Shown: positions 1 to 64,000 of the stretch, one piece after another | Numbering within the stretch: the stretch's first letter is position 1 | Layout of the letters: every line of letters begins with the position of its first letter | Origin: Desulforhopalus sp. | GTDB lineage: Bacteria; Desulfobacterota; Desulfobulbia; Desulfobulbales; Desulfocapsaceae | Direction of reading: 5' to 3' | NCBI GenBank assembly: GCA_047622095.1 | Contig: JBLHNU010000011.1 | Location: 41,428 to 105,427 of the forward strand | Length of the DNA: 64,000 nt | Made by a program: the position numbers and the translations under genes | Notes under the pieces: model-generated | Told to the model about the DNA's origin: nothing | The model's database searches: none | The model's input: only the letters and a program-made list of their open reading frames with translations

Positions 1-306
1 TCATGATACTTGTCAAACATAAGCAGCAAAAAGTTTGGGAGTATACCCAAGTCACAATGTTATTTCTATAGTTTATCGGTAGATTCACTGTGATTTCAAG
101 TGGTAAAACTTAGGTCTACAGTTAAGCCCTGTTATTGTAAGGAGTTACTTTTCAAAGACAGGATAAACTTTTTTGTGAGATGGGACTTGGGCGGTTTCCA
201 GGAAACTCTTATACATAAAACATATGGAATTTGGCACTATTGACCTGTTGTATCAACGCTACTCGTAATGAATAAAGATAATCACTCTGGAAAATGATGT
301 AACGAC

Positions 307-790
307 TCAGGCGAAAAAGCAAAATAAATTTGTCAGATCTACTTCGACATCCTCAGGCCGATGACCACAGGCCCGTTCAAACTACCGTTATTTCCACCGA
401 TAGTGAGATTATCGATGGAAAGCGGAACATCACCCACTTGAAAGATATTTTTCATTCCTACAAACTTTCCAACATCCACGTTTTTTGGCCGCAAGAACAC
501 ATCATCAACAATCCCCACTTGTTTTATTCTTCCTTTACTGATGATCCCAACTAGATCACCGAGGTAAAAGGCTTCATTAAAACCATGGGTAACCATCAAA
601 AACGTTGTACCAAGTGATGTGTGCAGCTCTTTTAACAGACGCTGTATTTCTCCTCTAAATCACGGATCAAGAGCAGAGAGAGGCTAATCTAGAAATAATA
701 CTCTTGGTTGTATTACAAGAGCCCCTGCCAGTGAGACCCGCTGCTTTTCTCCACCAGATAGATGCGGCAATGCATAACGGGCCAAAAAAA
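307..790 (-). pseudogene. Degraded ABC transporter ATPase (WtpC/ModC-like)
   Basis: Minus-strand translation reads HLSGGEKQRVSLAGALVIQPRVLFLD*PLSALDP*FRGEIQRLLKELHTSLGTTFLMVTHGFNEAFYLGD. The ABC signature is intact, the Walker B Glu is replaced by TAG (684-686), there is a second stop TGA (660-662), and a frameshift at about 360 precedes RPEDVEV. No Walker A or N-terminus is present. Confidence 0.85.
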
Positions 791-900
791 TTTAATGATG
801 GAACACGATTCACACTTACACCTCAAGAGCCAGAGACGCGTTAAACGCGGATCAGACCCAATATCTTACAGGGAAGCTTCAGCTTCCCGATTGTTATGTA

Positions 901-1080
901 TTAATTTTTTACTTCGACCATTGGTTGTAATTGAGAAGGAAGTTGCTTCATCATCTCTTCTGAAGAAATTCTTGCTGGAACAAAGGGTGGTTGCCCTTTT
1001 TCTTTGAGTATAGCGAGCCCACCCTCTGGGTCGAGTAGATACTCAAGAAATATTTTGGCTGCCTCTAAATTTTCTGCATA
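901..1080 (-). pseudogene. C-terminal remnant of a tungstate/molybdate-binding protein (WtpA-like)
   Basis: AENLEAAKIFLEYLLDPEGGLAILKEKGQPPFVPARISSEEMMKQLPSQLQPMVEVKN* resembles the C-terminus of WtpA-type binding proteins as I recall them. The upstream ORF part (901..1146) is not homologous. It lies directly upstream of the ATPase remnant. Confidence 0.6.
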
Positions 1081-1418
1081 AAAGACACAAACCTTTGGTG
1101 GTGTGCCACACCGAGAAATGCGCTCAATTCGGCAGAACCCAAACAAAAGGATATCGCTTCCATTGTAAAACGAGTTTAAGAAAGGTACAGTGAATCTTAT
1201 TCATCATAACGCTGGAGTGCTATTTCATATGTTTTGATTCAAATCAGCAGGGTTACTTTTGTCGTAATATCGGCCAGACGGCCTAACGCGATTTTTCGAT
1301 ACCTTGTAGTGAGTCTTAGCTGGATAAAAATTATTTTATTTGATGTCACGCTCAGTCCTCATAATATGATATACTAAATTAGGTCACAAAAATAATTGCA
1401 CGCATACGGTAGAAAAAC

Positions 1419-1772
1419 ATGAACATTACACATTCCAAACAGGCTTTTACGGTATTATTAAGCTGTTGCCTTATCTTCTTTTATTTCACGGCAAGTCATG
1501 CTGAAGACGGTTATTGTTCTGGTGTTATAGTTTTATCAACAGCCGCACAAGTAGAAGGTTCTAAAAATTTACCAGTCAATTCAGTAAAGTTGCAAAATTC
1601 CAGATCGGATTGTGGCAATTGGCTACAAGGTGATATCACATGGTTTACACTCAATACAGGAAACCTCAATGGAATGCTCACAACAGCTATGTCAGCACAA
1701 ATAGCTGAATACACTGTTACGATACTACAGAATCAGGCAACTCTTACTCAGGAGGAGATCTCCTTACGCTAA
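1419..1772 (+). CDS. Small secreted hypothetical protein
   Basis: 117 aa with a Sec-type signal peptide (basic N-terminus, hydrophobic core, ASHA cleavage site) and two Cys in the mature part. No family recognised. Confidence 0.55.
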   Translation: MNITHSKQAFTVLLSCCLIFFYFTASHAEDGYCSGVIVLSTAAQVEGSKNLPVNSVKLQNSRSDCGNWLQGDITWFTLNTGNLNGMLTTAMSAQIAEYTVTILQNQATLTQEEISLR

Positions 1773-1899
1773 TAAGCCTGGACAGTCCTTAAGAAAGAAG
1801 ATTTGTGATATTACTGGAATCCAATATATTTAGGCAGAGTATGGAATGACTCTGCATTTTCTGTCCCCTCCTTTCAATAGTGAATTTCAAATGATCAAG

Positions 1900-2560
1900 A
1901 AATAAGGATCATCCTCACTGTAATTTGCAGGACAGGTAACAACCGTTTTAAGTTTTTGATATTTCCGAACACACCACGCTATCTCTACGATCCCTGCAGA
2001 AAACAGATAAGAAGCGCCAAGTTTACAATCTGCAAGTTCTGTTGACCATTGAGACTGGTGATCACTTCAGTGGTCAGGTCGAGTACAACTTCGTCACCCA
2101 ACCAAGAATCAGGCAGCAGATTCACGCTAAACTCCAGTTGTTCCAACATCACAATCTAAGATCTAGCCAATCCATTCAACCAATTCCCCAAGCATACAGT
2201 GGTATACCATTGATGAAAAAACATCTACATAGGGCGCAAGCAATTTAGCATCCTGGCCTAAGTTAAAAGAGAGTGAGCTATCATTTTCAGATTTGCGCCA
2301 AGTTGAACCTTTCGTTCTTTTGAGAGTCTGCCGATAAGGTCCTTGGCACCCCTGGAAAAAGATGTCACCTGCTGTACCCACTCCTTCAGATAGCCCCACT
2401 CTGTTTTCATCCTTAAACAGGGAAAGACATCTCTTGTGGTAACAAGTATCAGGGATGGACGGATCTTCATGCTCCCAACGTCCAGGGTAACGTATAAAGT
2501 CAAGCTACACCCCAGAAATACCATTCACGCAAGTATATTCATTCAACCATTGTTCAAGTA
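1900..2560 (-). pseudogene. Degraded glycoside hydrolase-like 10 (DUF187-like) gene
   Basis: One frame reads NGISGV*LDFIRYPGRWEHEDPSIPDTCYHKRCLSLF...SFNLGQDAKLLAPYVDVFSSMVYHCMLGELVEWIG*. LDFIRYP is the GHL10-type motif, and TAG at 2505-2507 falls where Trp is expected. The boundaries are approximate. Confidence 0.55.
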
Positions 2561-2804
2561 GCTACAAGCGACAGGCACGCTACCATTAGAAAGCACAGCC
2601 AACACCCCTTAACATATCCTTACAGTATGAAGGCCTTGTCTATATTCTGTGGCAACAGGAAACCGTTCAGCAGGCCTCCAACCGGTGTTGTCGAATGCCT
2701 TCCCAAAATAGATCTCGGAGCAGGATCCGGAAAAGTAGGGAAGGTTTCGTGCGATGCTTCAAAATTCGTCAAGCATCCAATGGATACTCTTACGTCTACA
2801 CATT

Positions 2805-3740
2805 CTACTCAGCCTGTTGACGCCGTATCTCTAAAAGCATTTCCTTGCCATTATTTTCAAGTATATACTCTCCTACGCTTGCACCAATCGCCTCTGGATC
2901 GGATGCACTTCCGGTTTCGGTTTTACGAAGAATTGTTACACCATCAAGGCTTGCAAGGCCCCCTGTCAGTGTAACTTCAGAACCATCTGTGCTAAGAGTC
3001 GCGTAACCAAAAGCTGGAATACTACATCCACCTTCCAGTTTTTTAAGGAAAGCCCGTTCTGCAAGAAGACAAGTTTCACTCTTCTTATTGTTCAGGCAAT
3101 CTCGCACCTGCTGCACTTTTTCAGGAGCAAGCGTAGATGCCGCCTCAATCGCAATGCATCCCTGCCCCACAGGAGGAGTGAACTCAACTGCATCAAACTC
3201 GCAAACAATCATATCATCGTATCCCATGCGTTTTACTCCAGCATAGGCAAGCATCAGGGCATCACAATCCCCATCTTTCATTTTCCGAATACGGGTCTGT
3301 AGATTGCCTCTCATCTCGACAATTTTTACATGGGGATAATAGTTGCGTAAAAAAGCGCGCCTTCTAACAGAAGATGTACCGATAACCAGCGGCTTATTGA
3401 CATCTTTTAGATCAATCCCCTTTTTCGAGCTCACCAGTACATCGTTTACTTTTTCCCGCTCAGTAAAAGCTATCAGCTCAAATCCTTCAGGTAAAATCGA
3501 CTGCATATCTTTTGCGCTGTGAACAGCAATATCGGTAATCCCGGCAGCCAATTGTTCTTCAAGCTCCACAGTAAAAACACCTTTGCTACCGATTTTTGCA
3601 ATTGACCTGTCAAGAACCTTATCTCCAATAGTTTCCATGGAGTTGATCTTGGTTTCAAGCCCCGCTTCATTTAAAAACCGGGCTACCGTTTCTGCCTGCC
3701 ACATTGCAAGCTTACTTTTTCTCGTTCCGATAGTTATCAT
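2805..3740 (-). CDS. hemC: Hydroxymethylbilane synthase (porphobilinogen deaminase)
   Basis: IGTRKSKLAMWQA, GDKVLD, DIAVHSAKD, GTSSVRR, RGNLQTR, GQGCIAIE and LEGGCSIP motifs; 311 aa. Confidence 0.97.
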   Translation of the reverse strand: MITIGTRKSKLAMWQAETVARFLNEAGLETKINSMETIGDKVLDRSIAKIGSKGVFTVELEEQLAAGITDIAVHSAKDMQSILPEGFELIAFTEREKVNDVLVSSKKGIDLKDVNKPLVIGTSSVRRRAFLRNYYPHVKIVEMRGNLQTRIRKMKDGDCDALMLAYAGVKRMGYDDMIVCEFDAVEFTPPVGQGCIAIEAASTLAPEKVQQVRDCLNNKKSETCLLAERAFLKKLEGGCSIPAFGYATLSTDGSEVTLTGGLASLDGVTILRKTETGSASDPEAIGASVGEYILENNGKEMLLEIRRQQAE

Positions 3741-3925
3741 TTTTAGTCCAATATGTTAGAGCACCAACAAAACTCGCCATCAGTGCATTACTATTATCAA
3801 TTCCCTGCTCAACAGCTTGAGTGTTGAGAGAATACCATACACAACTCACTTCGCAAAACACAACTTTTCCCTCTTTCTTAACACCAACCGTTGCCACTCA
3901 CGTAACAAATCAGTATCATGACTGT

Positions 3926-4666
3926 ATGCGACTTCTTCTTTACAATATACGTTATGGTACCGGACACCAGAATGGCTACCATCTCCCCCTGCCATTTTCC
4001 GGTTTCTTTAAAAACAGTACCGTAAATTTTACGCGTATTTTAAACTTCATAGCATCTGTAAACCCGGACATTGTTGCTCTTGTCGAGGTGGACACGGGCT
4101 CGTATAGAACCGGTCATTTGTGCCAGGCTCAAAGGGTTGCAGATACTTTGGGGTATAACCTTGTGGTAGAGCCAAAGTATAAAGACAACTCGCTTGCCAG
4201 AAAAGTTCCAGTACTCAGGCAACAAGGTAACGCCATCCTCACAAAACAGTCGGTTGAACATTTTCACTTCCACTACTTTGAGGAGGGGCTGAAAAAACTG
4301 GTCATACAGACTGATCTCAGAGCCGTAGCTGTTTTCATCGTCCACCTCTCACTCAAATACAGGCATCGTCAAAATCAGCTGGAACAGCTTCATGCCCTCA
4401 CCCAGGAAACAGACAAAGAGGTTATTATTGCAGGGGATTTCAACACCTTCTGGGGGAGCAGAGAGCTTAATCTTTTTCTTGCCGCAACAGGACTGGAAAA
4501 CGCTAACCTCGGAAATAAACCTTCACACCCAAGCCACGCTCCAAGCAGGCAGATCGACTTCATCCTTCACAGCCCAGGAATCCGTATCGATAATTTTTAT
4601 ATTCCAGACGTCAGACTTTCTGACCACTCGCCCCTGGTCTGCGATTTTTCCTGCGTACTCACGTGA
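3926..4666 (+). CDS. Endonuclease/exonuclease/phosphatase (EEP) family protein
   Basis: MRLLLYNIRYG start, DIVALVEVD, GNAILT, HLSL, AGDFN, QIDFIL and SDHSP motifs. Start moved from 3821 to the ATG at 3926, where the domain begins. Confidence 0.9.
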   Translation: MRLLLYNIRYGTGHQNGYHLPLPFSGFFKNSTVNFTRILNFIASVNPDIVALVEVDTGSYRTGHLCQAQRVADTLGYNLVVEPKYKDNSLARKVPVLRQQGNAILTKQSVEHFHFHYFEEGLKKLVIQTDLRAVAVFIVHLSLKYRHRQNQLEQLHALTQETDKEVIIAGDFNTFWGSRELNLFLAATGLENANLGNKPSHPSHAPSRQIDFILHSPGIRIDNFYIPDVRLSDHSPLVCDFSCVLT

Positions 4667-6054
4667 TTAAGAGGTAGACTCACCTGAAAACAACTTCCTT
4701 CATTGAGACTACTTTCCACAGAAACCTCGCCACCATGAGCAACAACCACAGCCTGCACATAGTTTAAGCCAAGTCCCAAACCTTTTTGGGAGCGGCTTCT
4801 ATCTCCGCGGTAAAGACGTTCCCATATTTTTTTCTGTTCAGAGGATGATATCCCCATACCATTATCCGTTAAACTCACAGTTATATCCTTTTCACCTATA
4901 CTCACAGTGATTTTCACCCAGCCGCCATCATGTCCATATTTAATAGCATTATCGAGAAGATTTGCCCAAACCTGAGAAATACGTGTACTATCGAGTTCCA
5001 GGCTAAGGGAAGAAAAGTCCGCTAGAATCACGTCAACATTCTGCTCTTGTGCCACATATTCGTACAAGGTTACTACCTGCTCTAAACTCTTTCGTAAGTC
5101 GCATTCTTGCCTCTCAAGTCTCATTGTTCCAGACTCAGCCTCTGCAACACTCATCATAATTCGGAGCATTGCAAGTACCCTGTCAGATTCTTCAAGACAG
5201 TCAGACAATGCATCTTGCAACCGTTCGGGATCCCCTTCCGCCTGTAAACCATACTCTGCAACAGAGCGAAGCCTCGTCATTGGAGTACGTAGATCATGGG
5301 CTACATTATCAAGAGAATTCTGCATCTCTGAGACGAGATGACGATTTTGTTGCAACAGATTATTGATCTGGCGATACAAGTTATCCAATTCAGGACCGCT
5401 TCCTTTTTCTGGTAGAAGCTCTGTTTTTGAATCAGCTGATAATTCAGCCACCTTCTCTCTTGTTGCGATGAGGGGGGAAAGGCTTAGTTTTATGAAATAA
5501 AGAGAGAGGGGCCACAGCAATGCAACACTGCTTAACATTATATAAACTGTAGATCTAATCATCTGACTAAAGAGTCTATAACTTCCACTTCCATCTTTTC
5601 CAAGTTGAACCAGAGAATCCCCGTTAAAACGTTTAGTCACAACTGTCAGTACATCTTCGCTTTCGCTCTCAGTATCTTTTACTTTTACCCAGACACCGGA
5701 AGAATCTGGGGCCAGATCCACAAGAGCTTTAAAGCTTAAGTCACCAAGCGTATCACTCACCACCAGAAGCTGTTCCCCCTGATGTACAATCCGGGCAAAT
5801 AGAACACCATCAGGAAGCTGATCATGCCGCAACGGTAAATATCCCACTATTCTACTGGAATTACTACGAAGGTTTAGATACACCTCAAGAAGATGATCCA
5901 CTTGAGACCGCTCAATTGACTGCAGATGTGAACGAGCACTCAAGAGATAGGTAAGTGCAAGTAAAATCCCTCCGGCCCACAGTAGTACAAAGACAGGAAA
6001 GGCCTTTTGGGAACGGGACCACGAAAGATCACTTTTGCTGATCTTTAAGGACAT
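4597..6054 (-). CDS. Membrane sensor histidine kinase (HAMP-HisKA-HATPase), CusS/heavy-metal-sensor-like
   Basis: Two TM segments, HAMP, H-box VAHDLRTPMTR, N-box NLLDNAIKY, DNGMGI and GLGLGL. Overlaps the upstream regulator by 26 bp. Confidence 0.93.
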   Translation of the reverse strand: MSLKISKSDLSWSRSQKAFPVFVLLWAGGILLALTYLLSARSHLQSIERSQVDHLLEVYLNLRSNSSRIVGYLPLRHDQLPDGVLFARIVHQGEQLLVVSDTLGDLSFKALVDLAPDSSGVWVKVKDTESESEDVLTVVTKRFNGDSLVQLGKDGSGSYRLFSQMIRSTVYIMLSSVALLWPLSLYFIKLSLSPLIATREKVAELSADSKTELLPEKGSGPELDNLYRQINNLLQQNRHLVSEMQNSLDNVAHDLRTPMTRLRSVAEYGLQAEGDPERLQDALSDCLEESDRVLAMLRIMMSVAEAESGTMRLERQECDLRKSLEQVVTLYEYVAQEQNVDVILADFSSLSLELDSTRISQVWANLLDNAIKYGHDGGWVKITVSIGEKDITVSLTDNGMGISSSEQKKIWERLYRGDRSRSQKGLGLGLNYVQAVVVAHGGEVSVESSLNEGSCFQVSLPLNHVSTQEKSQTRGEWSESLTSGI

Positions 6055-6715
6055 AGCCCACGCCTCGTACGGTATGGATCATTTTCTCTTCAAAGTCCTT
6101 GTCGATTTTATTACGCAGTCGACAAACCAGCACATCTACCACATTAGTCTGAGGATCAAAGGAGTAGTCATACACGCTTTCAAGTATTGAGGTTTTTGAA
6201 ACAACAATTCCAGGATGACGCATCATATACTCAAGCAATGAGTACTCTTTGACAGGAAGTTCCAGCTTATTCCCCTCTCTATAGACCTCGTGCTTAAGAA
6301 GATCCATCTCAAGCTCGCCAACTTTTAACACCATGGGTTGGATATTTTTTTGATCCCTGCGAATAAGTGCCTGAATACGGGCAAGAAGTTCACTAAAAGA
6401 AAAGGGTTTAACCATATAGTCATCCCCACCTTTCTGCAGACCCTGAATTCGATCATCCACTGATTGCTTTGCACTCAAAATGAGTACCGGTGTGTTCACA
6501 CCCGCGCCCCGCATCTTTTCAATCACAGACAAGCCATCTAGACCAGGCAACATAAGATCGACTATAGCAGCATCATAGGTTGAATCCAGCACCCTGCTCA
6601 GTCCCTCCAGCCCATCGTGACATTTATCCACCAGAAACCCAGCCTCTTTAAAACCACGTTCAATAAAAGCGGCTATTTTCACATCATCTTCAATAAGTAG
6701 GATACGCATAATCAT
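6029..6715 (-). CDS. OmpR-family response regulator (CusR/CopR-like)
   Basis: RILLIEDD, IVDLMLPGLDG, GGDDYMVKPF, winged-helix DPQTNVVDVLVCRLRNKID and HTVRGVGY. Confidence 0.93.
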   Translation of the reverse strand: MIMRILLIEDDVKIAAFIERGFKEAGFLVDKCHDGLEGLSRVLDSTYDAAIVDLMLPGLDGLSVIEKMRGAGVNTPVLILSAKQSVDDRIQGLQKGGDDYMVKPFSFSELLARIQALIRRDQKNIQPMVLKVGELEMDLLKHEVYREGNKLELPVKEYSLLEYMMRHPGIVVSKTSILESVYDYSFDPQTNVVDVLVCRLRNKIDKDFEEKMIHTVRGVGYVLKDQQK

Positions 6716-6730
6716 TATTGTAAAGGTACA

Positions 6731-7516
6731 TTAATTGTCACTCAACACAATCACAGAACCGTTCCGCCCCGTGACGCCATCACCATTCTGAATCGCCTTT
6801 CTATAAGAAAAATAATCCTCAGAACAGAGTGTACATTGCCCTGATATAACAACATTTGTCTTCTGCACTCCCTCTGCCATTAACTGCGTACCGGAAATGC
6901 GCCAAAAATCAAAATGGTTTTCATGGACCTTAAACTCCACAAAATCCTTAGGAAGTTCACTTTGATAATTACGAAATTCGGCACAACATGGCCCAAGAGA
7001 CGGACCAACAATGGCCTGTATATTATCAGGATTTGATGAAAACTCACGAACCATTGCGCCGACAACTTTTCCCAGAATATTCTGCACACTACCCCTCCAA
7101 CCATTGTGGACCGCAGCTACAACTCCAGCAACATTATCATACAGGAGGACGCCCTGACAATCTGCATGTTGCACCATCAGGGCAACTCCGCTCTGGTTCG
7201 TTATAAGAGCATCACAGCTTTTGACCTCAATATCATCCACCAGCGGCTTATTTTGTACATGAATTTTTGTACCATGGACCTGAAGGGCTGAAAGAAGAGT
7301 AGTTGCTTCCATTGTCCTTTTTACAATTTCCCGATTCGCATACACAGAAGAGTCTTCATCTCCTACATGCAAACCAAGGTTGAGAGAATCATACGTCCCC
7401 TTACTCTTTCCACCATGACAGTTAAAGAAGCCATAACGGCAGTGCAAACCATCATTACAACTTAGTTGTGGAAAACTGTTTACTACCATATCTTGACCAG
7501 AACACGTAACCATCAA
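6731..7516 (-). CDS. pgeF: PgeF/YfiH (DUF152) purine nucleoside phosphorylase / laccase-like protein
   Basis: SLNLGLHVGD, QVHG, DALIT, ADCQGVLL, HNGWRG, GPSLGPCC, CTLC and FSYR motifs. Confidence 0.9.
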   Translation of the reverse strand: MMVTCSGQDMVVNSFPQLSCNDGLHCRYGFFNCHGGKSKGTYDSLNLGLHVGDEDSSVYANREIVKRTMEATTLLSALQVHGTKIHVQNKPLVDDIEVKSCDALITNQSGVALMVQHADCQGVLLYDNVAGVVAAVHNGWRGSVQNILGKVVGAMVREFSSNPDNIQAIVGPSLGPCCAEFRNYQSELPKDFVEFKVHENHFDFWRISGTQLMAEGVQKTNVVISGQCTLCSEDYFSYRKAIQNGDGVTGRNGSVIVLSDN

Positions 7517-7582
7517 ACATCACCAGTAAAAAGTTAATTTACATATCGGATCACAGTAAAACAGGAAGGCAACAGGATCAAC

Positions 7583-7623
7583 AAAAAACGGGTTTAACCA
7601 CCATTGCAGTCAAACCCGTTTTT
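7583..7623 (-). terminator. Rho-independent terminator after the DUF3373 gene
   Basis: AAAAACGGGTTT (7584-7595) and AAACCCGTTTTT (7612-7623) form a perfect inverted repeat ending in a U-tract on the minus strand, 27 nt after the stop codon. Confidence 0.8.
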
Positions 7624-7650
7624 ACCTAACATTTTTTACAACTACTATCT

Positions 7651-9168
7651 TTAAAAGAATGCCTCAAAAGTAAGATAAACCTGATCAGCACTTTCCACAG
7701 GATCCATACCCATCATCTGAAGCTTAGCGGTATCTCCTGCATCACTTAGGTCGTACGCGGCAAGATTCCAATCGCCAGAACCGGAGTAGTCATACTCGTA
7801 ATGCTGGTAGCCAAGACGAATAAAGGTTTTGGCGTACTTTGAAATCGCCTCTCCAGTTGGCAGGTCATATATGGTGTATAGCTCAAAAACCTGACCTCTT
7901 GTGGCGAGTTTAGACTGATAGATTTCATCATGTCCAGGTGCCATAGCAAGCCAATATTGGGAACCATAGTTATATTCCGCACCAAACTTCAGGCCAGCCT
8001 GTTCCACGTCATAACGAACACCAAGATAGAGTGAATAACCATCTTCCTTATCGGTATTAGGCCCAGCGGGTGCAAACGGATCGTTGAACATTCCAGCACC
8101 ATCAGGCTGTGTTTGGGAATAGCCACCGGATAGGAAATAATTCAAACCTGCGACCTTGTTCTGATATACGGCGGCATTATGCCAGATATCACCCAGGTTT
8201 GCCCTATCACCCATTCCACTCATCTCACCAAAAGCGGAGTTGATAATGGGATCCTGAAAGTTTGGATAGTTGATAACATCAAAAGCCATAAAGCTTTGGA
8301 CGTACATAAACCTGTCACCTTTTTTCATGATATCCCAGCTCAGACCAGCGAAGTCCATATCGTTTAGGGAGCTTGTGACATCATCTTCAAGACCTGCTTC
8401 AAACCCTCTACCATAGCAGAAGCGGACACGACTGGAGCCGAGAACATCAGCACCCCAGTTCCATGCATAGCCAAGAGAAAGACCATCAAAAGGCCAATCC
8501 ATAAATGCCATTGGTGTGGCCAGGCGTTCATCTACACCCAGTTTGATCTGTGCAGGTGGTCCATCGGTGGTTGGTCTACGGCCAATGGAAAACCACATGG
8601 GCAGGCCAGCAATATTATTCCAGTTAACAAAGGCACGATCCACATACAAAGCACTGCTTCCAATAGGAGTCCTTGTGACATTACCATCAAAAACAGGCCA
8701 CATAGCACCACTTTCATCGTTAAAAGCTGACTGATTCCCCCATGTTTTATACATGGAAAGCCGGCCTTTAAACTCTACATTTTCGGTCGCTTTCACCCTC
8801 ATGTTCAGACGAAATCTGTTGGTGAGAAGGGTATCATTGTCTATTTCTCGCCCAAAAACTGATTCAGCATTGTAAAAGTCAGCCCGGGCACGGAAATCAC
8901 CATACAGGTTAAAACGAGAGGCAAGATCCCAATCGTCAGAGCGATCGTCAAGATCACCAACACTCTCATCGAGTTCCCCTACAGTCTCCGCCAATGCATC
9001 ATTCTTCTCTGCCTGGGCTGTCATCACAGCCCGTAATTCATCAAGTTGCCTGCTCAATTCCTCAATCTTTTTTTCCATGTCCACAGGACTGGATCCGCCA
9101 CTGGCTAGAGCTGCAGCGGGTAGTGCCAACATCCCCGCAAGTGCCAACACTGAAATTTTCTTTAGCAT
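7651..9168 (-). CDS. DUF3373-family outer-membrane beta-barrel protein
   Basis: Signal peptide, N-terminal coiled coil, then NRFRLNMRVK, LYVDRAFVNW, FSIGRRPTTDGPP and KLATRG motifs and a C-terminal aromatic signature (YLTFEAFF). Strong SD GGAGGAG. Confidence 0.8.
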   Translation of the reverse strand: MLKKISVLALAGMLALPAAALASGGSSPVDMEKKIEELSRQLDELRAVMTAQAEKNDALAETVGELDESVGDLDDRSDDWDLASRFNLYGDFRARADFYNAESVFGREIDNDTLLTNRFRLNMRVKATENVEFKGRLSMYKTWGNQSAFNDESGAMWPVFDGNVTRTPIGSSALYVDRAFVNWNNIAGLPMWFSIGRRPTTDGPPAQIKLGVDERLATPMAFMDWPFDGLSLGYAWNWGADVLGSSRVRFCYGRGFEAGLEDDVTSSLNDMDFAGLSWDIMKKGDRFMYVQSFMAFDVINYPNFQDPIINSAFGEMSGMGDRANLGDIWHNAAVYQNKVAGLNYFLSGGYSQTQPDGAGMFNDPFAPAGPNTDKEDGYSLYLGVRYDVEQAGLKFGAEYNYGSQYWLAMAPGHDEIYQSKLATRGQVFELYTIYDLPTGEAISKYAKTFIRLGYQHYEYDYSGSGDWNLAAYDLSDAGDTAKLQMMGMDPVESADQVYLTFEAFF

Positions 9169-9457
9169 AATTCTCCTCCCAAAATTATTGTAAACTCCTT
9201 ACCTCCTACGACTTACTACTAACACAAACGCACCTACTATAGAATTTAATTAATTACATTAATACTACAAATGTCTATTCATAGTCAATAGTGTACCAAA
9301 TTTACACCCAACCCCACAACTACATGGAGCATTTTTTTAATATTTCTTTAAATATCCTCGGTAGATTTTCTCTTAATCGCAGTGTATCGTTGTATTTCTT
9401 CATGCTCGAGCTACTGAGATATTCTTTATTTATGATCACTTTACTTACTTAAAACCC

Positions 9458-10219
9458 ATGAAACCACCCATCGTTATTATCGCCTTTGGAACCACCACTA
9501 AAGCAAAAAAAACCTATCACCACCTACAGACAAAACTTGAAGAACTCCTGCCAGACAGGGAACTTCTCTGGGCGTACTCGTCTAAAAAAATAACAGAAAA
9601 ACTACAGAGCAACGATAATACGATACAAAGCCCCACAGAAGTCCTGACATCACTTACACAGAAAGGACACACAGAGGCCATCGTACAATCACTCCATCTC
9701 TTTCCCGGAACAGAATTTCATGGCCTATTAAAAGTTACATCAAAAAGCACCTTGCATTGCAGTACCGGTCTTCCACTTTTGACCAGTCCCACGGATTATC
9801 AGGAAATTACAAACCTTCTCGCCCCAACAATCACAAGCAGACCAGACAGAGCAATTCTCATACTAGGCCACGGCACCGCGCACCCTAGCTGGACAGGATA
9901 TTACAGCCTTGAAAAAATATTACGCCAAAACTTCGGAGATCGAATTCATGTTGGGGTCGTCGAACAATTTCCTGATTCTACACATCTTGTTGATGAGATC
10001 GCTGGATCCAACTATGACAACGTCACAATCATACCTTTCTTTCTCATTGCCGGAATGCATTACAGGCGTGATATTATTGCTGAGAACAAGGATTCATGGC
10101 TTTCACGGCTAACAGAAAAAAACATTAATGTAGAAGTCATCGAGAGTGGTCTTGGAATGTTACCTGGGCTAGAAAAACTTCTTGTTCGACATATTAATGA
10201 GGCAAATGACACACCATAA
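9458..10219 (+). CDS. cbiK: Sirohydrochlorin cobaltochelatase (CbiK type, cytoplasmic)
   Basis: IIAFGTT, WAYSS, QSLHLFPGTEF, GHGTAH, PFFLIAGMH, SWLSRL and GLG motifs. No signal peptide. Confidence 0.85.
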   Translation: MKPPIVIIAFGTTTKAKKTYHHLQTKLEELLPDRELLWAYSSKKITEKLQSNDNTIQSPTEVLTSLTQKGHTEAIVQSLHLFPGTEFHGLLKVTSKSTLHCSTGLPLLTSPTDYQEITNLLAPTITSRPDRAILILGHGTAHPSWTGYYSLEKILRQNFGDRIHVGVVEQFPDSTHLVDEIAGSNYDNVTIIPFFLIAGMHYRRDIIAENKDSWLSRLTEKNINVEVIESGLGMLPGLEKLLVRHINEANDTP

Positions 10220-10302
10220 GACGAGTCATAGAAGTGGGAATAAGCCAAGAGCAATTACAGTAGTTTTGACTCAATTTTTATAAGAAGAATGGCTAAATTA
10301 TT

Positions 10303-11457
10303 TTACTGAAGCCAATGCTTTTTTCTCAGGAGCAAAAGCCAGCAAAGCAAGCCGTAACCACCTGCGCAAGACCAGAGTTGTTTCCAGTAGACCATGATAT
10401 CGACGAACTCCGCTCCCATCTGGTTGAGTCGCAGAAAAGCATTCATTGCTGGAATAACAGGTATAAATTGCAAAACTTGAACAAGTCCTTCGGGAACAGC
10501 AGACACAGGCCAAATGAAACCAGAGGCAAAAATGAGAGGCATGGAAGAGAGTAAAACAAGCAGCGTTGCTAGCTCTCTTCGAGGGAGAATAAGGCCAAGA
10601 AGAATACCTAAAAATGAGGAACTGAGTAGAAAAGGCAGGATGAGCAAGTTTAACTGTGAGAAATCAGCCAAATGAGAAATACCATAAAATGAAAAGGTAA
10701 AGCCAAAATAGTACATACAGAGAAGCCAGTAGATTGCGACAAACAGACTTGCCCGAATCAATAAAAGTTTCCAAGCTGCGGCTCTCAGCCAATAATCGTC
10801 ACCTTTTTCTGCGACAAGGTCTTCATTTTGACCTCCACCGAGTATCCCTGCGCCCATCAAAAGTGTCTGATGGAGGATGAGGATAAATATAGCTGGGATA
10901 ACATAATTTACGTATCCAAGAGTCTCGTTAAAGGCTGAAAAGATGTTGAGTTTAATTGCGCTATACTGCTCTGACGCCAGAGCCATAGACTGGCCGGACA
11001 TCACCATCCGGGTCACCTTAACCTGGGCTGCCAGCGTTTGTCCTGCTCCTGCCATTCCTTCTAAAACGGTGCCATATACGAGAAAATAGCTGGCATCCCC
11101 AGCAAAGGAGAGAGTGGGCCGTTTATTCTGCAGGAGATCCCTGTAGAAATTTTCAGGGATGAGCATAATACCTGCGAGACTGTCTTCTACAAACATTCTC
11201 TGGGCTTCAGCCATGCTATGGGCCCTTCCACTGAGTTGAACCTGCGGACTTGCATCAACCATCCGCTCAAGACTCCTACTCATCTGACTATTATCAAGAT
11301 TTACAACTACAACCTTGAGTTCCCTAGGAATCTGCTTGGCATATGGCAGGGGATAGAGAAAAGAATAAAAAATCACCCCACCAAAAACCGTCAAGAGAAT
11401 TGCAGGATTTCCAAATATCGCAACCAGTTCTTTTTTACAGATATCCCACCAATTCAT
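10303..11457 (-). CDS. ABC-2 type permease (YhhJ/YbhR-like)
   Basis: N-terminal TM, VVNLDNSQMSR, GIMLIPENF and YVNYVIPAIFILILHQ, followed by multiple C-terminal TMs. Confidence 0.9.
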   Translation of the reverse strand: MNWWDICKKELVAIFGNPAILLTVFGGVIFYSFLYPLPYAKQIPRELKVVVVNLDNSQMSRSLERMVDASPQVQLSGRAHSMAEAQRMFVEDSLAGIMLIPENFYRDLLQNKRPTLSFAGDASYFLVYGTVLEGMAGAGQTLAAQVKVTRMVMSGQSMALASEQYSAIKLNIFSAFNETLGYVNYVIPAIFILILHQTLLMGAGILGGGQNEDLVAEKGDDYWLRAAAWKLLLIRASLFVAIYWLLCMYYFGFTFSFYGISHLADFSQLNLLILPFLLSSSFLGILLGLILPRRELATLLVLLSSMPLIFASGFIWPVSAVPEGLVQVLQFIPVIPAMNAFLRLNQMGAEFVDIMVYWKQLWSCAGGYGLLCWLLLLRKKHWLQ

Positions 11458-12623
11458 ACGGCCTCTCCTGCAACCTGCTTGTGACCCGCCATGATCTTGA
11501 CGAGTACAATTGCTATTAAAAACAGTATTCCAAAAAGGGTAAGTGCCCTAAACTGAGGTAGTACCGACGCCAGTGACGCTCCGTAATTGACTTGGCTAAA
11601 CTGGATTTCTATGTAGTGGCTGACAGGAATTAAACTGCGCCAGACCCTGGCTGGCAGTGTCATATCACTCACGGGAAAAGTAACGCCCATAAAGGCGAGC
11701 CCTGGGGCCGCATAGGCAGCAGCCAGACTCAGTCCCCTGGCCGCATCACGGGTAAGAAGAAAAATGAGAGAAGAAACAGCAACACTCGCACAAGATGTTA
11801 AGAAACACGCCACAACAAGTAGTGACCAGTCCCCATGCATAGGCCAGCCTAGAGCGATATACATGCCCCACAAAAAAAGCATCCCGTGAATCCAGAAAAT
11901 TGTGATGAGAGGAATATATTTTACGATTATGGCCTTTACAGGCCCAACCTCTAGCCACGTCTGCAGACCGTTACGCCTCACCTCTGATGCAAAAGAGAGT
12001 ACCGTAATTGCCACCATAAGGATTTGCCACAAGGCGGGCAAAATGGCAGAGATAAGAAACTGCGCGTAATTGTTGTTCACATTAAAAAGAGGAGTAACCT
12101 TGGTGCCTATGGGAAGAGCAGATGAAAGGGCACTGGAAAGAACACTTTGCCCAGTGAACAGGTTCTTTTTAACCTCAACCTTTACTGTAAACGTAGACAG
12201 TGCCTGCATCAGAGCAGAATTTATAGTTTTGCCAATGAGCAAAAACTGGCTATTTACAAAAGCTGTCACCTCAGGCGCGAGGCCAAGTACTGTATTTTTT
12301 TCAAGATTTTCAGGCAACACCACAAGACCATAGATATGGCCAGCTCGCAGATCGCGACTCCCCTTGGCAATATCTGGATAGTTCTTTACTATTTGAAGAG
12401 CTGGACTGGAATCAAAGTTTCGCGTGATGGATCTGGACACCTGACTATTATCAAGATCCACGACTCCGATAGGAAGATCGCGGGCGATCCCACCAGCAAA
12501 AACGGACCAAAGCATGACCGCAAGAACCAGAGGCACCCAGGTAATAAGAGAACAGAGCCAGGGATCAGTCAGTAACTGTTTCCACTCACGTCTGAGCAAT
12601 ATTGAAAAAGAAGGAGTGCTCAT
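11454..12623 (-). CDS. ABC-2 type permease (YbhS-like)
   Basis: DLPIGVVDLDNS, YAQFLISAILP and AFMGVTFP motifs. 4-bp ATGA overlaps with both neighbours. Confidence 0.9.
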   Translation of the reverse strand: MSTPSFSILLRREWKQLLTDPWLCSLITWVPLVLAVMLWSVFAGGIARDLPIGVVDLDNSQVSRSITRNFDSSPALQIVKNYPDIAKGSRDLRAGHIYGLVVLPENLEKNTVLGLAPEVTAFVNSQFLLIGKTINSALMQALSTFTVKVEVKKNLFTGQSVLSSALSSALPIGTKVTPLFNVNNNYAQFLISAILPALWQILMVAITVLSFASEVRRNGLQTWLEVGPVKAIIVKYIPLITIFWIHGMLFLWGMYIALGWPMHGDWSLLVVACFLTSCASVAVSSLIFLLTRDAARGLSLAAAYAAPGLAFMGVTFPVSDMTLPARVWRSLIPVSHYIEIQFSQVNYGASLASVLPQFRALTLFGILFLIAIVLVKIMAGHKQVAGEAV

Positions 12624-13597
12624 TTCTCGATGAGAACACTCATGCCGGCACGTAAGCCTTCAATAGACTCAACAGGCCTTGCCTCAAGTTCAAAAGTCCT
12701 CATATCAAACCCCTTATCTCCGTCTGTTGCTCGCCAGGTTGCAAAGTCCCCCATCACAGCGACATGATCCACCTTAAAACGGTAGGTCGCACCGCCAAGG
12801 GCTGGGATGGTGGCTTCAAATTCACTGCCTTTTTTATAATCAGCTAATCTATCTTCCCGAACATGAAAAACCGCCCAGGCGTCATTCATATCGATAATCG
12901 TGACAACAGGAAATCCTTGGGGAGCAAGCTCACCTGTCTGAAGTAAGATCTGTGACACCTCTCCATTATGCCAACTTTCAATTTGCATATCAGCGGCATA
13001 CACCTCAACTTCGGTGACAGCACCTGCTGCCATTAGGGCTTTTCCGGTGGCCGCTTTCTTTACCTCTTCTCTGGCACCTTTTTGTGCCATCTTGTACATC
13101 TGCAGCGCTCCATTTTCTGCAAACCGTGCGCCCTTTAGTTTGGTTTCGGCCTCATCCCTTTTCTGTTCTGCAACAACACCTGCCCTATAAAGGTTATCAA
13201 TTCTTTCGAAGGTCTTTTCCATCAGATCGCCTGCTGATTGTGCCTGTTGCCATTTATCTCTGGCCGCCTCAATCTGCTCCTTTCTTGCACCGGAATACGC
13301 CTGCTCGGCAAGAGCTTCTGCTGCGTCTTGTCCAGCCATCGCCTGCATCAGTTTTGCATCAATCTCAGGGCTGAGAATAGTAAAGATCAACTGGCCTTTT
13401 TTTACGGCATCGCCCTTTTTAACTTTCACCTCATCAATTCGTCCCGGAATTTTTGAACTGATATTATATTGTTGTGCCTCTATTTGCCCCTGCATCCGCA
13501 CAGGTTTGGGCTGATAGGCAAGCCAGAAGGTATAGGAGAGCCATGCAACAATTGCTGCAAAAATAACAAAAACGCTAGCTGTTCTAAATAAACGCAT
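12620..13597 (-). CDS. HlyD-family periplasmic adaptor (YbhG-like)
   Basis: N-terminal TM, lipoyl-like ISSKIPGRIDEVKVKKGDAVKKGQ, helical hairpin and C-terminal LRAGMSV. Confidence 0.92.
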   Translation of the reverse strand: MRLFRTASVFVIFAAIVAWLSYTFWLAYQPKPVRMQGQIEAQQYNISSKIPGRIDEVKVKKGDAVKKGQLIFTILSPEIDAKLMQAMAGQDAAEALAEQAYSGARKEQIEAARDKWQQAQSAGDLMEKTFERIDNLYRAGVVAEQKRDEAETKLKGARFAENGALQMYKMAQKGAREEVKKAATGKALMAAGAVTEVEVYAADMQIESWHNGEVSQILLQTGELAPQGFPVVTIIDMNDAWAVFHVREDRLADYKKGSEFEATIPALGGATYRFKVDHVAVMGDFATWRATDGDKGFDMRTFELEARPVESIEGLRAGMSVLIEK

Positions 13598-15042
13598 CAG
13601 CGTACCTCTATCTGTGGTGAAATTTGATATTGGAAAAAGCTTGGAAGGTCACCGCTAATAGCGACCAGTTTTGCAAGAGCTACGACATGATTAAAAAGAG
13701 CCAAAGCCCGCTGGGATTTGACCCCGGCCAGAAAAAGTTCCGCATCCACCACATCAAGTGAGGTGGAAAGACCCTGACTAAAGGCCTTTATCCTGAGATC
13801 CACAGTCTCTTCTGCAAGCATCTCGCTTGAGCCAAGCCCATCATATTCTTCCAGAGCCTGTTCGGCCTGGCGGTAGGTTTTCTCGAGCAGTACTGACAAG
13901 TCAATACGTGCCTGACTCTTAAGAGACTCTATTTTCCTGATTGTGGACTGCGCCGCTTTAAGCTTTCCTGAACGTCCATCACGCTCTATGAGCGGGATAC
14001 TCACCCCAACGCCTACAACCCAGTCTGGTGCAAGCTCTGTTGCCAGGCTCTCTTCTTCGTACAGGCTGTAGTTACCAAAAAGACCTACGGTGGGATAGTA
14101 TTTACCTTTTTCAACTGCCACAAGGCCTTCAACCTGGTCTTTTTTAGAATCTAGAAGATGAAGGCCTGGGTAAACCTTAAGAGTCCTCTCCAGCAACTGT
14201 TTCATCTCAGGCAGGCTCTCTTTTGCAAAAAGGGCATCAGAGGGAATCACTGTCTCCGTTTTTTTCAGCATCAGGGTAAGTGCTACCCTTGCAATCTCCA
14301 GGTCTCTTCCCGCTTTTTTACGCTCTACGACAGCCTTATCGTGGGAAGCCTGCGACTGCATCCGTTCCACCTTCGCTATCTGGCCCTGCTCTTCGAGTAA
14401 TATTGCATGGTCAAGGTGCTGCTTTAGCCCCGACTCCACCTCTTTTCTGGTTTCAAAAACTCTGTTAGCCAGAACTGCACCAAAATAATAACGAGTCAGG
14501 GTTTCAAATTGAGTCAAGGATTTTAACTGGAGATTCTGTGCAGCTTCCCTATATTGGCCTGCTGCGATATCCTGAGCAGCCGTAATACGCCCGCCTGTAT
14601 AAATAGGCCACTTTGCACTGATGGAACTGATCAAGGTTTCTCGGTCATTTATCGTCGAGGTCAAACCTTTTTCAACCTGAGCTGCAGATATACCATAACT
14701 TCCCGCAAGCCCTCCAACCAGAGGAGCAAGTTGATCTCCGGCAGCCATGCTGTCCAATACATCTGAAGGTGACAATTCGATGTCATCATCGAGGTAAATG
14801 TAGCTGGCTGAAATTGAAATTTCGGGAAGATAGAGATCTTTTGCGGCATCTTTTTTATGAACAGCACTCTCTATATCAGCTCTTGCAGCCTGCAATGTGT
14901 CATTTTCTGCTGCGACAAGTGTCCAGGCATCAGCAAAGCTCATATCAAGCTCTTCTGCCACCACAACATTTGACTGCACAAAGCTGACCAAGCTGACCAG
15001 AAGCACTCCTAAATAGAGAGACAGTATACGGGGATTATTCAT
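13597..15042 (-). CDS. TolC-family outer-membrane efflux protein
   Basis: Signal peptide, DLYLPEIS, WPIYTGGR, YYPTVGL, IPLIERDGR and FSQGLSTSLDVVDAE motifs. First gene of a translationally coupled 4-gene operon. Confidence 0.92.
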   Translation of the reverse strand: MNNPRILSLYLGVLLVSLVSFVQSNVVVAEELDMSFADAWTLVAAENDTLQAARADIESAVHKKDAAKDLYLPEISISASYIYLDDDIELSPSDVLDSMAAGDQLAPLVGGLAGSYGISAAQVEKGLTSTINDRETLISSISAKWPIYTGGRITAAQDIAAGQYREAAQNLQLKSLTQFETLTRYYFGAVLANRVFETRKEVESGLKQHLDHAILLEEQGQIAKVERMQSQASHDKAVVERKKAGRDLEIARVALTLMLKKTETVIPSDALFAKESLPEMKQLLERTLKVYPGLHLLDSKKDQVEGLVAVEKGKYYPTVGLFGNYSLYEEESLATELAPDWVVGVGVSIPLIERDGRSGKLKAAQSTIRKIESLKSQARIDLSVLLEKTYRQAEQALEEYDGLGSSEMLAEETVDLRIKAFSQGLSTSLDVVDAELFLAGVKSQRALALFNHVVALAKLVAISGDLPSFFQYQISPQIEVR

Positions 15043-15157
15043 TAATGGATATCCTACTATGTCACAGGTGTATGTTTTATTATAAAAAAATGCGGTTATT
15101 TGGCCTGGCCAAGGAATATATAGAGGATATCTGGAAACAGCAAGGAGAGTTTAGAAA

Positions 15158-15313
15158 ATGACTTTCAACATGGACCTCGAAGGATCCTATTGGCTCACCG
15201 ATGAAAGTGGAAATCCAATAACCAGCGCTTGGGAGAATGGCGACCAATGTGGTCCCTCACGTACCTATTATCCACTCAAACGTGGATACATTCGCCTTGT
15301 GCGAAAGCAGTAA
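15158..15313 (+). CDS. Possible 51-aa small ORF or remnant of a DUF1566/Lcl-like domain
   Basis: MTFNMDLEGSYWLTDESGNPITSAWENGDQCGPSRTYYPLKRGYIRLVRKQ* preceded by AAGGAG. The YW...AW...G...YIRLVR pattern recalls the DUF1566 C-terminus. It is below the ORF-track length cutoff. Confidence 0.3.
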   Translation: MTFNMDLEGSYWLTDESGNPITSAWENGDQCGPSRTYYPLKRGYIRLVRKQ

Positions 15314-15401
15314 AATCACAAAATTCATCTGTTACCTAAATCTTGCCACTCCATTTAAGTATTTTCTTATTTAAATGTTTTTGAGGCCATCAATTTTTTT
15401 G

Positions 15402-15430
15402 CTGACAACCGACAATACAGTTGCTATCTT
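15402..15430 (+). promoter_or_regulatory. Candidate sigma70 promoter for the YheO-ridA-cyuA unit
   Basis: CTGACA-N17-TATCTT, 45 nt upstream of the ATG. Pattern match only. Confidence 0.3.
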
Positions 15431-15475
15431 CAATAGTGCATATTCACAAAACTCATTTTTAGGTAGACATCAAAC

Positions 15476-16126
15476 ATGCCACAACATAAATCGATATTCT
15501 CAAATCTGGAAAGAGTTGCTGACTCCGTTGTAGCTTTGTTTGGCAAGAACTGTGAAGCGTGTATCCACGACCTGACCTCCCTGCAAAATTCGCTGGTCTA
15601 TATCACAGGAGATGTTACCGGAAGAAAACTAGGGGCCCCTGCAACTGATCTACTTATCAGAAAATTACAGCAAGACGGCTCAAACCCTCGCGATATACAC
15701 AATTATAAAACGACTACAAATGACGGAAGATCCTTAAAATCTTCCACGACCTTCATCAAAGATAAGAATGGCCAACCAATTGCTGCTTTTTGCATCAATT
15801 TTGATACCACAGAATTTTACAATGCCAGTCAGGCTCTTATTCCACTTCTTAACCTCACAGGAAAAGAGCCACCTGATAACAATGAAACTTTCAGCCACTC
15901 TGCTACCGAAACCATAGAAGAGGTCTTCAATCAGGGCGTTGGAGAAGTTGGCAAACACCCCGCGACTATGAGTGTAGATGAGAAAACACAACTCATCACA
16001 TATCTTGAAGAAAATGGAGTATTCCAGCTTAAAGGTTCTGTTGAAGAAGTCGGCCACCTGATGGGTGTAACCAAATTTACTGTGTACAATTACCTGAAAA
16101 AAATCAGAAACCATGAATTAACTTAA
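15476..16126 (+). CDS. YheO/DauR-like transcriptional regulator (PAS_6 + HTH_22)
   Basis: FGKNCEACIHDL, GRKLGAPATD, LKSSTTFI, FCINFD, GVFQLKGSVEEVGHLMGVTKFTVYNYL. Confidence 0.92.
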   Translation: MPQHKSIFSNLERVADSVVALFGKNCEACIHDLTSLQNSLVYITGDVTGRKLGAPATDLLIRKLQQDGSNPRDIHNYKTTTNDGRSLKSSTTFIKDKNGQPIAAFCINFDTTEFYNASQALIPLLNLTGKEPPDNNETFSHSATETIEEVFNQGVGEVGKHPATMSVDEKTQLITYLEENGVFQLKGSVEEVGHLMGVTKFTVYNYLKKIRNHELT

Positions 16127-16144
16127 ACCCCAAGAGGCTTTACC

Positions 16145-16525
16145 ATGCACAAAACAACCATATTTACAGAAAACGCCCCTGCAGCAATTGGTCCATATTC
16201 CCAGGCAGTATCCGCCAATGGTACCCTCTATATTTCTGGACAACTTCCCATCAATCCCACCACAGGCGACATGCTTGAGGGAGACATGGGAGATAAAACT
16301 GACCAGATTCTAAAGAACGCTTCTGCTATTGCAACGGCTGCTGGAACATCCCTTGATAGCGTCGTCAAAACCACTATTTTCCTCACCGATCTTGGTGACT
16401 TCAAGGAAGTGAACGAAGCATATGCTAAACATTTCACCGATGCCCCTCCGGCACGCTCAACAGTACAGGTAGCCGCATTACCCCTCGGCTCAAAAATAGA
16501 AATTGAGTTCATTCTTTCAACCTAA
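16145..16525 (+). CDS. ridA: RidA (YjgF/YER057c/UK114) enamine/imine deaminase
   Basis: APAAIGPYSQA, YISGQLP, VKTTIFL, F..VN.AY and PARSTVQVAALP (catalytic Arg present). Confidence 0.95.
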   Translation: MHKTTIFTENAPAAIGPYSQAVSANGTLYISGQLPINPTTGDMLEGDMGDKTDQILKNASAIATAAGTSLDSVVKTTIFLTDLGDFKEVNEAYAKHFTDAPPARSTVQVAALPLGSKIEIEFILST

Positions 16526-16534
16526 GCCCTGATA

Positions 16535-16647
16535 AACGGGAAATAAGTCAGGATAAGTACCTTCACCAAATTATTTTTCCACATAAACGTAGAGATAAGC
16601 GTAGACTGCGAAATAATTTATAAGGTACTAAAAAGCAGATTCCCGTT
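16535..16647. repeat. Nested imperfect palindrome between ridA and cyuA
   Basis: Three nested inverted pairs: AACGGGAAAT/ATTCCCGTT (16535/16639), AGTACCTT/AAGGTACT (16556/16622) and AAATTATTT/AAATAATTT (16568/16611). Confidence 0.7.
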
Positions 16648-16660
16648 CCTGGAGAATTAT

Positions 16661-17992
16661 ATGAGCTTTACAGTTAAAGACATCCTTGAAATGGAAGTCA
16701 CCCTCGCCCTCGGCTGCACAGAACCAGTTGCTATTGCATTGGGGAGTGCTGCTGCGGCAACTCTGCTTCCAGAAAAAGAATTTGATTCCATTGAAATCTG
16801 GATTGACCCCAATATCTATAAAAATGGAATGGCTGTAATCATTCCCGGAACTGGCGGGCTACAAGGACTCGATACCGCGTCAGCACTTGGAGCCTACGGA
16901 GGAGATCCAGAGCGAGATCTTGAAGTCCTCGAAAGTGTGGATGAAGAGGTTGTCTTAAAAACGCAGAAATTGTTGGCAGACAAAAAAGTAAAAGTCAATC
17001 TCCGCGAAGAAGTTGGCTTACACGTACGCACCAAAATTGTTTCTGGGCCTAACATTGCCGAATCACTCATCGTCGATCTGCATAACAATATCGTGAGCCT
17101 CAAACTCAATGGTGTTGAAGTGACTGATTCCCCCCTACTCGCCTCTGTTAAAGGAAAAGGTGGAAAGAGAACTCTGGCTCAACTTGAAGAATGGTTGCGA
17201 GAACTTACTCTTGAAGAAATTCTGGATCTTACAAAACAACTTGACGATAATGACCTTAACTTCCTTGAAGTGGGTGTTAATCACAACCTCGCCCTTGCGG
17301 AATATGGCCTGCAACACGGGAGCGGTCTCGGTATAGGCAAGGCCATTGACCGGTTAATCAAACAAAAGCTCATGGTCAAAGATATGACCAGTTCTGCTCG
17401 CAGACTTACATCGGCGGCGGCTGATGCGCGCATGGGTGGAGCAAAACTTCCTGCCATGAGTTCAGCCGGTAGTGGAAACCATGGGCTGACCGCCATCCTT
17501 CCCATCTGGGCCGTTAAAGATTTTATTGACCATGACCGGGATACTCTTCTAAGAGCTATTGGCCTCAGTCATGTGGTGACAGCCTATGTCAAAGCACACA
17601 CAGGAAGGCTTTCTGCTGTCTGCGGTTGCTCTGTTGCCGCTGGAGCGGGGGCAACAGCCGGCATAACCTATCTGGTTGGCGGAGACGTTCACCACATGGA
17701 AGGGGCTATCAAAAATATCTTAGAAGACCTTGCAGGTGTAATCTGTGACGGAGCCAAAGCGGGCTGCGCCATCAAACTCAACACAGCAGCAGGGGCAGCA
17801 GTGCAAGCTGCACTCTTTAGTCTACAAGGGGTAAACGTTCAGGATACGGATGGAATTATCGGTGATACAACGAGGAAAACCATTCAAAACATGGGTGAAC
17901 TCAGCCACGACGGTATGGTACAGACGGATAAAACTATCTTGAAGATTATGCTGGAAAAACAGATGGCAAGAGAGAACAAAGAAGCGAAATAA
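16661..17992 (+). CDS. cyuA: L-cysteine desulfidase CyuA/YhaM (UPF0597, serine dehydratase-alpha-like Fe-S enzyme)
   Basis: LGCTEP, NIYKNG, GSGNHG, LSAVCGC and ICDGAKAGCAIK conserved motifs. SD GGAG. Confidence 0.85.
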   Translation: MSFTVKDILEMEVTLALGCTEPVAIALGSAAAATLLPEKEFDSIEIWIDPNIYKNGMAVIIPGTGGLQGLDTASALGAYGGDPERDLEVLESVDEEVVLKTQKLLADKKVKVNLREEVGLHVRTKIVSGPNIAESLIVDLHNNIVSLKLNGVEVTDSPLLASVKGKGGKRTLAQLEEWLRELTLEEILDLTKQLDDNDLNFLEVGVNHNLALAEYGLQHGSGLGIGKAIDRLIKQKLMVKDMTSSARRLTSAAADARMGGAKLPAMSSAGSGNHGLTAILPIWAVKDFIDHDRDTLLRAIGLSHVVTAYVKAHTGRLSAVCGCSVAAGAGATAGITYLVGGDVHHMEGAIKNILEDLAGVICDGAKAGCAIKLNTAAGAAVQAALFSLQGVNVQDTDGIIGDTTRKTIQNMGELSHDGMVQTDKTILKIMLEKQMARENKEAK

Positions 17993-18021
17993 AAAGCCGC
18001 TTATATAAAAATAGACACATA

Positions 18022-18054
18022 GCAAGCAACACCCTACTCGTTGGTGTTGCTTGC
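18022..18054. terminator. Hairpin between convergent cyuA and purL (likely terminator)
   Basis: Perfect 12-bp stem GCAAGCAACACC / GGTGTTGCTTGC with a 9-nt loop. U-tracts are weak. Confidence 0.6.
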
Positions 18055-18060
18055 CTAGAT

Positions 18061-18226
18061 AGTGCTCGACCGAAAACCACCAATTATGCCGATTTCTTCG
18101 TTGGGCTCAATTTTTAATCCTCCGGTAAGCGAGGAACGAGACTCCGAGATACTCTATGTATTCCTCCGGTTAAAAATATCGCCCGCCTTGAACTCGACAG
18201 AATTTGCAAATTTTCGTTCAGGCACT
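18061..18226. mobile_element. 166-bp MITE-like palindromic element
   Basis: Imperfect terminal inverted repeats AGTGCTCGACCGAAAA / TTTTCGTTCAGGCACT (13/16 match), direct repeat AGAT on both flanks (18057-60 and 18227-30), internal inverted repeat 18103-18120/18168-18184, and no ORF. Confidence 0.65.
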
Positions 18227-18243
18227 AGATAAGAATTATCTCA

Positions 18244-21200
18244 CTAATTCTTCACACACCAAGCATAGGCATTTCTAAACATCTGCATCCAGGGAGAGAC
18301 CTGAAGATCTTTCATCTCTTCTGGAAGATAATGTGCCTGCCATGGTAAAAAGACTCTCTCGGGATGTGGCATCAGAGCAAGATGTCTACCATCGCTTGAG
18401 CAAAGTCCCGCCAATCCACCAACAGAACCATTAGGGTTAAACGGATATTTTTCAGTGGTCTGCCCCTCATCATCCACATAGACCATCGGTGTCATACCGT
18501 TCTTGACTACTTTCTCCATAACGGCTGCATCAGGGAAGTGTAAGCGTCCTTCGCCGTGGTCAACATGAATACCAAAGACAAGGTCTTCCATACCCTTTAG
18601 CATCATTGCATTACTCTTCTGCACTTTGACCGTTGACCATCTCGATTCAAATCTGCCTGAGATGTTCTTTACAAAGCGAGGTTGCTTTTCTGGAGCAATA
18701 CCTGTCTCTGGAATCCATCCAAGCAATCCAAAGAGCTGACAACCGTTGCAGATTCCAAGAGTAAAGGTATCTGGTCGCTCGTAAAATTCTGTGAACATCT
18801 TTTTCAATCGTGGATTAAAGAGGATGGTCGCTGCCCATCCTTTGGCTGACTCCGGCACATCCGCGTAGGAAAACCCTCCTACTGCTGCAAGGCCTCTGAA
18901 ACCCTCAAGATTAACAGTTCCTTCCAGAAGATCATTCATACAAATATCCCAGGGTTCAAAACCCGCAGAATAAAAAGCTGACGTCATCTCTCGGTCTGAA
19001 TTAGATCCCTCATCGCGCAAAATCGCAATTTTTGGTTTGTTGGCTTGGGCAAGCAGCTCTTTAGGAGCAGGCTCTGGTGTAAAAGTTAGATTATAGGAAG
19101 GACCTTTTCTTGAATAAATTGCCGCTTTTTCTTCATCGGCGCAAGCTGGGTTTACCTGGAGCTTTTCGAGCTGGTATGATGTTTCTTCCCACCAACTTCG
19201 CAGAACAACCAGCTCTTCATCTACGACCTTCTCACCATTATAGCTCACCGTAATATTTCCAGTAGCAGTTGAGTGACCAAGCTGCACTGCGTTAATGCCA
19301 TGACCCTTTAAGACGTCTGTCACCTCAGTGAGTTTGTCAGCATCACACTCAACCACCAGCCCAAGCTCTTCTGAAAACAGTTTTTCAAATACACTACAAT
19401 CACCTTCAAGGCTGATATCGAGACCACAATTACCACTAAAGGCCATTTCCAGAAGCGTTGTGATCAATCCACCATCACTTCGATCGTGCCCTGAACGTAT
19501 GAGTCCATTCTCAATCAGTTCCTGAACAGCAAGAAAACCGTTTTTCAAAAGCTTTCCATCATCAACATTAGGACAGAGATTACCCATTTGTTGCAACACA
19601 TGACCAAGAGAGGTGCCGCCTAAGCGATTCTTACCTCCACTTAGGTCAATAAAGAGCAATGGTGAGCCAACGTTTTTAATATCCGGATTGACAACTTTCA
19701 AGATATCAGGCGCAGCAGCGTAGGCGGAGACAACGAGCTCACGGGGAGACTTAACCATTTCGTCCCCAACCATTGTTGCCATGGAAAGACTATCCTTGCC
19801 TCCATCTACCGCCATGCCGACATCTATCATCACATCGCGCATTGCAGCAGCAGCGTCATACATTGCGGCACCTTCGCCGGAAAGTTTCGGAGCCCACATC
19901 CAATTCGCCGAACACTTCACCTGGTCAAGGGCTTCAATTTTGCACCAAACAAGATTTGTAAGACACTCACCCACCGCCATCCTGGCACCTGCAGCAGGAT
20001 CAACCAGCATTTTAATAGACTGCTCTCCAATGGCCGTTGCAATTCCGGTTCTACCAAAGTGACTCTGGGCCACAACCGCAACATTTCCCACAGTGAGCTG
20101 TAGAGGTCCACAACACTGCTGGTTGACAACAAGTCCAGTTACAGCACGGTCGACCTTGTTTGTGAGAAACCTCTTGGAGCCAACGGAGACGAGTCTTAGC
20201 ACGTCACGCAATGCTGACATCACAGTCAGGTCGGCAGGAATGGCCATTGGCTTACCACCAAGGGGACGGCGATTATCTTCAAAGGTTTTCTGAGGTATTT
20301 CTCCTAAAAGAACCGGTAAATCGATATCCACAGGAGTCGTATTGTCGTTGGAATCCCGAACGACAAAACGAAGATCTCCGGTGACCTCACCTAAAATCTC
20401 ACAACCAACCTTTTCCCGGTTGCAAATAGCTTGAAAGCCATCAATATTTTCAGGCCTGATAAGAAAACCCGTTCGCTCCTGATATTCGGCAACGTAGAGT
20501 TCCAATACTGACATGGTCGGATCACCCACGCGGATATTGCGAATCTGTACCCAACCGCCAGATTTTTCCACCAATTCTTTTAGTACATTTGCTGGGCCAC
20601 CTGCGCCCTGATCATGAATGACATCGATAAGAGTCTTATCCCCCATCTCGTTACAGGCGCGGATGACACGGTTCATCTTCTGTTCCATCTCCGCATCACC
20701 ACGCTGCACCGCGTTAAAGTCAAGACTCGATTCATTTTCACCCTGCAGCATTGAGGAGGCAGCACCTCCTCCAAAACCAACTCGGTAGGCGGGACCGCCA
20801 ACCTGAACGATGATCATACCCTTTTCTTCGGTTTCTTTTTCGATATGTCGGTTGTCCAGCTGCCCTACGCCAGCTGTGAACATGATCGGCTTCAGAAAGC
20901 CCCAACGCTCACCGTTTTCAAGGCGCATATCAAAGGATCTGGTAAAACCCTGAATAAGTGGTTCGCCAAATTTATTACCGTAATCAGAGGCACCATTACT
21001 GGCTTCAACTTCAATTTCCAGTGGTGAGGCGAGATTATCAGGAGTTGGGTAGTTATTTTCCCACGGCAGGTCGTATCCGGGAATATTGAGATTTCCAACA
21101 CAATATCCGGCGGTTCCAGCAATGACAAAACCGCCCTTTCCTGTACCCTGTACGTCACGAATCCTTCCACCAGTTCCTGTTTCTGCACCTGGAAACGGCG

Positions 21201-22047
21201 CAACGCCTGTTGGGAAGTTATGGGTTTCTGCTGTTAAAAGAGGGTTGTATGTCACCTTCACTGGAACAAAAGGGGAAGGTGTGCCCGGCGCAGCTGGAAT
21301 AATTGTATCTATCTCATAGCCATCTATAACACTGGAATTATCCTTAAAAGCAATAAGAGACCCTTTAGGACTTGCAGTAAGCGTCTCTGTAACAATTTCA
21401 AACAAGGTCCCGTCCATCTCCTGCCCATCAATAATCTGCTTTCCTTTAAAAAAGCCGTGGCGGGAGTGTTCAGAGTTTGCATTATTGAGATCCATAATCT
21501 CAACGATTGTTGGATTGCGCTTCTGCTGCTTTACAAAATAATCGTAGTATAAATTACGATCCCATTCATCCATTGAGATTCCGGGGAGTTCATTTAAACC
21601 ATCAGGCCCTTTTGTTATAAGATCAACCTCATAAACGGTCTCTGGAACGACTCCGGTTGCAAAGGTGGTAAGAGATTCCGGATAGTGGCACTCCGTCATG
21701 CGGTCATGATTGTTGTCAATAAATTGGTTTAGATCTTCATCATCAGGTACGAGATAGCGTCTGGACCTTTCAACGCGACTGATCATATCAAGTCCCGTTG
21801 CTTTGCAAATGGAAACCATATTGGAAGACCAGGCGGTCGCAAAATTCATCCTGGGACCAACTTCAACGACCCTGTCTCCAATCAAAACTGGAGTTTCCTG
21901 TACGGTTTCAACCAGCAGTCCATCGGCTAGTATGAGACGCAGACGTGTCAGTTCATCCTGGGTCAAACGACGATTTGACTCAACGTTAAAACAATAAGCT
22001 CTGCTTTCATCAATCTTCCGATACAGTTGTGTGACTGTCACACCCAT
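18244..22047 (-). CDS. purL: Phosphoribosylformylglycinamidine synthase, large single-chain form
   Basis: NSEHSRH, ETHNFPT, GAETGTGGRIRD, HDQGAGG, DGGKDSLSM, HDRSDGG, GGFSYAD, LGICNGCQ and MPHPER. Start placed at the ATG after SD AAGGA (ORF track start 22083). Confidence 0.98.
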   Translation of the reverse strand: MGVTVTQLYRKIDESRAYCFNVESNRRLTQDELTRLRLILADGLLVETVQETPVLIGDRVVEVGPRMNFATAWSSNMVSICKATGLDMISRVERSRRYLVPDDEDLNQFIDNNHDRMTECHYPESLTTFATGVVPETVYEVDLITKGPDGLNELPGISMDEWDRNLYYDYFVKQQKRNPTIVEIMDLNNANSEHSRHGFFKGKQIIDGQEMDGTLFEIVTETLTASPKGSLIAFKDNSSVIDGYEIDTIIPAAPGTPSPFVPVKVTYNPLLTAETHNFPTGVAPFPGAETGTGGRIRDVQGTGKGGFVIAGTAGYCVGNLNIPGYDLPWENNYPTPDNLASPLEIEVEASNGASDYGNKFGEPLIQGFTRSFDMRLENGERWGFLKPIMFTAGVGQLDNRHIEKETEEKGMIIVQVGGPAYRVGFGGGAASSMLQGENESSLDFNAVQRGDAEMEQKMNRVIRACNEMGDKTLIDVIHDQGAGGPANVLKELVEKSGGWVQIRNIRVGDPTMSVLELYVAEYQERTGFLIRPENIDGFQAICNREKVGCEILGEVTGDLRFVVRDSNDNTTPVDIDLPVLLGEIPQKTFEDNRRPLGGKPMAIPADLTVMSALRDVLRLVSVGSKRFLTNKVDRAVTGLVVNQQCCGPLQLTVGNVAVVAQSHFGRTGIATAIGEQSIKMLVDPAAGARMAVGECLTNLVWCKIEALDQVKCSANWMWAPKLSGEGAAMYDAAAAMRDVMIDVGMAVDGGKDSLSMATMVGDEMVKSPRELVVSAYAAAPDILKVVNPDIKNVGSPLLFIDLSGGKNRLGGTSLGHVLQQMGNLCPNVDDGKLLKNGFLAVQELIENGLIRSGHDRSDGGLITTLLEMAFSGNCGLDISLEGDCSVFEKLFSEELGLVVECDADKLTEVTDVLKGHGINAVQLGHSTATGNITVSYNGEKVVDEELVVLRSWWEETSYQLEKLQVNPACADEEKAAIYSRKGPSYNLTFTPEPAPKELLAQANKPKIAILRDEGSNSDREMTSAFYSAGFEPWDICMNDLLEGTVNLEGFRGLAAVGGFSYADVPESAKGWAATILFNPRLKKMFTEFYERPDTFTLGICNGCQLFGLLGWIPETGIAPEKQPRFVKNISGRFESRWSTVKVQKSNAMMLKGMEDLVFGIHVDHGEGRLHFPDAAVMEKVVKNGMTPMVYVDDEGQTTEKYPFNPNGSVGGLAGLCSSDGRHLALMPHPERVFLPWQAHYLPEEMKDLQVSPWMQMFRNAYAWCVKN

Positions 22048-22375
22048 GATATTTTCCTTTATATTTAAACGCATTATAAACAAAGATTGGACTGTTGTGC
22101 ATGTAAGCGGTGAACATTCCGGACTGGTAAATTTCTTTGCTGCAGTATGATCGTGGTTACTGACTTATGGCGCGTATAGTAGCATTATTCCCTCAAAATT
22201 TCTCCATGAATTTGTTCTTCTTAAGGTTTTTTTAGGTTATAACAGTCCATACTGCAATGAAATTGATTGGCTATTCTTTTCGTAATTTAGACTGAAATGG
22301 AAAGGCAGCAACGATGTTAACACGCACAAGCAGTATCTCAGTACCCACTCTCAAACGTATCTTTTCCTTAAGGTT

Positions 22376-24052
22376 ATGACTTTGGATGATAACAACCAAC
22401 GAGAACTGCAAGATAAAACAAACCTGCTAGAAAAAGAGTGTACTCAATTACGTCACAATCTGGGTGCTGCAGAAAAACAGATTACCTCTCTACAAAAACA
22501 CACTACAGCCACCGCTGCACTTCTGCAGGAGACCAACGATAAGCTGCGTTTTTTTCATGAACAAAAGCGCCGAGAAGATCTATCTAAATCAGATTTTCTG
22601 GCAAACATGAGTCATGAGATAAGAACGCCACTGAATATAATCCTCGGCATGGCACATCTTCTCGAGGAAACACCACTTACCACCCCACAATTACAGTATC
22701 TCAACAGTCTCAGAGTAACAGGGCAGCAGTTGATGGAAATTCTCAACAACATTCTCGAGTTTTCCAGAATTGAAGCCGGTAAAATCGCCTTTGAACCGGA
22801 ACCGTTCAGCCTGCAAAAAATCATAAATCAAATTGAAGCGTCTGCGCTGCCACTGTGTCTTCCCAAACGACTCGAATTCGTTGTCAACTATGATCCATTA
22901 CTTGTTATGGAAAGAGTCGGAGATTCACTTAAGATATTTCAGATCCTACTTAACCTTGTTAATAACGCGGTAAAATTTACGAAATCAGGGACCATAATTC
23001 TCAGTATTGAGGAAAATCCTGATCAGAAAGAAAATCTTATTTTAAGGGTTCAGGATACTGGAATCGGAATCTCCAGGGATCAGCAAAAAATCATTTTTGA
23101 CCGATTCACCCAGGCCAATGAATCTCTTTCAGAACAGCACGGAGGGGCAGGTCTGGGGCTTGCTATTAGCCAAAAGCTAACAGAAACCATGAGAGGCAAC
23201 CTTACAGTTAGCTCCCGCTTTGGTCACGGCTCGACCTTTACCTGCAGCCTTCCACTCCAACAAGTTATTGCCTCTGAAAGACCAAAAATCCGTTTTAACA
23301 CACACCTCATTCTTCCAGAGAACTTCCCACAATTGAGTGTTCTTGCTGTAGATGACATCAAAGAAAACCTCGAAGTTATACAGCTCTACCTCAAAGATTA
23401 TCCGATAGACATTCATACCGCTCAGGATGGACAAGATGCGCTTCTAAAACTTGATTCGGTAACATTTGACATGGTGTTGATGGATATTCGTATGCCAGTA
23501 ATGGATGGGATTACTGCAACCAAGACCATTCGAAAAAAAGAGAGAGGGACAGACGATCCAGCAATCATTATTGCAATAACGGCTCATGCATTCCAGGAAC
23601 AGACAAACAAATTTTTAAAACTAGGATTTGACGGTGTTCTGACTAAGCCTTTTTCTAAACGTGATCTTATCCAAGCCTTAGTGAGATACACCTCAAAACA
23701 GCTGGTTGAACCGCCACCCTCCGAGATGGGGAATAAGGCCATCGGCTACTGTCTGGAAAATGAGAAGGCTGAAGATATTCCAGACAGTCTAACCGAGCTC
23801 CTCCCACAGATATTTCAGACAATCACAACAGATTTCAATGTTATTAAAGAGGCACTTGCTGACAAGAATCACCCTGACGTTTACAGCACCTGCCACGCTC
23901 TCACGGGGGTGTGTGGGATGTTCGGGTTCAGACGCCTTGCCACGCTATTTGTAGATCTTTCAAGCAATGTGAAGGCTCAGAATTACATCCTCGCTGATGA
24001 ACTCATTGCTGCTCTTGAGATGTATCTTTTACAATTACAAAAGCCTCAATAA
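22376..24052 (+). CDS. Cytoplasmic hybrid histidine kinase (coiled coil-HisKA-HATPase-REC-Hpt)
   Basis: FLANMSHEIRTPLN, NLVNNAVKFT, DTGIGI, GAGLGLAI, MDIRMPVMDG and Hpt CHALTGVCG. No TM segment or recognisable sensor domain. Confidence 0.92.
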   Translation: MTLDDNNQRELQDKTNLLEKECTQLRHNLGAAEKQITSLQKHTTATAALLQETNDKLRFFHEQKRREDLSKSDFLANMSHEIRTPLNIILGMAHLLEETPLTTPQLQYLNSLRVTGQQLMEILNNILEFSRIEAGKIAFEPEPFSLQKIINQIEASALPLCLPKRLEFVVNYDPLLVMERVGDSLKIFQILLNLVNNAVKFTKSGTIILSIEENPDQKENLILRVQDTGIGISRDQQKIIFDRFTQANESLSEQHGGAGLGLAISQKLTETMRGNLTVSSRFGHGSTFTCSLPLQQVIASERPKIRFNTHLILPENFPQLSVLAVDDIKENLEVIQLYLKDYPIDIHTAQDGQDALLKLDSVTFDMVLMDIRMPVMDGITATKTIRKKERGTDDPAIIIAITAHAFQEQTNKFLKLGFDGVLTKPFSKRDLIQALVRYTSKQLVEPPPSEMGNKAIGYCLENEKAEDIPDSLTELLPQIFQTITTDFNVIKEALADKNHPDVYSTCHALTGVCGMFGFRRLATLFVDLSSNVKAQNYILADELIAALEMYLLQLQKPQ

Positions 24053-24053
24053 A

Positions 24054-24246
24054 TGAGTCTGTTGATTTACTTGGATTTCGAAGTCTACGCTATCTGGTTC
24101 GAGATCAGGTAAGCGAAGACTCCGAGGCATACGAAAAAAATAACCACAGGCATATATTTGATATCGGAGTCTGCGCTTACCTCCGAGGATTATTTTTTTC
24201 TTAAAACGAAAATATCGGGGCAAAAGGCAGTAAATCAACGGGCTCA
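24054..24246. mobile_element. 193-bp MITE-like palindromic element
   Basis: Terminal inverted repeats TGAGTCTGTTGATTTACT / AGTAAATCAACGGGCTCA (16/18), flanking TAAA direct repeat (24050-53 and 24247-50), and an inner 17/18 inverted pair GGTAAGCGAAGACTCCGA (24108-25) / TCGGAGTCTGCGCTTACC (24164-81). Confidence 0.7.
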
Positions 24247-24250
24247 TAAA

Positions 24251-24646
24251 TTACATCCGACTAAGAATCATATGCTCCAGATTGGGGCCCACTTTTTTCC
24301 AGTCGACACAGGGACGACTGAATCCTTTCACCTCGATAAGAGGGCATCCAAATGCCGCATCATCTACGTACACTTCCCCGTAGGCCTTGGGACTATTGGT
24401 CCAGGAATCCTGAGTCGGATTCCTGTTCACACCGTATAAAGTCACTCCATTTTTCTCTATATAATCAACCGCTTCCTGTAGTACATTACGATCTTTCAAG
24501 CCATCGCCACGCATAGTAAAAAGGATTATCTTAGCACCATATCTTTGTAGCTTTTTTAACCACTTCACCGCATCTGGGACCGGCTTACCTATATCAGGAT
24601 ACCTGTGATCCACGAGGGTCCCGTCAAAATCAACACATATGTACAT
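24251..24646 (-). CDS. Small HAD-superfamily hydrolase (BT0820-like)
   Basis: CVDFDGTL (DxD motif I), IILFTMR, K.YGEVYVDD (motifs III/IV). Confidence 0.8.
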   Translation of the reverse strand: MYICVDFDGTLVDHRYPDIGKPVPDAVKWLKKLQRYGAKIILFTMRGDGLKDRNVLQEAVDYIEKNGVTLYGVNRNPTQDSWTNSPKAYGEVYVDDAAFGCPLIEVKGFSRPCVDWKKVGPNLEHMILSRM

Positions 24647-24802
24647 TCATTTCTCCAAAAAAATATCATTCGATCTTCTGCGAGTATATTGTATATACAC
24701 CCATTAGTAGTTTACAAGACCAGCGACCTTAAAGTCCAATAAAGGTGCCCTGAAAGAAAATACTCTCGGGGGTGCAGACCAGCCTCAAGCCCGGAATAAG
24801 AG

Positions 24803-26002
24803 ATGACAATACCGTATAAGTTTAACCGGATGGAATTTTCTGGATCTCTTGGAGACCTAGGTACACTGCTTCCACTCACCATGGGAATGATAATGGTAAA
24901 TGGAATGTCCACCACCGGAGTATTTTTCACAATAGGCCTGTTTTACATCTGTTCTGGACTTTACTTTGGAGTCCCGGTGCCTGTACAACCAATGAAGGCC
25001 ATAAGCAGTTACGCCATAGCTACAGGTGTATCGGCTTCACAGATTAGTGGGGCTGCTGCGCTTACCTGCCTATTGCTTTTTATCATTGGAATTTCCGGTA
25101 GCATTAATCTCATTGGCAAAATTGTACCCAAATCTGTCATAAGGGGGATACAACTCTCCACGGGGACCCTTCTCATGATGCAGGGGATACGACTCATCAC
25201 GGGGCAATCGTCTCAGCAACTTGCCGCAGGTTCAGGCGAACCTTTTTTCAATATCGTAAGTTTTGGTCCTGTTCCTGTTGGTATATGCTTTGGGATAGTA
25301 GGCACCCTCATCGTACTTACTCTTATGCACAATAAAAAATATCCTGCCGCTCTAGTACTTATAGCAACCGGATTTATTACAGGCCTCCTATTCGCAAAAC
25401 CGGGAACACTGGCAGAGATGACTCTCGGCTTCCAATTACCGGAACTGCTCCCCTTCGGGTTACCGACTCAACCGGATCTTGTCATCGCCTTTTTTGTACT
25501 GGTACTCCCACAACTCCCCATGACTATTGGCAATGCAATAATTGCCAATGCAGATCTATCTAAGGAATATTTTGGAGAGAAATCTCACAAGGTAACTTAC
25601 AAAACGACCACATTGAGTATGGCTTTTGCAAACGGGATCTGTTTTCTTTTAGGAGGGATTCCTCTGTGTCATGGGGCGGGAGGCCTTGCAGCCCACTATA
25701 AATTCGGAGCACGAACAGGAGGCTCCAATATCATCATTGGGGCAATTTTTCTCTGTACAGCTCTCTTTCTTGGTCACCATGCACTATCTATCTTACACCT
25801 GTTACCGCTTTCTATCCTTGGCGTTTTGCTGGTTTTTGCAGGAGGTCAACTCAGTCTCTCCATTATTGATATGATGGCACGCAAAGAACTGTTCGTCATA
25901 GTGCTCATCCTCTCAATCACCCTCACAACAAATCTTTCCTGGGGCTTTGCAGTAGGCCTCATTACAGCCCATTTACTCAATAAAAAACAACTTTCTATTT
26001 GA
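24803..26002 (+). CDS. MOT1-family molybdate/sulfate transporter
   Basis: EFSGSLGDLGTLLP, PVPVQPMKAI, PQLPMTIGNA and PLCHGAGGLAAHYKFGARTG are MOT1 signature repeats. Highly hydrophobic. Confidence 0.9.
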   Translation: MTIPYKFNRMEFSGSLGDLGTLLPLTMGMIMVNGMSTTGVFFTIGLFYICSGLYFGVPVPVQPMKAISSYAIATGVSASQISGAAALTCLLLFIIGISGSINLIGKIVPKSVIRGIQLSTGTLLMMQGIRLITGQSSQQLAAGSGEPFFNIVSFGPVPVGICFGIVGTLIVLTLMHNKKYPAALVLIATGFITGLLFAKPGTLAEMTLGFQLPELLPFGLPTQPDLVIAFFVLVLPQLPMTIGNAIIANADLSKEYFGEKSHKVTYKTTTLSMAFANGICFLLGGIPLCHGAGGLAAHYKFGARTGGSNIIIGAIFLCTALFLGHHALSILHLLPLSILGVLLVFAGGQLSLSIIDMMARKELFVIVLILSITLTTNLSWGFAVGLITAHLLNKKQLSI

Positions 26003-26116
26003 TATCTTACTCATAAACATCTGTCATAAAGCACCCAAAAACACAATACATTCAAAACAAATAACGAAAACACCGTAACATGGAACATATCCCGGCCTGT
26101 TTCCCGTCTACTGGAG

Positions 26117-27991
26117 TTAGCCCAGTGCAATAGTTGCCATGTCAATTCCTGCTAACCCCACAAAAACAAAACTGTACAGTGAGACCAAAAACATGGAACC
26201 CAACAGAAAAACACATGGAAGATTCGCCAGTTTTGCTCTCATCTGATAAACAAACATAGACAACATTGCCACGATGGGAAGAAGATATCGTCCCTGTGCC
26301 TGGAAATCAGCTGTCCAGGATGAATAACATGCTGCTGCCATCAGAAGTATCGCACTTCCAACAGTGATACATAAAAGAGACCCTCCCTCCCATCCACCAT
26401 TTTTAATGGTAAAAAATGTAATTACCAAAAACACGATAACCGCAAGGTAACGCACAAGATCGTAGTAACCGTAAGATGCTGCAACAGATGTATATCCATA
26501 CTCCCCAAAGGAAGTGCGAAAAATTTTCTCACCCCACATATGGTCTATAAGAATCTTTTTGAGCGTATCCCCCCTGTCTCTCAGCTGTAACAAAGGGAAT
26601 TTTTGCTCAAGTGGCGTACTCGGTTTAAACGAGAAGCCAGCATACATTTCCCGCGCCTCCATAATTTTTTCGCTCTTTTGAAAATCATTTATCGAGCTAT
26701 CGACAACTCGGACTCCAACAAAAACAGAGATGCCCATCAGAGCAATTACAGCCACACGAGCTAGTATGGATGTGTTAAAAGCGGTCTTTTTATACCAAAG
26801 CCTCCAGAGAAAATAGCAGAGCATATAAATACCGAAAAAGTAGAAATTAACTTTCAGCAATAAAAGTACCCCCAAGAGGATCGCAATACCTGGAAGTTTC
26901 CACCATAAACAACTGGACCCGTCTGTAGTAAGAAACCTATTCCAGGTGGACTCCTCCACCACCATCTGATAGGCAATGAGAAGAATCACCACCATGGCAA
27001 AACCTTCTGAGTTAAAATAACTAAAGATGTACCAGATCTGAGGGGATAGCAGCAAAGGCAATAGAAGCGGGCGAAACGATTTTTTATATGCTCCAAAAAG
27101 TAGAAGAAAGGCAAACAGCGTTACATTAAAATAGCGAAGAACACGGTACTCAGGCAGCTGTAATGGTTCAAAGAATTTAGCAAATTTACCTGCGAAAAAA
27201 TACGATATCTCTCCTGAATTAAGTCGAGACATCCCATATACGCTATAGGTATGAGCCACAGCCGGATCGCCAATCTGGGGAGGAATATTATGGTCCATAT
27301 AATACTTAGCAGCACTCACATGCACCCCTTCATCAGGGTGTTGGTTGTAGGTACTTAAACTGGCCATAACTGCAACCAAGGTAAGAACGATAAGTCCTGC
27401 AAAGATAACAAAACGAAACTCTGTAAAGATCGCTTCCGAAGCATAGGCAAGGGCAAAAGCAAAAAGTACAAGAGCCACGATCCTTATCAATTGTCCGGCA
27501 GCTATATTTTCTGGTTGTAAAGAAGGGAGCGTATAAAACAGATTAGGATCCTGGGATGAGGGTTTCACCATAAACCCTTTTTTTGTGTAAGAAAAATCGG
27601 CAATTCCTCCACCTACTTCAAGCTTTTCAAACTGTTTCTTTGAATGAATACGTACAGGTGCAAAACCGAGCTGTGTAATAACAAGGGATTGAACCTGCAC
27701 ATTGGCAATTTCCTCAGAGGTATCAATGCGTATCTCTTGTATCTTCTTCAGATTTGCCAACCGTATGGAATACTTTTCTTGGCCCGGCTTAATCAAAACT
27801 TCTACCACGCGATTTTCAGACCAACTTCTCGTTGAGTCACTATAATAAATCTTGAATTTTGTTCTGTTGTCTGTGACTACCTGTAAATCGACTACGGCAA
27901 GACTTGTCACCAAAAAATGATACAAAGCAATAAATATGAGAGAAAGTGATACCCCTCGAAAAATAGTCTTAAGATTATTCACGTGCGCCAT
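26117..27991 (-). CDS. DUF2142/GT-C-like polytopic membrane protein, paralog 1
   Basis: N-terminal anchor plus soluble beta-rich domain, then HPDEGVH, about 10 TMs and QAQGRYLLP. PDE..H and QGRY are typical of GT-C-fold glycosyltransferase-like proteins. Start set at MAHV (ORF track 28036). Confidence 0.7.
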   Translation of the reverse strand: MAHVNNLKTIFRGVSLSLIFIALYHFLVTSLAVVDLQVVTDNRTKFKIYYSDSTRSWSENRVVEVLIKPGQEKYSIRLANLKKIQEIRIDTSEEIANVQVQSLVITQLGFAPVRIHSKKQFEKLEVGGGIADFSYTKKGFMVKPSSQDPNLFYTLPSLQPENIAAGQLIRIVALVLFAFALAYASEAIFTEFRFVIFAGLIVLTLVAVMASLSTYNQHPDEGVHVSAAKYYMDHNIPPQIGDPAVAHTYSVYGMSRLNSGEISYFFAGKFAKFFEPLQLPEYRVLRYFNVTLFAFLLLFGAYKKSFRPLLLPLLLSPQIWYIFSYFNSEGFAMVVILLIAYQMVVEESTWNRFLTTDGSSCLWWKLPGIAILLGVLLLLKVNFYFFGIYMLCYFLWRLWYKKTAFNTSILARVAVIALMGISVFVGVRVVDSSINDFQKSEKIMEAREMYAGFSFKPSTPLEQKFPLLQLRDRGDTLKKILIDHMWGEKIFRTSFGEYGYTSVAASYGYYDLVRYLAVIVFLVITFFTIKNGGWEGGSLLCITVGSAILLMAAACYSSWTADFQAQGRYLLPIVAMLSMFVYQMRAKLANLPCVFLLGSMFLVSLYSFVFVGLAGIDMATIALG

Positions 27992-28419
27992 ATATTCTCT
28001 CTCGGATTTAGGGCCATACTCCTGAAAACCTGTCACTCTTTTTAGTACGCCCTTGGAGTCTGTCGCTTACCTGAGGTGTATAAAAAACCAAGAAATCTGG
28101 AGATTGTATTGAAATTATAAATGTAAAGTTACCTTCAATGCACTTCTCCCAGCTTACTTCTCATTTACCGGGATTAGTCAAAAATCTCTATCTACTTCGT
28201 ATTCATTCGATCCAGTTAACCCTGAGGCTTTACATACCACCGAAGTCTTGCATACGTAAAATGCGAAAACAATTTAACTCTTTAAAAGAGTACATTACGT
28301 TCATGATACTTATTTTAAAAAGCACCTGCATAAGTATTATTTTCTCATATTTGCTACCCTTCGGGACTTGCAAGTCCACCGAGTGGGCTTTGTTAGCGAA
28401 GCTCTGGAGTATATTGTTG

Positions 28420-28673
28420 TTTCTCTGTATAGCTCTCTTTCGAAAGTCACCATGCACTTTCACTCATCCGCCTGCTACCTTTTTCTTCTTGGTGTCCTTC
28501 TTGTTTTCGCCGGTGGTCAGCTCAACCTCTCCATTATTGATAAGATGGCACGTTAGGAATTGTTCGTCATAATAGGTATCCTCTCAATCACCCTTACGAC
28601 AAATCTTTCCTGAGGCTTTGCAGTAGGCCTCATCACAGCTCATTTACTCCAGACAAAGAAATTTTCAATTTAA
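28420..28673 (+). pseudogene. Degenerate duplicate of the 3' 255 bp of the MOT1 gene
   Basis: Aligns by eye to 25748-26002 (e.g. CTCTCCATTATTGATA, CTCTCAATCACCCT, ACAAATCTTTCCT, GGCTTTGCAGTAGGCCTCAT). Has a frameshift and in-frame TAG (was AAA) and TGA (was TGG). Confidence 0.9.
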
Positions 28674-28698
28674 GCAGACGTGTCACCAGTGGAGAAAA

Positions 28699-30573
28699 CT
28701 AGCCAAGAGCAAAAGTCACCTTACTGATACCCGCAAGTGCCACAAAAACAAAACTGTACAGAGAGACCATAAACAGACTACTCAACACCAGAACACAGGG
28801 CAGATTCCCCAGTTTTTCCCGCATATGGTAGGAAAACATCGAGAACATTCCTACCACAGGTAGGAGATAGCGCCCCTGGGCCTGAAAATCCACAGCCCAA
28901 GCCTGGTAAAGCGACGCTATGACAAGTAGTAATGCACTCCCCATTGTCACAGACAACAACGAGACGCCCTCCCATCCACCATTTTTCATAGTAAAAAACG
29001 AAATAACGATAAGAACAATTAATGCCTGGTAATGGACGAAATTATAATATCCATATGTGGCAGCGACTGAGGTATAGCCGTATTCCCCAAACGACGTTCG
29101 AAATATTTTCTCACCCCAATAATGTCCATGCAAGATAGTGTCTAGAGTCACGCCTCTCTCTTTCATCTGTAGATACGCGAATTTTTTATCTAGAGGTGTA
29201 CTTGGTTTAAACAACTCATCTGCATATTTCTCTCGTGCTTCCATAATCCTTTCACTCTTTTGAAAATCATGAATAGAGCTATCGACAAGACGAATACCAA
29301 CGAAGACCGAAATGCCTGCCAATGCAATCAAGACAACACGGATCAGCACTGGCTTGCTGAATTCGGTTTTCTTATATACAAGTCTCCATGCAAAATAAAA
29401 GAAGATATAGATACCAAAAAAGTAAAAATTTGGTTTCAGTAACAGTAGCAACCCAAGTAAGGCCACAACCCCAGGGAGCTTCCACCATGAACAGCTGGGG
29501 CCATCCGGTGTCAGAAAACGATTCCATGTGGAATCCGGCACCACCATCTGATAGGCGATCAGAAGAATAACCACCATCGCAAAACCTTCTGAGTTGAAAT
29601 AGCTAAAAATATACCAGATTTGGGGTGAGAGCAGCAGAGGCAGCAGAATAAGGCGAAACGGCTTTTTGTAGACAGCAAAGAGTAAAAGAAAAGCAAATAG
29701 CGTCACATTAAAATATCTAAAAACCCGGAATCCAGGAAGCTGTAAAGGTTCAAGAAGTTTGGCAAATTTACCTGCAAAAAAATATGAAATTTCGCCTAAA
29801 TTAAGTCTTGAGTATCCATACACGCTATAGGTGTGAGCCACAGCTGGGTCACCAATTTCGGGCGGAATATTATGATCGACAAAATACTGCGCCGCACCTA
29901 CATGTACCCCTTCATCAGGGTGCTGATTGTATTTGCTCAAACTTGCCATCACAATGATGAGAGTTAGCACCACAAGCCCTGCAGGAATCACGAAACGAAA
30001 TTCGGAAAACATCGATTTTGAAGCACGCGCGAGAGCAAAAGCAAAGAGTACAAGAGCAAAAATTCTAGCCAACTGTGCTCCAGTTATATTTTCTGCCTGC
30101 AGTGAAGGTAGTGTGTAAAACAGATTTGGATCCCCTGATGAAGGTTTCACCAAAAATCCGTTAGTAGTAAAAGAAAAATCCGCTATCCCCCCACCTACCT
30201 CTAGTTGCTCAAAATGGGCTGGCGAATCAATATGAATCGGAGCAAAACCGGGTTGTGAAATAACAAGAGACTTAACCTGTACATTGGCTATTTTCTCTGA
30301 GGTATCAATACGTATCTCTTGTATCTTCTTTAGATCTGCAAGGCGCATGGAATAGTTCTTTTTCCCTGGAGTAATCAGAATCTCTGCCATTCGACCTTCA
30401 GACCAACTCCTGGTTGAATCACTATAATAAATCTTAAATTTTGTTCTATTGTCTGTCACTACCTGCAAATCGACAACGGCAAGGCTTGTCACCAAAAAAT
30501 GGTACAAAGCAATAAAAATGAGAGAAAGCGATACCCCTCGAAAAATAGTCTTAAAGTTATTCCCATGCTCCAT
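28699..30573 (-). CDS. DUF2142/GT-C-like polytopic membrane protein, paralog 2
   Basis: Collinear with paralog 1 (52 identical N-terminal residues KTIFRG...SWSE, HPDEGVH, QAQGRYLLP). Start set at MEHG (ORF track 30597). Confidence 0.7.
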   Translation of the reverse strand: MEHGNNFKTIFRGVSLSLIFIALYHFLVTSLAVVDLQVVTDNRTKFKIYYSDSTRSWSEGRMAEILITPGKKNYSMRLADLKKIQEIRIDTSEKIANVQVKSLVISQPGFAPIHIDSPAHFEQLEVGGGIADFSFTTNGFLVKPSSGDPNLFYTLPSLQAENITGAQLARIFALVLFAFALARASKSMFSEFRFVIPAGLVVLTLIIVMASLSKYNQHPDEGVHVGAAQYFVDHNIPPEIGDPAVAHTYSVYGYSRLNLGEISYFFAGKFAKLLEPLQLPGFRVFRYFNVTLFAFLLLFAVYKKPFRLILLPLLLSPQIWYIFSYFNSEGFAMVVILLIAYQMVVPDSTWNRFLTPDGPSCSWWKLPGVVALLGLLLLLKPNFYFFGIYIFFYFAWRLVYKKTEFSKPVLIRVVLIALAGISVFVGIRLVDSSIHDFQKSERIMEAREKYADELFKPSTPLDKKFAYLQMKERGVTLDTILHGHYWGEKIFRTSFGEYGYTSVAATYGYYNFVHYQALIVLIVISFFTMKNGGWEGVSLLSVTMGSALLLVIASLYQAWAVDFQAQGRYLLPVVGMFSMFSYHMREKLGNLPCVLVLSSLFMVSLYSFVFVALAGISKVTFALG

Positions 30574-30640
30574 GTATTCTCTCTCAGATGTATTCAAAAC
30601 TTTCTATCAGCTTCCTATTTAATCGATTTACTACAGGGCT

Positions 30641-33109
30641 TTACATACCATGGACAATGAGTTGCTGTAAAGCGGTCTGACGCTTACAACTATCTTCCTG
30701 TTTGACAGCCATAGCCAGAGCCTTTCTTGTACCAATCCCTACAGCCAGCTTTCTTGCACGGGTAAGTCCCGTATATATAAGATTTCGAAAGAGCATTTTG
30801 AAATGCTGGGTGAGTAATGGAATAATCACCGCCTCAAACTCACTGCCCTGGGATTTATGGATTGTAATGGCATACGCAAGATCGAGCTCCAACATATCAT
30901 CTTTTTTATAGGGTACCTCACGGGTATCAGGTGAAAACCTCACCACACAACCAAGATCAACAGTGTCTATGGAAACAATCCGCCCTATGTCCCCATTAAA
31001 GACATTAAGATCATAGTTATTTCTTCTGTGGATAACCCGGTCTCCAACGCGGAGAACGCGCTCACCGATTACAACCTGAGCTTTGCCGCTTGCCTCTGGA
31101 TTCACAGCCTGTTGAATTACTTTGTTCAGGTTTGCCGTACCAAGACTACCACGAGTCATGGGAGAGAGAATCTGGATTTCGACATCAGCGCCGTAATATT
31201 TAGGAATCCATTCAGTATAGAGACGTACGACAGCTTGCACCGCCGAAAAGCCAAAATGCAATGTTGACCATGGATGAATTTTCTTCACCACAGCTTTAAG
31301 CTCACCCACCTCAGAATCGGCCTTTGCCACCTGCATAAGATCCACGTGCTGAAATTTTTGAGGAACCACAAAAGATTGCTCATAGGACGAAACAATAGGC
31401 TCAGCAGTACCAAATAAAAGAGGATCTTCTGCTGTCAATTCTTCGCGACCTTCAAGGTCAAACCCATCTAGTTTTTTAACCCGAGAAATAAATTTAAGCT
31501 GTTCCTGTGTTGCCTCATCCGAATCAAAAAAGAGGCAATCTTCTTTTCTGGCCCACAGTTCAGGCTTTTTAAAAGGGGATTCTATCTGGGGTGTTTGGCC
31601 ACTATTTATATCATGGGCGTATTTGATTATCTTAGATTCTTTTGCCTGACGAAAGATCTCGGTAAGTTGAGATACCGCTACAACTCCGGTCGTTATAATA
31701 TCCCGTAACACATTTCCCGCTCCAACTGATGGTAGTTGATCAGCATCACCAATAAAAAGTAGCTGACAATGATTTGGGAGCGCTTTTAAGAGTGAGGCTG
31801 TAAGTGAGATATCGAGCATTGAACACTCATCGACAATCAGGCAGTCCGCCTTCAAGGGTTGCTCTTCATTTCGCAAAAAACCACCCTGCTGCCACTCGAG
31901 TAGACGGTGAAGCGTTTTGGCTTCTCGCCCTATCACCTCACTCATGCGTTGGGCAGCACGCCCCGTAGGAGCTGCGAGTACAACATGAACTCCTAGATAT
32001 TCCAGCAAGCGTACAATGACTAAAGTTGTGGTGGTTTTTCCACATCCAGGACCACCGGTAAGCACTGAAAAATTTGTTACAGCAGCCGTTTTGACGGCCT
32101 TCATCTGCTCTTCTGTTAAGCGTATCTTTTGGCTGCTACAATGCTTTTCAAGCCACTGATCAGCACCAGCTATAAGCTCATGATCTGGAGTGCTGATCAT
32201 TTCACGTACTTTAGTCGCTACATAAGCTTCATCGAAATACAATGTCTTGGAATAATAGCAATTCGTTACAACCCCGCCAATCTCTAAAACTCTTCGCTTG
32301 AGTTGATTGTCTAACTCCATCTTATCAAGAAGCAGTAAAAGACGATCTTCAAGTTCAATGTTTAATAATTTATCGATTCCTACTGCAATCTGTTCCCGAC
32401 TTAAAAAACAGTGGCCTTCGTCTCTTGCTGCAGCCAAAACATGCCTGATGGCGGCAACGATTCTTTGTTCGCTATCTTCGGCGAGTCCGATAGAAAGAGC
32501 GACCTTATCTGCTGAAAAGAAACCAATCCCATAAAAATCACTGGCCAGCCGGTACGGATCGGCAACCACCTTCTCAATGGCCTCTTCCCCATATTTTTTG
32601 TAGATTCGGACAGCAAACAAGGTGGAGATACCATGGCCCTGCAGGAACATCATTACCTCGCGAATCGCTCTATGTTCCCGCCAGGCCTCTTCTATTGTGA
32701 GAAGTTTCTTTTTTGCGATACCGTCGACTTCAATCAGTCTTCCGATATCATTTTCAAACAACTCCAGGGTATTTTCTTTAAAATGATTAACAATCTTTCT
32801 GGCAGTCTTCGGACCTACTCCCTTAATGAGACCTGAGCCCAGATACTTTTCCAGAGCGGCACTGGTTGCAGGTTTTTCCTCTATTGCCCGCTCGGCCTTA
32901 AATTGCCTACCGAATTGAGAATGATGTGTCCAGGCGCCAAAAAACGACATGGTCGCCCCAGCGAAAACCTTCATCTGGTGAACAGTGACTGTCTCAAGCG
33001 ATGCCGGATTATTAAAAGGAGAAACCCGTAACACTGACCAACCATTTTCCGCGTTATGATAGGTTACACGCTCAACAATGCCATGTACTTTTTCTTTTAT
33101 TTCAGCCAT
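30641..33109 (-). CDS. recD2: ATP-dependent RecD-like helicase (SF1B, RecD2)
   Basis: N-terminal OB (VERVTYHN), HhH GIKGVGPKTA, Walker A GGPGCGKTT, DECSM, GDADQL, AYAITIHKSQGSE and YTGLTRA. Confidence 0.95.
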   Translation of the reverse strand: MAEIKEKVHGIVERVTYHNAENGWSVLRVSPFNNPASLETVTVHQMKVFAGATMSFFGAWTHHSQFGRQFKAERAIEEKPATSAALEKYLGSGLIKGVGPKTARKIVNHFKENTLELFENDIGRLIEVDGIAKKKLLTIEEAWREHRAIREVMMFLQGHGISTLFAVRIYKKYGEEAIEKVVADPYRLASDFYGIGFFSADKVALSIGLAEDSEQRIVAAIRHVLAAARDEGHCFLSREQIAVGIDKLLNIELEDRLLLLLDKMELDNQLKRRVLEIGGVVTNCYYSKTLYFDEAYVATKVREMISTPDHELIAGADQWLEKHCSSQKIRLTEEQMKAVKTAAVTNFSVLTGGPGCGKTTTTLVIVRLLEYLGVHVVLAAPTGRAAQRMSEVIGREAKTLHRLLEWQQGGFLRNEEQPLKADCLIVDECSMLDISLTASLLKALPNHCQLLFIGDADQLPSVGAGNVLRDIITTGVVAVSQLTEIFRQAKESKIIKYAHDINSGQTPQIESPFKKPELWARKEDCLFFDSDEATQEQLKFISRVKKLDGFDLEGREELTAEDPLLFGTAEPIVSSYEQSFVVPQKFQHVDLMQVAKADSEVGELKAVVKKIHPWSTLHFGFSAVQAVVRLYTEWIPKYYGADVEIQILSPMTRGSLGTANLNKVIQQAVNPEASGKAQVVIGERVLRVGDRVIHRRNNYDLNVFNGDIGRIVSIDTVDLGCVVRFSPDTREVPYKKDDMLELDLAYAITIHKSQGSEFEAVIIPLLTQHFKMLFRNLIYTGLTRARKLAVGIGTRKALAMAVKQEDSCKRQTALQQLIVHGM

Positions 33110-33149
33110 TAAGCCACTGCACACTTTTCTAATCGTATCAAAACAGAGA

Positions 33150-35090
<1,941 letters not shown>

Positions 35091-35271
35091 TATATTCCAC
35101 TCAAGGTTGAGGTGACTGATGCGGAGTTTTTTCTCATCTTTGATCAGAAGGGGGATAATCTATAGTACTCTACTGTAGGGTAATGATATAACTCATTTGT
35201 TTAAAGAGACAGAAAAAGCAGAAGTAATTTGATATATCTTTACAAAAAATCCAAGGGCTTACTTCCTCACT

Positions 35272-36777
35272 TTAGTGATGAGAGGATTTCTCAACCAGTC
35301 CAGCCATCATCTCTGGAATCCTGGCAACTTTATCTTCATCATCAGAATAGAAGCAATCGACGAGTCGACCATTGTACATCACTCCAATTCTATCTGAGAG
35401 AGCGAGTGCCTCAGAAAGATCACCTGTAACCAGTAGAATCCCTGCAGCTTCCCGCGCCTTTAAGAGCAGATTCCAGATGTCTTCGGCTGCTGCGATATCT
35501 AATCCCTGTGTCGGTTGTTCTGCAACAATGAGACGTGGTTTTCTGTAGAACTCCCTTGCCAGCACCATTTTTTGTAGATTGCCACCAGACAACTGCCAGG
35601 CAAAAGCGGAAAGATTCGGAGGTCGTATATCAAACTCCTCCATGAGATGACTTGCTTTTTCCCTGGCATCTTCCCGAAGAAGCCAAGGACCTTTCGCAAA
35701 TCCACCCCGGGTTGTCAGTAAAAAATTATCCAAGAGATCAAGGCCCTGACACGTGGCTAGGCCTTGTCTATCTTCAGGAATATAAGAAAGGGCATTATCC
35801 CAGCGCATATTCGAAAAGAACTTCTTCCAACCTGCACCAAGGATTTTGACGCAATCTACTTTGGGCCTGCGTAGTCCACAGACAGTTTCCACCAGATTTT
35901 TCTGACCGTTTCCGGCAACGCCCACAAGGCCAAATATTTCACCCTGACGGAGTTCTAGATCAATACCATCAAGAACATCATCCGATAGGCTGGTAACCTT
36001 TAAGACGACCTGCCGTGGTTCCATTGGAACTCTGTTCACTTCAAGAAGAACTTCTCGCCCAACCATGCGGCCGGCAAGTTCAGCAGTTGAAGCAACATCT
36101 TTGGTTGCCACAGTGTCCACCACTTTTCCCCGCCTTAGAATAGCGATATTATCGGCTATGGCCATTACTTCTTCAAGTTTATGGCTGATGAATACAATAC
36201 CCTTCCCCTTATTGATCATCTTTTGCATGGTCACAAAAAGGCTGTCAGCTTCTTTGGGAGTGAGTACTGCCGTGGGTTCATCAAAGATGAGAATAGAAGA
36301 TTGCCGATGGAGCAGTTTTAGAATTTCAACCTGTTGTCTTTCCCCCATGGAAAGATCACTAATTCGAGCTGTGGGATCAATTTGCATTCCATATTGCTCC
36401 GCCAGTGAACTCACCTCAGCCTGCATCTTTTTCCAGTTGAGCCAAAAACTACCTTTGGTTCCAAGAAATATATTCTCAGTTACCGTCAACTCTTTAACTA
36501 ATTTGAAATGCTGATACACCATGCCAATACCACAGGCAATTGCCTTTTCGGTGGTATCCAGAACAATTTCTTCCCCTTGGAGATAAATGGAACCAGTATC
36601 AGGTTGTAATTGGCCTGCAAGAATGGACATTAAGGTCGATTTCCCCGCACCATTCTCCCCCAAAAGAGCGAGAATTTTGCCCTCTTCAATATCCAAGGTA
36701 ACATTACTGTTGGCATGCACATCACCAAAAGATTTAGAGATACCGGAAAGCCTTATGAGTGGTGCAATTTTTGACAT
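35272..36777 (-). CDS. Nucleoside/sugar ABC transporter ATPase (NupA-like, tandem NBD)
   Basis: GENGAGKS, GMVYQHF, LSMGERQQVEI, FDEPT, YIPEDR, LSGGNLQK and QPTQGLD. Start set at MSKIAP (ORF track 36834). Confidence 0.93.
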   Translation of the reverse strand: MSKIAPLIRLSGISKSFGDVHANSNVTLDIEEGKILALLGENGAGKSTLMSILAGQLQPDTGSIYLQGEEIVLDTTEKAIACGIGMVYQHFKLVKELTVTENIFLGTKGSFWLNWKKMQAEVSSLAEQYGMQIDPTARISDLSMGERQQVEILKLLHRQSSILIFDEPTAVLTPKEADSLFVTMQKMINKGKGIVFISHKLEEVMAIADNIAILRRGKVVDTVATKDVASTAELAGRMVGREVLLEVNRVPMEPRQVVLKVTSLSDDVLDGIDLELRQGEIFGLVGVAGNGQKNLVETVCGLRRPKVDCVKILGAGWKKFFSNMRWDNALSYIPEDRQGLATCQGLDLLDNFLLTTRGGFAKGPWLLREDAREKASHLMEEFDIRPPNLSAFAWQLSGGNLQKMVLAREFYRKPRLIVAEQPTQGLDIAAAEDIWNLLLKAREAAGILLVTGDLSEALALSDRIGVMYNGRLVDCFYSDDEDKVARIPEMMAGLVEKSSHH

Positions 36778-36779
36778 GT

Positions 36780-37268
36780 TCAGGGTTTCTCCCGCCCTGC
36801 AATTGGGGTTACAAATTGAGACTCCGTGTCCCATGGAAAAAGGATCCAGGTATCCTGGCTCACTTCGGTAACAAATGTATCCACTAAGGGGCGACCGGCT
36901 GGTTTTGCATATACTGTTGCAAAATGAGCTTTGGGGAGAATGTCTTTGACAAGATTTGCGGTACGCCCAGTATCAACCAAATCATCAATGAGCAGATACC
37001 CTTCCCCATTACCTTCAACAGTTTTCAGAATAGCCGCCTCCCCTTTTTTATCTTTCCAGTCATAACTGGAGATGCAGATGGTGTCGACGAGATGGATATC
37101 AAGCTCTCTTGCAATAATGGCCGCAGGCACCAGACCACCACGGGTAATCGCTATTATTCCTTTAAAATAATCCATATCCAAAAGCCTCCATGACAAGGCT
37201 TTTGAGTCGCGATGCAACTGATCCCAGGAAATAGGGTAGGTCTTTCTGTATGATGAGTTTGTGGACAT
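36780..37268 (-). CDS. gpt: Xanthine-guanine phosphoribosyltransferase
   Basis: [35 protein letters not shown] and [11 protein letters not shown]. Start set at MSTN (ORF track 37349). Confidence 0.93.
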
Positions 37269-37413
37269 AAGTTTCTCCGATAAACTGATAAAAGGGCCGT
37301 TAACAGGCTCAATTCCAATATTTACTTCATTCGAGTTGTAGAGGAACATTGAACAATTACGTCAAATTCAAAGAGTAGAGAATTTGAGTTATAGCATTTT
37401 CCCCAACAAGTAA

Positions 37414-38334
37414 TTAATCGCCCGGCTCTATATTAACACCGAGTGCTCCAGGCTGCTCGGAACTCCCTTTTTTCCAAGAGGAGAGCACCAGAACAAACAC
37501 CGTCAACACATAGGGCAACATGAGTAAGAGCGATGAAGGTAACTGCGTTCCTGATGCCTGCAGTCGCAATTGCAAGGCCATAACTCCTCCAAAGAGGTAC
37601 GCCCCAAAAACAGCACGGCCTGGTCGCCAAAAGGCGAAAATAACGAGTGCAACCGCAATCCAACCACGCCCACCCGTAAGATTCGTCGTCCAGAGATGGG
37701 TGTAAGCAAGAGATAGATACGCTCCTCCAAGACCCATGAAAAAACCGCCTGCTAAAATTCCAAACCAGCGATAATTGACCACATTAAGTCCTGCCGCAGT
37801 TGCCGCCGCAGGATATTCACCAACTGCTCGCAAGCCTAATCCCAGTCGGGTTTTTACAAAAAACAGCCACATGAGTGGCGGAATGCAATAACTAAAATAG
37901 ACGAGTGGGTCATGATTAAAAAAGATTTTGCCAAGAGCAGGAATCTCAGAGAGAACTGGAATAGCGACCGGAGAGAAACCCGGAGCAGAGAGTCCTACGT
38001 AAGGAGTTCCAAGATAATTAGCGAGACCGGCCCCAAGAATGGTCAGAGCAAGGCCCGACACGACTTGATTCCCCTGAAACCAGAGACAAACAACTCCATG
38101 GATTGAAGTCGCCAGACTGCCAACTATACCTGCTGCCAAAAAACCAATTACTGGACTGCCTGTAAATTTTGACACCAAAAATCCAGCAAGAGCGCCCATA
38201 ATCATTGCGCCCTCTACTCCGAGATTAAGTACACCCGATTTTTCCGTAAATATTTCACCAAGGGTGGCATACAGAATCGGAGTCCCCGATTGCACAGCTG
38301 CTGCAAGAAGAGGAATGAGGAGTTCAATTGTCAT
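37414..38334 (-). CDS. Nucleoside ABC transporter permease (NupC-like)
   Basis: GEIFTEKSGVLNLGVEG, LRAVGEYP..A...G, GRGWIAVALVIF and MLPYVLT. Confidence 0.93.
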   Translation of the reverse strand: MTIELLIPLLAAAVQSGTPILYATLGEIFTEKSGVLNLGVEGAMIMGALAGFLVSKFTGSPVIGFLAAGIVGSLATSIHGVVCLWFQGNQVVSGLALTILGAGLANYLGTPYVGLSAPGFSPVAIPVLSEIPALGKIFFNHDPLVYFSYCIPPLMWLFFVKTRLGLGLRAVGEYPAAATAAGLNVVNYRWFGILAGGFFMGLGGAYLSLAYTHLWTTNLTGGRGWIAVALVIFAFWRPGRAVFGAYLFGGVMALQLRLQASGTQLPSSLLLMLPYVLTVFVLVLSSWKKGSSEQPGALGVNIEPGD

Positions 38335-39398
38335 CCCATCCTCCTGCGTTCAATTTTGTAATGTGTAAAGAGTCCACCAGCCAGAACAGTAAGCAGAATA
38401 AGTCCTTCAAGAATACCACCAAAAGCGGCCGGAACCTGCAGATCAAGTTGAAGGTTTTCCACCCCCACCCGTAAACCCGCGAGAAGGATAGATGCGATTC
38501 CTATACTCAGTGGGTTAAGTCGTGCAAGCCAGGCTACAACTATGGCTGTATATCCGTAACCCACCATTATTGAGGGTTGCAACCTGTTGACGGTGGCAGA
38601 TGCTTCAAGAAACCCTGCCCAACCTGCAAAGGCGCCGCTGAGCACCATCACCAAAATAACGAGCCTGTCATACGGTAGACCAGCATAACGAGCTGCAGCA
38701 ACATTGTCTCCACTGGCCTTGAGTTCAAATCCAAGTCGCGTATATTTAAAAAATCCCCACATGAGGATCCCAAGACCAATACAGTGCAGTAGTCCCCAGT
38801 TAACGGAGCTACTGCCGATCTTACCAACAATCGCATTGTCCGAAAAAACTGCTGTCATAGGAAACCCGAAACTGGATGGATCTTTCCATACACCATAAAC
38901 AAGATACTGGAGCAAAAGTATGCCTATGTAGTTCATCATTAAGGTGACAATGATTTCATTTGTACGCATCTTCTGCCGCAATAATGCTGGAATAAGCCCC
39001 CAAAACCCACCACACAACATGGCCATACAAATCATTGCAGGTATAAGAATAAATGAGGGCCAGTCAGGAAAAGAAAGTGCGATCCAGGTAGCACCAATTG
39101 CTCCGAGTGCAAACTGGCCTTCGGCACCAATATTCCAAATTTTCAGGCGAAAAGCGACCGCCACTCCAAGTGAACAAAGGAAAATTGGTATGGCTTTAAG
39201 TACACTATCTTCCAAAGCCCAACGAGAGCCAAAGGCGCCGTAGAATAGCGTTGTTATACCTTTGAGCGGAGGAGTTCCGCCGAGAAACAGTAGAATTCCG
39301 CTTAGGACAAGAGAAAGTGCCAGTGCCAAGAATAAAACAAGACAGGAGCCTCCTAAACTGAGAGGCTCCTGTCTTTTTGTAATGCGCATTTGAAGCAT
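38331..39398 (-). CDS. Nucleoside ABC transporter permease (NupB-like)
   Basis: WNIGAEGQ, NEIIVTLMMNY, GFELKASG.N..AA.YAG and GYGYTAIVVAWLARLNP. Confidence 0.93.
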   Translation of the reverse strand: MLQMRITKRQEPLSLGGSCLVLFLALALSLVLSGILLFLGGTPPLKGITTLFYGAFGSRWALEDSVLKAIPIFLCSLGVAVAFRLKIWNIGAEGQFALGAIGATWIALSFPDWPSFILIPAMICMAMLCGGFWGLIPALLRQKMRTNEIIVTLMMNYIGILLLQYLVYGVWKDPSSFGFPMTAVFSDNAIVGKIGSSSVNWGLLHCIGLGILMWGFFKYTRLGFELKASGDNVAAARYAGLPYDRLVILVMVLSGAFAGWAGFLEASATVNRLQPSIMVGYGYTAIVVAWLARLNPLSIGIASILLAGLRVGVENLQLDLQVPAAFGGILEGLILLTVLAGGLFTHYKIERRRMG

Positions 39399-39556
39399 GA
39401 GGCTTCTATCCGGTTACCCTGCATGAGGGAGACAAATTATAAATGATTCGTAAAAGGGTTGAGTCCACAGTTTAAGCTGACGCAGGCTAGAAGTCAAATC
39501 CAAAAGATTCTATAAAATCGCCTGCGCCCACTCCCATGGAGTTTTACCATACGACT

Positions 39557-40624
39557 CTATTCTGTTGTTCCTACAACGCCTTCTATAAACCAGGTCATAC
39601 CAAGAAGATCAGCGTCAGGAACAATTACACCATCCGCAATTTTCACAGTACCTTTCTGATCCTTTATTGGTCCGACAAAAACCTTTTTCTTACCAGACGC
39701 AATTTCTTCTTTTACGCCATTAGCGATGTCCTGCACTTCCTGTGGAACCATTGGTCCATAAGGAGCAAGGCCGACAATACCTTCAGCAAGCCCTGGCCAT
39801 ACTGACCCAGCTTTCCAGGTTCCCTTTCTTACTTCATCAACCACTTTGGTGTAGTAAGGTGCCCAATTCCAGATTGGAGCAGTCAGATGAGCCTTAGGTG
39901 CAAAAGTTGCCATATCGGTATTATAACCAATTGAATACACGCTTTTTTCTTCAGCAGCTTCCTGAGGTCCAGGGGAGTCCTGATGCTGAGCAATAATATC
40001 AGCACCAACATCTAAAAGCGACTTTGCCGCTTCTTTTTCTGTTGCAGGATCATACCAGGTCTTAGTCCAGACGACCCGTACTTCTGCATCAGGATTTACA
40101 GATTGAACGCCAAGGGCAAAAGCGTTAATTCCGCGTATAACCTCAGGGATTGGAAATGCAGCTACGTAGCCAATAGTATTTGATTTTGTCATTTTCCCAG
40201 CAACGATACCAGAAAGGTACCTTGCCTGGTACATACGACCAAAATAGTTACTCATATTCTCAGACTGCTTGAACCCCGAACAATGCAGGAAGGCAACCTT
40301 AGGAAATTGCTTTGCAACCTTGAGCATAGGATCCATGTAACCAAAACTTGTTGCGAAAATTACATCATATCCTTTTCGCGCCATGTTCAAAATTACACGT
40401 TCGGAATCAGGGCCTTCAGCCACAGACTCAACATAAGATGTGGTTACCCCATCCATAGCTTCCACTGCCTGGCGACCTACATCGTGGGAGTAAGAATAGC
40501 CAGCATCACCAATTGGTGATACATAAACAAAACCAACTTTCATCTCTTTTTCTCCGGCATTGGCCGTAGATATAAAGAGTGATAATGCCAGAACCAACAT
40601 AGCTTTAAACATTTTCATCTTCAA
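39557..40624 (-). CDS. BMP-family purine nucleoside-binding protein (PnrA/TmpC-like)
   Basis: Signal peptide, VGFVYVSPIGDAGY, FATSFGY, GYVAAFPIPEVIRGINAF and QHQDSP. SD GAGGAG. Confidence 0.93.
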   Translation of the reverse strand: MKMKMFKAMLVLALSLFISTANAGEKEMKVGFVYVSPIGDAGYSYSHDVGRQAVEAMDGVTTSYVESVAEGPDSERVILNMARKGYDVIFATSFGYMDPMLKVAKQFPKVAFLHCSGFKQSENMSNYFGRMYQARYLSGIVAGKMTKSNTIGYVAAFPIPEVIRGINAFALGVQSVNPDAEVRVVWTKTWYDPATEKEAAKSLLDVGADIIAQHQDSPGPQEAAEEKSVYSIGYNTDMATFAPKAHLTAPIWNWAPYYTKVVDEVRKGTWKAGSVWPGLAEGIVGLAPYGPMVPQEVQDIANGVKEEIASGKKKVFVGPIKDQKGTVKIADGVIVPDADLLGMTWFIEGVVGTTE

Positions 40625-40639
40625 TTCTCCTCAACTGGG

Positions 40640-40665
40640 TTTATATGAGTAAAATTACATATAAA
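40640..40665. promoter_or_regulatory. Candidate operator palindrome upstream of the nucleoside ABC operon
   Basis: TTTATATG-N10-CATATAAA, a perfect 8-bp inverted repeat just upstream of the SD. Confidence 0.3.
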
Positions 40666-40730
40666 TCTTTCATACGAAAACGAGCCGCTTGCAAGATTTA
40701 GGTTATAGTTCAAATCGTCAATTATTCTTT

Positions 40731-41474
40731 TTAAAGAACCTGCTTTAAGAAAAGTTTCGCCCGGTCTTCCTGTGGGTTGGTAAAAAAGTGTTCTGGAGTC
40801 CCAACTTCAACGACCTTTCCTTCATCCATAAAAATAACACGATCCGCCACTTCTCTAGCAAACCCCATTTCATGGGTTACCACAATCATCGTCATACCTT
40901 CCCGAGCAAGTTGTTTCATAACATCAAGGACTTCACCAACCATTTCCGGATCAAGTGCTGATGTAGGTTCATCAAATAACATCACTTTAGGATCCATAGC
41001 TAGTGCTCTGGCAATGGCAACACGCTGTTGCTGACCACCAGATAGTCTTGATGGATACTCGCCGGCTTTATCATGAATCCCAACCTTTTTCAACAGGGCA
41101 TATGCTTTTTCTTCTGCCTCTTTGTGGCTTCGCTTTCGCACCTTACGTTGTGCAAGTGTGAGGTTTTCAACCACAGTTTTATGGGGAAATAGGTTGAATT
41201 GTTGAAAAACCATACCTACTTCAGCACGTACCTTATTGATATTCGTTTTTTTATCAGCTAGATCAACACCATCTATAATGATGCGCCCTTCTGTGAAAGC
41301 TTCGAGCCCATTAATGCACCTCAGAAACGTCGACTTGCCGGAACCAGAAGGGCCTATTACAACAACGACTTCCCCCTGTGCAACCTCGGTAGACACCCCA
41401 TCGACAGCTCGAACGACACCGACACGGCTATTAAATATTTTGACCACATTCTCTGCTTTAATCACTGACGGCAA
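40731..41474 (-). CDS. Polar amino-acid ABC transporter ATPase (GlnQ-like)
   Basis: [47 protein letters not shown] and VTHEMGFA. Confidence 0.96.
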
Positions 41475-42417
41475 ACCTCCGTTCCATGTAATAGACGATT
41501 TGTGACAATATGGACGTTACCAGTAAATACATGGCGGCGACAACTAGCCATACTTCAAAAGTTGCAAATGTTGAAGTAATGATTTCCCGCCCAGATTTAG
41601 TAAGATCTGTAATGGCAATGACTGAGACGAGAGAGGAATCTTTTATAAGGCTGATAAATTGACCGGAAAGAGGTGGCAGGATTTTTTTTAGAGCCTGGGG
41701 CAATATCACCTCCACCATCGTCTGGAATGAGTTCATTCCAAGAGATCTTGCCGCTTCGGCCTGTCCTTTAGGTATCGCCTGAATACCTGCCCTTACAATC
41801 TCTGCAACGTAGGCTCCCGCAAAAAGAGCAAGTGCTCCAATGCCACAGACATTTCTACTCAAATCAAAAACGGTACCGAGAAAAAAGTAGGCAAGAAAGA
41901 TCTGCACAAGCAGCGGTGTCCCCCTAATACACTCCACATAGATCATTGCAAGACCACGCAAAGTGAAATTCTCGGAGATCCTGGCAAGTCCTGTAAGTAA
42001 ACCTAATACGAGGGCAAACACGCTAGATATGGCTGAAAGCCAGAGGGTTGTCCACAACCCCATCATAAGTGGTCCTAAACGCCACTCCTTAACAAACCCT
42101 ACAGTGTCTCCTTCAAACAGATCCTCACCTTCGCTCACCTCTATACTATCTGACCCGACAGTCAGCGTAAGCTTCTCTGAGGTCTCAGAAACAACTAGAA
42201 TTTCTGCTGTTGCTCCGGATTCTTTGATGCTCTGTACAACACCATCAAATGGAATTTTTTGTGCATCTTCAGCGTGGTAGAGAAAGTACTGGGGAACTCT
42301 GTACCAACGCCACTGATAGTCAATCTTCTGAACCGCACCCCAGGAACCGGCAGCCACCACAAGAAGGATGGCTACCAGCAACAGTTTCCAGGGCCACGTT
42401 TTATTTGTGGCTGTCAA
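41458..42417 (-). CDS. Polar amino-acid ABC transporter permease (HisM/GlnP-like) with periplasmic insertion
   Basis: [34 protein letters not shown] and IKDSSL. About 60 extra residues after TM1. Confidence 0.93.
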
Positions 42418-42435
42418 AATAATGATTCCTTATTT

Positions 42436-43239
42436 TTACTGGATTTCTTTCATCCAAGCGCTATCTTGGAACCATTTTTTATAAATTTTGTCATAAACGC
42501 CGTCATACTTGACCTGAGCCATGAAATTATTCAACCAGTTCAAGAAATCAGCATCACCACGTTTGATAGCCCACGCAAGAGGCTCTTTGGTAAATGGTTC
42601 GTCAAGGTGAACAATTTTACCAACACCTTTTTGTCCAACAGCAATTGTGTTGAATGGTAGGTCGTAAACAAAAGCATCAATCTTACCGTTTACAAGCTCC
42701 ATAACACCTTCTTGCTCTGTCTCATAGGAGATGTATTTTGCATTACCAATCATTCTCTTGGTAGCCTGCTCACCTGTTGTTCCAAGTTTGGAGGCAACAG
42801 TATACTTAGCATTATTTAGATCTCTGTAAGATTTCACAGTATCAGCCAATTCTTTTTTGATAAGAATTGATTGACCAATAAGGATATATGGAGTCGCAAA
42901 GTTTACAGTGAGATTTCTCTGCTGGGTAAGGGTCATACCAGACATGATAACATCAAATTTACCTGTAAGAAGAGCAGGAATGATTCCATCCCAGGCAGTA
43001 GAAACTATTTCCAGCTTTACACCCATGGCCTTAGCCATTCTTTTTCCCATATCTACATCAAAACCAATGATCTCACCCTTCTTATTGGTCAACTCAAAAG
43101 GCATGTAACCAGGTTCCATACCAATGCGAAGAACGCCTCGCTTTTGAATTTCAGTCAAGGCATCAGCTGCAAACACAGAACCGCTTGAAAAAGTGATCAC
43201 CGCCAAAATGACAGCTAACAACAGGCTAATTTTTTTCAT
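42436..43239 (-). CDS. Polar amino-acid ABC transporter substrate-binding protein (family 3)
   Basis: Signal peptide, GYMPFE, GFDVD, WDGIIPALLTGKFD, GMTLT..R and GTTG. Confidence 0.95.
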   Translation of the reverse strand: MKKISLLLAVILAVITFSSGSVFAADALTEIQKRGVLRIGMEPGYMPFELTNKKGEIIGFDVDMGKRMAKAMGVKLEIVSTAWDGIIPALLTGKFDVIMSGMTLTQQRNLTVNFATPYILIGQSILIKKELADTVKSYRDLNNAKYTVASKLGTTGEQATKRMIGNAKYISYETEQEGVMELVNGKIDAFVYDLPFNTIAVGQKGVGKIVHLDEPFTKEPLAWAIKRGDADFLNWLNNFMAQVKYDGVYDKIYKKWFQDSAWMKEIQ

Positions 43240-43686
43240 CTACATCTCCTTTTTACATTTTTCTTATCAAAAGGGGTTCCTCCCCAAAGCCGTAACAAAG
43301 TACTCTGAATCGAGAGATTGGACAACAGCATCCACTACACCATCTGGTTTCAAACACGAAAAAAGTACAAATACTACTATTATAATGAGCTGTAATCCCT
43401 TTGTCGGTACCAAGATACACAACAAAACTCAAGAAATAACGTACATTTCTATATAGTTTACCTCCACTCTCACTCTTTCGTAAAAAAACACGACAAACGA
43501 CAGAGATGTAAGACAAACACATCTACCGTGCTGAGTTAAATTATTTTCTTGTTTTGCGTATGCAAGATTTAGGTCATAGATTATCATGCCCGCTGTTACT
43601 ATATTGATGCAGGTTAAATAACACCGAACGCGAGACGCAACCAGCACCCCGCACACCATGAATAGGAAATACAGGAAGACACTACT

Positions 43687-44610
43687 ATGAAAAACGTTAC
43701 CATATCAGGTTCTCTAGCTTATGATCGAATTATGAATTTTGCAGACAAATTCTCAAACCATATCCTTCCTGATAAAATCCATACCCTTAACGTCTGTTTT
43801 CAAGTCGATGGGGTTACAGAAAACTATGGTGGTACCGCCGGAAATATTGCATATGCGCTTAACCTCATGGGTGGCCGCCCACAGTTTTCATCAACTATTG
43901 GCAGTGATCATCATAAATATTTTGAGTGGCTTCAGCGCAACAAGATCTCCTCTGACGGCATTACAATTGTAGAGGAGGAACTCACCGCAGGTGCCTATAT
44001 CACTACTGATTCCAGCAACAACCAGATTACTGGCTTTAATCCGGGTGCCATGAAATATTCCTCTAATCTCGATTTTTCCAGCCTCTCCTCTGACAAAGAT
44101 CTCATGCTGATCTCTCCTGGAAACCTTGAAGATATGATCAATTACCCAAAAGAGTGTAAAGCCAAGAAAATAGATTACATATTCGATCCAGGCCAGGCGC
44201 TGCCGGTACTACAGGGAGACGACCTTATAGATGTAATTACGGATTGTTTAATTCTGATAGTCAATGACTATGAGTTCAATCTCATCATGGACAAAACGGG
44301 CAAGACGAAAGAAGAGCTGCTGAAACTGGCTCAAACTACGATCATTACTCTTGGGGAAAAAGGATCGGAAATCTATTCTGGCTCAGCCATAACTCCTATA
44401 AGACCCTTTACAGCTGCACAGGTCATAGATCCCACAGGGGCCGGTGATGCTTTCAGAGGTGGCCTGATACAAGGTCTACTCGACGGAAAAAGCATGGAGG
44501 ACAGCGCTCTTATTGGCAGTGCTTGTGCATCCTTTGCTGTTGAGAGCAACGGCACCCAAGTCTACAGTTTCACTCCAGAAGAGTTTGAAAAACGGTCTAC
44601 TTCTGCTTAA
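43687..44610 (+). CDS. PfkB-family kinase, adenosine kinase-like
   Basis: SGSLAYDRIM, GGTAGNIAY, FDPGQ, VNDYE and anion-hole DPTGAGDAFRGG. The N-terminus matches my recollection of bacterial adenosine kinases. Confidence 0.85.
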   Translation: MKNVTISGSLAYDRIMNFADKFSNHILPDKIHTLNVCFQVDGVTENYGGTAGNIAYALNLMGGRPQFSSTIGSDHHKYFEWLQRNKISSDGITIVEEELTAGAYITTDSSNNQITGFNPGAMKYSSNLDFSSLSSDKDLMLISPGNLEDMINYPKECKAKKIDYIFDPGQALPVLQGDDLIDVITDCLILIVNDYEFNLIMDKTGKTKEELLKLAQTTIITLGEKGSEIYSGSAITPIRPFTAAQVIDPTGAGDAFRGGLIQGLLDGKSMEDSALIGSACASFAVESNGTQVYSFTPEEFEKRSTSA

Positions 44611-44625
44611 AACCTCCCAGGTGCT

Positions 44626-44660
44626 GACTAGCCCACAATGTTCATCAGAACTTGGGGCTA
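44626..44660. terminator. Hairpin between convergent kinase and DUF2293 genes
   Basis: ACTAGCCC...GGGCTAGT inverted repeat. Confidence 0.45.
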
Positions 44661-45338
44661 GTTCTTATTTGTCAGAGCTCGAAAAAGAGGACATGATTCA
44701 GAGATTTCCTCGCCTTGTCGATATCGTGACAAGAGCTCTATAGAAAGTGCAGCAAGTTCTCTTCGGACCTCTCGTCGCCTCCCCTTTACTCTGGCAATTG
44801 ACATGCGATCGTAGCTGGTTGTCTGGTGTCTCATCCAAGCGACGACAGCTTTTGAAGCGCGCTCTTCCACAGGTATTCTCTTCGTCCTGGCAACGGTTCC
44901 GGATCCAACAGGGGTTGCATGGACTGTAACGGCCAAAGCCAGTTGTTTTTCAAGTTCCTTGTGCCTGGGAGCAAACCCGAGAAAAGTCGCTACTTCACAC
45001 GAAAACGTTTCCACATATTCGTTGTGTAGCCTTTCTTTTCTGGCAAGATCTGTCTTTCTTTTCTGGGCGTAACTATCGGTTGAGCGCTTTTCTTCAATTT
45101 CACGCTTTCCCTCATCGATATGCTCCCGGGCTGTCCAGATCCCTTTTGACATAAGACGGCGTCCTTTTTTCACCTGAACGAGCCAGCTTATCCCTTTAGA
45201 TTTGACCCGTTTTGTCAGCGGGCCGTCACCAGGTTCAAGCAATTCCCATCCTGCAGGAATGTTCAGAACACTTCCATCTTCGGCGAGCACTGTGCCCTTT
45301 ATTCTTGCCGGTTTTACAATTCTATTTTTATGTGGCAT
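44658..45338 (-). CDS. DUF2293-domain protein
   Basis: PAGWELLEPGDGPLTKRVK, SKGIW, HATPVGSGTVAR and AVVAWMRHQTTSYD. Confidence 0.8.
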   Translation of the reverse strand: MPHKNRIVKPARIKGTVLAEDGSVLNIPAGWELLEPGDGPLTKRVKSKGISWLVQVKKGRRLMSKGIWTAREHIDEGKREIEEKRSTDSYAQKRKTDLARKERLHNEYVETFSCEVATFLGFAPRHKELEKQLALAVTVHATPVGSGTVARTKRIPVEERASKAVVAWMRHQTTSYDRMSIARVKGRRREVRRELAALSIELLSRYRQGEEISESCPLFRALTNKN

Positions 45339-45449
45339 TACGTCGATATACTAGTGGGAAAATATAATAGAGAGACCTTAGCAAATGCCTTAGCCCGGAT
45401 ATCTCATGTAAAAAATGCCTCATTTACAGATTCACATGAAATATGCGGG

Positions 45450-46076
45450 TTAGCGTTCTGTGAAAGCAAGCTTGGCAGCCAAAGAAAGAAAAACAACTCC
45501 AGCAACACGATTAAGTATACGCTCGGGTCTCTGAGATGATCTCAAAAAAGTCCCTATCCATCCGGCAAGAAAACTTATTCCGCCAAAAACCAGAAATGTA
45601 GAAAGTACAAACAGTACACCTAATAGGAGAAACTGCGGTAAAAGAGGACCAGAAGCTGGATCTGTAAATTGTGGCAGAAATGCAAGAAAGAAGATAGAAA
45701 TCTTCGGATTGGTGATATTCATCACAATCCCACGACCATACAATCTTCTCCAGCTCACACCTGATACGCGGACCTGTTGGCTTGATTCCCCTGATGCCTG
45801 CCACGACTGATAGGCAAGATACAAAAGATATGCAGCACCCACATATTTTAATACATTAAATGCCAGCGCCGATGTACTAAACAGCGCGGCAGCACCCAAT
45901 GCTACAGCCAGAGTATGAAATAAAATACCGGTTGATAAACCAAGCGTCACCACAATTCCTGCAAATTTCCCGCGTTGCGCTGCTTGCGCCAAAACGAAGA
46001 GATTATCAGGCCCTGGGGTTACGCCAAGTAGCAACGAAGTCGCAAAGAAAACGGATAAGCTCTCAAAAGACTGCAT
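45450..46076 (-). CDS. LysE/RhtB-family amino-acid exporter
   Basis: TPGPDN, KYVGAAYLLYLA and NITNPK..FFLAFLPQF. Starts 12 bp after the pilH stop. Confidence 0.93.
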   Translation of the reverse strand: MQSFESLSVFFATSLLLGVTPGPDNLFVLAQAAQRGKFAGIVVTLGLSTGILFHTLAVALGAAALFSTSALAFNVLKYVGAAYLLYLAYQSWQASGESSQQVRVSGVSWRRLYGRGIVMNITNPKISIFFLAFLPQFTDPASGPLLPQFLLLGVLFVLSTFLVFGGISFLAGWIGTFLRSSQRPERILNRVAGVVFLSLAAKLAFTER

Positions 46077-46088
46077 AGAAATCAGTAA

Positions 46089-46457
46089 TTAATTAATATT
46101 TTTTTCAATTATTGCTTTCAATTCCTCTTCTTTATACGGTTTCGTCAGGTAATCATCAGCACCTTGCTTTAAGCCCCAAAACTTATCACATGCCTGATCT
46201 TTGCTACTCACAATGACAACCTTTACATCTTTGGTAGTATCATCATTTTTTAATTGTCGACACACCTGAAATCCATTTTTATTCGGCAAAATAACATCAA
46301 GTAAAACCAGATCCGGCTTGTGTTCAATTGCTGCTGCAAGTGCCTTATCACCTTCTACAACCACCACAGTTCTGTACCCTTGATCCAGACAAACAGCTTC
46401 CGCTATCTTTCTTTCAATTGGGCTGTCTTCGACTATTAATATCAGTTTTGCTGCCAT
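46089..46457 (-). CDS. pilH: Single-domain response regulator, PilH-like
   Basis: IVEDSPIE, LLDVILPNKNGFQVCRQL, SSKDQ..DK.WG..QGA.DYLTKP match the PilH pattern. Confidence 0.8.
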   Translation of the reverse strand: MAAKLILIVEDSPIERKIAEAVCLDQGYRTVVVVEGDKALAAAIEHKPDLVLLDVILPNKNGFQVCRQLKNDDTTKDVKVVIVSSKDQACDKFWGLKQGADDYLTKPYKEEELKAIIEKNIN

Positions 46458-46560
46458 TTTATTTTTCCCTTTTTATCAAATTTATTTCAAAGCCATTCGA
46501 ATCATAATTTTCAATATGGCTTATAAATGTCGTATCACACCGATGAATCCCCTGAAATAT

Positions 46561-47040
46561 CTATATAATATTTCCGACAATACCAGCAACATCGGGAACT
46601 ATCCCAACCTTACCCTTCCCCAGAGAATATGCTCCAAGGATATGCTCACTATTTTCAGATGCTGAAAACGTATCCAAAGCAGAAAATGCTCTGGTCAGTT
46701 TAAAAAATTTCGGTGAATCACTTGACTGCACAATGAGTTTCCTCACCTGCTTTTTCTTATCAACCGACCGAAGTACCATATACTTAGAACTCTCGTTTGC
46801 GTTTTGCGCTACAAACCCAAAATACCTTTCCAGTGAAATCACAGGAAGAGCCTCGCCTTGATAGTTTGCCATTACTGTGGCTTTTGACTCATCCACCTGC
46901 TCAAGTTCTTTTACAACAAACTCAAGTTGAGATCGACTAACAATCCAGTACAACTCTTCTTTATCACTACTACTGCAACATGCTCGAACTATCGCCACTT
47001 CAAGATCTGTTCTCATATCCTCATCACCAGCCCCGCTCAT
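46561..47040 (-). CDS. cheW: Divergent CheW-like adaptor (ChpC-like position)
   Basis: YQGEALPVISLERYFG and final GIVPDVAGI strands resemble CheW. Overlaps the kinase stop by 17 bp. Confidence 0.65.
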   Translation of the reverse strand: MSGAGDEDMRTDLEVAIVRACCSSSDKEELYWIVSRSQLEFVVKELEQVDESKATVMANYQGEALPVISLERYFGFVAQNANESSKYMVLRSVDKKKQVRKLIVQSSDSPKFFKLTRAFSALDTFSASENSEHILGAYSLGKGKVGIVPDVAGIVGNII

Positions 47041-50000
47041 TGCGTTTCGCTTCTATTTGTTCTAAAAGTTGGACAAAGCTATCTTCTTCGTATGGCTTGG
47101 TCATATAATAAGCCACACCCAACTCTTTTGCTTTTACTTGATGCTTCTCTGATGCTCTGGAGGTCAACATGATGACAGGAATATCTTTATATGCGTCCCG
47201 GTTATTAATGTTTGACTTAAACTCATAACCATTCATCTTAGGCATCTCAATATCGAGAATAATCACATCAGGAGTAAAATTTTCAAGCCGTACCAGAGCC
47301 TCTAAACCATCAACCGCTTGTTGTTGCGTCCACCCTTGAGATTCTACAAGGCGGGCAATACTGTATCGCACACTGATAGAGTCATCAACAATGAGCACTT
47401 TAAGAGGTTCAGAGCGAATGGGCAGGACTTCAGCTTCCGGCAATAAATGCCTCACCTGTGGCTGCACATCCACCAGCTCCCTGAGATTGAGAATAGGAAT
47501 AAGATCTCCACCACCACTTACTGTTACCCCACCAATCCCTTGTACATGGGTGAGGTGACTTCCTAGGCCTTTTACAATAATTTCGCGCTGCTCTATAATT
47601 TCAGTCACAGACAAAACAAAACTTCTGGAAGCCTCACCGCTTTTGGGTGTTGCCGAAAATAGAATCGCCGCCCCGGATGTCCTCGCTGAGTTATCTTCAA
47701 GCTCAAGATAAGAGGCAAGACTTGAAAAAGTAACAAATTCATCTTTTACAAGAATACTCAGAGCGCCATCTTCATCTCTGATATCTTCCACCTTAAACTG
47801 CCTTATTTCCTCAATATCCTGAAGAGGGACAGCAAAAGAATTACCTGCAACATTTACCAGAACCGCTCTATTCACGGACAGAGTAAAAGGAATATGGATT
47901 TCAAATTTCACCCCTTGCCCAGGGCTATTATCAACCTGAATCGAGCCTCTCAAATCCTGTATGTTTTTCTTTACAACATCAAGCCCTACTCCCCTGCCAG
48001 ATAGCTCAGTTATCTCTTTTTTGGTACTGACACTTGGATAAAAAATGTATTCAAGAACTTCAGAGTCACTGAGCTTTTCCGGGTTATTTACTATAGAGGA
48101 GGTTGATAGCCTTTCTCTGAGCAGGTTCAGATCAATACCAGCCCCATCATCAGAGATATAAAGCACAACATAGCGACTACGCTGTTCTGCACGCAGAGTG
48201 ATCCTTCCTCTGTCTTGTTTTCCCGCAAGACGACGCCTATCAGTTGATTCTATACCATGGTCCACACTATTTCTTAGAATATGTAGCAGTGGGTCTGTCA
48301 CTTTTGCCCAGACAAACCTATCCATGTACACATCTTCACCCACGATGTTCAAATCAACGGGTTTTTCAAGCTTTGCTGATGCGTTGCGAACTGTACTGTA
48401 AAGCACCCTCGATATTGCAGACAATGGAGTCATACGGATACGCATCAATTTATCCTGCATTTGACGCATGGTAAGCTGCTGTTTGGCAACCTGCCCACTA
48501 ATGTTACCGGTCAACGACTGCAGAGTTGAGTAGATTGAATTAACATCTACTGAAATTTCATTAAGAGAACGGATAATAAGATTTAATTCTGAATAGCGAT
48601 CCAGCTCAATAGGATCAAATTCTGACAGCTCCTGTCCCCCATGCTCGTCAAAGTGCATCAGTGGACCTGCGCTACCACTCGGCAATGGTTTCACCCCGTA
48701 AAGAGCCTGTACTTCAAAGCCACTTTCAAGTTCTTGACTTTTCCGTCGTAAATTCTCTTTAACATTTTCCAGGTCACCTAAGGTCTCGGAGACTTCCTCC
48801 ACCATCTTTTCAATGGCTCCACGGGCAACAACCAGCTCTCCTTCAACAGAGAGTAGTTCATCAAGATCATCCAATCGCACCCTAAGGGTTCCTGAATCCT
48901 CCGGCAATATTGGACTCTCTTGCACACCATGCTCAGCCTCAGCCAGCATTCCAATAACGTCTTCCTCTACAACAACATCTTCCTCTTCGACAGTCGCTTT
49001 AGATTTTTCACCAAGGTACCTTTCGATATTTTCCTGCAACTTTAAAGCGGTGTCATTGTCAGGATGCCCAGCAAGTTTTTCCAGCGTCCCTGCACTCTCA
49101 CCAATGAGCTGAACCTCTTGTCTTCCAACAAGTTCATCGTGATCATACAGCCAATCGAGCATGTCCTCCAGAGTATGTGCGGCTCCTGCAAGCAGGTTAA
49201 CACCAGTCATAGAAGCGGCGCCCTTTAAGGTATGTACCGCGCGACGTATTTCGGTTAGTGATTCGATAATTTTCGGTCGATCTGAAGCATCAATGGCGAC
49301 CTGTTTTTCAAGATGGGTCAGCGACGCATTAATGGTGATAAAATGCTCTTCACACTCTTCTTTAAATATTTCAGCAAGAGCTGCTTCTTCCGGATCGACA
49401 GGAAATACAACCGTATTTTCATCTGCGACGTTTACAAGACCACTCTCTACAAGTTCTCCAGTACTTTCTTCTTCAGCAAAGAAATCGTCGTCAGCTGAAG
49501 AACCTTGATCACCCTCAAAAAAATCAAACAGATCCGTTTCATCTTTCTGTTCGCGCTTTTGACTTGTAGAAAACTCCACATCAGAAAGCTCATCTAGGAA
49601 AGAGATCGAATCATTTATATTTTCAGGATCTCCAAACAACTCATCCACAAAAGGCTCCTCTACAGGAGAAGCAACATCTACGAATATTGTCTCTCCAGAT
49701 AAAAGCAAAACCGTAACTTGCTTTAACTGCTTGTAAATCCTTTTAAGAGAATCTGTTCGATCATCATGGTTATCCGAAAAAGCTACCTGTAAAAATCCAA
49801 GGAAATCCCGAACCAGAGCAGTTACCTCGTCCTGATGAGAGTTTCCACCTTCTGCAAGTGAACCCAGTAAGCCACTAAAATCTTGAAACAGAAGTTTTCC
49901 CCCCTCGCCCTCACTTGCTTTAGCGACACCTGCAAGTGTTGCAAAAGCAGAAGACAACTTAATAAAAACATGTCTATTCTGTTTCCTGTGTGTCTCATCA

Positions 50001-50473
50001 TTACCCAGACAAGCCGCCAGTTCATTAAGTAAAGGCAATAAAGATCGAATAGTTTCCAGGGTCTCATCCTCTGAATCCGGTACATCATCTTCAGCATTGG
50101 GCCACACCAGACCTTCCACAACCTTGTAAAATTTTTCCTCTACAGCTGGATCCAAAGATTCGCTTTCAACAAATACATCAAGAAGCTCTATAGTTTTTTT
50201 AACTGAATCTATACCACTCACGATGATGGGGGCGCCTCTTTCAACGATAGCCTCAAGATAATCCTCAACTATTCGTGCACCACGACTCAGACTTGAAAGC
50301 TGAACCTGGGCTGCTGCTCCTTTAATATTGTGAAATAGCCGATGTAGTTCACCTACTGCCTGACGATCCTTTGATGAACGAACCGCACTAAGAGCATGTT
50401 CCATTTCTGGAATATATGATTTTACTTCCTGAAAAAAGAGTTCAAGAAGCTCCGATCTCGAAAAATTCGCCAT
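47024..50473 (-). CDS. chpA: ChpA/CheA-like hybrid kinase (Hpt-pseudoHpt-Hpt-dimer-HATPase-CheW-REC)
   Basis: Hpt HNIKGAA and HTLKGAA, LRVRLDDLDEL, FDPIELDRYSEL (ChpA-type), HILRNSVDHGIE, DDGAGID, SGRGVGLDVV, CheW domain and C-terminal REC LDIEMP. Confidence 0.92.
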   Translation of the reverse strand: MANFSRSELLELFFQEVKSYIPEMEHALSAVRSSKDRQAVGELHRLFHNIKGAAAQVQLSSLSRGARIVEDYLEAIVERGAPIIVSGIDSVKKTIELLDVFVESESLDPAVEEKFYKVVEGLVWPNAEDDVPDSEDETLETIRSLLPLLNELAACLGNDETHRKQNRHVFIKLSSAFATLAGVAKASEGEGGKLLFQDFSGLLGSLAEGGNSHQDEVTALVRDFLGFLQVAFSDNHDDRTDSLKRIYKQLKQVTVLLLSGETIFVDVASPVEEPFVDELFGDPENINDSISFLDELSDVEFSTSQKREQKDETDLFDFFEGDQGSSADDDFFAEEESTGELVESGLVNVADENTVVFPVDPEEAALAEIFKEECEEHFITINASLTHLEKQVAIDASDRPKIIESLTEIRRAVHTLKGAASMTGVNLLAGAAHTLEDMLDWLYDHDELVGRQEVQLIGESAGTLEKLAGHPDNDTALKLQENIERYLGEKSKATVEEEDVVVEEDVIGMLAEAEHGVQESPILPEDSGTLRVRLDDLDELLSVEGELVVARGAIEKMVEEVSETLGDLENVKENLRRKSQELESGFEVQALYGVKPLPSGSAGPLMHFDEHGGQELSEFDPIELDRYSELNLIIRSLNEISVDVNSIYSTLQSLTGNISGQVAKQQLTMRQMQDKLMRIRMTPLSAISRVLYSTVRNASAKLEKPVDLNIVGEDVYMDRFVWAKVTDPLLHILRNSVDHGIESTDRRRLAGKQDRGRITLRAEQRSRYVVLYISDDGAGIDLNLLRERLSTSSIVNNPEKLSDSEVLEYIFYPSVSTKKEITELSGRGVGLDVVKKNIQDLRGSIQVDNSPGQGVKFEIHIPFTLSVNRAVLVNVAGNSFAVPLQDIEEIRQFKVEDIRDEDGALSILVKDEFVTFSSLASYLELEDNSARTSGAAILFSATPKSGEASRSFVLSVTEIIEQREIIVKGLGSHLTHVQGIGGVTVSGGGDLIPILNLRELVDVQPQVRHLLPEAEVLPIRSEPLKVLIVDDSISVRYSIARLVESQGWTQQQAVDGLEALVRLENFTPDVIILDIEMPKMNGYEFKSNINNRDAYKDIPVIMLTSRASEKHQVKAKELGVAYYMTKPYEEDSFVQLLEQIEAKRNERGW

Positions 50474-50514
50474 CTTAATTGGTCCTTCTTATACGAAACA
50501 TTCCAAAACGCATC

Positions 50515-51078
50515 TTAGCTTAAACTCTCTTTTTCAAAATTGACAAGCCGAGGGTGGGTGAGAAACTTTTGAACATTCAGAATGGAATATATTTCCCCAT
50601 CAACAAGAAGATTTTCCTGAAACAAAATCGCGCCGATCGAACTTTCTTTACTCTTTTTGGATGGCTGAATATCGCTCTTGCTTCGTGTAACTGTTCCAAC
50701 AACGGAGTCAACCCCTACACCAACTTTCATTTTTCCTTCCCGTAGTACAAGCAGTTTTTTATCACGCCGCGTATCAGACTTTTCTTCATTCAAAAAACCC
50801 GTAAGATCAATCATTGAAATAATTTCACTCCGAATATTCATGATACCTTTAATCCACTCTGGCAGATTAGGTAGAGATGTAATTTTCGGCATGGAACCAA
50901 CTTCAGCAAGACTATCAATCGTAATTGCAAGAGAACGTGAGCCAATCGCAACGAGGATGTATTTTACCATGGGCTCAGGTGTCACCCCAAAGGACGCTGG
51001 ATCAATGGCATCCATTACACCTTCAAGTTGGCTATCAATACCGTGGATGAGGCTATTTAAATCTGGGTAATTTGTCAT
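50515..51078 (-). CDS. cheW: CheW adaptor (PilI-like)
   Basis: ITSLPNLPEWIKGIMNIRSEIISMIDL, GVGVDSVVG and ILNV. Confidence 0.9.
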   Translation of the reverse strand: MTNYPDLNSLIHGIDSQLEGVMDAIDPASFGVTPEPMVKYILVAIGSRSLAITIDSLAEVGSMPKITSLPNLPEWIKGIMNIRSEIISMIDLTGFLNEEKSDTRRDKKLLVLREGKMKVGVGVDSVVGTVTRSKSDIQPSKKSKESSIGAILFQENLLVDGEIYSILNVQKFLTHPRLVNFEKESLS

Positions 51079-51092
51079 TATAAATGCGTCGG

Positions 51093-52985
51093 TTAAGAAC
51101 GTTCAGCTGTATATTGCGCCACAGTTGAAAGCAGCTTATCTGGATTAAAAGGCTTGGTCAGATATGCAACCGCCCCCGCCTGTAGTCCCTTTTGCCTGTC
51201 TGTTGCACCAAGTTTAGCTGTTAGCATAACCACTGGGATCTTCTGAAATGTTTCATTTGCTTTCAATTGAGCAAGAATATCATAGCCACTCATGTCTGGA
51301 AGCATTGCATCCAACAAAATCAGATCTGGCGCTCCAGTATCTATCAAGCGTAATGCCTCAGCTCCTGTAGTCGCCTCTTGTAGAGAGTATCCTTTACGCT
51401 TTAAAACCATGGAAATCACCTTACATGTCGTAGGGCTATCTTCAACTATGAGAATTGATAAACCACTTGTAGAAACCGGTTTAGGAGGCATTTTCACTTC
51501 AGGAACCACGCTCGTCTTTGCGGTCCTTTTAACAGCTCGTGATATTTTGACCACAGGCGCCTGTGTCACAGGTACCGACACGCGCTTTTTATCATTGCTG
51601 CCCATAAATCGCTCAAGGACTTTAACGAGCTTTGCAGGGTCAAAAGGCTTGGTTAAGTACTCGTTGGCACCACTGGCCAAACCTTTCATGCGATCAACAC
51701 TTGATCTTTTGCCCGTAAGCATGACCACAGGCACCGTTTTTATCCTGTCGTCTGAACGAATCTTAGAGAGTATCTGATACCCATCCATATCCGGCAACAT
51801 CACATCAAGTAAAATCAAATCTGGGAGGACCTGGGCCAGTTGCGCTAGTCCCTCACTCCCTGTAGTCGCTTCTGCGATATCATAACCCTGACGATTAAGT
51901 ACAAGTGAAATCACTTTACGTGATGTCTTACTGTCTTCTATTACCAGAATTGTCTTATTTTTTTCTGGAACCACAGCCGGTTGCAGAGAAGGTACAGGAG
52001 GCTCCTCTACCTTTTTAATCGTCTTCTCTTTTTGAGGCTCATCCTTGACTTTGTCAACAGTGTTCAAGAATTTCGAGGTTTTCAAAAACAATTGTTCATT
52101 TGGCGAAATTATTAAAGCCTTGTTCAAATAGTCCTGAGCCTGTTCTTTCTGGCCAAGTGAAAATTTCCCAAGACAAAGACAATAGGCGATCCGTGAATTC
52201 CCTGGATGATTATTGAGCTCATCTTCATAACGTTTAAGAGATGCTTCAAGCTCTTTATTTCCACCTGGAATTTCTTTTTTGGTAGAAATAGAAAGGAGAC
52301 ATTTACACGTTTCACACTGCTCCTGACCTGTTGCAACAATTGCCCAACAAAAAATACAACGCTTAACAGTCTGTTGTCCTTGATTTATATGAGGTTCTAT
52401 CTTAGCGAGCTCAGCCTTAACCAAAGGGTCATGGCCTCCCCATTTCCTCATTTCATTTATTGCCTTACCCAGATACCCCACCTGATTCATCAATCTGGAA
52501 TGCCATAACCAGGCAGGGTAATAAAACCTATTAGAACGCAGTAATTCTACAAGTTGAGTTACAGCCTCTTTTTTACGGAACTGTAAAATGAGATGAATTA
52601 CTCCATCTAATAGTGCAGCCTCGTCACCAACAACACCCTGCCCTACTTTATATGGAATTTTACTACAAACAAGAACCATCTGTTCATGGGACACGGTGAC
52701 ATTAGAGATCACAGCTTCTGTCGATGTAACAGATTTAAACTCACCCACCTTCTGGGTGAGCAGAGTAAAAAGTGCGCCATTACCACTTATGTTGCCCTGT
52801 ATTGCCGCGACAACCTCACCACTTCTTACCTGGAGAACGCCACTGTATCGCGCTGTATTAACTTCAACATCGAGATCATTTGAGAGAAGACGAAGGGAGC
52901 TTAAATATTCAAGAATGTCTCTACCTCTCTCCTTGAAATCTTCGTGTGATTCATTCATTGCAAAACCCTTGACCTTATATCCCAA
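51093..52985 (-). CDS. Multidomain PilG/PatA-like response regulator (DUF4388-TPR-Zn ribbon-TPR-REC-REC)
   Basis: N-terminal PatA_N-like segment, CIFC-x10-CETC, TPR-like helices, and two receivers with intact Asp/Thr/Lys (LLDVMLP..LTG..KPF; LLDAMLP..LTA..KPF). Confidence 0.8.
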   Translation of the reverse strand: MGYKVKGFAMNESHEDFKERGRDILEYLSSLRLLSNDLDVEVNTARYSGVLQVRSGEVVAAIQGNISGNGALFTLLTQKVGEFKSVTSTEAVISNVTVSHEQMVLVCSKIPYKVGQGVVGDEAALLDGVIHLILQFRKKEAVTQLVELLRSNRFYYPAWLWHSRLMNQVGYLGKAINEMRKWGGHDPLVKAELAKIEPHINQGQQTVKRCIFCWAIVATGQEQCETCKCLLSISTKKEIPGGNKELEASLKRYEDELNNHPGNSRIAYCLCLGKFSLGQKEQAQDYLNKALIISPNEQLFLKTSKFLNTVDKVKDEPQKEKTIKKVEEPPVPSLQPAVVPEKNKTILVIEDSKTSRKVISLVLNRQGYDIAEATTGSEGLAQLAQVLPDLILLDVMLPDMDGYQILSKIRSDDRIKTVPVVMLTGKRSSVDRMKGLASGANEYLTKPFDPAKLVKVLERFMGSNDKKRVSVPVTQAPVVKISRAVKRTAKTSVVPEVKMPPKPVSTSGLSILIVEDSPTTCKVISMVLKRKGYSLQEATTGAEALRLIDTGAPDLILLDAMLPDMSGYDILAQLKANETFQKIPVVMLTAKLGATDRQKGLQAGAVAYLTKPFNPDKLLSTVAQYTAERS

Positions 52986-53028
52986 ATTGGTGTTCTACTT
53001 TCTGAACCTAACGGGTCGAGACGTGTAC

Positions 53029-54201
53029 TTACGGACAAACCAGATCGTGAGCTGTGAATATTCCGTCCTCACTGATTTTCACGACAACCGCACATTTTTC
53101 TGGATTCCCGCTTTCATTGAAGGTCATTGTTCCCGTTGCGCCTGCAAAACCTTTTAGCTGGGTTAATGAATCCTTTACTGCTTCGCGATCACTCTGCAAA
53201 TTGCCACTCAAGCCACCCGTGTCTTTGATTGCCTGAATCATTACCCGTACGGCATCCCAGGTAAGAGCTGCCGGCTCATCAGGATATTCACCATACGCCT
53301 TTCTATACGCTTCAACAAAGGTTGCATTGATACCCTTGGCATTTCCAGGCGCATAATTTCCGGTAAAAAAGAGCCCAGCACAATCGGCACCACACTCACC
53401 GACCAGATCACCTCCAGCCCATGAATTACTGCCTACAATCGGCAACGTACTCCCCATCTTTTTGGCTTGCTTTACGATAAGAGGAACTTCGTTAAAGTGT
53501 TGGGGAGTAAAAATAAACTGAGCACCTGCTTTGAATATACTCTGTAGCTGCTTTGAAAAATCGGTAGCCCCTGTCCTGAAGTGTTCATACGCAACGACGG
53601 ACCCTGCACCGTTCTGCGCTTCAAAGGCTTCTTTGAAAGTGCTTGCCATTCCTCTGGAATATGCGTTCAATTCATCATAAAGAACAGCAGCTTTCGTTGC
53701 ATTAAATTCTGATGCAGCAAACTTGGTGATTACCGGCCCTTGAATCGTAAAAACAAAGCAACTACGAAAAATATAAGGTCCTTTTTGGGTCGTCTTGGGA
53801 GATGTTGACCATGGAGTGATCATGGGCGTTGAAAATGCCTGTGCCATCTGAGCGACAGGGATCGCCTGACGACTACTCAGCGGCCCCACTATTCCAAGGA
53901 CCTTCTCATTACTCACCTGACGTACGGTAAGTGATGAGGCGGTAGCTGCTGTGGATTTGTTATCACCATAAATAAATTCAACAGTGTACTTTTTTCCACC
54001 AACAGTGATACCACCAGCAGCATCCAGATCTTTTTTCACAAGTTCTGCTGCATTTTTTGAATGATTACCTACAAGCTCAAACATTCCACTAAATGGAAGA
54101 TTAAAGCCTATTCGAATAACACCATCATTTGCAAAAATTAGGGGGCTCTCCAGAACCAAGAGAACAAGGGTGAGCAAAATTATCGCAATCGTTTTTTTCA
54201 T
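53029..54201 (-). CDS. LivJ/LivK-like periplasmic binding protein (orphan)
   Basis: Signal peptide, IRIGFNLPFSG, GGITVGG, IVGPLSS, ITPWST, IFRSC, AAVLY, TDFSKQL, WDAV and GATGTMTFN. Start set at MKKT (ORF track 54261). Confidence 0.9.
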   Translation of the reverse strand: MKKTIAIILLTLVLLVLESPLIFANDGVIRIGFNLPFSGMFELVGNHSKNAAELVKKDLDAAGGITVGGKKYTVEFIYGDNKSTAATASSLTVRQVSNEKVLGIVGPLSSRQAIPVAQMAQAFSTPMITPWSTSPKTTQKGPYIFRSCFVFTIQGPVITKFAASEFNATKAAVLYDELNAYSRGMASTFKEAFEAQNGAGSVVAYEHFRTGATDFSKQLQSIFKAGAQFIFTPQHFNEVPLIVKQAKKMGSTLPIVGSNSWAGGDLVGECGADCAGLFFTGNYAPGNAKGINATFVEAYRKAYGEYPDEPAALTWDAVRVMIQAIKDTGGLSGNLQSDREAVKDSLTQLKGFAGATGTMTFNESGNPEKCAVVVKISEDGIFTAHDLVCP

Positions 54202-54381
54202 TCGTATCTCCACTCTATACAAAGAGGACTTCTCAAAAAACATCAATCTCAATGGATGCACTTTAGTGCCTAACTCATTTCAACCTGTCGCATACAAGAA
54301 AATGGAGAGAGCGCCAAAGGCTTACAATTTAAATGCAGAGCCAAAGCACCCGTCCTTTTCATTGTGGGTAGACCTGTATCT

Positions 54382-56544
54382 TTATGCCGCTTCATCCGTA
54401 CCAATTTTAAATACGTCTACAGCCGAACGCAGATCTCGCGCAGTCTTACTGAGGATATTCATTGAAGCCGCTGTATCCTGAGTCGACAGTGAAGATTCCC
54501 TGCTAACTTCACCAACCTCCTCCATGGTCTTGGAGATGGTTTCTGACATTTTTACTTGGTTGTCTGTAGCACCAGTGATCGCCTCAATCAGCTCTGCAAG
54601 CTGCCTGGAAACTTGTTCAATTTCCTGCAACTTACCATGGGCACCATCAGCCAGTTGTGAGCCCGCCACAACCTTACTAATACTTGTATCAATTCGTGAG
54701 GTGAGATCTTTGATCTCAGCCTGAATACTTTTGACAAGAACCTCAATTTGCTTCGTTGAGTTACTCGAACTATCTGCAAGACGCTGCACCTCATCGGCCA
54801 CCACCGCAAAACCGTGACCAGCATCCCCCGCCATAGCTGCCTGAATAGATGCGTTCAGTGCCAGGATCGATGTTCTGTCAGCGATATCATCAATAATCTG
54901 AACGATATTTCCAATTTCAAGAGAACTTTCTCCAAGACGCTTAACGGAACGAGCAGTCTCATTAATCTCTTCACGTATCTCAGACATCGCCTTATTGGTT
55001 TCCTGGACAGCCTCCGCACCTTCTTGGGCGTTAATTCTGGACTGCTTGGAAACAGTAGCTGACTGCTGGGCATTTTCCGCAACAATTTTAATGGAACCCA
55101 CCATCTCATCGATAGCTTCTACCGCTAAAGTAACTCCCTTAACCTGATCGATATTCTTTTCAGCAAGGTCCATAGTTTGACGGGAAACTTCTTCTGAAGT
55201 TACACCAACCGCCTTAGTTGCTACTTTAACTTTTGAAATAATATCAGTAAATTGATCCGCCATGGCATTAAAGGAGTCAGCAATAGCACCGGTTACATCC
55301 TCTGTTACCTCTGCACGCGCGGTAAAATCACCATCACTCAGCGAACTGATTTCTTCAAGAAGCTTCATGATCGATTCCTGGATGGCATTTCGTTCATCCT
55401 GGCTCTGAATAAGAATTGTTATATTATCGAGCATACTGTTCAGAGTAACCGCCATCACACCAAGTTCATCATCACTTACCACCTCAGTTCTTGCCTGATA
55501 ATTCTCTTGCTCCATCTCCCCAAGCAGCCCCATAATGTGATCAACTTGATTTGTTAGACCTCGGGAAAGTCGTACAGCTATGAAAATCGCAAAAAGAACA
55601 GCTATAATACCAACACCCAGAACAATTTTAAGAACCATTGCTGAGGTGTCTTCCATAGCCTTAGTAGCGGCGGTCTCATTTTTAACCGCGCCAGCTAGAA
55701 GAGAACGAATAGCAGGTTCCGCATTCGCTGCAGCACTCTGATACGCCTGAATACGTTGAACAATTTCCCCATCTGTTTTCTTTACATCTCCATACCACTT
55801 CGTAAATTCACCAAGGGTATCCTCAAGGGCTTTTTTATCTTTGGCTGGAATAGCTGGCCATTTCGCAAAGGTAACGAGTTTATCTTGTTCAGCTAGGACC
55901 TTGCTCGCATTCTCAGGGGACTGAACCATCAAATAATCTTGCAGAGCGGACTTAAGTAGAAAAAATTGATTCTTCACTTTCGTTGATGGAGTTACTTTTG
56001 TCGCTTCACCAAGAGCCACCATACTTGCATCAAGATTGACCAGCTCTCCAAATTCTTTATCAACCCGAAGCTCCAAAATATCGACAGTTCCTACAAAGGC
56101 ACTCAGGTATTCATTAATAGAATCCGTAGCAGATTGAGCCGCTTCTTTTTCCTCTGGAGACACAGCCAGGTTCTGAATTTCAGACAAGGTTTGATACGTT
56201 TGTCCACCGCCGGTAATAAATGGTCCAAGATACTTCTCTTTGGCCTCACGAATACCTATCTGCTCATGCTGCAGGAGAAAATCTTTTTCATAGCCCTGCA
56301 TAACTCGCAATGAATTTTCAGTTTCAAGGCTGAGACGCGCAATCTTACTATGAACCTGAACCAGCTCGTTGATAGTTCGTCTTGCATACGTTTGTGAAAT
56401 CAATGTAATTGCAATCACAACAAGTGTAAGTGCGATAATGATCATAAACGACCAGAGCAGCTTTCCTTGAATTTTCCGACGTCCGACAGATTTAATTATA
56501 TCGGTATTTTCGTCTTCAATTTCATTAGTTCTTGCTTCCATCAC
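54382..56544 (-). CDS. pilJ: Methyl-accepting chemotaxis protein, PilJ-like, with HBM/double-4HB-like sensor
   Basis: TM1, about 260-aa helical periplasmic domain (EKDFLL motif), TM2, two HAMPs, [16 protein letters not shown] and [30 protein letters not shown] (PilJ-type tip). Confidence 0.88.
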
Positions 56545-56729
56545 GTCTCCATAATTTCTTTACCAGTAGTAGTATCCCCAAGACAAAATAAGACTGTGGA
56601 ACACCACATCGACAGCTAACACAATTTGTGTGTCAGGCCCGTTTTCATTACTATCAAGAATACATTAATCCGTCATTGAGTTGCAAATTTTTTAATTTAA
56701 ATAGATTGGTTCTTTACTGACCACTGACT

Positions 56730-56768
56730 AAAAAAATAGCCCGCCCCTTCAAACAGAAGGGCACGGGC
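56730..56768 (-). terminator. Rho-independent terminator after the transketolase-like gene
   Basis: Minus strand GCCCGTGCCCTTC-tgttt-GAAGGGGCGGGC followed by a T-tract. Separates the chemosensory cluster from upstream genes. Confidence 0.75.
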
Positions 56769-56790
56769 CGGAATGCAAAAATTTTAAATA

Positions 56791-58680
56791 CTACTTTTTC
56801 ATAGATATAATTTTCTTCTTGATGTCGTCAACGCCAAGCCCCTGATGCGGCAATTGCTCAGCAATTCCACCATGGCCAATCTTACTGGTGCCCAATAGTG
56901 AGTACTGAGGAGCAAAACCTCGCTCCAGCAACCAGGTTCCATAACGTGAACCCAGGCCAGTTTTGCTATTTTGGCTCTCAACGATGAGAACAAATGGGCT
57001 TTTACCAACCTTTGCGACCATATCCTCATCTATGACATTGAGGGTCGGCTTGTTGATTAGGCCAACACTAAGGCCCTCACTTTTCAACTGTTCTATTGCA
57101 TCAAGACATCTGTAGGTCATTTCACCGTAGGAAACAACGTAGCCATCGCTACCCTCACGGACCACTTCGTCTTTACCCGGTGTGAATTCATAGTCTTCAC
57201 CATACAACGTACTACCATCTTCTTTTAACAGGCAAGGTGTTGCTGAACGGGTCGAGAAGAGAAATCGTAACCCGGCATCAGTGAATATCTTTTTCAGCAT
57301 CGCCCGCAGCTGAAGAACATCAGCAGGAAAGTAGAGTCTGGTTAAATCTCCTTCAGCGATAGCATTGTCTGCAAAGAAGTTATTAATACCAAAATGACAG
57401 GTATTATCCGCCATATCATCAATGCCGGAATGGGAGAAATGTGCGAGTACATTCGCATCATTGAGTCGCGCCATAGTAATCTCTGAGACAACCATCTCAA
57501 GAAAAGCCGCAAAGGTTCCAAAAATCCCCTGGCGACCTGCCTCTGAACCAAAACCAGCGGCAACTGAATAGTTATTACGCTCCATAATTCCACCCGCAAC
57601 ATACAACTCTGGGTGATTTTTACGGATATGGTGCATTCCACAAGAACCCTCAAGATCAGAGTCAACTACGAGTACCTTATCTTTAGCGTTCTCCGTTGCA
57701 TCAAGTAATTCACAGACCACTTTACCGAAGTCGTCACGAACTTTGCCCATCTCCGGAGTACTGCCAAGATAGCTTGTCTTCGCCTTATCTACGCTGAAAT
57801 TAAGTAGAAGATCAGCAGCCTTAGTAAGCCCCTTAGCTTTCAGATAATCCACAGCAAGATCTACAGCAATGACATCATGCCCCTTTGGAAGCCCTTCAAT
57901 ACCGGCAACACCTACTGCCATAAGACGCTTATTAACAAGGGCCACAGGACCATCAACTGCCATAGCCTGCTGGATCCTCGCAAAAAGAGCATCAAGATCT
58001 TCACCGTCTCCTGAACTTGCAACAAGACCATGACCCTGTAGGGTCTTTTCAACATTGTAGCCTTTTAAATACTCGCTCGGGTGTCCTGCAATGGTGACAT
58101 CATTATCGTCGATAAAAAGCTTAACATTGAGGTTACGGGCAACAGCATAACGAGCAGCTTCTGCATTGTCGCCTTCCATCTGCGAACCATCGCTTCCGAA
58201 CATAACAACAGTTTTATTTCTATCCGCTTCAGCGACACCGTTCACATAGCTCCATAAATGCCCAAGCCTTCCTGAGGAAAAGAACACTCCGTTTTTATCA
58301 TCACGCTCAGGGTGGCCATAGTATCCCTTGTCATATTCGCGATAATGGAGCAGGGTCTCTGCCTTTTGGTATCCGTTAAGGACAGCCATCATATACTGGA
58401 TAGCAACTCTGTGACCAGCTTCATCAAAATATACTGGATGTACACTATCGGAGCCCTTCATAAAGCCGTCAACAATGAGTAGTTCAGGTACTATATCAAA
58501 AGCGCCACCTGTATGACCACCGAGCCCTTTGACATTGGCAAGAGCTGTAAAGAAAACAATGCTATCGCGAACTATTTCGATATTTTTCTTGAGTGTGGTG
58601 CGCTGCTCTCCCGTCAGCTCAGTTTGAGCTAGGTCGAGTTTTAGGGATGTGTATTTGGTCAAATCTATTGGGAATTCCAT
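56791..58680 (-). CDS. Atypical single-chain transketolase-like TPP enzyme
   Basis: GGHTGG, DEAGH, GHPE, SSGRLGH, TPP motif GSDGSQMEG..N, DSDLEGS, GIMERNN, HFSHSG and C-terminal INKPTL..VE. Confidence 0.8.
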   Translation of the reverse strand: MEFPIDLTKYTSLKLDLAQTELTGEQRTTLKKNIEIVRDSIVFFTALANVKGLGGHTGGAFDIVPELLIVDGFMKGSDSVHPVYFDEAGHRVAIQYMMAVLNGYQKAETLLHYREYDKGYYGHPERDDKNGVFFSSGRLGHLWSYVNGVAEADRNKTVVMFGSDGSQMEGDNAEAARYAVARNLNVKLFIDDNDVTIAGHPSEYLKGYNVEKTLQGHGLVASSGDGEDLDALFARIQQAMAVDGPVALVNKRLMAVGVAGIEGLPKGHDVIAVDLAVDYLKAKGLTKAADLLLNFSVDKAKTSYLGSTPEMGKVRDDFGKVVCELLDATENAKDKVLVVDSDLEGSCGMHHIRKNHPELYVAGGIMERNNYSVAAGFGSEAGRQGIFGTFAAFLEMVVSEITMARLNDANVLAHFSHSGIDDMADNTCHFGINNFFADNAIAEGDLTRLYFPADVLQLRAMLKKIFTDAGLRFLFSTRSATPCLLKEDGSTLYGEDYEFTPGKDEVVREGSDGYVVSYGEMTYRCLDAIEQLKSEGLSVGLINKPTLNVIDEDMVAKVGKSPFVLIVESQNSKTGLGSRYGTWLLERGFAPQYSLLGTSKIGHGGIAEQLPHQGLGVDDIKKKIISMKK

Positions 58681-58770
58681 TTTTACCTCCAGGTAAAACG
58701 TATATTAAAATAACAATTATAATCTTAAAACTATACCAAGCAGTCCGAAAAATATTTTACCTCTACAAAG

Positions 58771-60087
58771 CTACTCTTTTTCTCTTGGTAAAATAATATT
58801 TAGAACAATGCCCAAAATCCCGGCAAGTCCTATTTTTTCTATAGCAAATGCCCCCGCTGTGAATTTCATACCACCAATACCGCAGACCAGGATTACAGCT
58901 ACTATGATAAGATTTCGTGGTGTCGTTAGGTCTTCTCCGGATTTTGTTAGAGTATTAATACCTACAACAGTGATCATACCAAAAAGCAGGATCATAATCC
59001 CACCCATAACTGGGGTAGGTATTGTTGCCAAAACGGCCCCTATCTTTCCGACAAAAGAGAGCATAATTGCAGTAAGTGCAGCCCAGGTCATAATTGCAGG
59101 GTTGTATGCTTTCGTCAGGGCAACAGCACCACTCACTTCAGAATATGTTGTGTTTGGAGGACCACCAAGCATTGAGGCAATGGCTGTTGCAATACCATCA
59201 CCCAGCATTGTGTTTTCAATACCAGGATCCTTCACATAATCTTTACCAGTGATAGAACCTACCGCAAGTACATCTCCAAAATGCTCAATAGCAGGGGCAA
59301 TCGCAACAGGAACAATAAATAAGACAGCCTCCCATTTCCACTCAGGCATTACAAAGGCGGGCATAGCAAACCATATTTTATCTGCAATAGGAGCAAATGA
59401 AATAAGTGCAGGTCCCGTCCAGTTCGTTAGTGCACCAGGATCAAAACTTGCCTGCATTGAAGCACTCACTCCTGTAACATCAAGACCAAGAGATGTAATA
59501 TAACCCGCAATAATACCGCAAAGAATTGGGATAAGTTTCATCCAGCCTTTGCCAATCAGTGCAACAAGAGCAGTCGTCACAAGAGAAACACCCGCGATGA
59601 TCATCGCAGTTGGCTCAGGAACAAGCCAGGCGGAACCATCTCCAGTACGCCCCATGGCCATATGCACAGCCACGGGGGCCAAAACAAGACCTATGACCAT
59701 AATGACCGGGCCGGTTACTACCGGAGGTAGATATTTATGTAGAATTCCCGCTCCAAAAATACGCACTACAAAACTTAAAATTATATAAAGAAGACCAGCC
59801 GCTGCAAGACCACACAAGGTCCCGGGAATTCCCCAGGTTTGAACTCCGTAGATAATTGGTGCTATAAAAGCGAAGGAAGACGCGAGAAAGACAGGAACCT
59901 TCCCCTTGGTGATCACTTGAAATACCAGCGTTCCAATACCAGCTGTAAAAAGAGCTACATTGGGATCAAGACCCGTTAAGATCGGCACCAGAACCAGCGC
60001 ACCAAATGCAACAAACAGCATCTGCGCACCGAGTAAACAGTCCCCAAAACGAAAATTATAATCAGAATCTTTTAAAACCTCAGACAT
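58771..60087 (-). CDS. uraA: Uracil permease (NCS2 family)
   Basis: QMLFVAFGALVLVP, VFLASSFAF, EHFGD, LGDG, PNTTYSEV and GGIMILLFG. Confidence 0.93.
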   Translation of the reverse strand: MSEVLKDSDYNFRFGDCLLGAQMLFVAFGALVLVPILTGLDPNVALFTAGIGTLVFQVITKGKVPVFLASSFAFIAPIIYGVQTWGIPGTLCGLAAAGLLYIILSFVVRIFGAGILHKYLPPVVTGPVIMVIGLVLAPVAVHMAMGRTGDGSAWLVPEPTAMIIAGVSLVTTALVALIGKGWMKLIPILCGIIAGYITSLGLDVTGVSASMQASFDPGALTNWTGPALISFAPIADKIWFAMPAFVMPEWKWEAVLFIVPVAIAPAIEHFGDVLAVGSITGKDYVKDPGIENTMLGDGIATAIASMLGGPPNTTYSEVSGAVALTKAYNPAIMTWAALTAIMLSFVGKIGAVLATIPTPVMGGIMILLFGMITVVGINTLTKSGEDLTTPRNLIIVAVILVCGIGGMKFTAGAFAIEKIGLAGILGIVLNIILPREKE

Positions 60088-60300
60088 GATACTGCACTCC
60101 TGTACGCAACAATTTAGTTTAGGAATTGTCCATCAAACTCATTTCCGTCCTTGATATTCCAGTTTTACTGAAGTGAACCAAGATCAACACGACACCTGTT
60201 CAAAAAATGAAAAACAAAGGTCAACTTTGAATCAGTTCCTGAAATACTAAAGAGTTACAAAATGATTGTTAAATATTTAAAGTAAATATGCATAAAAAAA

Positions 60301-60327
60301 GAGCCATTACAGTAACTGTAATGGCTC
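60301..60327 (-). terminator. Rho-independent terminator after upp
   Basis: Perfect 12-bp stem GAGCCATTACAG / CTGTAATGGCTC with a 3-nt loop, followed by T7 on the minus strand. Confidence 0.88.
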
Positions 60328-60333
60328 TTAGCC

Positions 60334-60960
60334 TTACTTTGTGCCAAAGATCTTATCTCCGGCATCCCCAAGACCCGGCAAGATATAACCGACCTCATTG
60401 AGCCGTTCATCCACCGAAGCCACGTATATTTCTACGTCCGGATGGGCATCGGTAATCACCTTTAACCCTTCTGGAGCCGCCACAAGAAAAAGCCCTTTAA
60501 TCTTCTTACAGCCAGCTTTTTTGAGCGTTTCAATTGTAGCCATCAAAGTTCCACCTGTTGCAAGCATTGGATCAAGAATCAGCGCAACTCGTTCCTCAAT
60601 TCCACCGGCAAGTTTCACATAGTACTCAACAGGCTGCAAAGTTTCTTCGTTACGATAGTAGCCAACAACGCTTACCTTGGCCGATGGGATCAGATCAATC
60701 ACACCGTCCATCATGCCAAGGCCTGCTCGAAGAATCGGTACTATTGTTATTTTCTTTCCTTTAAGCGTATCAACTTCAACAGGACCCGCCCAGCCTTGAA
60801 TAGTTTTTTTCTCTGTGGGGAGATCTTTTGAAGCCTCATAAGTCAGGAGCCTGGCAACTTCAGACGAAAGGTCTCTGAAGTCTTTGGTTGATATATCGTG
60901 CTGTCGCATTAAGCCAAGTTTGTGTTTTATGAGCGGATGATCCGCTATATGTACGGCCAT
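60334..60960 (-). CDS. upp: Uracil phosphoribosyltransferase
   Basis: [35 protein letters not shown] and [17 protein letters not shown]. Confidence 0.98.
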
Positions 60961-61199
60961 ATTATTCTCCCAGGGAAGATTAAGATTATAGTATTGCAGA
61001 TGATTTTCAATTATTCAAGAAGGGTTCCGCTACATCCAAGTGGACTCCCTGCGAATCGGCGTCGATATTCCAGTTCTTACCTTAGACTTATTCACAGTCT
61101 CCTTTTAAAAAAAACTGGGGAAAAAGCAAGGTATTTTCCTCCAAGCCCCCTTAGTTGTGTAATTAGATACTCAACTGGGTGTTGGTACACAACACATCC

Positions 61200-61445
61200 A
61201 TTACGCACTTAAAGCTTGGGTAAGACGTCGATTATTAAATAAATCAGATCATATTTCTCAGTTTTTCCTATCACCCTAAACCCATACAAGATATTATTAA
61301 ATAATCTACATATTCATAACCTTCAACCCAAAGGCCTTATTATGCGAACATCGTTTATTACGGTTCTTCCGACTCAAGCGTACTTTTGATATTGGGCCTG
61401 TATTTACGAAGGTTCTACGGAGAAGGCATTCTGTAAATTGCCTCC
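61200..61445 (-). pseudogene. Possible degraded GNAT acetyltransferase
   Basis: Fragments across frames, IQAQYQKYA*VGRTVINDV / GLWVEGYEY / LYGFRVIGKTEKYDLIYL, resemble the GNAT acetyl-CoA loop and C-terminal motif. Several stops and frameshifts. Confidence 0.3.
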
Positions 61446-61644
61446 ATTTTTTGAGGTGAAGTACTTTTCGTTTTGCATTTTCTTCTCCCTTCCCTTTTTC
61501 AAAGGGAGGGAAGGGGAAGATAAAAAATATGCGAAGCAACAAAATCTTTCAAAGCAGAGCGTTTTGCTCCTTCACCTCATTCACAATCCTTTAGTACTGG
61601 GACATACAGATAAGTACGTTCAATCCTGAAGAACCTTTATTACT

Positions 61645-62382
61645 TTGTTTTTAGCTGCCGGCTTACTGATTTTCCTGTCGACAAGTACTATTGCCTCAGC
61701 AACCATTGGAATCATTAAATCTGTTTCTGGCGATGTCTACCTGACAAACACAACCTCCGCCATCAAGGCCGTCCCGAACATGAGGCTCAATCAAGGAGAT
61801 TCTATTCGAACTGGCTCAAACAGTAACGCGGGTCTTATCTTCGAAGATGACACAGTCGTTTCTCTTGGGTCAAACAGCGAAATGTCAATTGAGAAATTTC
61901 TTTTTGACCCAGCGACTGAAAAACTGGGAACAACTATCACCATTCATCTACCTGCAACGGACCAACCAGTGAGTTCAATCTCAAAACAAATTCCATTAGA
62001 TCGCTACAGAGGTAAAGAAACCGTACTTGTAGTAGATGATCTTCAGGAGCAACTCACAATAGCCAGCAATATGCTCAAAAAGTTTGGCTACAATGTGATC
62101 GCCACCAAAAATGGATCCGAGGCTCTTGAGCTACCTGCAAGATCTCAAGTCGATCTCGTGATGCTTGACATGATCATGCCTGGCCAATTAGACGGTCTCG
62201 AAACATACGAAGAAATTCTTAAGCTACACCCGGGCCAAAAGGCGATCATGGCCAGTGGGTATTCAGAATCGGATCGAGTACGCAGAATGCAGAAACTTGG
62301 TGCCGGTAGCTACATCCAAAAACCGTATTCAATGGAAGAGCTTGCCCGTGCAGTTCGAACAGAACTAGACCGCAAGCCTTAA
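61645..62382 (+). pseudogene. In-frame chimera: signal peptide + FecR N-domain fused to the tail of a hybrid kinase (HATPase end + REC)
   Basis: IGIIKSVSGDV..GDSIRTG..FEDDTVVSLGSNS (FecR) runs directly into GTTITIHLPA..ETVLVVDD..MLDMIMP..SGYS..KPY at about 61927-61932. No ATG start; TGA in frame at 61627. Confidence 0.75.
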
Positions 62383-62430
62383 CAGCACACATGCCCCTGT
62401 AGATCCCTTGTGGATGAGTCACATCATTTT

Positions 62431-63207
62431 TTATAAAAATGGCTCAAAGGGTGGTCGCTGGCGACGCTGATGTTTTTGTTCCCAGGCAGCAAGGCGCCCT
62501 TTATACGGCTCACTCAATCGGACTTCAACATCCTTTTTCCCAGATGCACTCTTCTGAGCCCAACCCCACCAGTTATCCTTTACGAGAAAATTGGAATAGG
62601 CTGGATGCTGCATTACAAGTAACTGAAAAATGAGTTCAATATGTGGCTGCACAAGTTCATCATCACCCATTTCGAGCATAGAGACCCCATCTGTTTTTGT
62701 CTTTCCTTCCTTCAGCTTACTCTCGTATGTCCACTGAAGATCATCAAAAACAATCCAGCCATCTTCTTTGAGTAATTTATCGGCTAGAAAGAATGCGGCC
62801 CCATCAATAGTCCAGTTTTTAGCGCCATCGATAAAACAGAAATCATACAGTGGTAGACACTTCCCACTTTCACTCTGCGCCGCAATCATCTTTTTCAAAA
62901 ACCAATTATAGCTAGTACTCTCCCGTGCAATAGTCACTCTGTCCTTAAGACCTGTCTGTTCAAGAAGTTGCTCTATAGTTGGGTCTTGCCACTCTTTAGC
63001 TCCCAGAAGATCTACCGAGGTAAGATGCCCCTCACCCAATTCATCGAGCGCGGCAGCGATATAGCAGCTTGAAGCCCCATGGGCAAAACCCAGTTCAAGA
63101 CATTGCTGAGGTTTATTGTCAAGAACGTGATGATATAGATCATAGGCCATATCTTCCATCACATATGGAACCCCTTTTACGATCTTGCGGATTTCTTCAA
63201 ACTTCAT
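62431..63207 (-). CDS. Class I SAM-dependent methyltransferase (Methyltransf_24-like)
   Basis: CLELGFAHGASS, LTSVD, YDFCFIDGAKNW and GWIVFDD. Start set at MKFEE after SD AAGGGG (ORF track 63267). Confidence 0.85.
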   Translation of the reverse strand: MKFEEIRKIVKGVPYVMEDMAYDLYHHVLDNKPQQCLELGFAHGASSCYIAAALDELGEGHLTSVDLLGAKEWQDPTIEQLLEQTGLKDRVTIARESTSYNWFLKKMIAAQSESGKCLPLYDFCFIDGAKNWTIDGAAFFLADKLLKEDGWIVFDDLQWTYESKLKEGKTKTDGVSMLEMGDDELVQPHIELIFQLLVMQHPAYSNFLVKDNWWGWAQKSASGKKDVEVRLSEPYKGRLAAWEQKHQRRQRPPFEPFL

Positions 63208-63282
63208 ACTGTTCCCCTTCTGGCAATGAAATTGCGCCAAACAACATTCCTTTTCATATTGAGGCAATTATTCAATTCAGTG

Positions 63283-64000
63283 TTACTTGAGCGATCGAGG
63301 TTTTCTAAGGCTTGTTAGCGGCAGCAGCTCAACGAGTAATATTGCGACGAGAATCAATGCAGCCCCTGAAAGTTGAAAGAGGCTGAGACGTTCCCCAAGA
63401 AATATCATTCCACCCATGGCTGCAAATACAGTTTCTGAACTAAGAATTATGGCTGCATCAGCAGCAGGTGTATAGCGTTGTCCAACAACCTGCAGAGTAA
63501 ACGCCATTCCAACGGAGAAAAGGCCTATATAGCAAATCCCCCAACCTGCACCCAGAATCTGGCTAAAAGTAGGTGATTCAATTCCAACGCCCATGAGCAA
63601 TCCAACAATACCACAGACAAGAAATTGACCACAGGCAACAACAAGAGGTGCCCGAGTTTTGGATGCCAAAATTCCTACAAGGATCACATGGCTGGCCCAA
63701 AAAACAGTGCTGGAGATCACCCATAAATCACCAATAGCAAGTTCAATATTCTGCGCCCCGCTAAGAACATAGGTCCCTAGAAAACAACATATGGATGCTG
63801 GCCAGATAGAAAAATGAACCTTCCTTTTCAAAAACAGAAGTCCAATGACAGGAACAAGAGGGACATATAGTGCCGTAAGAAAGCCTGAGTTAATAACAGT
63901 TGTCCTCAAAATGCCATGCTGTTGCAATGCAGCCGCCGTCAACAAAACACAACCAGTAAGAACTATTCCAATCCAATCTTTGTTTATAAAAACTCTATCA
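63283..64000 (-). CDS. DMT/EamA-family transporter (5' end outside window)
   Basis: NSGFLTALYVPLVP, GDLW, AFTLQVVGQR and ILSSETVFAA. The frame stays open to position 64000. Confidence 0.9.
   Translation of the reverse strand, partial: DRVFINKDWIGIVLTGCVLLTAAALQQHGILRTTVINSGFLTALYVPLVPVIGLLFLKRKVHFSIWPASICCFLGTYVLSGAQNIELAIGDLWVISSTVFWASHVILVGILASKTRAPLVVACGQFLVCGIVGLLMGVGIESPTFSQILGAGWGICYIGLFSVGMAFTLQVVGQRYTPAADAAIILSSETVFAAMGGMIFLGERLSLFQLSGAALILVAILLVELLPLTSLRKPRSLK

Follow-up and report, generated by a model that had tools for sequence, protein, structure and literature searches.

The type-I binding protein (PBP) encoded next to a chemoreceptor (MCP) in the operon described here is likely to be a dedicated, transporter-independent component that relays a ligand, probably not an amino acid, to the adjacent MCP. 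Because its transporter has been lost, its pocket has changed and its gene lies inside a chemosensory operon beside one type of receptor, the PBP is most likely the ligand-catching partner of that receptor. The observations behind this proposal are the gene order, the phyletic coupling of PBP and MCP, the descent of the PBP from transporter-linked proteins, the remodelling of its pocket and the decay of the MCP sensor where the PBP is missing.

Organization of the chemosensory operon

The operon lies on the minus strand of the window (the whole 64-kb stretch of DNA that was analysed), and its genes follow one another in the order MCP, PBP, REC-REC protein, CheW, CheA-REC, CheW, CheY. Its features and the exporter gene that follows are:

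54382..56544, minus strand: MCP, 720 aa, with TM1, a helical periplasmic sensor of about 250 aa, TM2, HAMP and signalling domain (Pfam HAMP and MCPsignal)
55639..56388, minus strand: periplasmic sensor domain of the MCP, approximately residues 53-302 (AF2, Foldseek, invariant-position test)
54202..54381, minus strand: MCP-PBP spacer, 180 nt, with GGAG preceding the ATG at 54201
53029..54201, minus strand: type-I PBP (Peripla_BP_6), 390 aa, signal peptide at about residues 1-24 (Pfam match)
51093..52985, minus strand: response regulator, 630 aa, two C-terminal receiver domains (REC-REC) (Pfam)
50515..51078, minus strand: CheW (Pfam)
47024..50473, minus strand: CheA-type kinase, 1149 aa, with two Hpt stretches, dimerisation, HATPase and CheW-like domains and a C-terminal receiver, a ChpA-like layout (Pfam)
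46561..47040, minus strand: second CheW-like protein (Pfam)
46089..46457, minus strand: CheY-type response regulator, single domain (Pfam)
45450..46076, minus strand: LysE-family exporter, starting 12 nt past cheY (Pfam)

The positions that a preliminary description of this DNA gave for the MCP and PBP reading frames are correct, as are the gaps flanking the PBP gene, 180 bp to the MCP gene and 43 bp to the next gene (at 52985). The first of these gaps depends on the PBP start being taken at the ATG at 54201. The PBP reading frame spans 54261..53029, a GGAG lies 7-10 nt ahead of this ATG, and the PBP orthologues are 390 aa long and begin MKK; judged from these sequences, it is very likely the true start. 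The terminator scan found no terminator-like site in the 180-nt spacer, a remark that is the sole use made of the promoter and terminator scan, whose counts did not exceed those of shuffled sequence.

The label "PilG-like" that had been given to the gene following the PBP is a loose one, since the protein has 630 aa and combines a 340-aa N-terminal region with two receivers. A Pfam scan at E<=10 of this N-terminal region returned weak TPR matches and no DUF4388/PATAN domain; the region also has a Cys4 motif. The gene for the LysE-family exporter is present in eight and missing in six of the orthologous operons examined; thus, the exporter is not a fixed component of the system.

Conserved pairing of MCP and PBP

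The MCP and PBP genes are adjacent in 12 genomes of the same genus and in another 12 that belong to a second Desulfobulbales family, where the operon reads CheA-CheW-CheW-M16 peptidase-MCP-PBP. Among named species representatives, the two genes adjoin at 23 of 33 loci. Carriers of the adjacent pair include cultured strains of Desulfopila, Desulfosediminicola, Desulforhopalus and Desulfogranum, which makes the module testable.

How closely does the binding protein follow the receptor? In a sample of 301 Desulfobulbales genomes, with thresholds of at least 50% identity for the PBP and at least 40% for the MCP sensor, the PBP clade was found in 20 genomes, all 20 of which also have this type of MCP; no MCP-less genome in the sample carries it. 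The PBP gene has been relocated away from the operon in three of these 20 genomes, where the sole copy is unlinked, and several genomes have additional PBP-clade copies outside che loci. As in systems of the BasB/BasT type, the PBP is paired with a receptor gene, no transporter genes are attached to it and the pairing is conserved.

The sensor domain of the receptor

The MCP sensor represents an unannotated sensor-domain family: no Pfam family, HBM PF16591 included, matches residues 51-303 even at E<=10. An HBM domain is bimodular, a bundle built from two long and four short helices. The AF2 model of the MCP sensor (pLDDT 89) consists of helices throughout, the first and last of them long and four to five short, and its best PDB match in Foldseek is the HBM domain of McpS (2yfa; E 1e-4, probability 1.0), yet with a TM score of only 0.39-0.48 and an rmsd of 18 A. 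The domain had been called large, helical and HBM-like, which holds as a description of the fold.

Thirty-three sensor positions are invariant across all 26 MCPs from PBP-bearing genomes. In three independent MCP lineages without the PBP, 9 (G020), 8 (G226) and 9 (G279) of these 33 positions are broken, and the losses converge at Y117, F165, L168, Q202, W250, V254 and Y268. A leave-one-out control among the PBP-bearing MCPs gave 0.77 broken sensor positions on average and never more than 6. For the cytoplasmic domain, the PBP-less MCPs have 5 and 3 breaks out of 181 positions in the two same-genus lineages and 12 in G279. These natural losses of the PBP thus point to candidate interface residues in the MCP sensor.

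Coevolution of the PBP with the periplasmic domain of the MCP had been suggested as a check. Mirror-tree analysis showed co-inheritance but no preference for the sensor (r 0.90 with the sensor, 0.91 with the cytoplasmic domain). Since the PBP correlates equally with both domains, the mirror-tree and partial Mantel results are read as co-inheritance alone. Accelerated evolution of the sensor in PBP-less genomes was considered and rejected: the terminal branches of the sensor are long (0.83 and 0.56), but so are those of the cytoplasmic domain, and the branch ratios of 6.8 and 3.3 fall inside the range of the other genomes.

Could the helical domain of the MCP be the direct ligand sensor, with the PBP acting undocked as a separate buffer, a competitor or the partner of another sensor? 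Competition alone would leave unexplained that invariant sensor residues disappear in just those lineages that have lost the PBP, and that the PBP clade is strictly confined to MCP-bearing genomes. Direct sensing of this kind is improbable, even though HBM domains, that of McpS among them (PDB 2yfa, 2yfb), do bind ligands directly and other Peripla_BP_6 genes of this genome are paired with kinases. A further point in its favour is that, as the title of a recent paper has it, a receptor reportedly competes with SBPs for ligand (PMC13556227).

Descent of the PBP and the question of a transporter

The sister group of the che-linked clade in the PBP tree consists of PBPs of 44-49% identity; in 10 of the 16 loci checked, their genes immediately precede LivH-M-G-F. 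The tree and these loci indicate that the PBP lineage arose as a duplicate of a LivHMGF-linked binding protein.

Is there a transporter left for this PBP to serve? This genome, which is 98.6% complete, encodes three Liv-type systems. Each comes with a PBP of its own, and no permease in the genome is orthologous to the LivH/LivM of the sister clade: its best matches to the sister-clade permeases are 37% (LivH) and 33% (LivM) identical, against 49% for the PBP itself. LivHMGF genes are found neither within the PBP operon nor elsewhere in the 64-kb window. The earlier statement that the window has no Liv permease or ATPase is therefore right as regards LivHMGF, but two permeases of the BPD_transp_2 family, the Pfam family of LivH and LivM, are encoded at 37414..39398. 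Both are part of a PnrA/Bmp-type transporter 13.6 kb distant, which has a separate binding protein (39557..40624) and whose ATPase is a fused one (35272..36834). A polar-amino-acid ABC system is located at 40731..43239.

One alternative holds that the PBP works in ordinary uptake, feeding a Liv-type ABC transporter encoded elsewhere, and that only co-regulation or chance has placed its gene in the che operon. The PBP family is mostly transport-related, the sister clade is LivHMGF-linked and orphan PBPs are common in Peripla_BP_6; in addition, this genome has three Liv-type systems that could accept the PBP promiscuously, some PBP-clade copies lie outside che loci, and adjacent sbp and sensor genes are sometimes functionally unlinked (PMC11113362). 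However, every resident Liv system has a PBP of its own and none is orthologous to the sister permease, the PBP clade occurs without the MCP in 0 of 301 genomes, the MCP-PBP pair has been retained across two operon layouts, and sensor residues of the MCP decay in the absence of the PBP. A role in uptake alone is unlikely. The preliminary description had named a PBP serving a Liv transporter encoded elsewhere, uncoupled from the MCP, as the finding that would speak against a receptor partnership; the outcome favours the partnership, because the resident Liv systems are non-orthologous and the PBP clade tracks the MCP.

The binding pocket and the candidate ligand

The PBP matches Peripla_BP_6 (PF13458) with an E-value of 6.4e-55 and 187.6 bits (cut-off 31.7), while its score of 104 bits against the NCBIfam LivJ subfamily model is below the cut-off of 477. 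Its AF2 model (pLDDT 91.5) has the two-lobe alpha/beta fold, with Foldseek matches to 3td9 and 4gnr at TM 0.80-0.85, and the N-terminus carries a hydrophobic export signal, judged by eye (MKKTIAIILLTLVLLVLESPLIFA).

The pocket positions are W131, T133, S134, F151, Y181, H235, N259 and W261, which align with LivJ positions 100, 102, 103, 121, 150, 202, 226 and 228, in that order. The motifs ITPWSTSP, YSRGM and QHFNE, previously singled out as altered relative to LivJ, are all found and span the LivJ ligand-contact positions 100-103, 150 and 202. Across the che-linked PBPs (LivJ numbering), S103 is accompanied by H202 and N226, each in 23 of 25, and by F or Y121 in 20 of 25. By contrast, the sister-clade PBPs (n=16) have N103, D121, Y202 and D226, and these amino-acid-type states are also seen in the alignments to LivJ/LivK, 4GNR and 3TD9, on which the comparison rests (LivJ has E at 226).

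Residues that contact an alpha-amino acid (LivJ Y202 and E226, and the conserved D121) are thus replaced in the PBP by H235, N259 and F151, and relative to the transporter-linked sister clade the pocket has been remodelled, with two acidic residues and a tyrosine gone. These changes (D121 to F/Y, Y202 to H, D226 to N) make a free alpha-amino acid an improbable ligand; a carboxylate that lacks an alpha-ammonium group may be bound instead. The geometry proposed for the pocket, like that of the interface, comes from alignments.

The bacterial SBP-chemoreceptor cases characterised to date all involve transporter SBPs (PMC8050422, PMC4926252). Taken with the descent of the PBP from a LivHMGF-linked protein, this precedent would suit a dual role, in which the PBP both supplies a transporter and signals to the MCP, as MBP, RBP, DppA and PstS do. 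Such a role is unlikely here: this genome has no linked or orthologous permease, and the transporter-linked sisters have a different pocket.

Proposed mechanism and related pairings

From the above, we infer docking between PBP and MCP, the class of ligand and the output of the pathway. As a dedicated partner of the receptor, the PBP would be exported to the periplasm and close on a small ligand; the closed protein would dock on the membrane-distal part of the helical sensor, and docking would modulate CheA in a Chp/TFP-like chemosensory pathway. In evolutionary terms, a LivHMGF-linked PBP would have been duplicated, and its pocket would have changed after recruitment beside the MCP. Since a soluble PBP is easily screened for ligands, the signal that feeds a Chp-like pathway in sulfate-reducing bacteria of sediments becomes directly accessible through this protein.

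A homologous sensor domain is found on a hybrid histidine kinase, with its own Peripla_BP_6 gene directly upstream in seven of eight genomes; this genome has such a pair of PBP and hybrid kinase on contig C83. The idea that every distant sensor homologue is linked to a PBP was ruled out, as MCPs whose sensors are at most 36% identical and several distant matches have no adjacent PBP.

A broader reading joins these pairings, and we offer it tentatively, as possible rather than likely. The sensor might be a general docking platform for dedicated type-I PBPs in Desulfobulbales, used by both the MCP and the hybrid histidine kinase, each with a co-inherited Peripla_BP_6 partner. Dispersed PBP paralogues with altered pockets might then add ligands to the same receptor, and the specificity of the che-linked PBP might have shifted from amino acids to a carboxylate that is not an amino acid. 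If this is true, the Chp-like pathway would gain a defined chemical input.

Comparison with known systems

E. coli LivJ and LivK share the fold and Pfam family of the PBP, which has kept S79, T102 and Y150. The PBP differs from LivJ by the changes Y202 to H, E226 to N, D121 to F and A100 to W, and LivHMGF is neither adjacent nor present as an orthologue.

The Pil-Chp system of Pseudomonas, of the TFP class, resembles the operon in having a CheA with multiple Hpt stretches and a C-terminal receiver, two CheW proteins and a single-domain CheY; neither CheB nor CheR is encoded in the operon. In contrast to Pil-Chp, the operon has the unusual 630-aa REC-REC protein and an embedded PBP, and lacks linked pilus genes, none of which occurs within the 64-kb window; PilM and flagellin genes are located elsewhere in this genome. 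Some sources name the MCP orthologues PilJ, but the MCP sensor has no Pfam PilJ domain and PilJ (7zjr) matches its fold weakly.

Two systems provide precedents for a PBP acting on a helical-bundle sensor. In the phosphate chemotaxis of Pseudomonas aeruginosa, ligand-loaded PstS binds the HBM-type helical-bundle chemoreceptor CtpL (PMC4926252; PMC8050422), as is proposed here for the PBP and the MCP. Unlike the PBP, PstS comes from another SBP family and forms part of the Pst transporter, with a dual role; its gene is not a neighbour of ctpL. In the TMAO system, the gene for the type-I PBP TorT lies beside that for TorS, whose HBM-like sensor is a double helical bundle; TorT is a dedicated, transport-independent protein and docks on TorS (PDB 3O1H; PMC8050422). 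TorT-TorS differs in that its output is a histidine kinase rather than an MCP and that TorT belongs to Peripla_BP_1; the 50 best Foldseek matches to the model of the MCP sensor do not include TorS. The pair of PBP and hybrid kinase on contig C83 is the closer analogue of TorT-TorS in this genome.

BasB-BasT and CosB-CosT of Halobacterium salinarum share with the present pair a Peripla_BP_6, LivJ-like gene beside a transducer, with no transporter genes; the basB gene adjoins that of BasT (PMC8050422). BasB-BasT serves chemotaxis (PMC8050422). BasB-BasT is archaeal, with BasB upstream of a dCache-like transducer and with branched-chain and sulphur amino acids as ligands. By contrast, the present pair is bacterial, the PBP gene lies downstream of an HBM-like receptor in a Chp-like operon, and the acidic residues of the amino-acid type are gone. 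A dedicated, receptor-linked type of PBP was thus already documented in a haloarchaeon; the bacterial lineage shows the whole route, from a LivHMGF-linked duplicate through loss of the transporter link and remodelling of the pocket to strict co-occurrence with one type of receptor.

Gene order and the operon

The genes from the chemoreceptor (MCP) to a LysE-family exporter form a single tight string on the minus strand of the window (contig C11, 41428-105427), in a source genome of 5.9 Mb that is 98.6% complete. By the names of its close homologues, the genome falls among Desulforhopalus and Desulfotalea-like Desulfobulbales. In order of transcription they are:

56544..54382, minus strand: MCP, 720 aa, with TM1, ~250 periplasmic residues, TM2, HAMP and MCPsignal
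54261/54201..53029, minus strand: binding protein (PBP, Peripla_BP_6); ORF start at 54261, favoured ATG at 54201
52985..51093, minus strand: protein with two receiver domains (REC-REC), 630 aa
51078..50515, minus strand: CheW
50473..47024, minus strand: CheA, 1149 aa, with two Hpt stretches and a C-terminal receiver
47040..46561, minus strand: second CheW-like protein
46457..46089, minus strand: CheY
46076..45450, minus strand: LysE-family exporter

The ATG at 54201 is almost certainly the start codon of the PBP, because GGAG lies upstream of it and the orthologues are 390 aa long and begin with MKK. With this start the gap between MCP and PBP is 180 nt, as given in the preliminary description; its figure of 43 nt to the next gene is exact, and the three motifs that it quoted (ITPWSTSP, YSRGM and QHFNE) are all found in the PBP. 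The N-terminal sequence of the PBP looks like a cleavable signal peptide and has no lipobox cysteine. A terminator scan found no terminator-like site in the MCP-PBP spacer and one in the gap that separates the MCP from the transketolase gene upstream; this evidence is weak, since the scans gave no more sites than shuffled sequence.

The operon is Chp-like and has neither CheB nor CheR; the genome as a whole encodes both flagellins and PilM, and ~17 MCPs. The exporter (45450-46076) is present in eight of the orthologous operons examined and missing from six, and is an optional passenger, not a fixed component of the system. The REC-REC protein (51093-52985) carries a CxxC-x10-CxxC motif. For its 340-aa N-terminal region, a search at E<=10 returned weak TPR matches only and none to DUF4388/PATAN. 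Homologues of 35-62% identity hold the same position in operons of the window layout.

Descent and ligand pocket of the binding protein

Where does the PBP come from? Matches at 44-49% identity occur widely, and in 10 of the 16 loci examined LivH-LivM-LivG-LivF follows the PBP gene immediately. A maximum-likelihood tree places the che-linked PBPs, with the dispersed copies nested among them, in one group that is sister to the transporter-linked PBPs; support for the che-linked group is moderate (84/95) and the rooting is uncertain, with long outgroup branches. The PBP model (pLDDT 91.5) has a standard type-I fold, nearest to 3TD9 and 4GNR.

All these PBPs were aligned with E. coli LivJ and LivK from the MG1655 record, and the pocket was read at the LivJ contacts listed in PMC6983066, plus position 226 (LivJ numbering). 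Position 226 is acidic in LivJ, LivK, 4GNR and 3TD9. From the structural literature on LivJ and LivK, we take it to be a contact of the alpha-ammonium group. The sister PBPs (n=16) have N103, D121 (16/16), Y202 (13/16) and D226 (16/16), and the che-linked PBPs (n=25) have S103 (22/25), F/Y121 (20/25), H202 (23/25) and N226 (23/25), while S79, T102 and Y150 are kept in both. The suggestion that the pocket is altered relative to LivJ was thus correct: changes at 103, 121, 202 and 226 define the che-linked clade, the changed residues in the window PBP being S134, F151, H235 and N259. The pocket has lost both acidic side chains, which speaks against a free alpha-amino acid; as ligand, a carboxylate that lacks the alpha-ammonium group can be named only with low confidence.

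Liv-type systems in the window and the genome

Does the PBP serve a transporter? The sole BPD_transp_2 system inside the window is the following:

35272-40624: PnrA/Bmp-type ABC importer, with a Bmp binding protein, two BPD_transp_2 permeases, a phosphoribosyltransferase gene and a fused double ATPase

The two permeases (37414..39398) lie 13.6 kb from the PBP. Because they accompany a Bmp/PnrA-type binding protein and a fused double ATPase, the importer is nucleoside-type and not a Liv system. The statement that the window lacks a Liv permease or ATPase therefore holds for Liv systems, but two permeases of the BPD_transp_2 family are present. Genome-wide, there are 11 BPD_transp_2 and 11 Peripla_BP_6 matches, and each of the three Liv-type clusters (contigs C20, C65 and C42) has its own PBP. 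No permease orthologous to those of the sister clade was found in this genome: the best LivH and LivM matches reach 37% and 33% identity, against 49% between the window PBP and a sister PBP. The observation of an orphan PBP gene next to the MCP is confirmed.

Conservation of the MCP-PBP pair

Relatives were searched with the PBP, and 20-kb contexts were excised around the matches. The order MCP-PBP-RR-CheW-CheA-CheW-CheY recurs in 10 further genomes of the genus and in one other genome (G303). A search of 301 genomes of the order with the first 329 residues of the MCP showed that a second Desulfobulbales family (f17, which by name includes Desulfogranum) carries sensors at 40-49% identity. There the order is CheA-CheW-CheW-M16 peptidase-MCP-PBP, followed by unrelated genes. 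The two families share the pair but differ in operon order; MCP and PBP thus stay paired while the remaining operon is rearranged. The M16-family peptidase gene between the CheW genes and the pair is seen, for example, in locus L038 (G118:C1, 11452-12741), and no clear homologue of the REC-REC protein was found in f17 operons.

Among named species representatives retrieved by a pattern scan, the PBP has the MCP as its immediate upstream neighbour in 23 of 33 loci, including those of Desulfopila aestuarii DSM 18488, Desulfopila sp. IMCC35006 and IMCC35008, Desulfosediminicola flagellatus IMCC35005, Desulforhopalus sp. IMCC35007 and Desulfogranum mediterraneum DSM 13871. The same-genus exceptions are of two kinds: in G008, G237 and G013 the PBP orthologue is encoded at another place in the genome, and in G020 and G226 the operon is present and this PBP clade is nowhere in the genome.

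When the same 301 genomes were searched with both proteins, PBP match identities were bimodal. All 20 genomes with a PBP at >=50% identity have the MCP sensor at >=40%, and no genome without the MCP in this sample has a PBP at >=50%. The coupling spans two families and the three genomes with unlinked genes; genomes of the same group are not independent.

Che-clade PBPs also occur as extra copies outside che loci (L014, L022, L024, L026-L030), always in genomes that have the MCP. Some adjoin KaiC-like or unrelated ABC genes, and in some the pocket residues differ (T102A, F121V). In one f17 genome, two tandem PBPs follow the MCP (L045, G266:C61, 5306-8043); the MCP-proximal one keeps the amino-acid-type Y202 and D226 and the other has H202 and N226, so that the two may provide separate ligand inputs to one receptor. 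A PBP in the closest relative genome (L085, G002:C44, 5649-8140) is convergent to an MCP-like gene; it is 51% identical to the sister clade, its nearest group, and 44% to the window PBP.

The sensor domain and its invariant positions

MCP residues 51-303 matched no Pfam family even at E<=10. An AF2 model built from 38 homologues (mean pLDDT 89.4) is entirely helical; its first and last helices are long and the other four or five are short. In a Foldseek search of the PDB, the McpS HBM domain ranks first (2yfa, 2yfb; E 1e-4, probability 1.0), with a TM-score of only 0.39-0.48, and PilJ (7zjr) is a weaker match. With this modest top match, the earlier term 'HBM-like helical domain' is fair as a description of the fold, but by sequence the domain does not belong to Pfam HBM.

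Does the sensor change when the PBP is missing? Mirror-tree correlations with the PBP are equal for the sensor (0.90) and the cytoplasmic domain (0.91), and therefore show co-inheritance only. Faster sensor evolution was uninformative as a signal of PBP loss: the terminal sensor branches of the PBP-less G020 and G226 are long, yet their cytoplasmic-domain branches are long as well.

Invariant positions were also compared. The 26 MCPs of PBP-bearing genomes, from both families, share 33 invariant sensor positions. The three PBP-less lineages, G020 and G226 (different subclades of the genus) and G279 (f17), break 9, 8 and 9 of these; in a leave-one-out control, PBP-bearing MCPs break 0.77 on average and 6 at most. 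Of 181 invariant cytoplasmic positions, G020 breaks 5, G226 3 and the more distant G279 12. In a genus-only version of the test, G020 and G226 break 25 and 18 of 83, and the maximum among the others is 9. The breaks fall mostly at common sites: Y117, F165 and Y268 in all three lineages, and L168, Q202, W250 and V254 in two of three each. In this small sample of three lineages, such convergence would be expected if the PBP constrains the sensor surface; the seven residues are candidate interface positions.

Parallel pairs and known systems

The sensor search also matched the N-terminal domain of a hybrid histidine kinase (22% identity, E 2e-11) on contig C83 of the source genome. This protein has 1028 aa with HAMP, PAS, HisKA, HATPase and REC domains, and it too follows a PBP gene, in a pair present in seven of the eight genomes that have a C83-type kinase:

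C83:11443-16825 (L051:4443-8825), outside the window: Peripla_BP_6 lipoprotein gene, 25 nt upstream of the hybrid kinase gene

Two transporter-less Peripla_BP_6 genes of the source genome, outside the window, one followed by an 809-aa membrane protein and a 221-aa regulator-like protein (C10:53440-57733), the other by 279-aa and 571-aa proteins (C20:66952-70671), may be further PBP-sensor pairs with putative sensor or regulator neighbours. No adjoining PBP was found in the contexts examined of MCPs with more distant sensors, which limits the association to particular sensor subfamilies.

Adjoining sbp and kinase genes need not interact (PMC11113362), and adjacency alone was therefore given little weight. 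The proposal that the PBP relays a ligand to the MCP by docking on it has support from comparative evidence of several independent kinds: the two genes adjoin in both operon layouts, the PBP clade is confined to MCP-bearing genomes of the sample, it descends from transporter PBPs and its pocket was remodelled, and sensors have decayed convergently in lineages that lack it. A literature search found no paper on a Desulfobulbales MCP-PBP module. There are precedents in other systems: the Peripla_BP_6 protein BasB, whose gene directly precedes that of the transducer BasT in Halobacterium, is a signalling-linked SBP (PMC8050422), PstS acts on the HBM receptor CtpL (PMC8050422; PMC4926252), and TorT docks on the HBM-like TorS sensor (PMC8050422). 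The MCP-PBP system is proposed to work in the same way as BasB/BasT and TorT/TorS. In contrast to these, it is a bacterial system with an HBM-like, unannotated sensor, it belongs to a Chp-like operon that lacks CheB and CheR, and the pocket of its PBP appears re-tuned away from amino acids.
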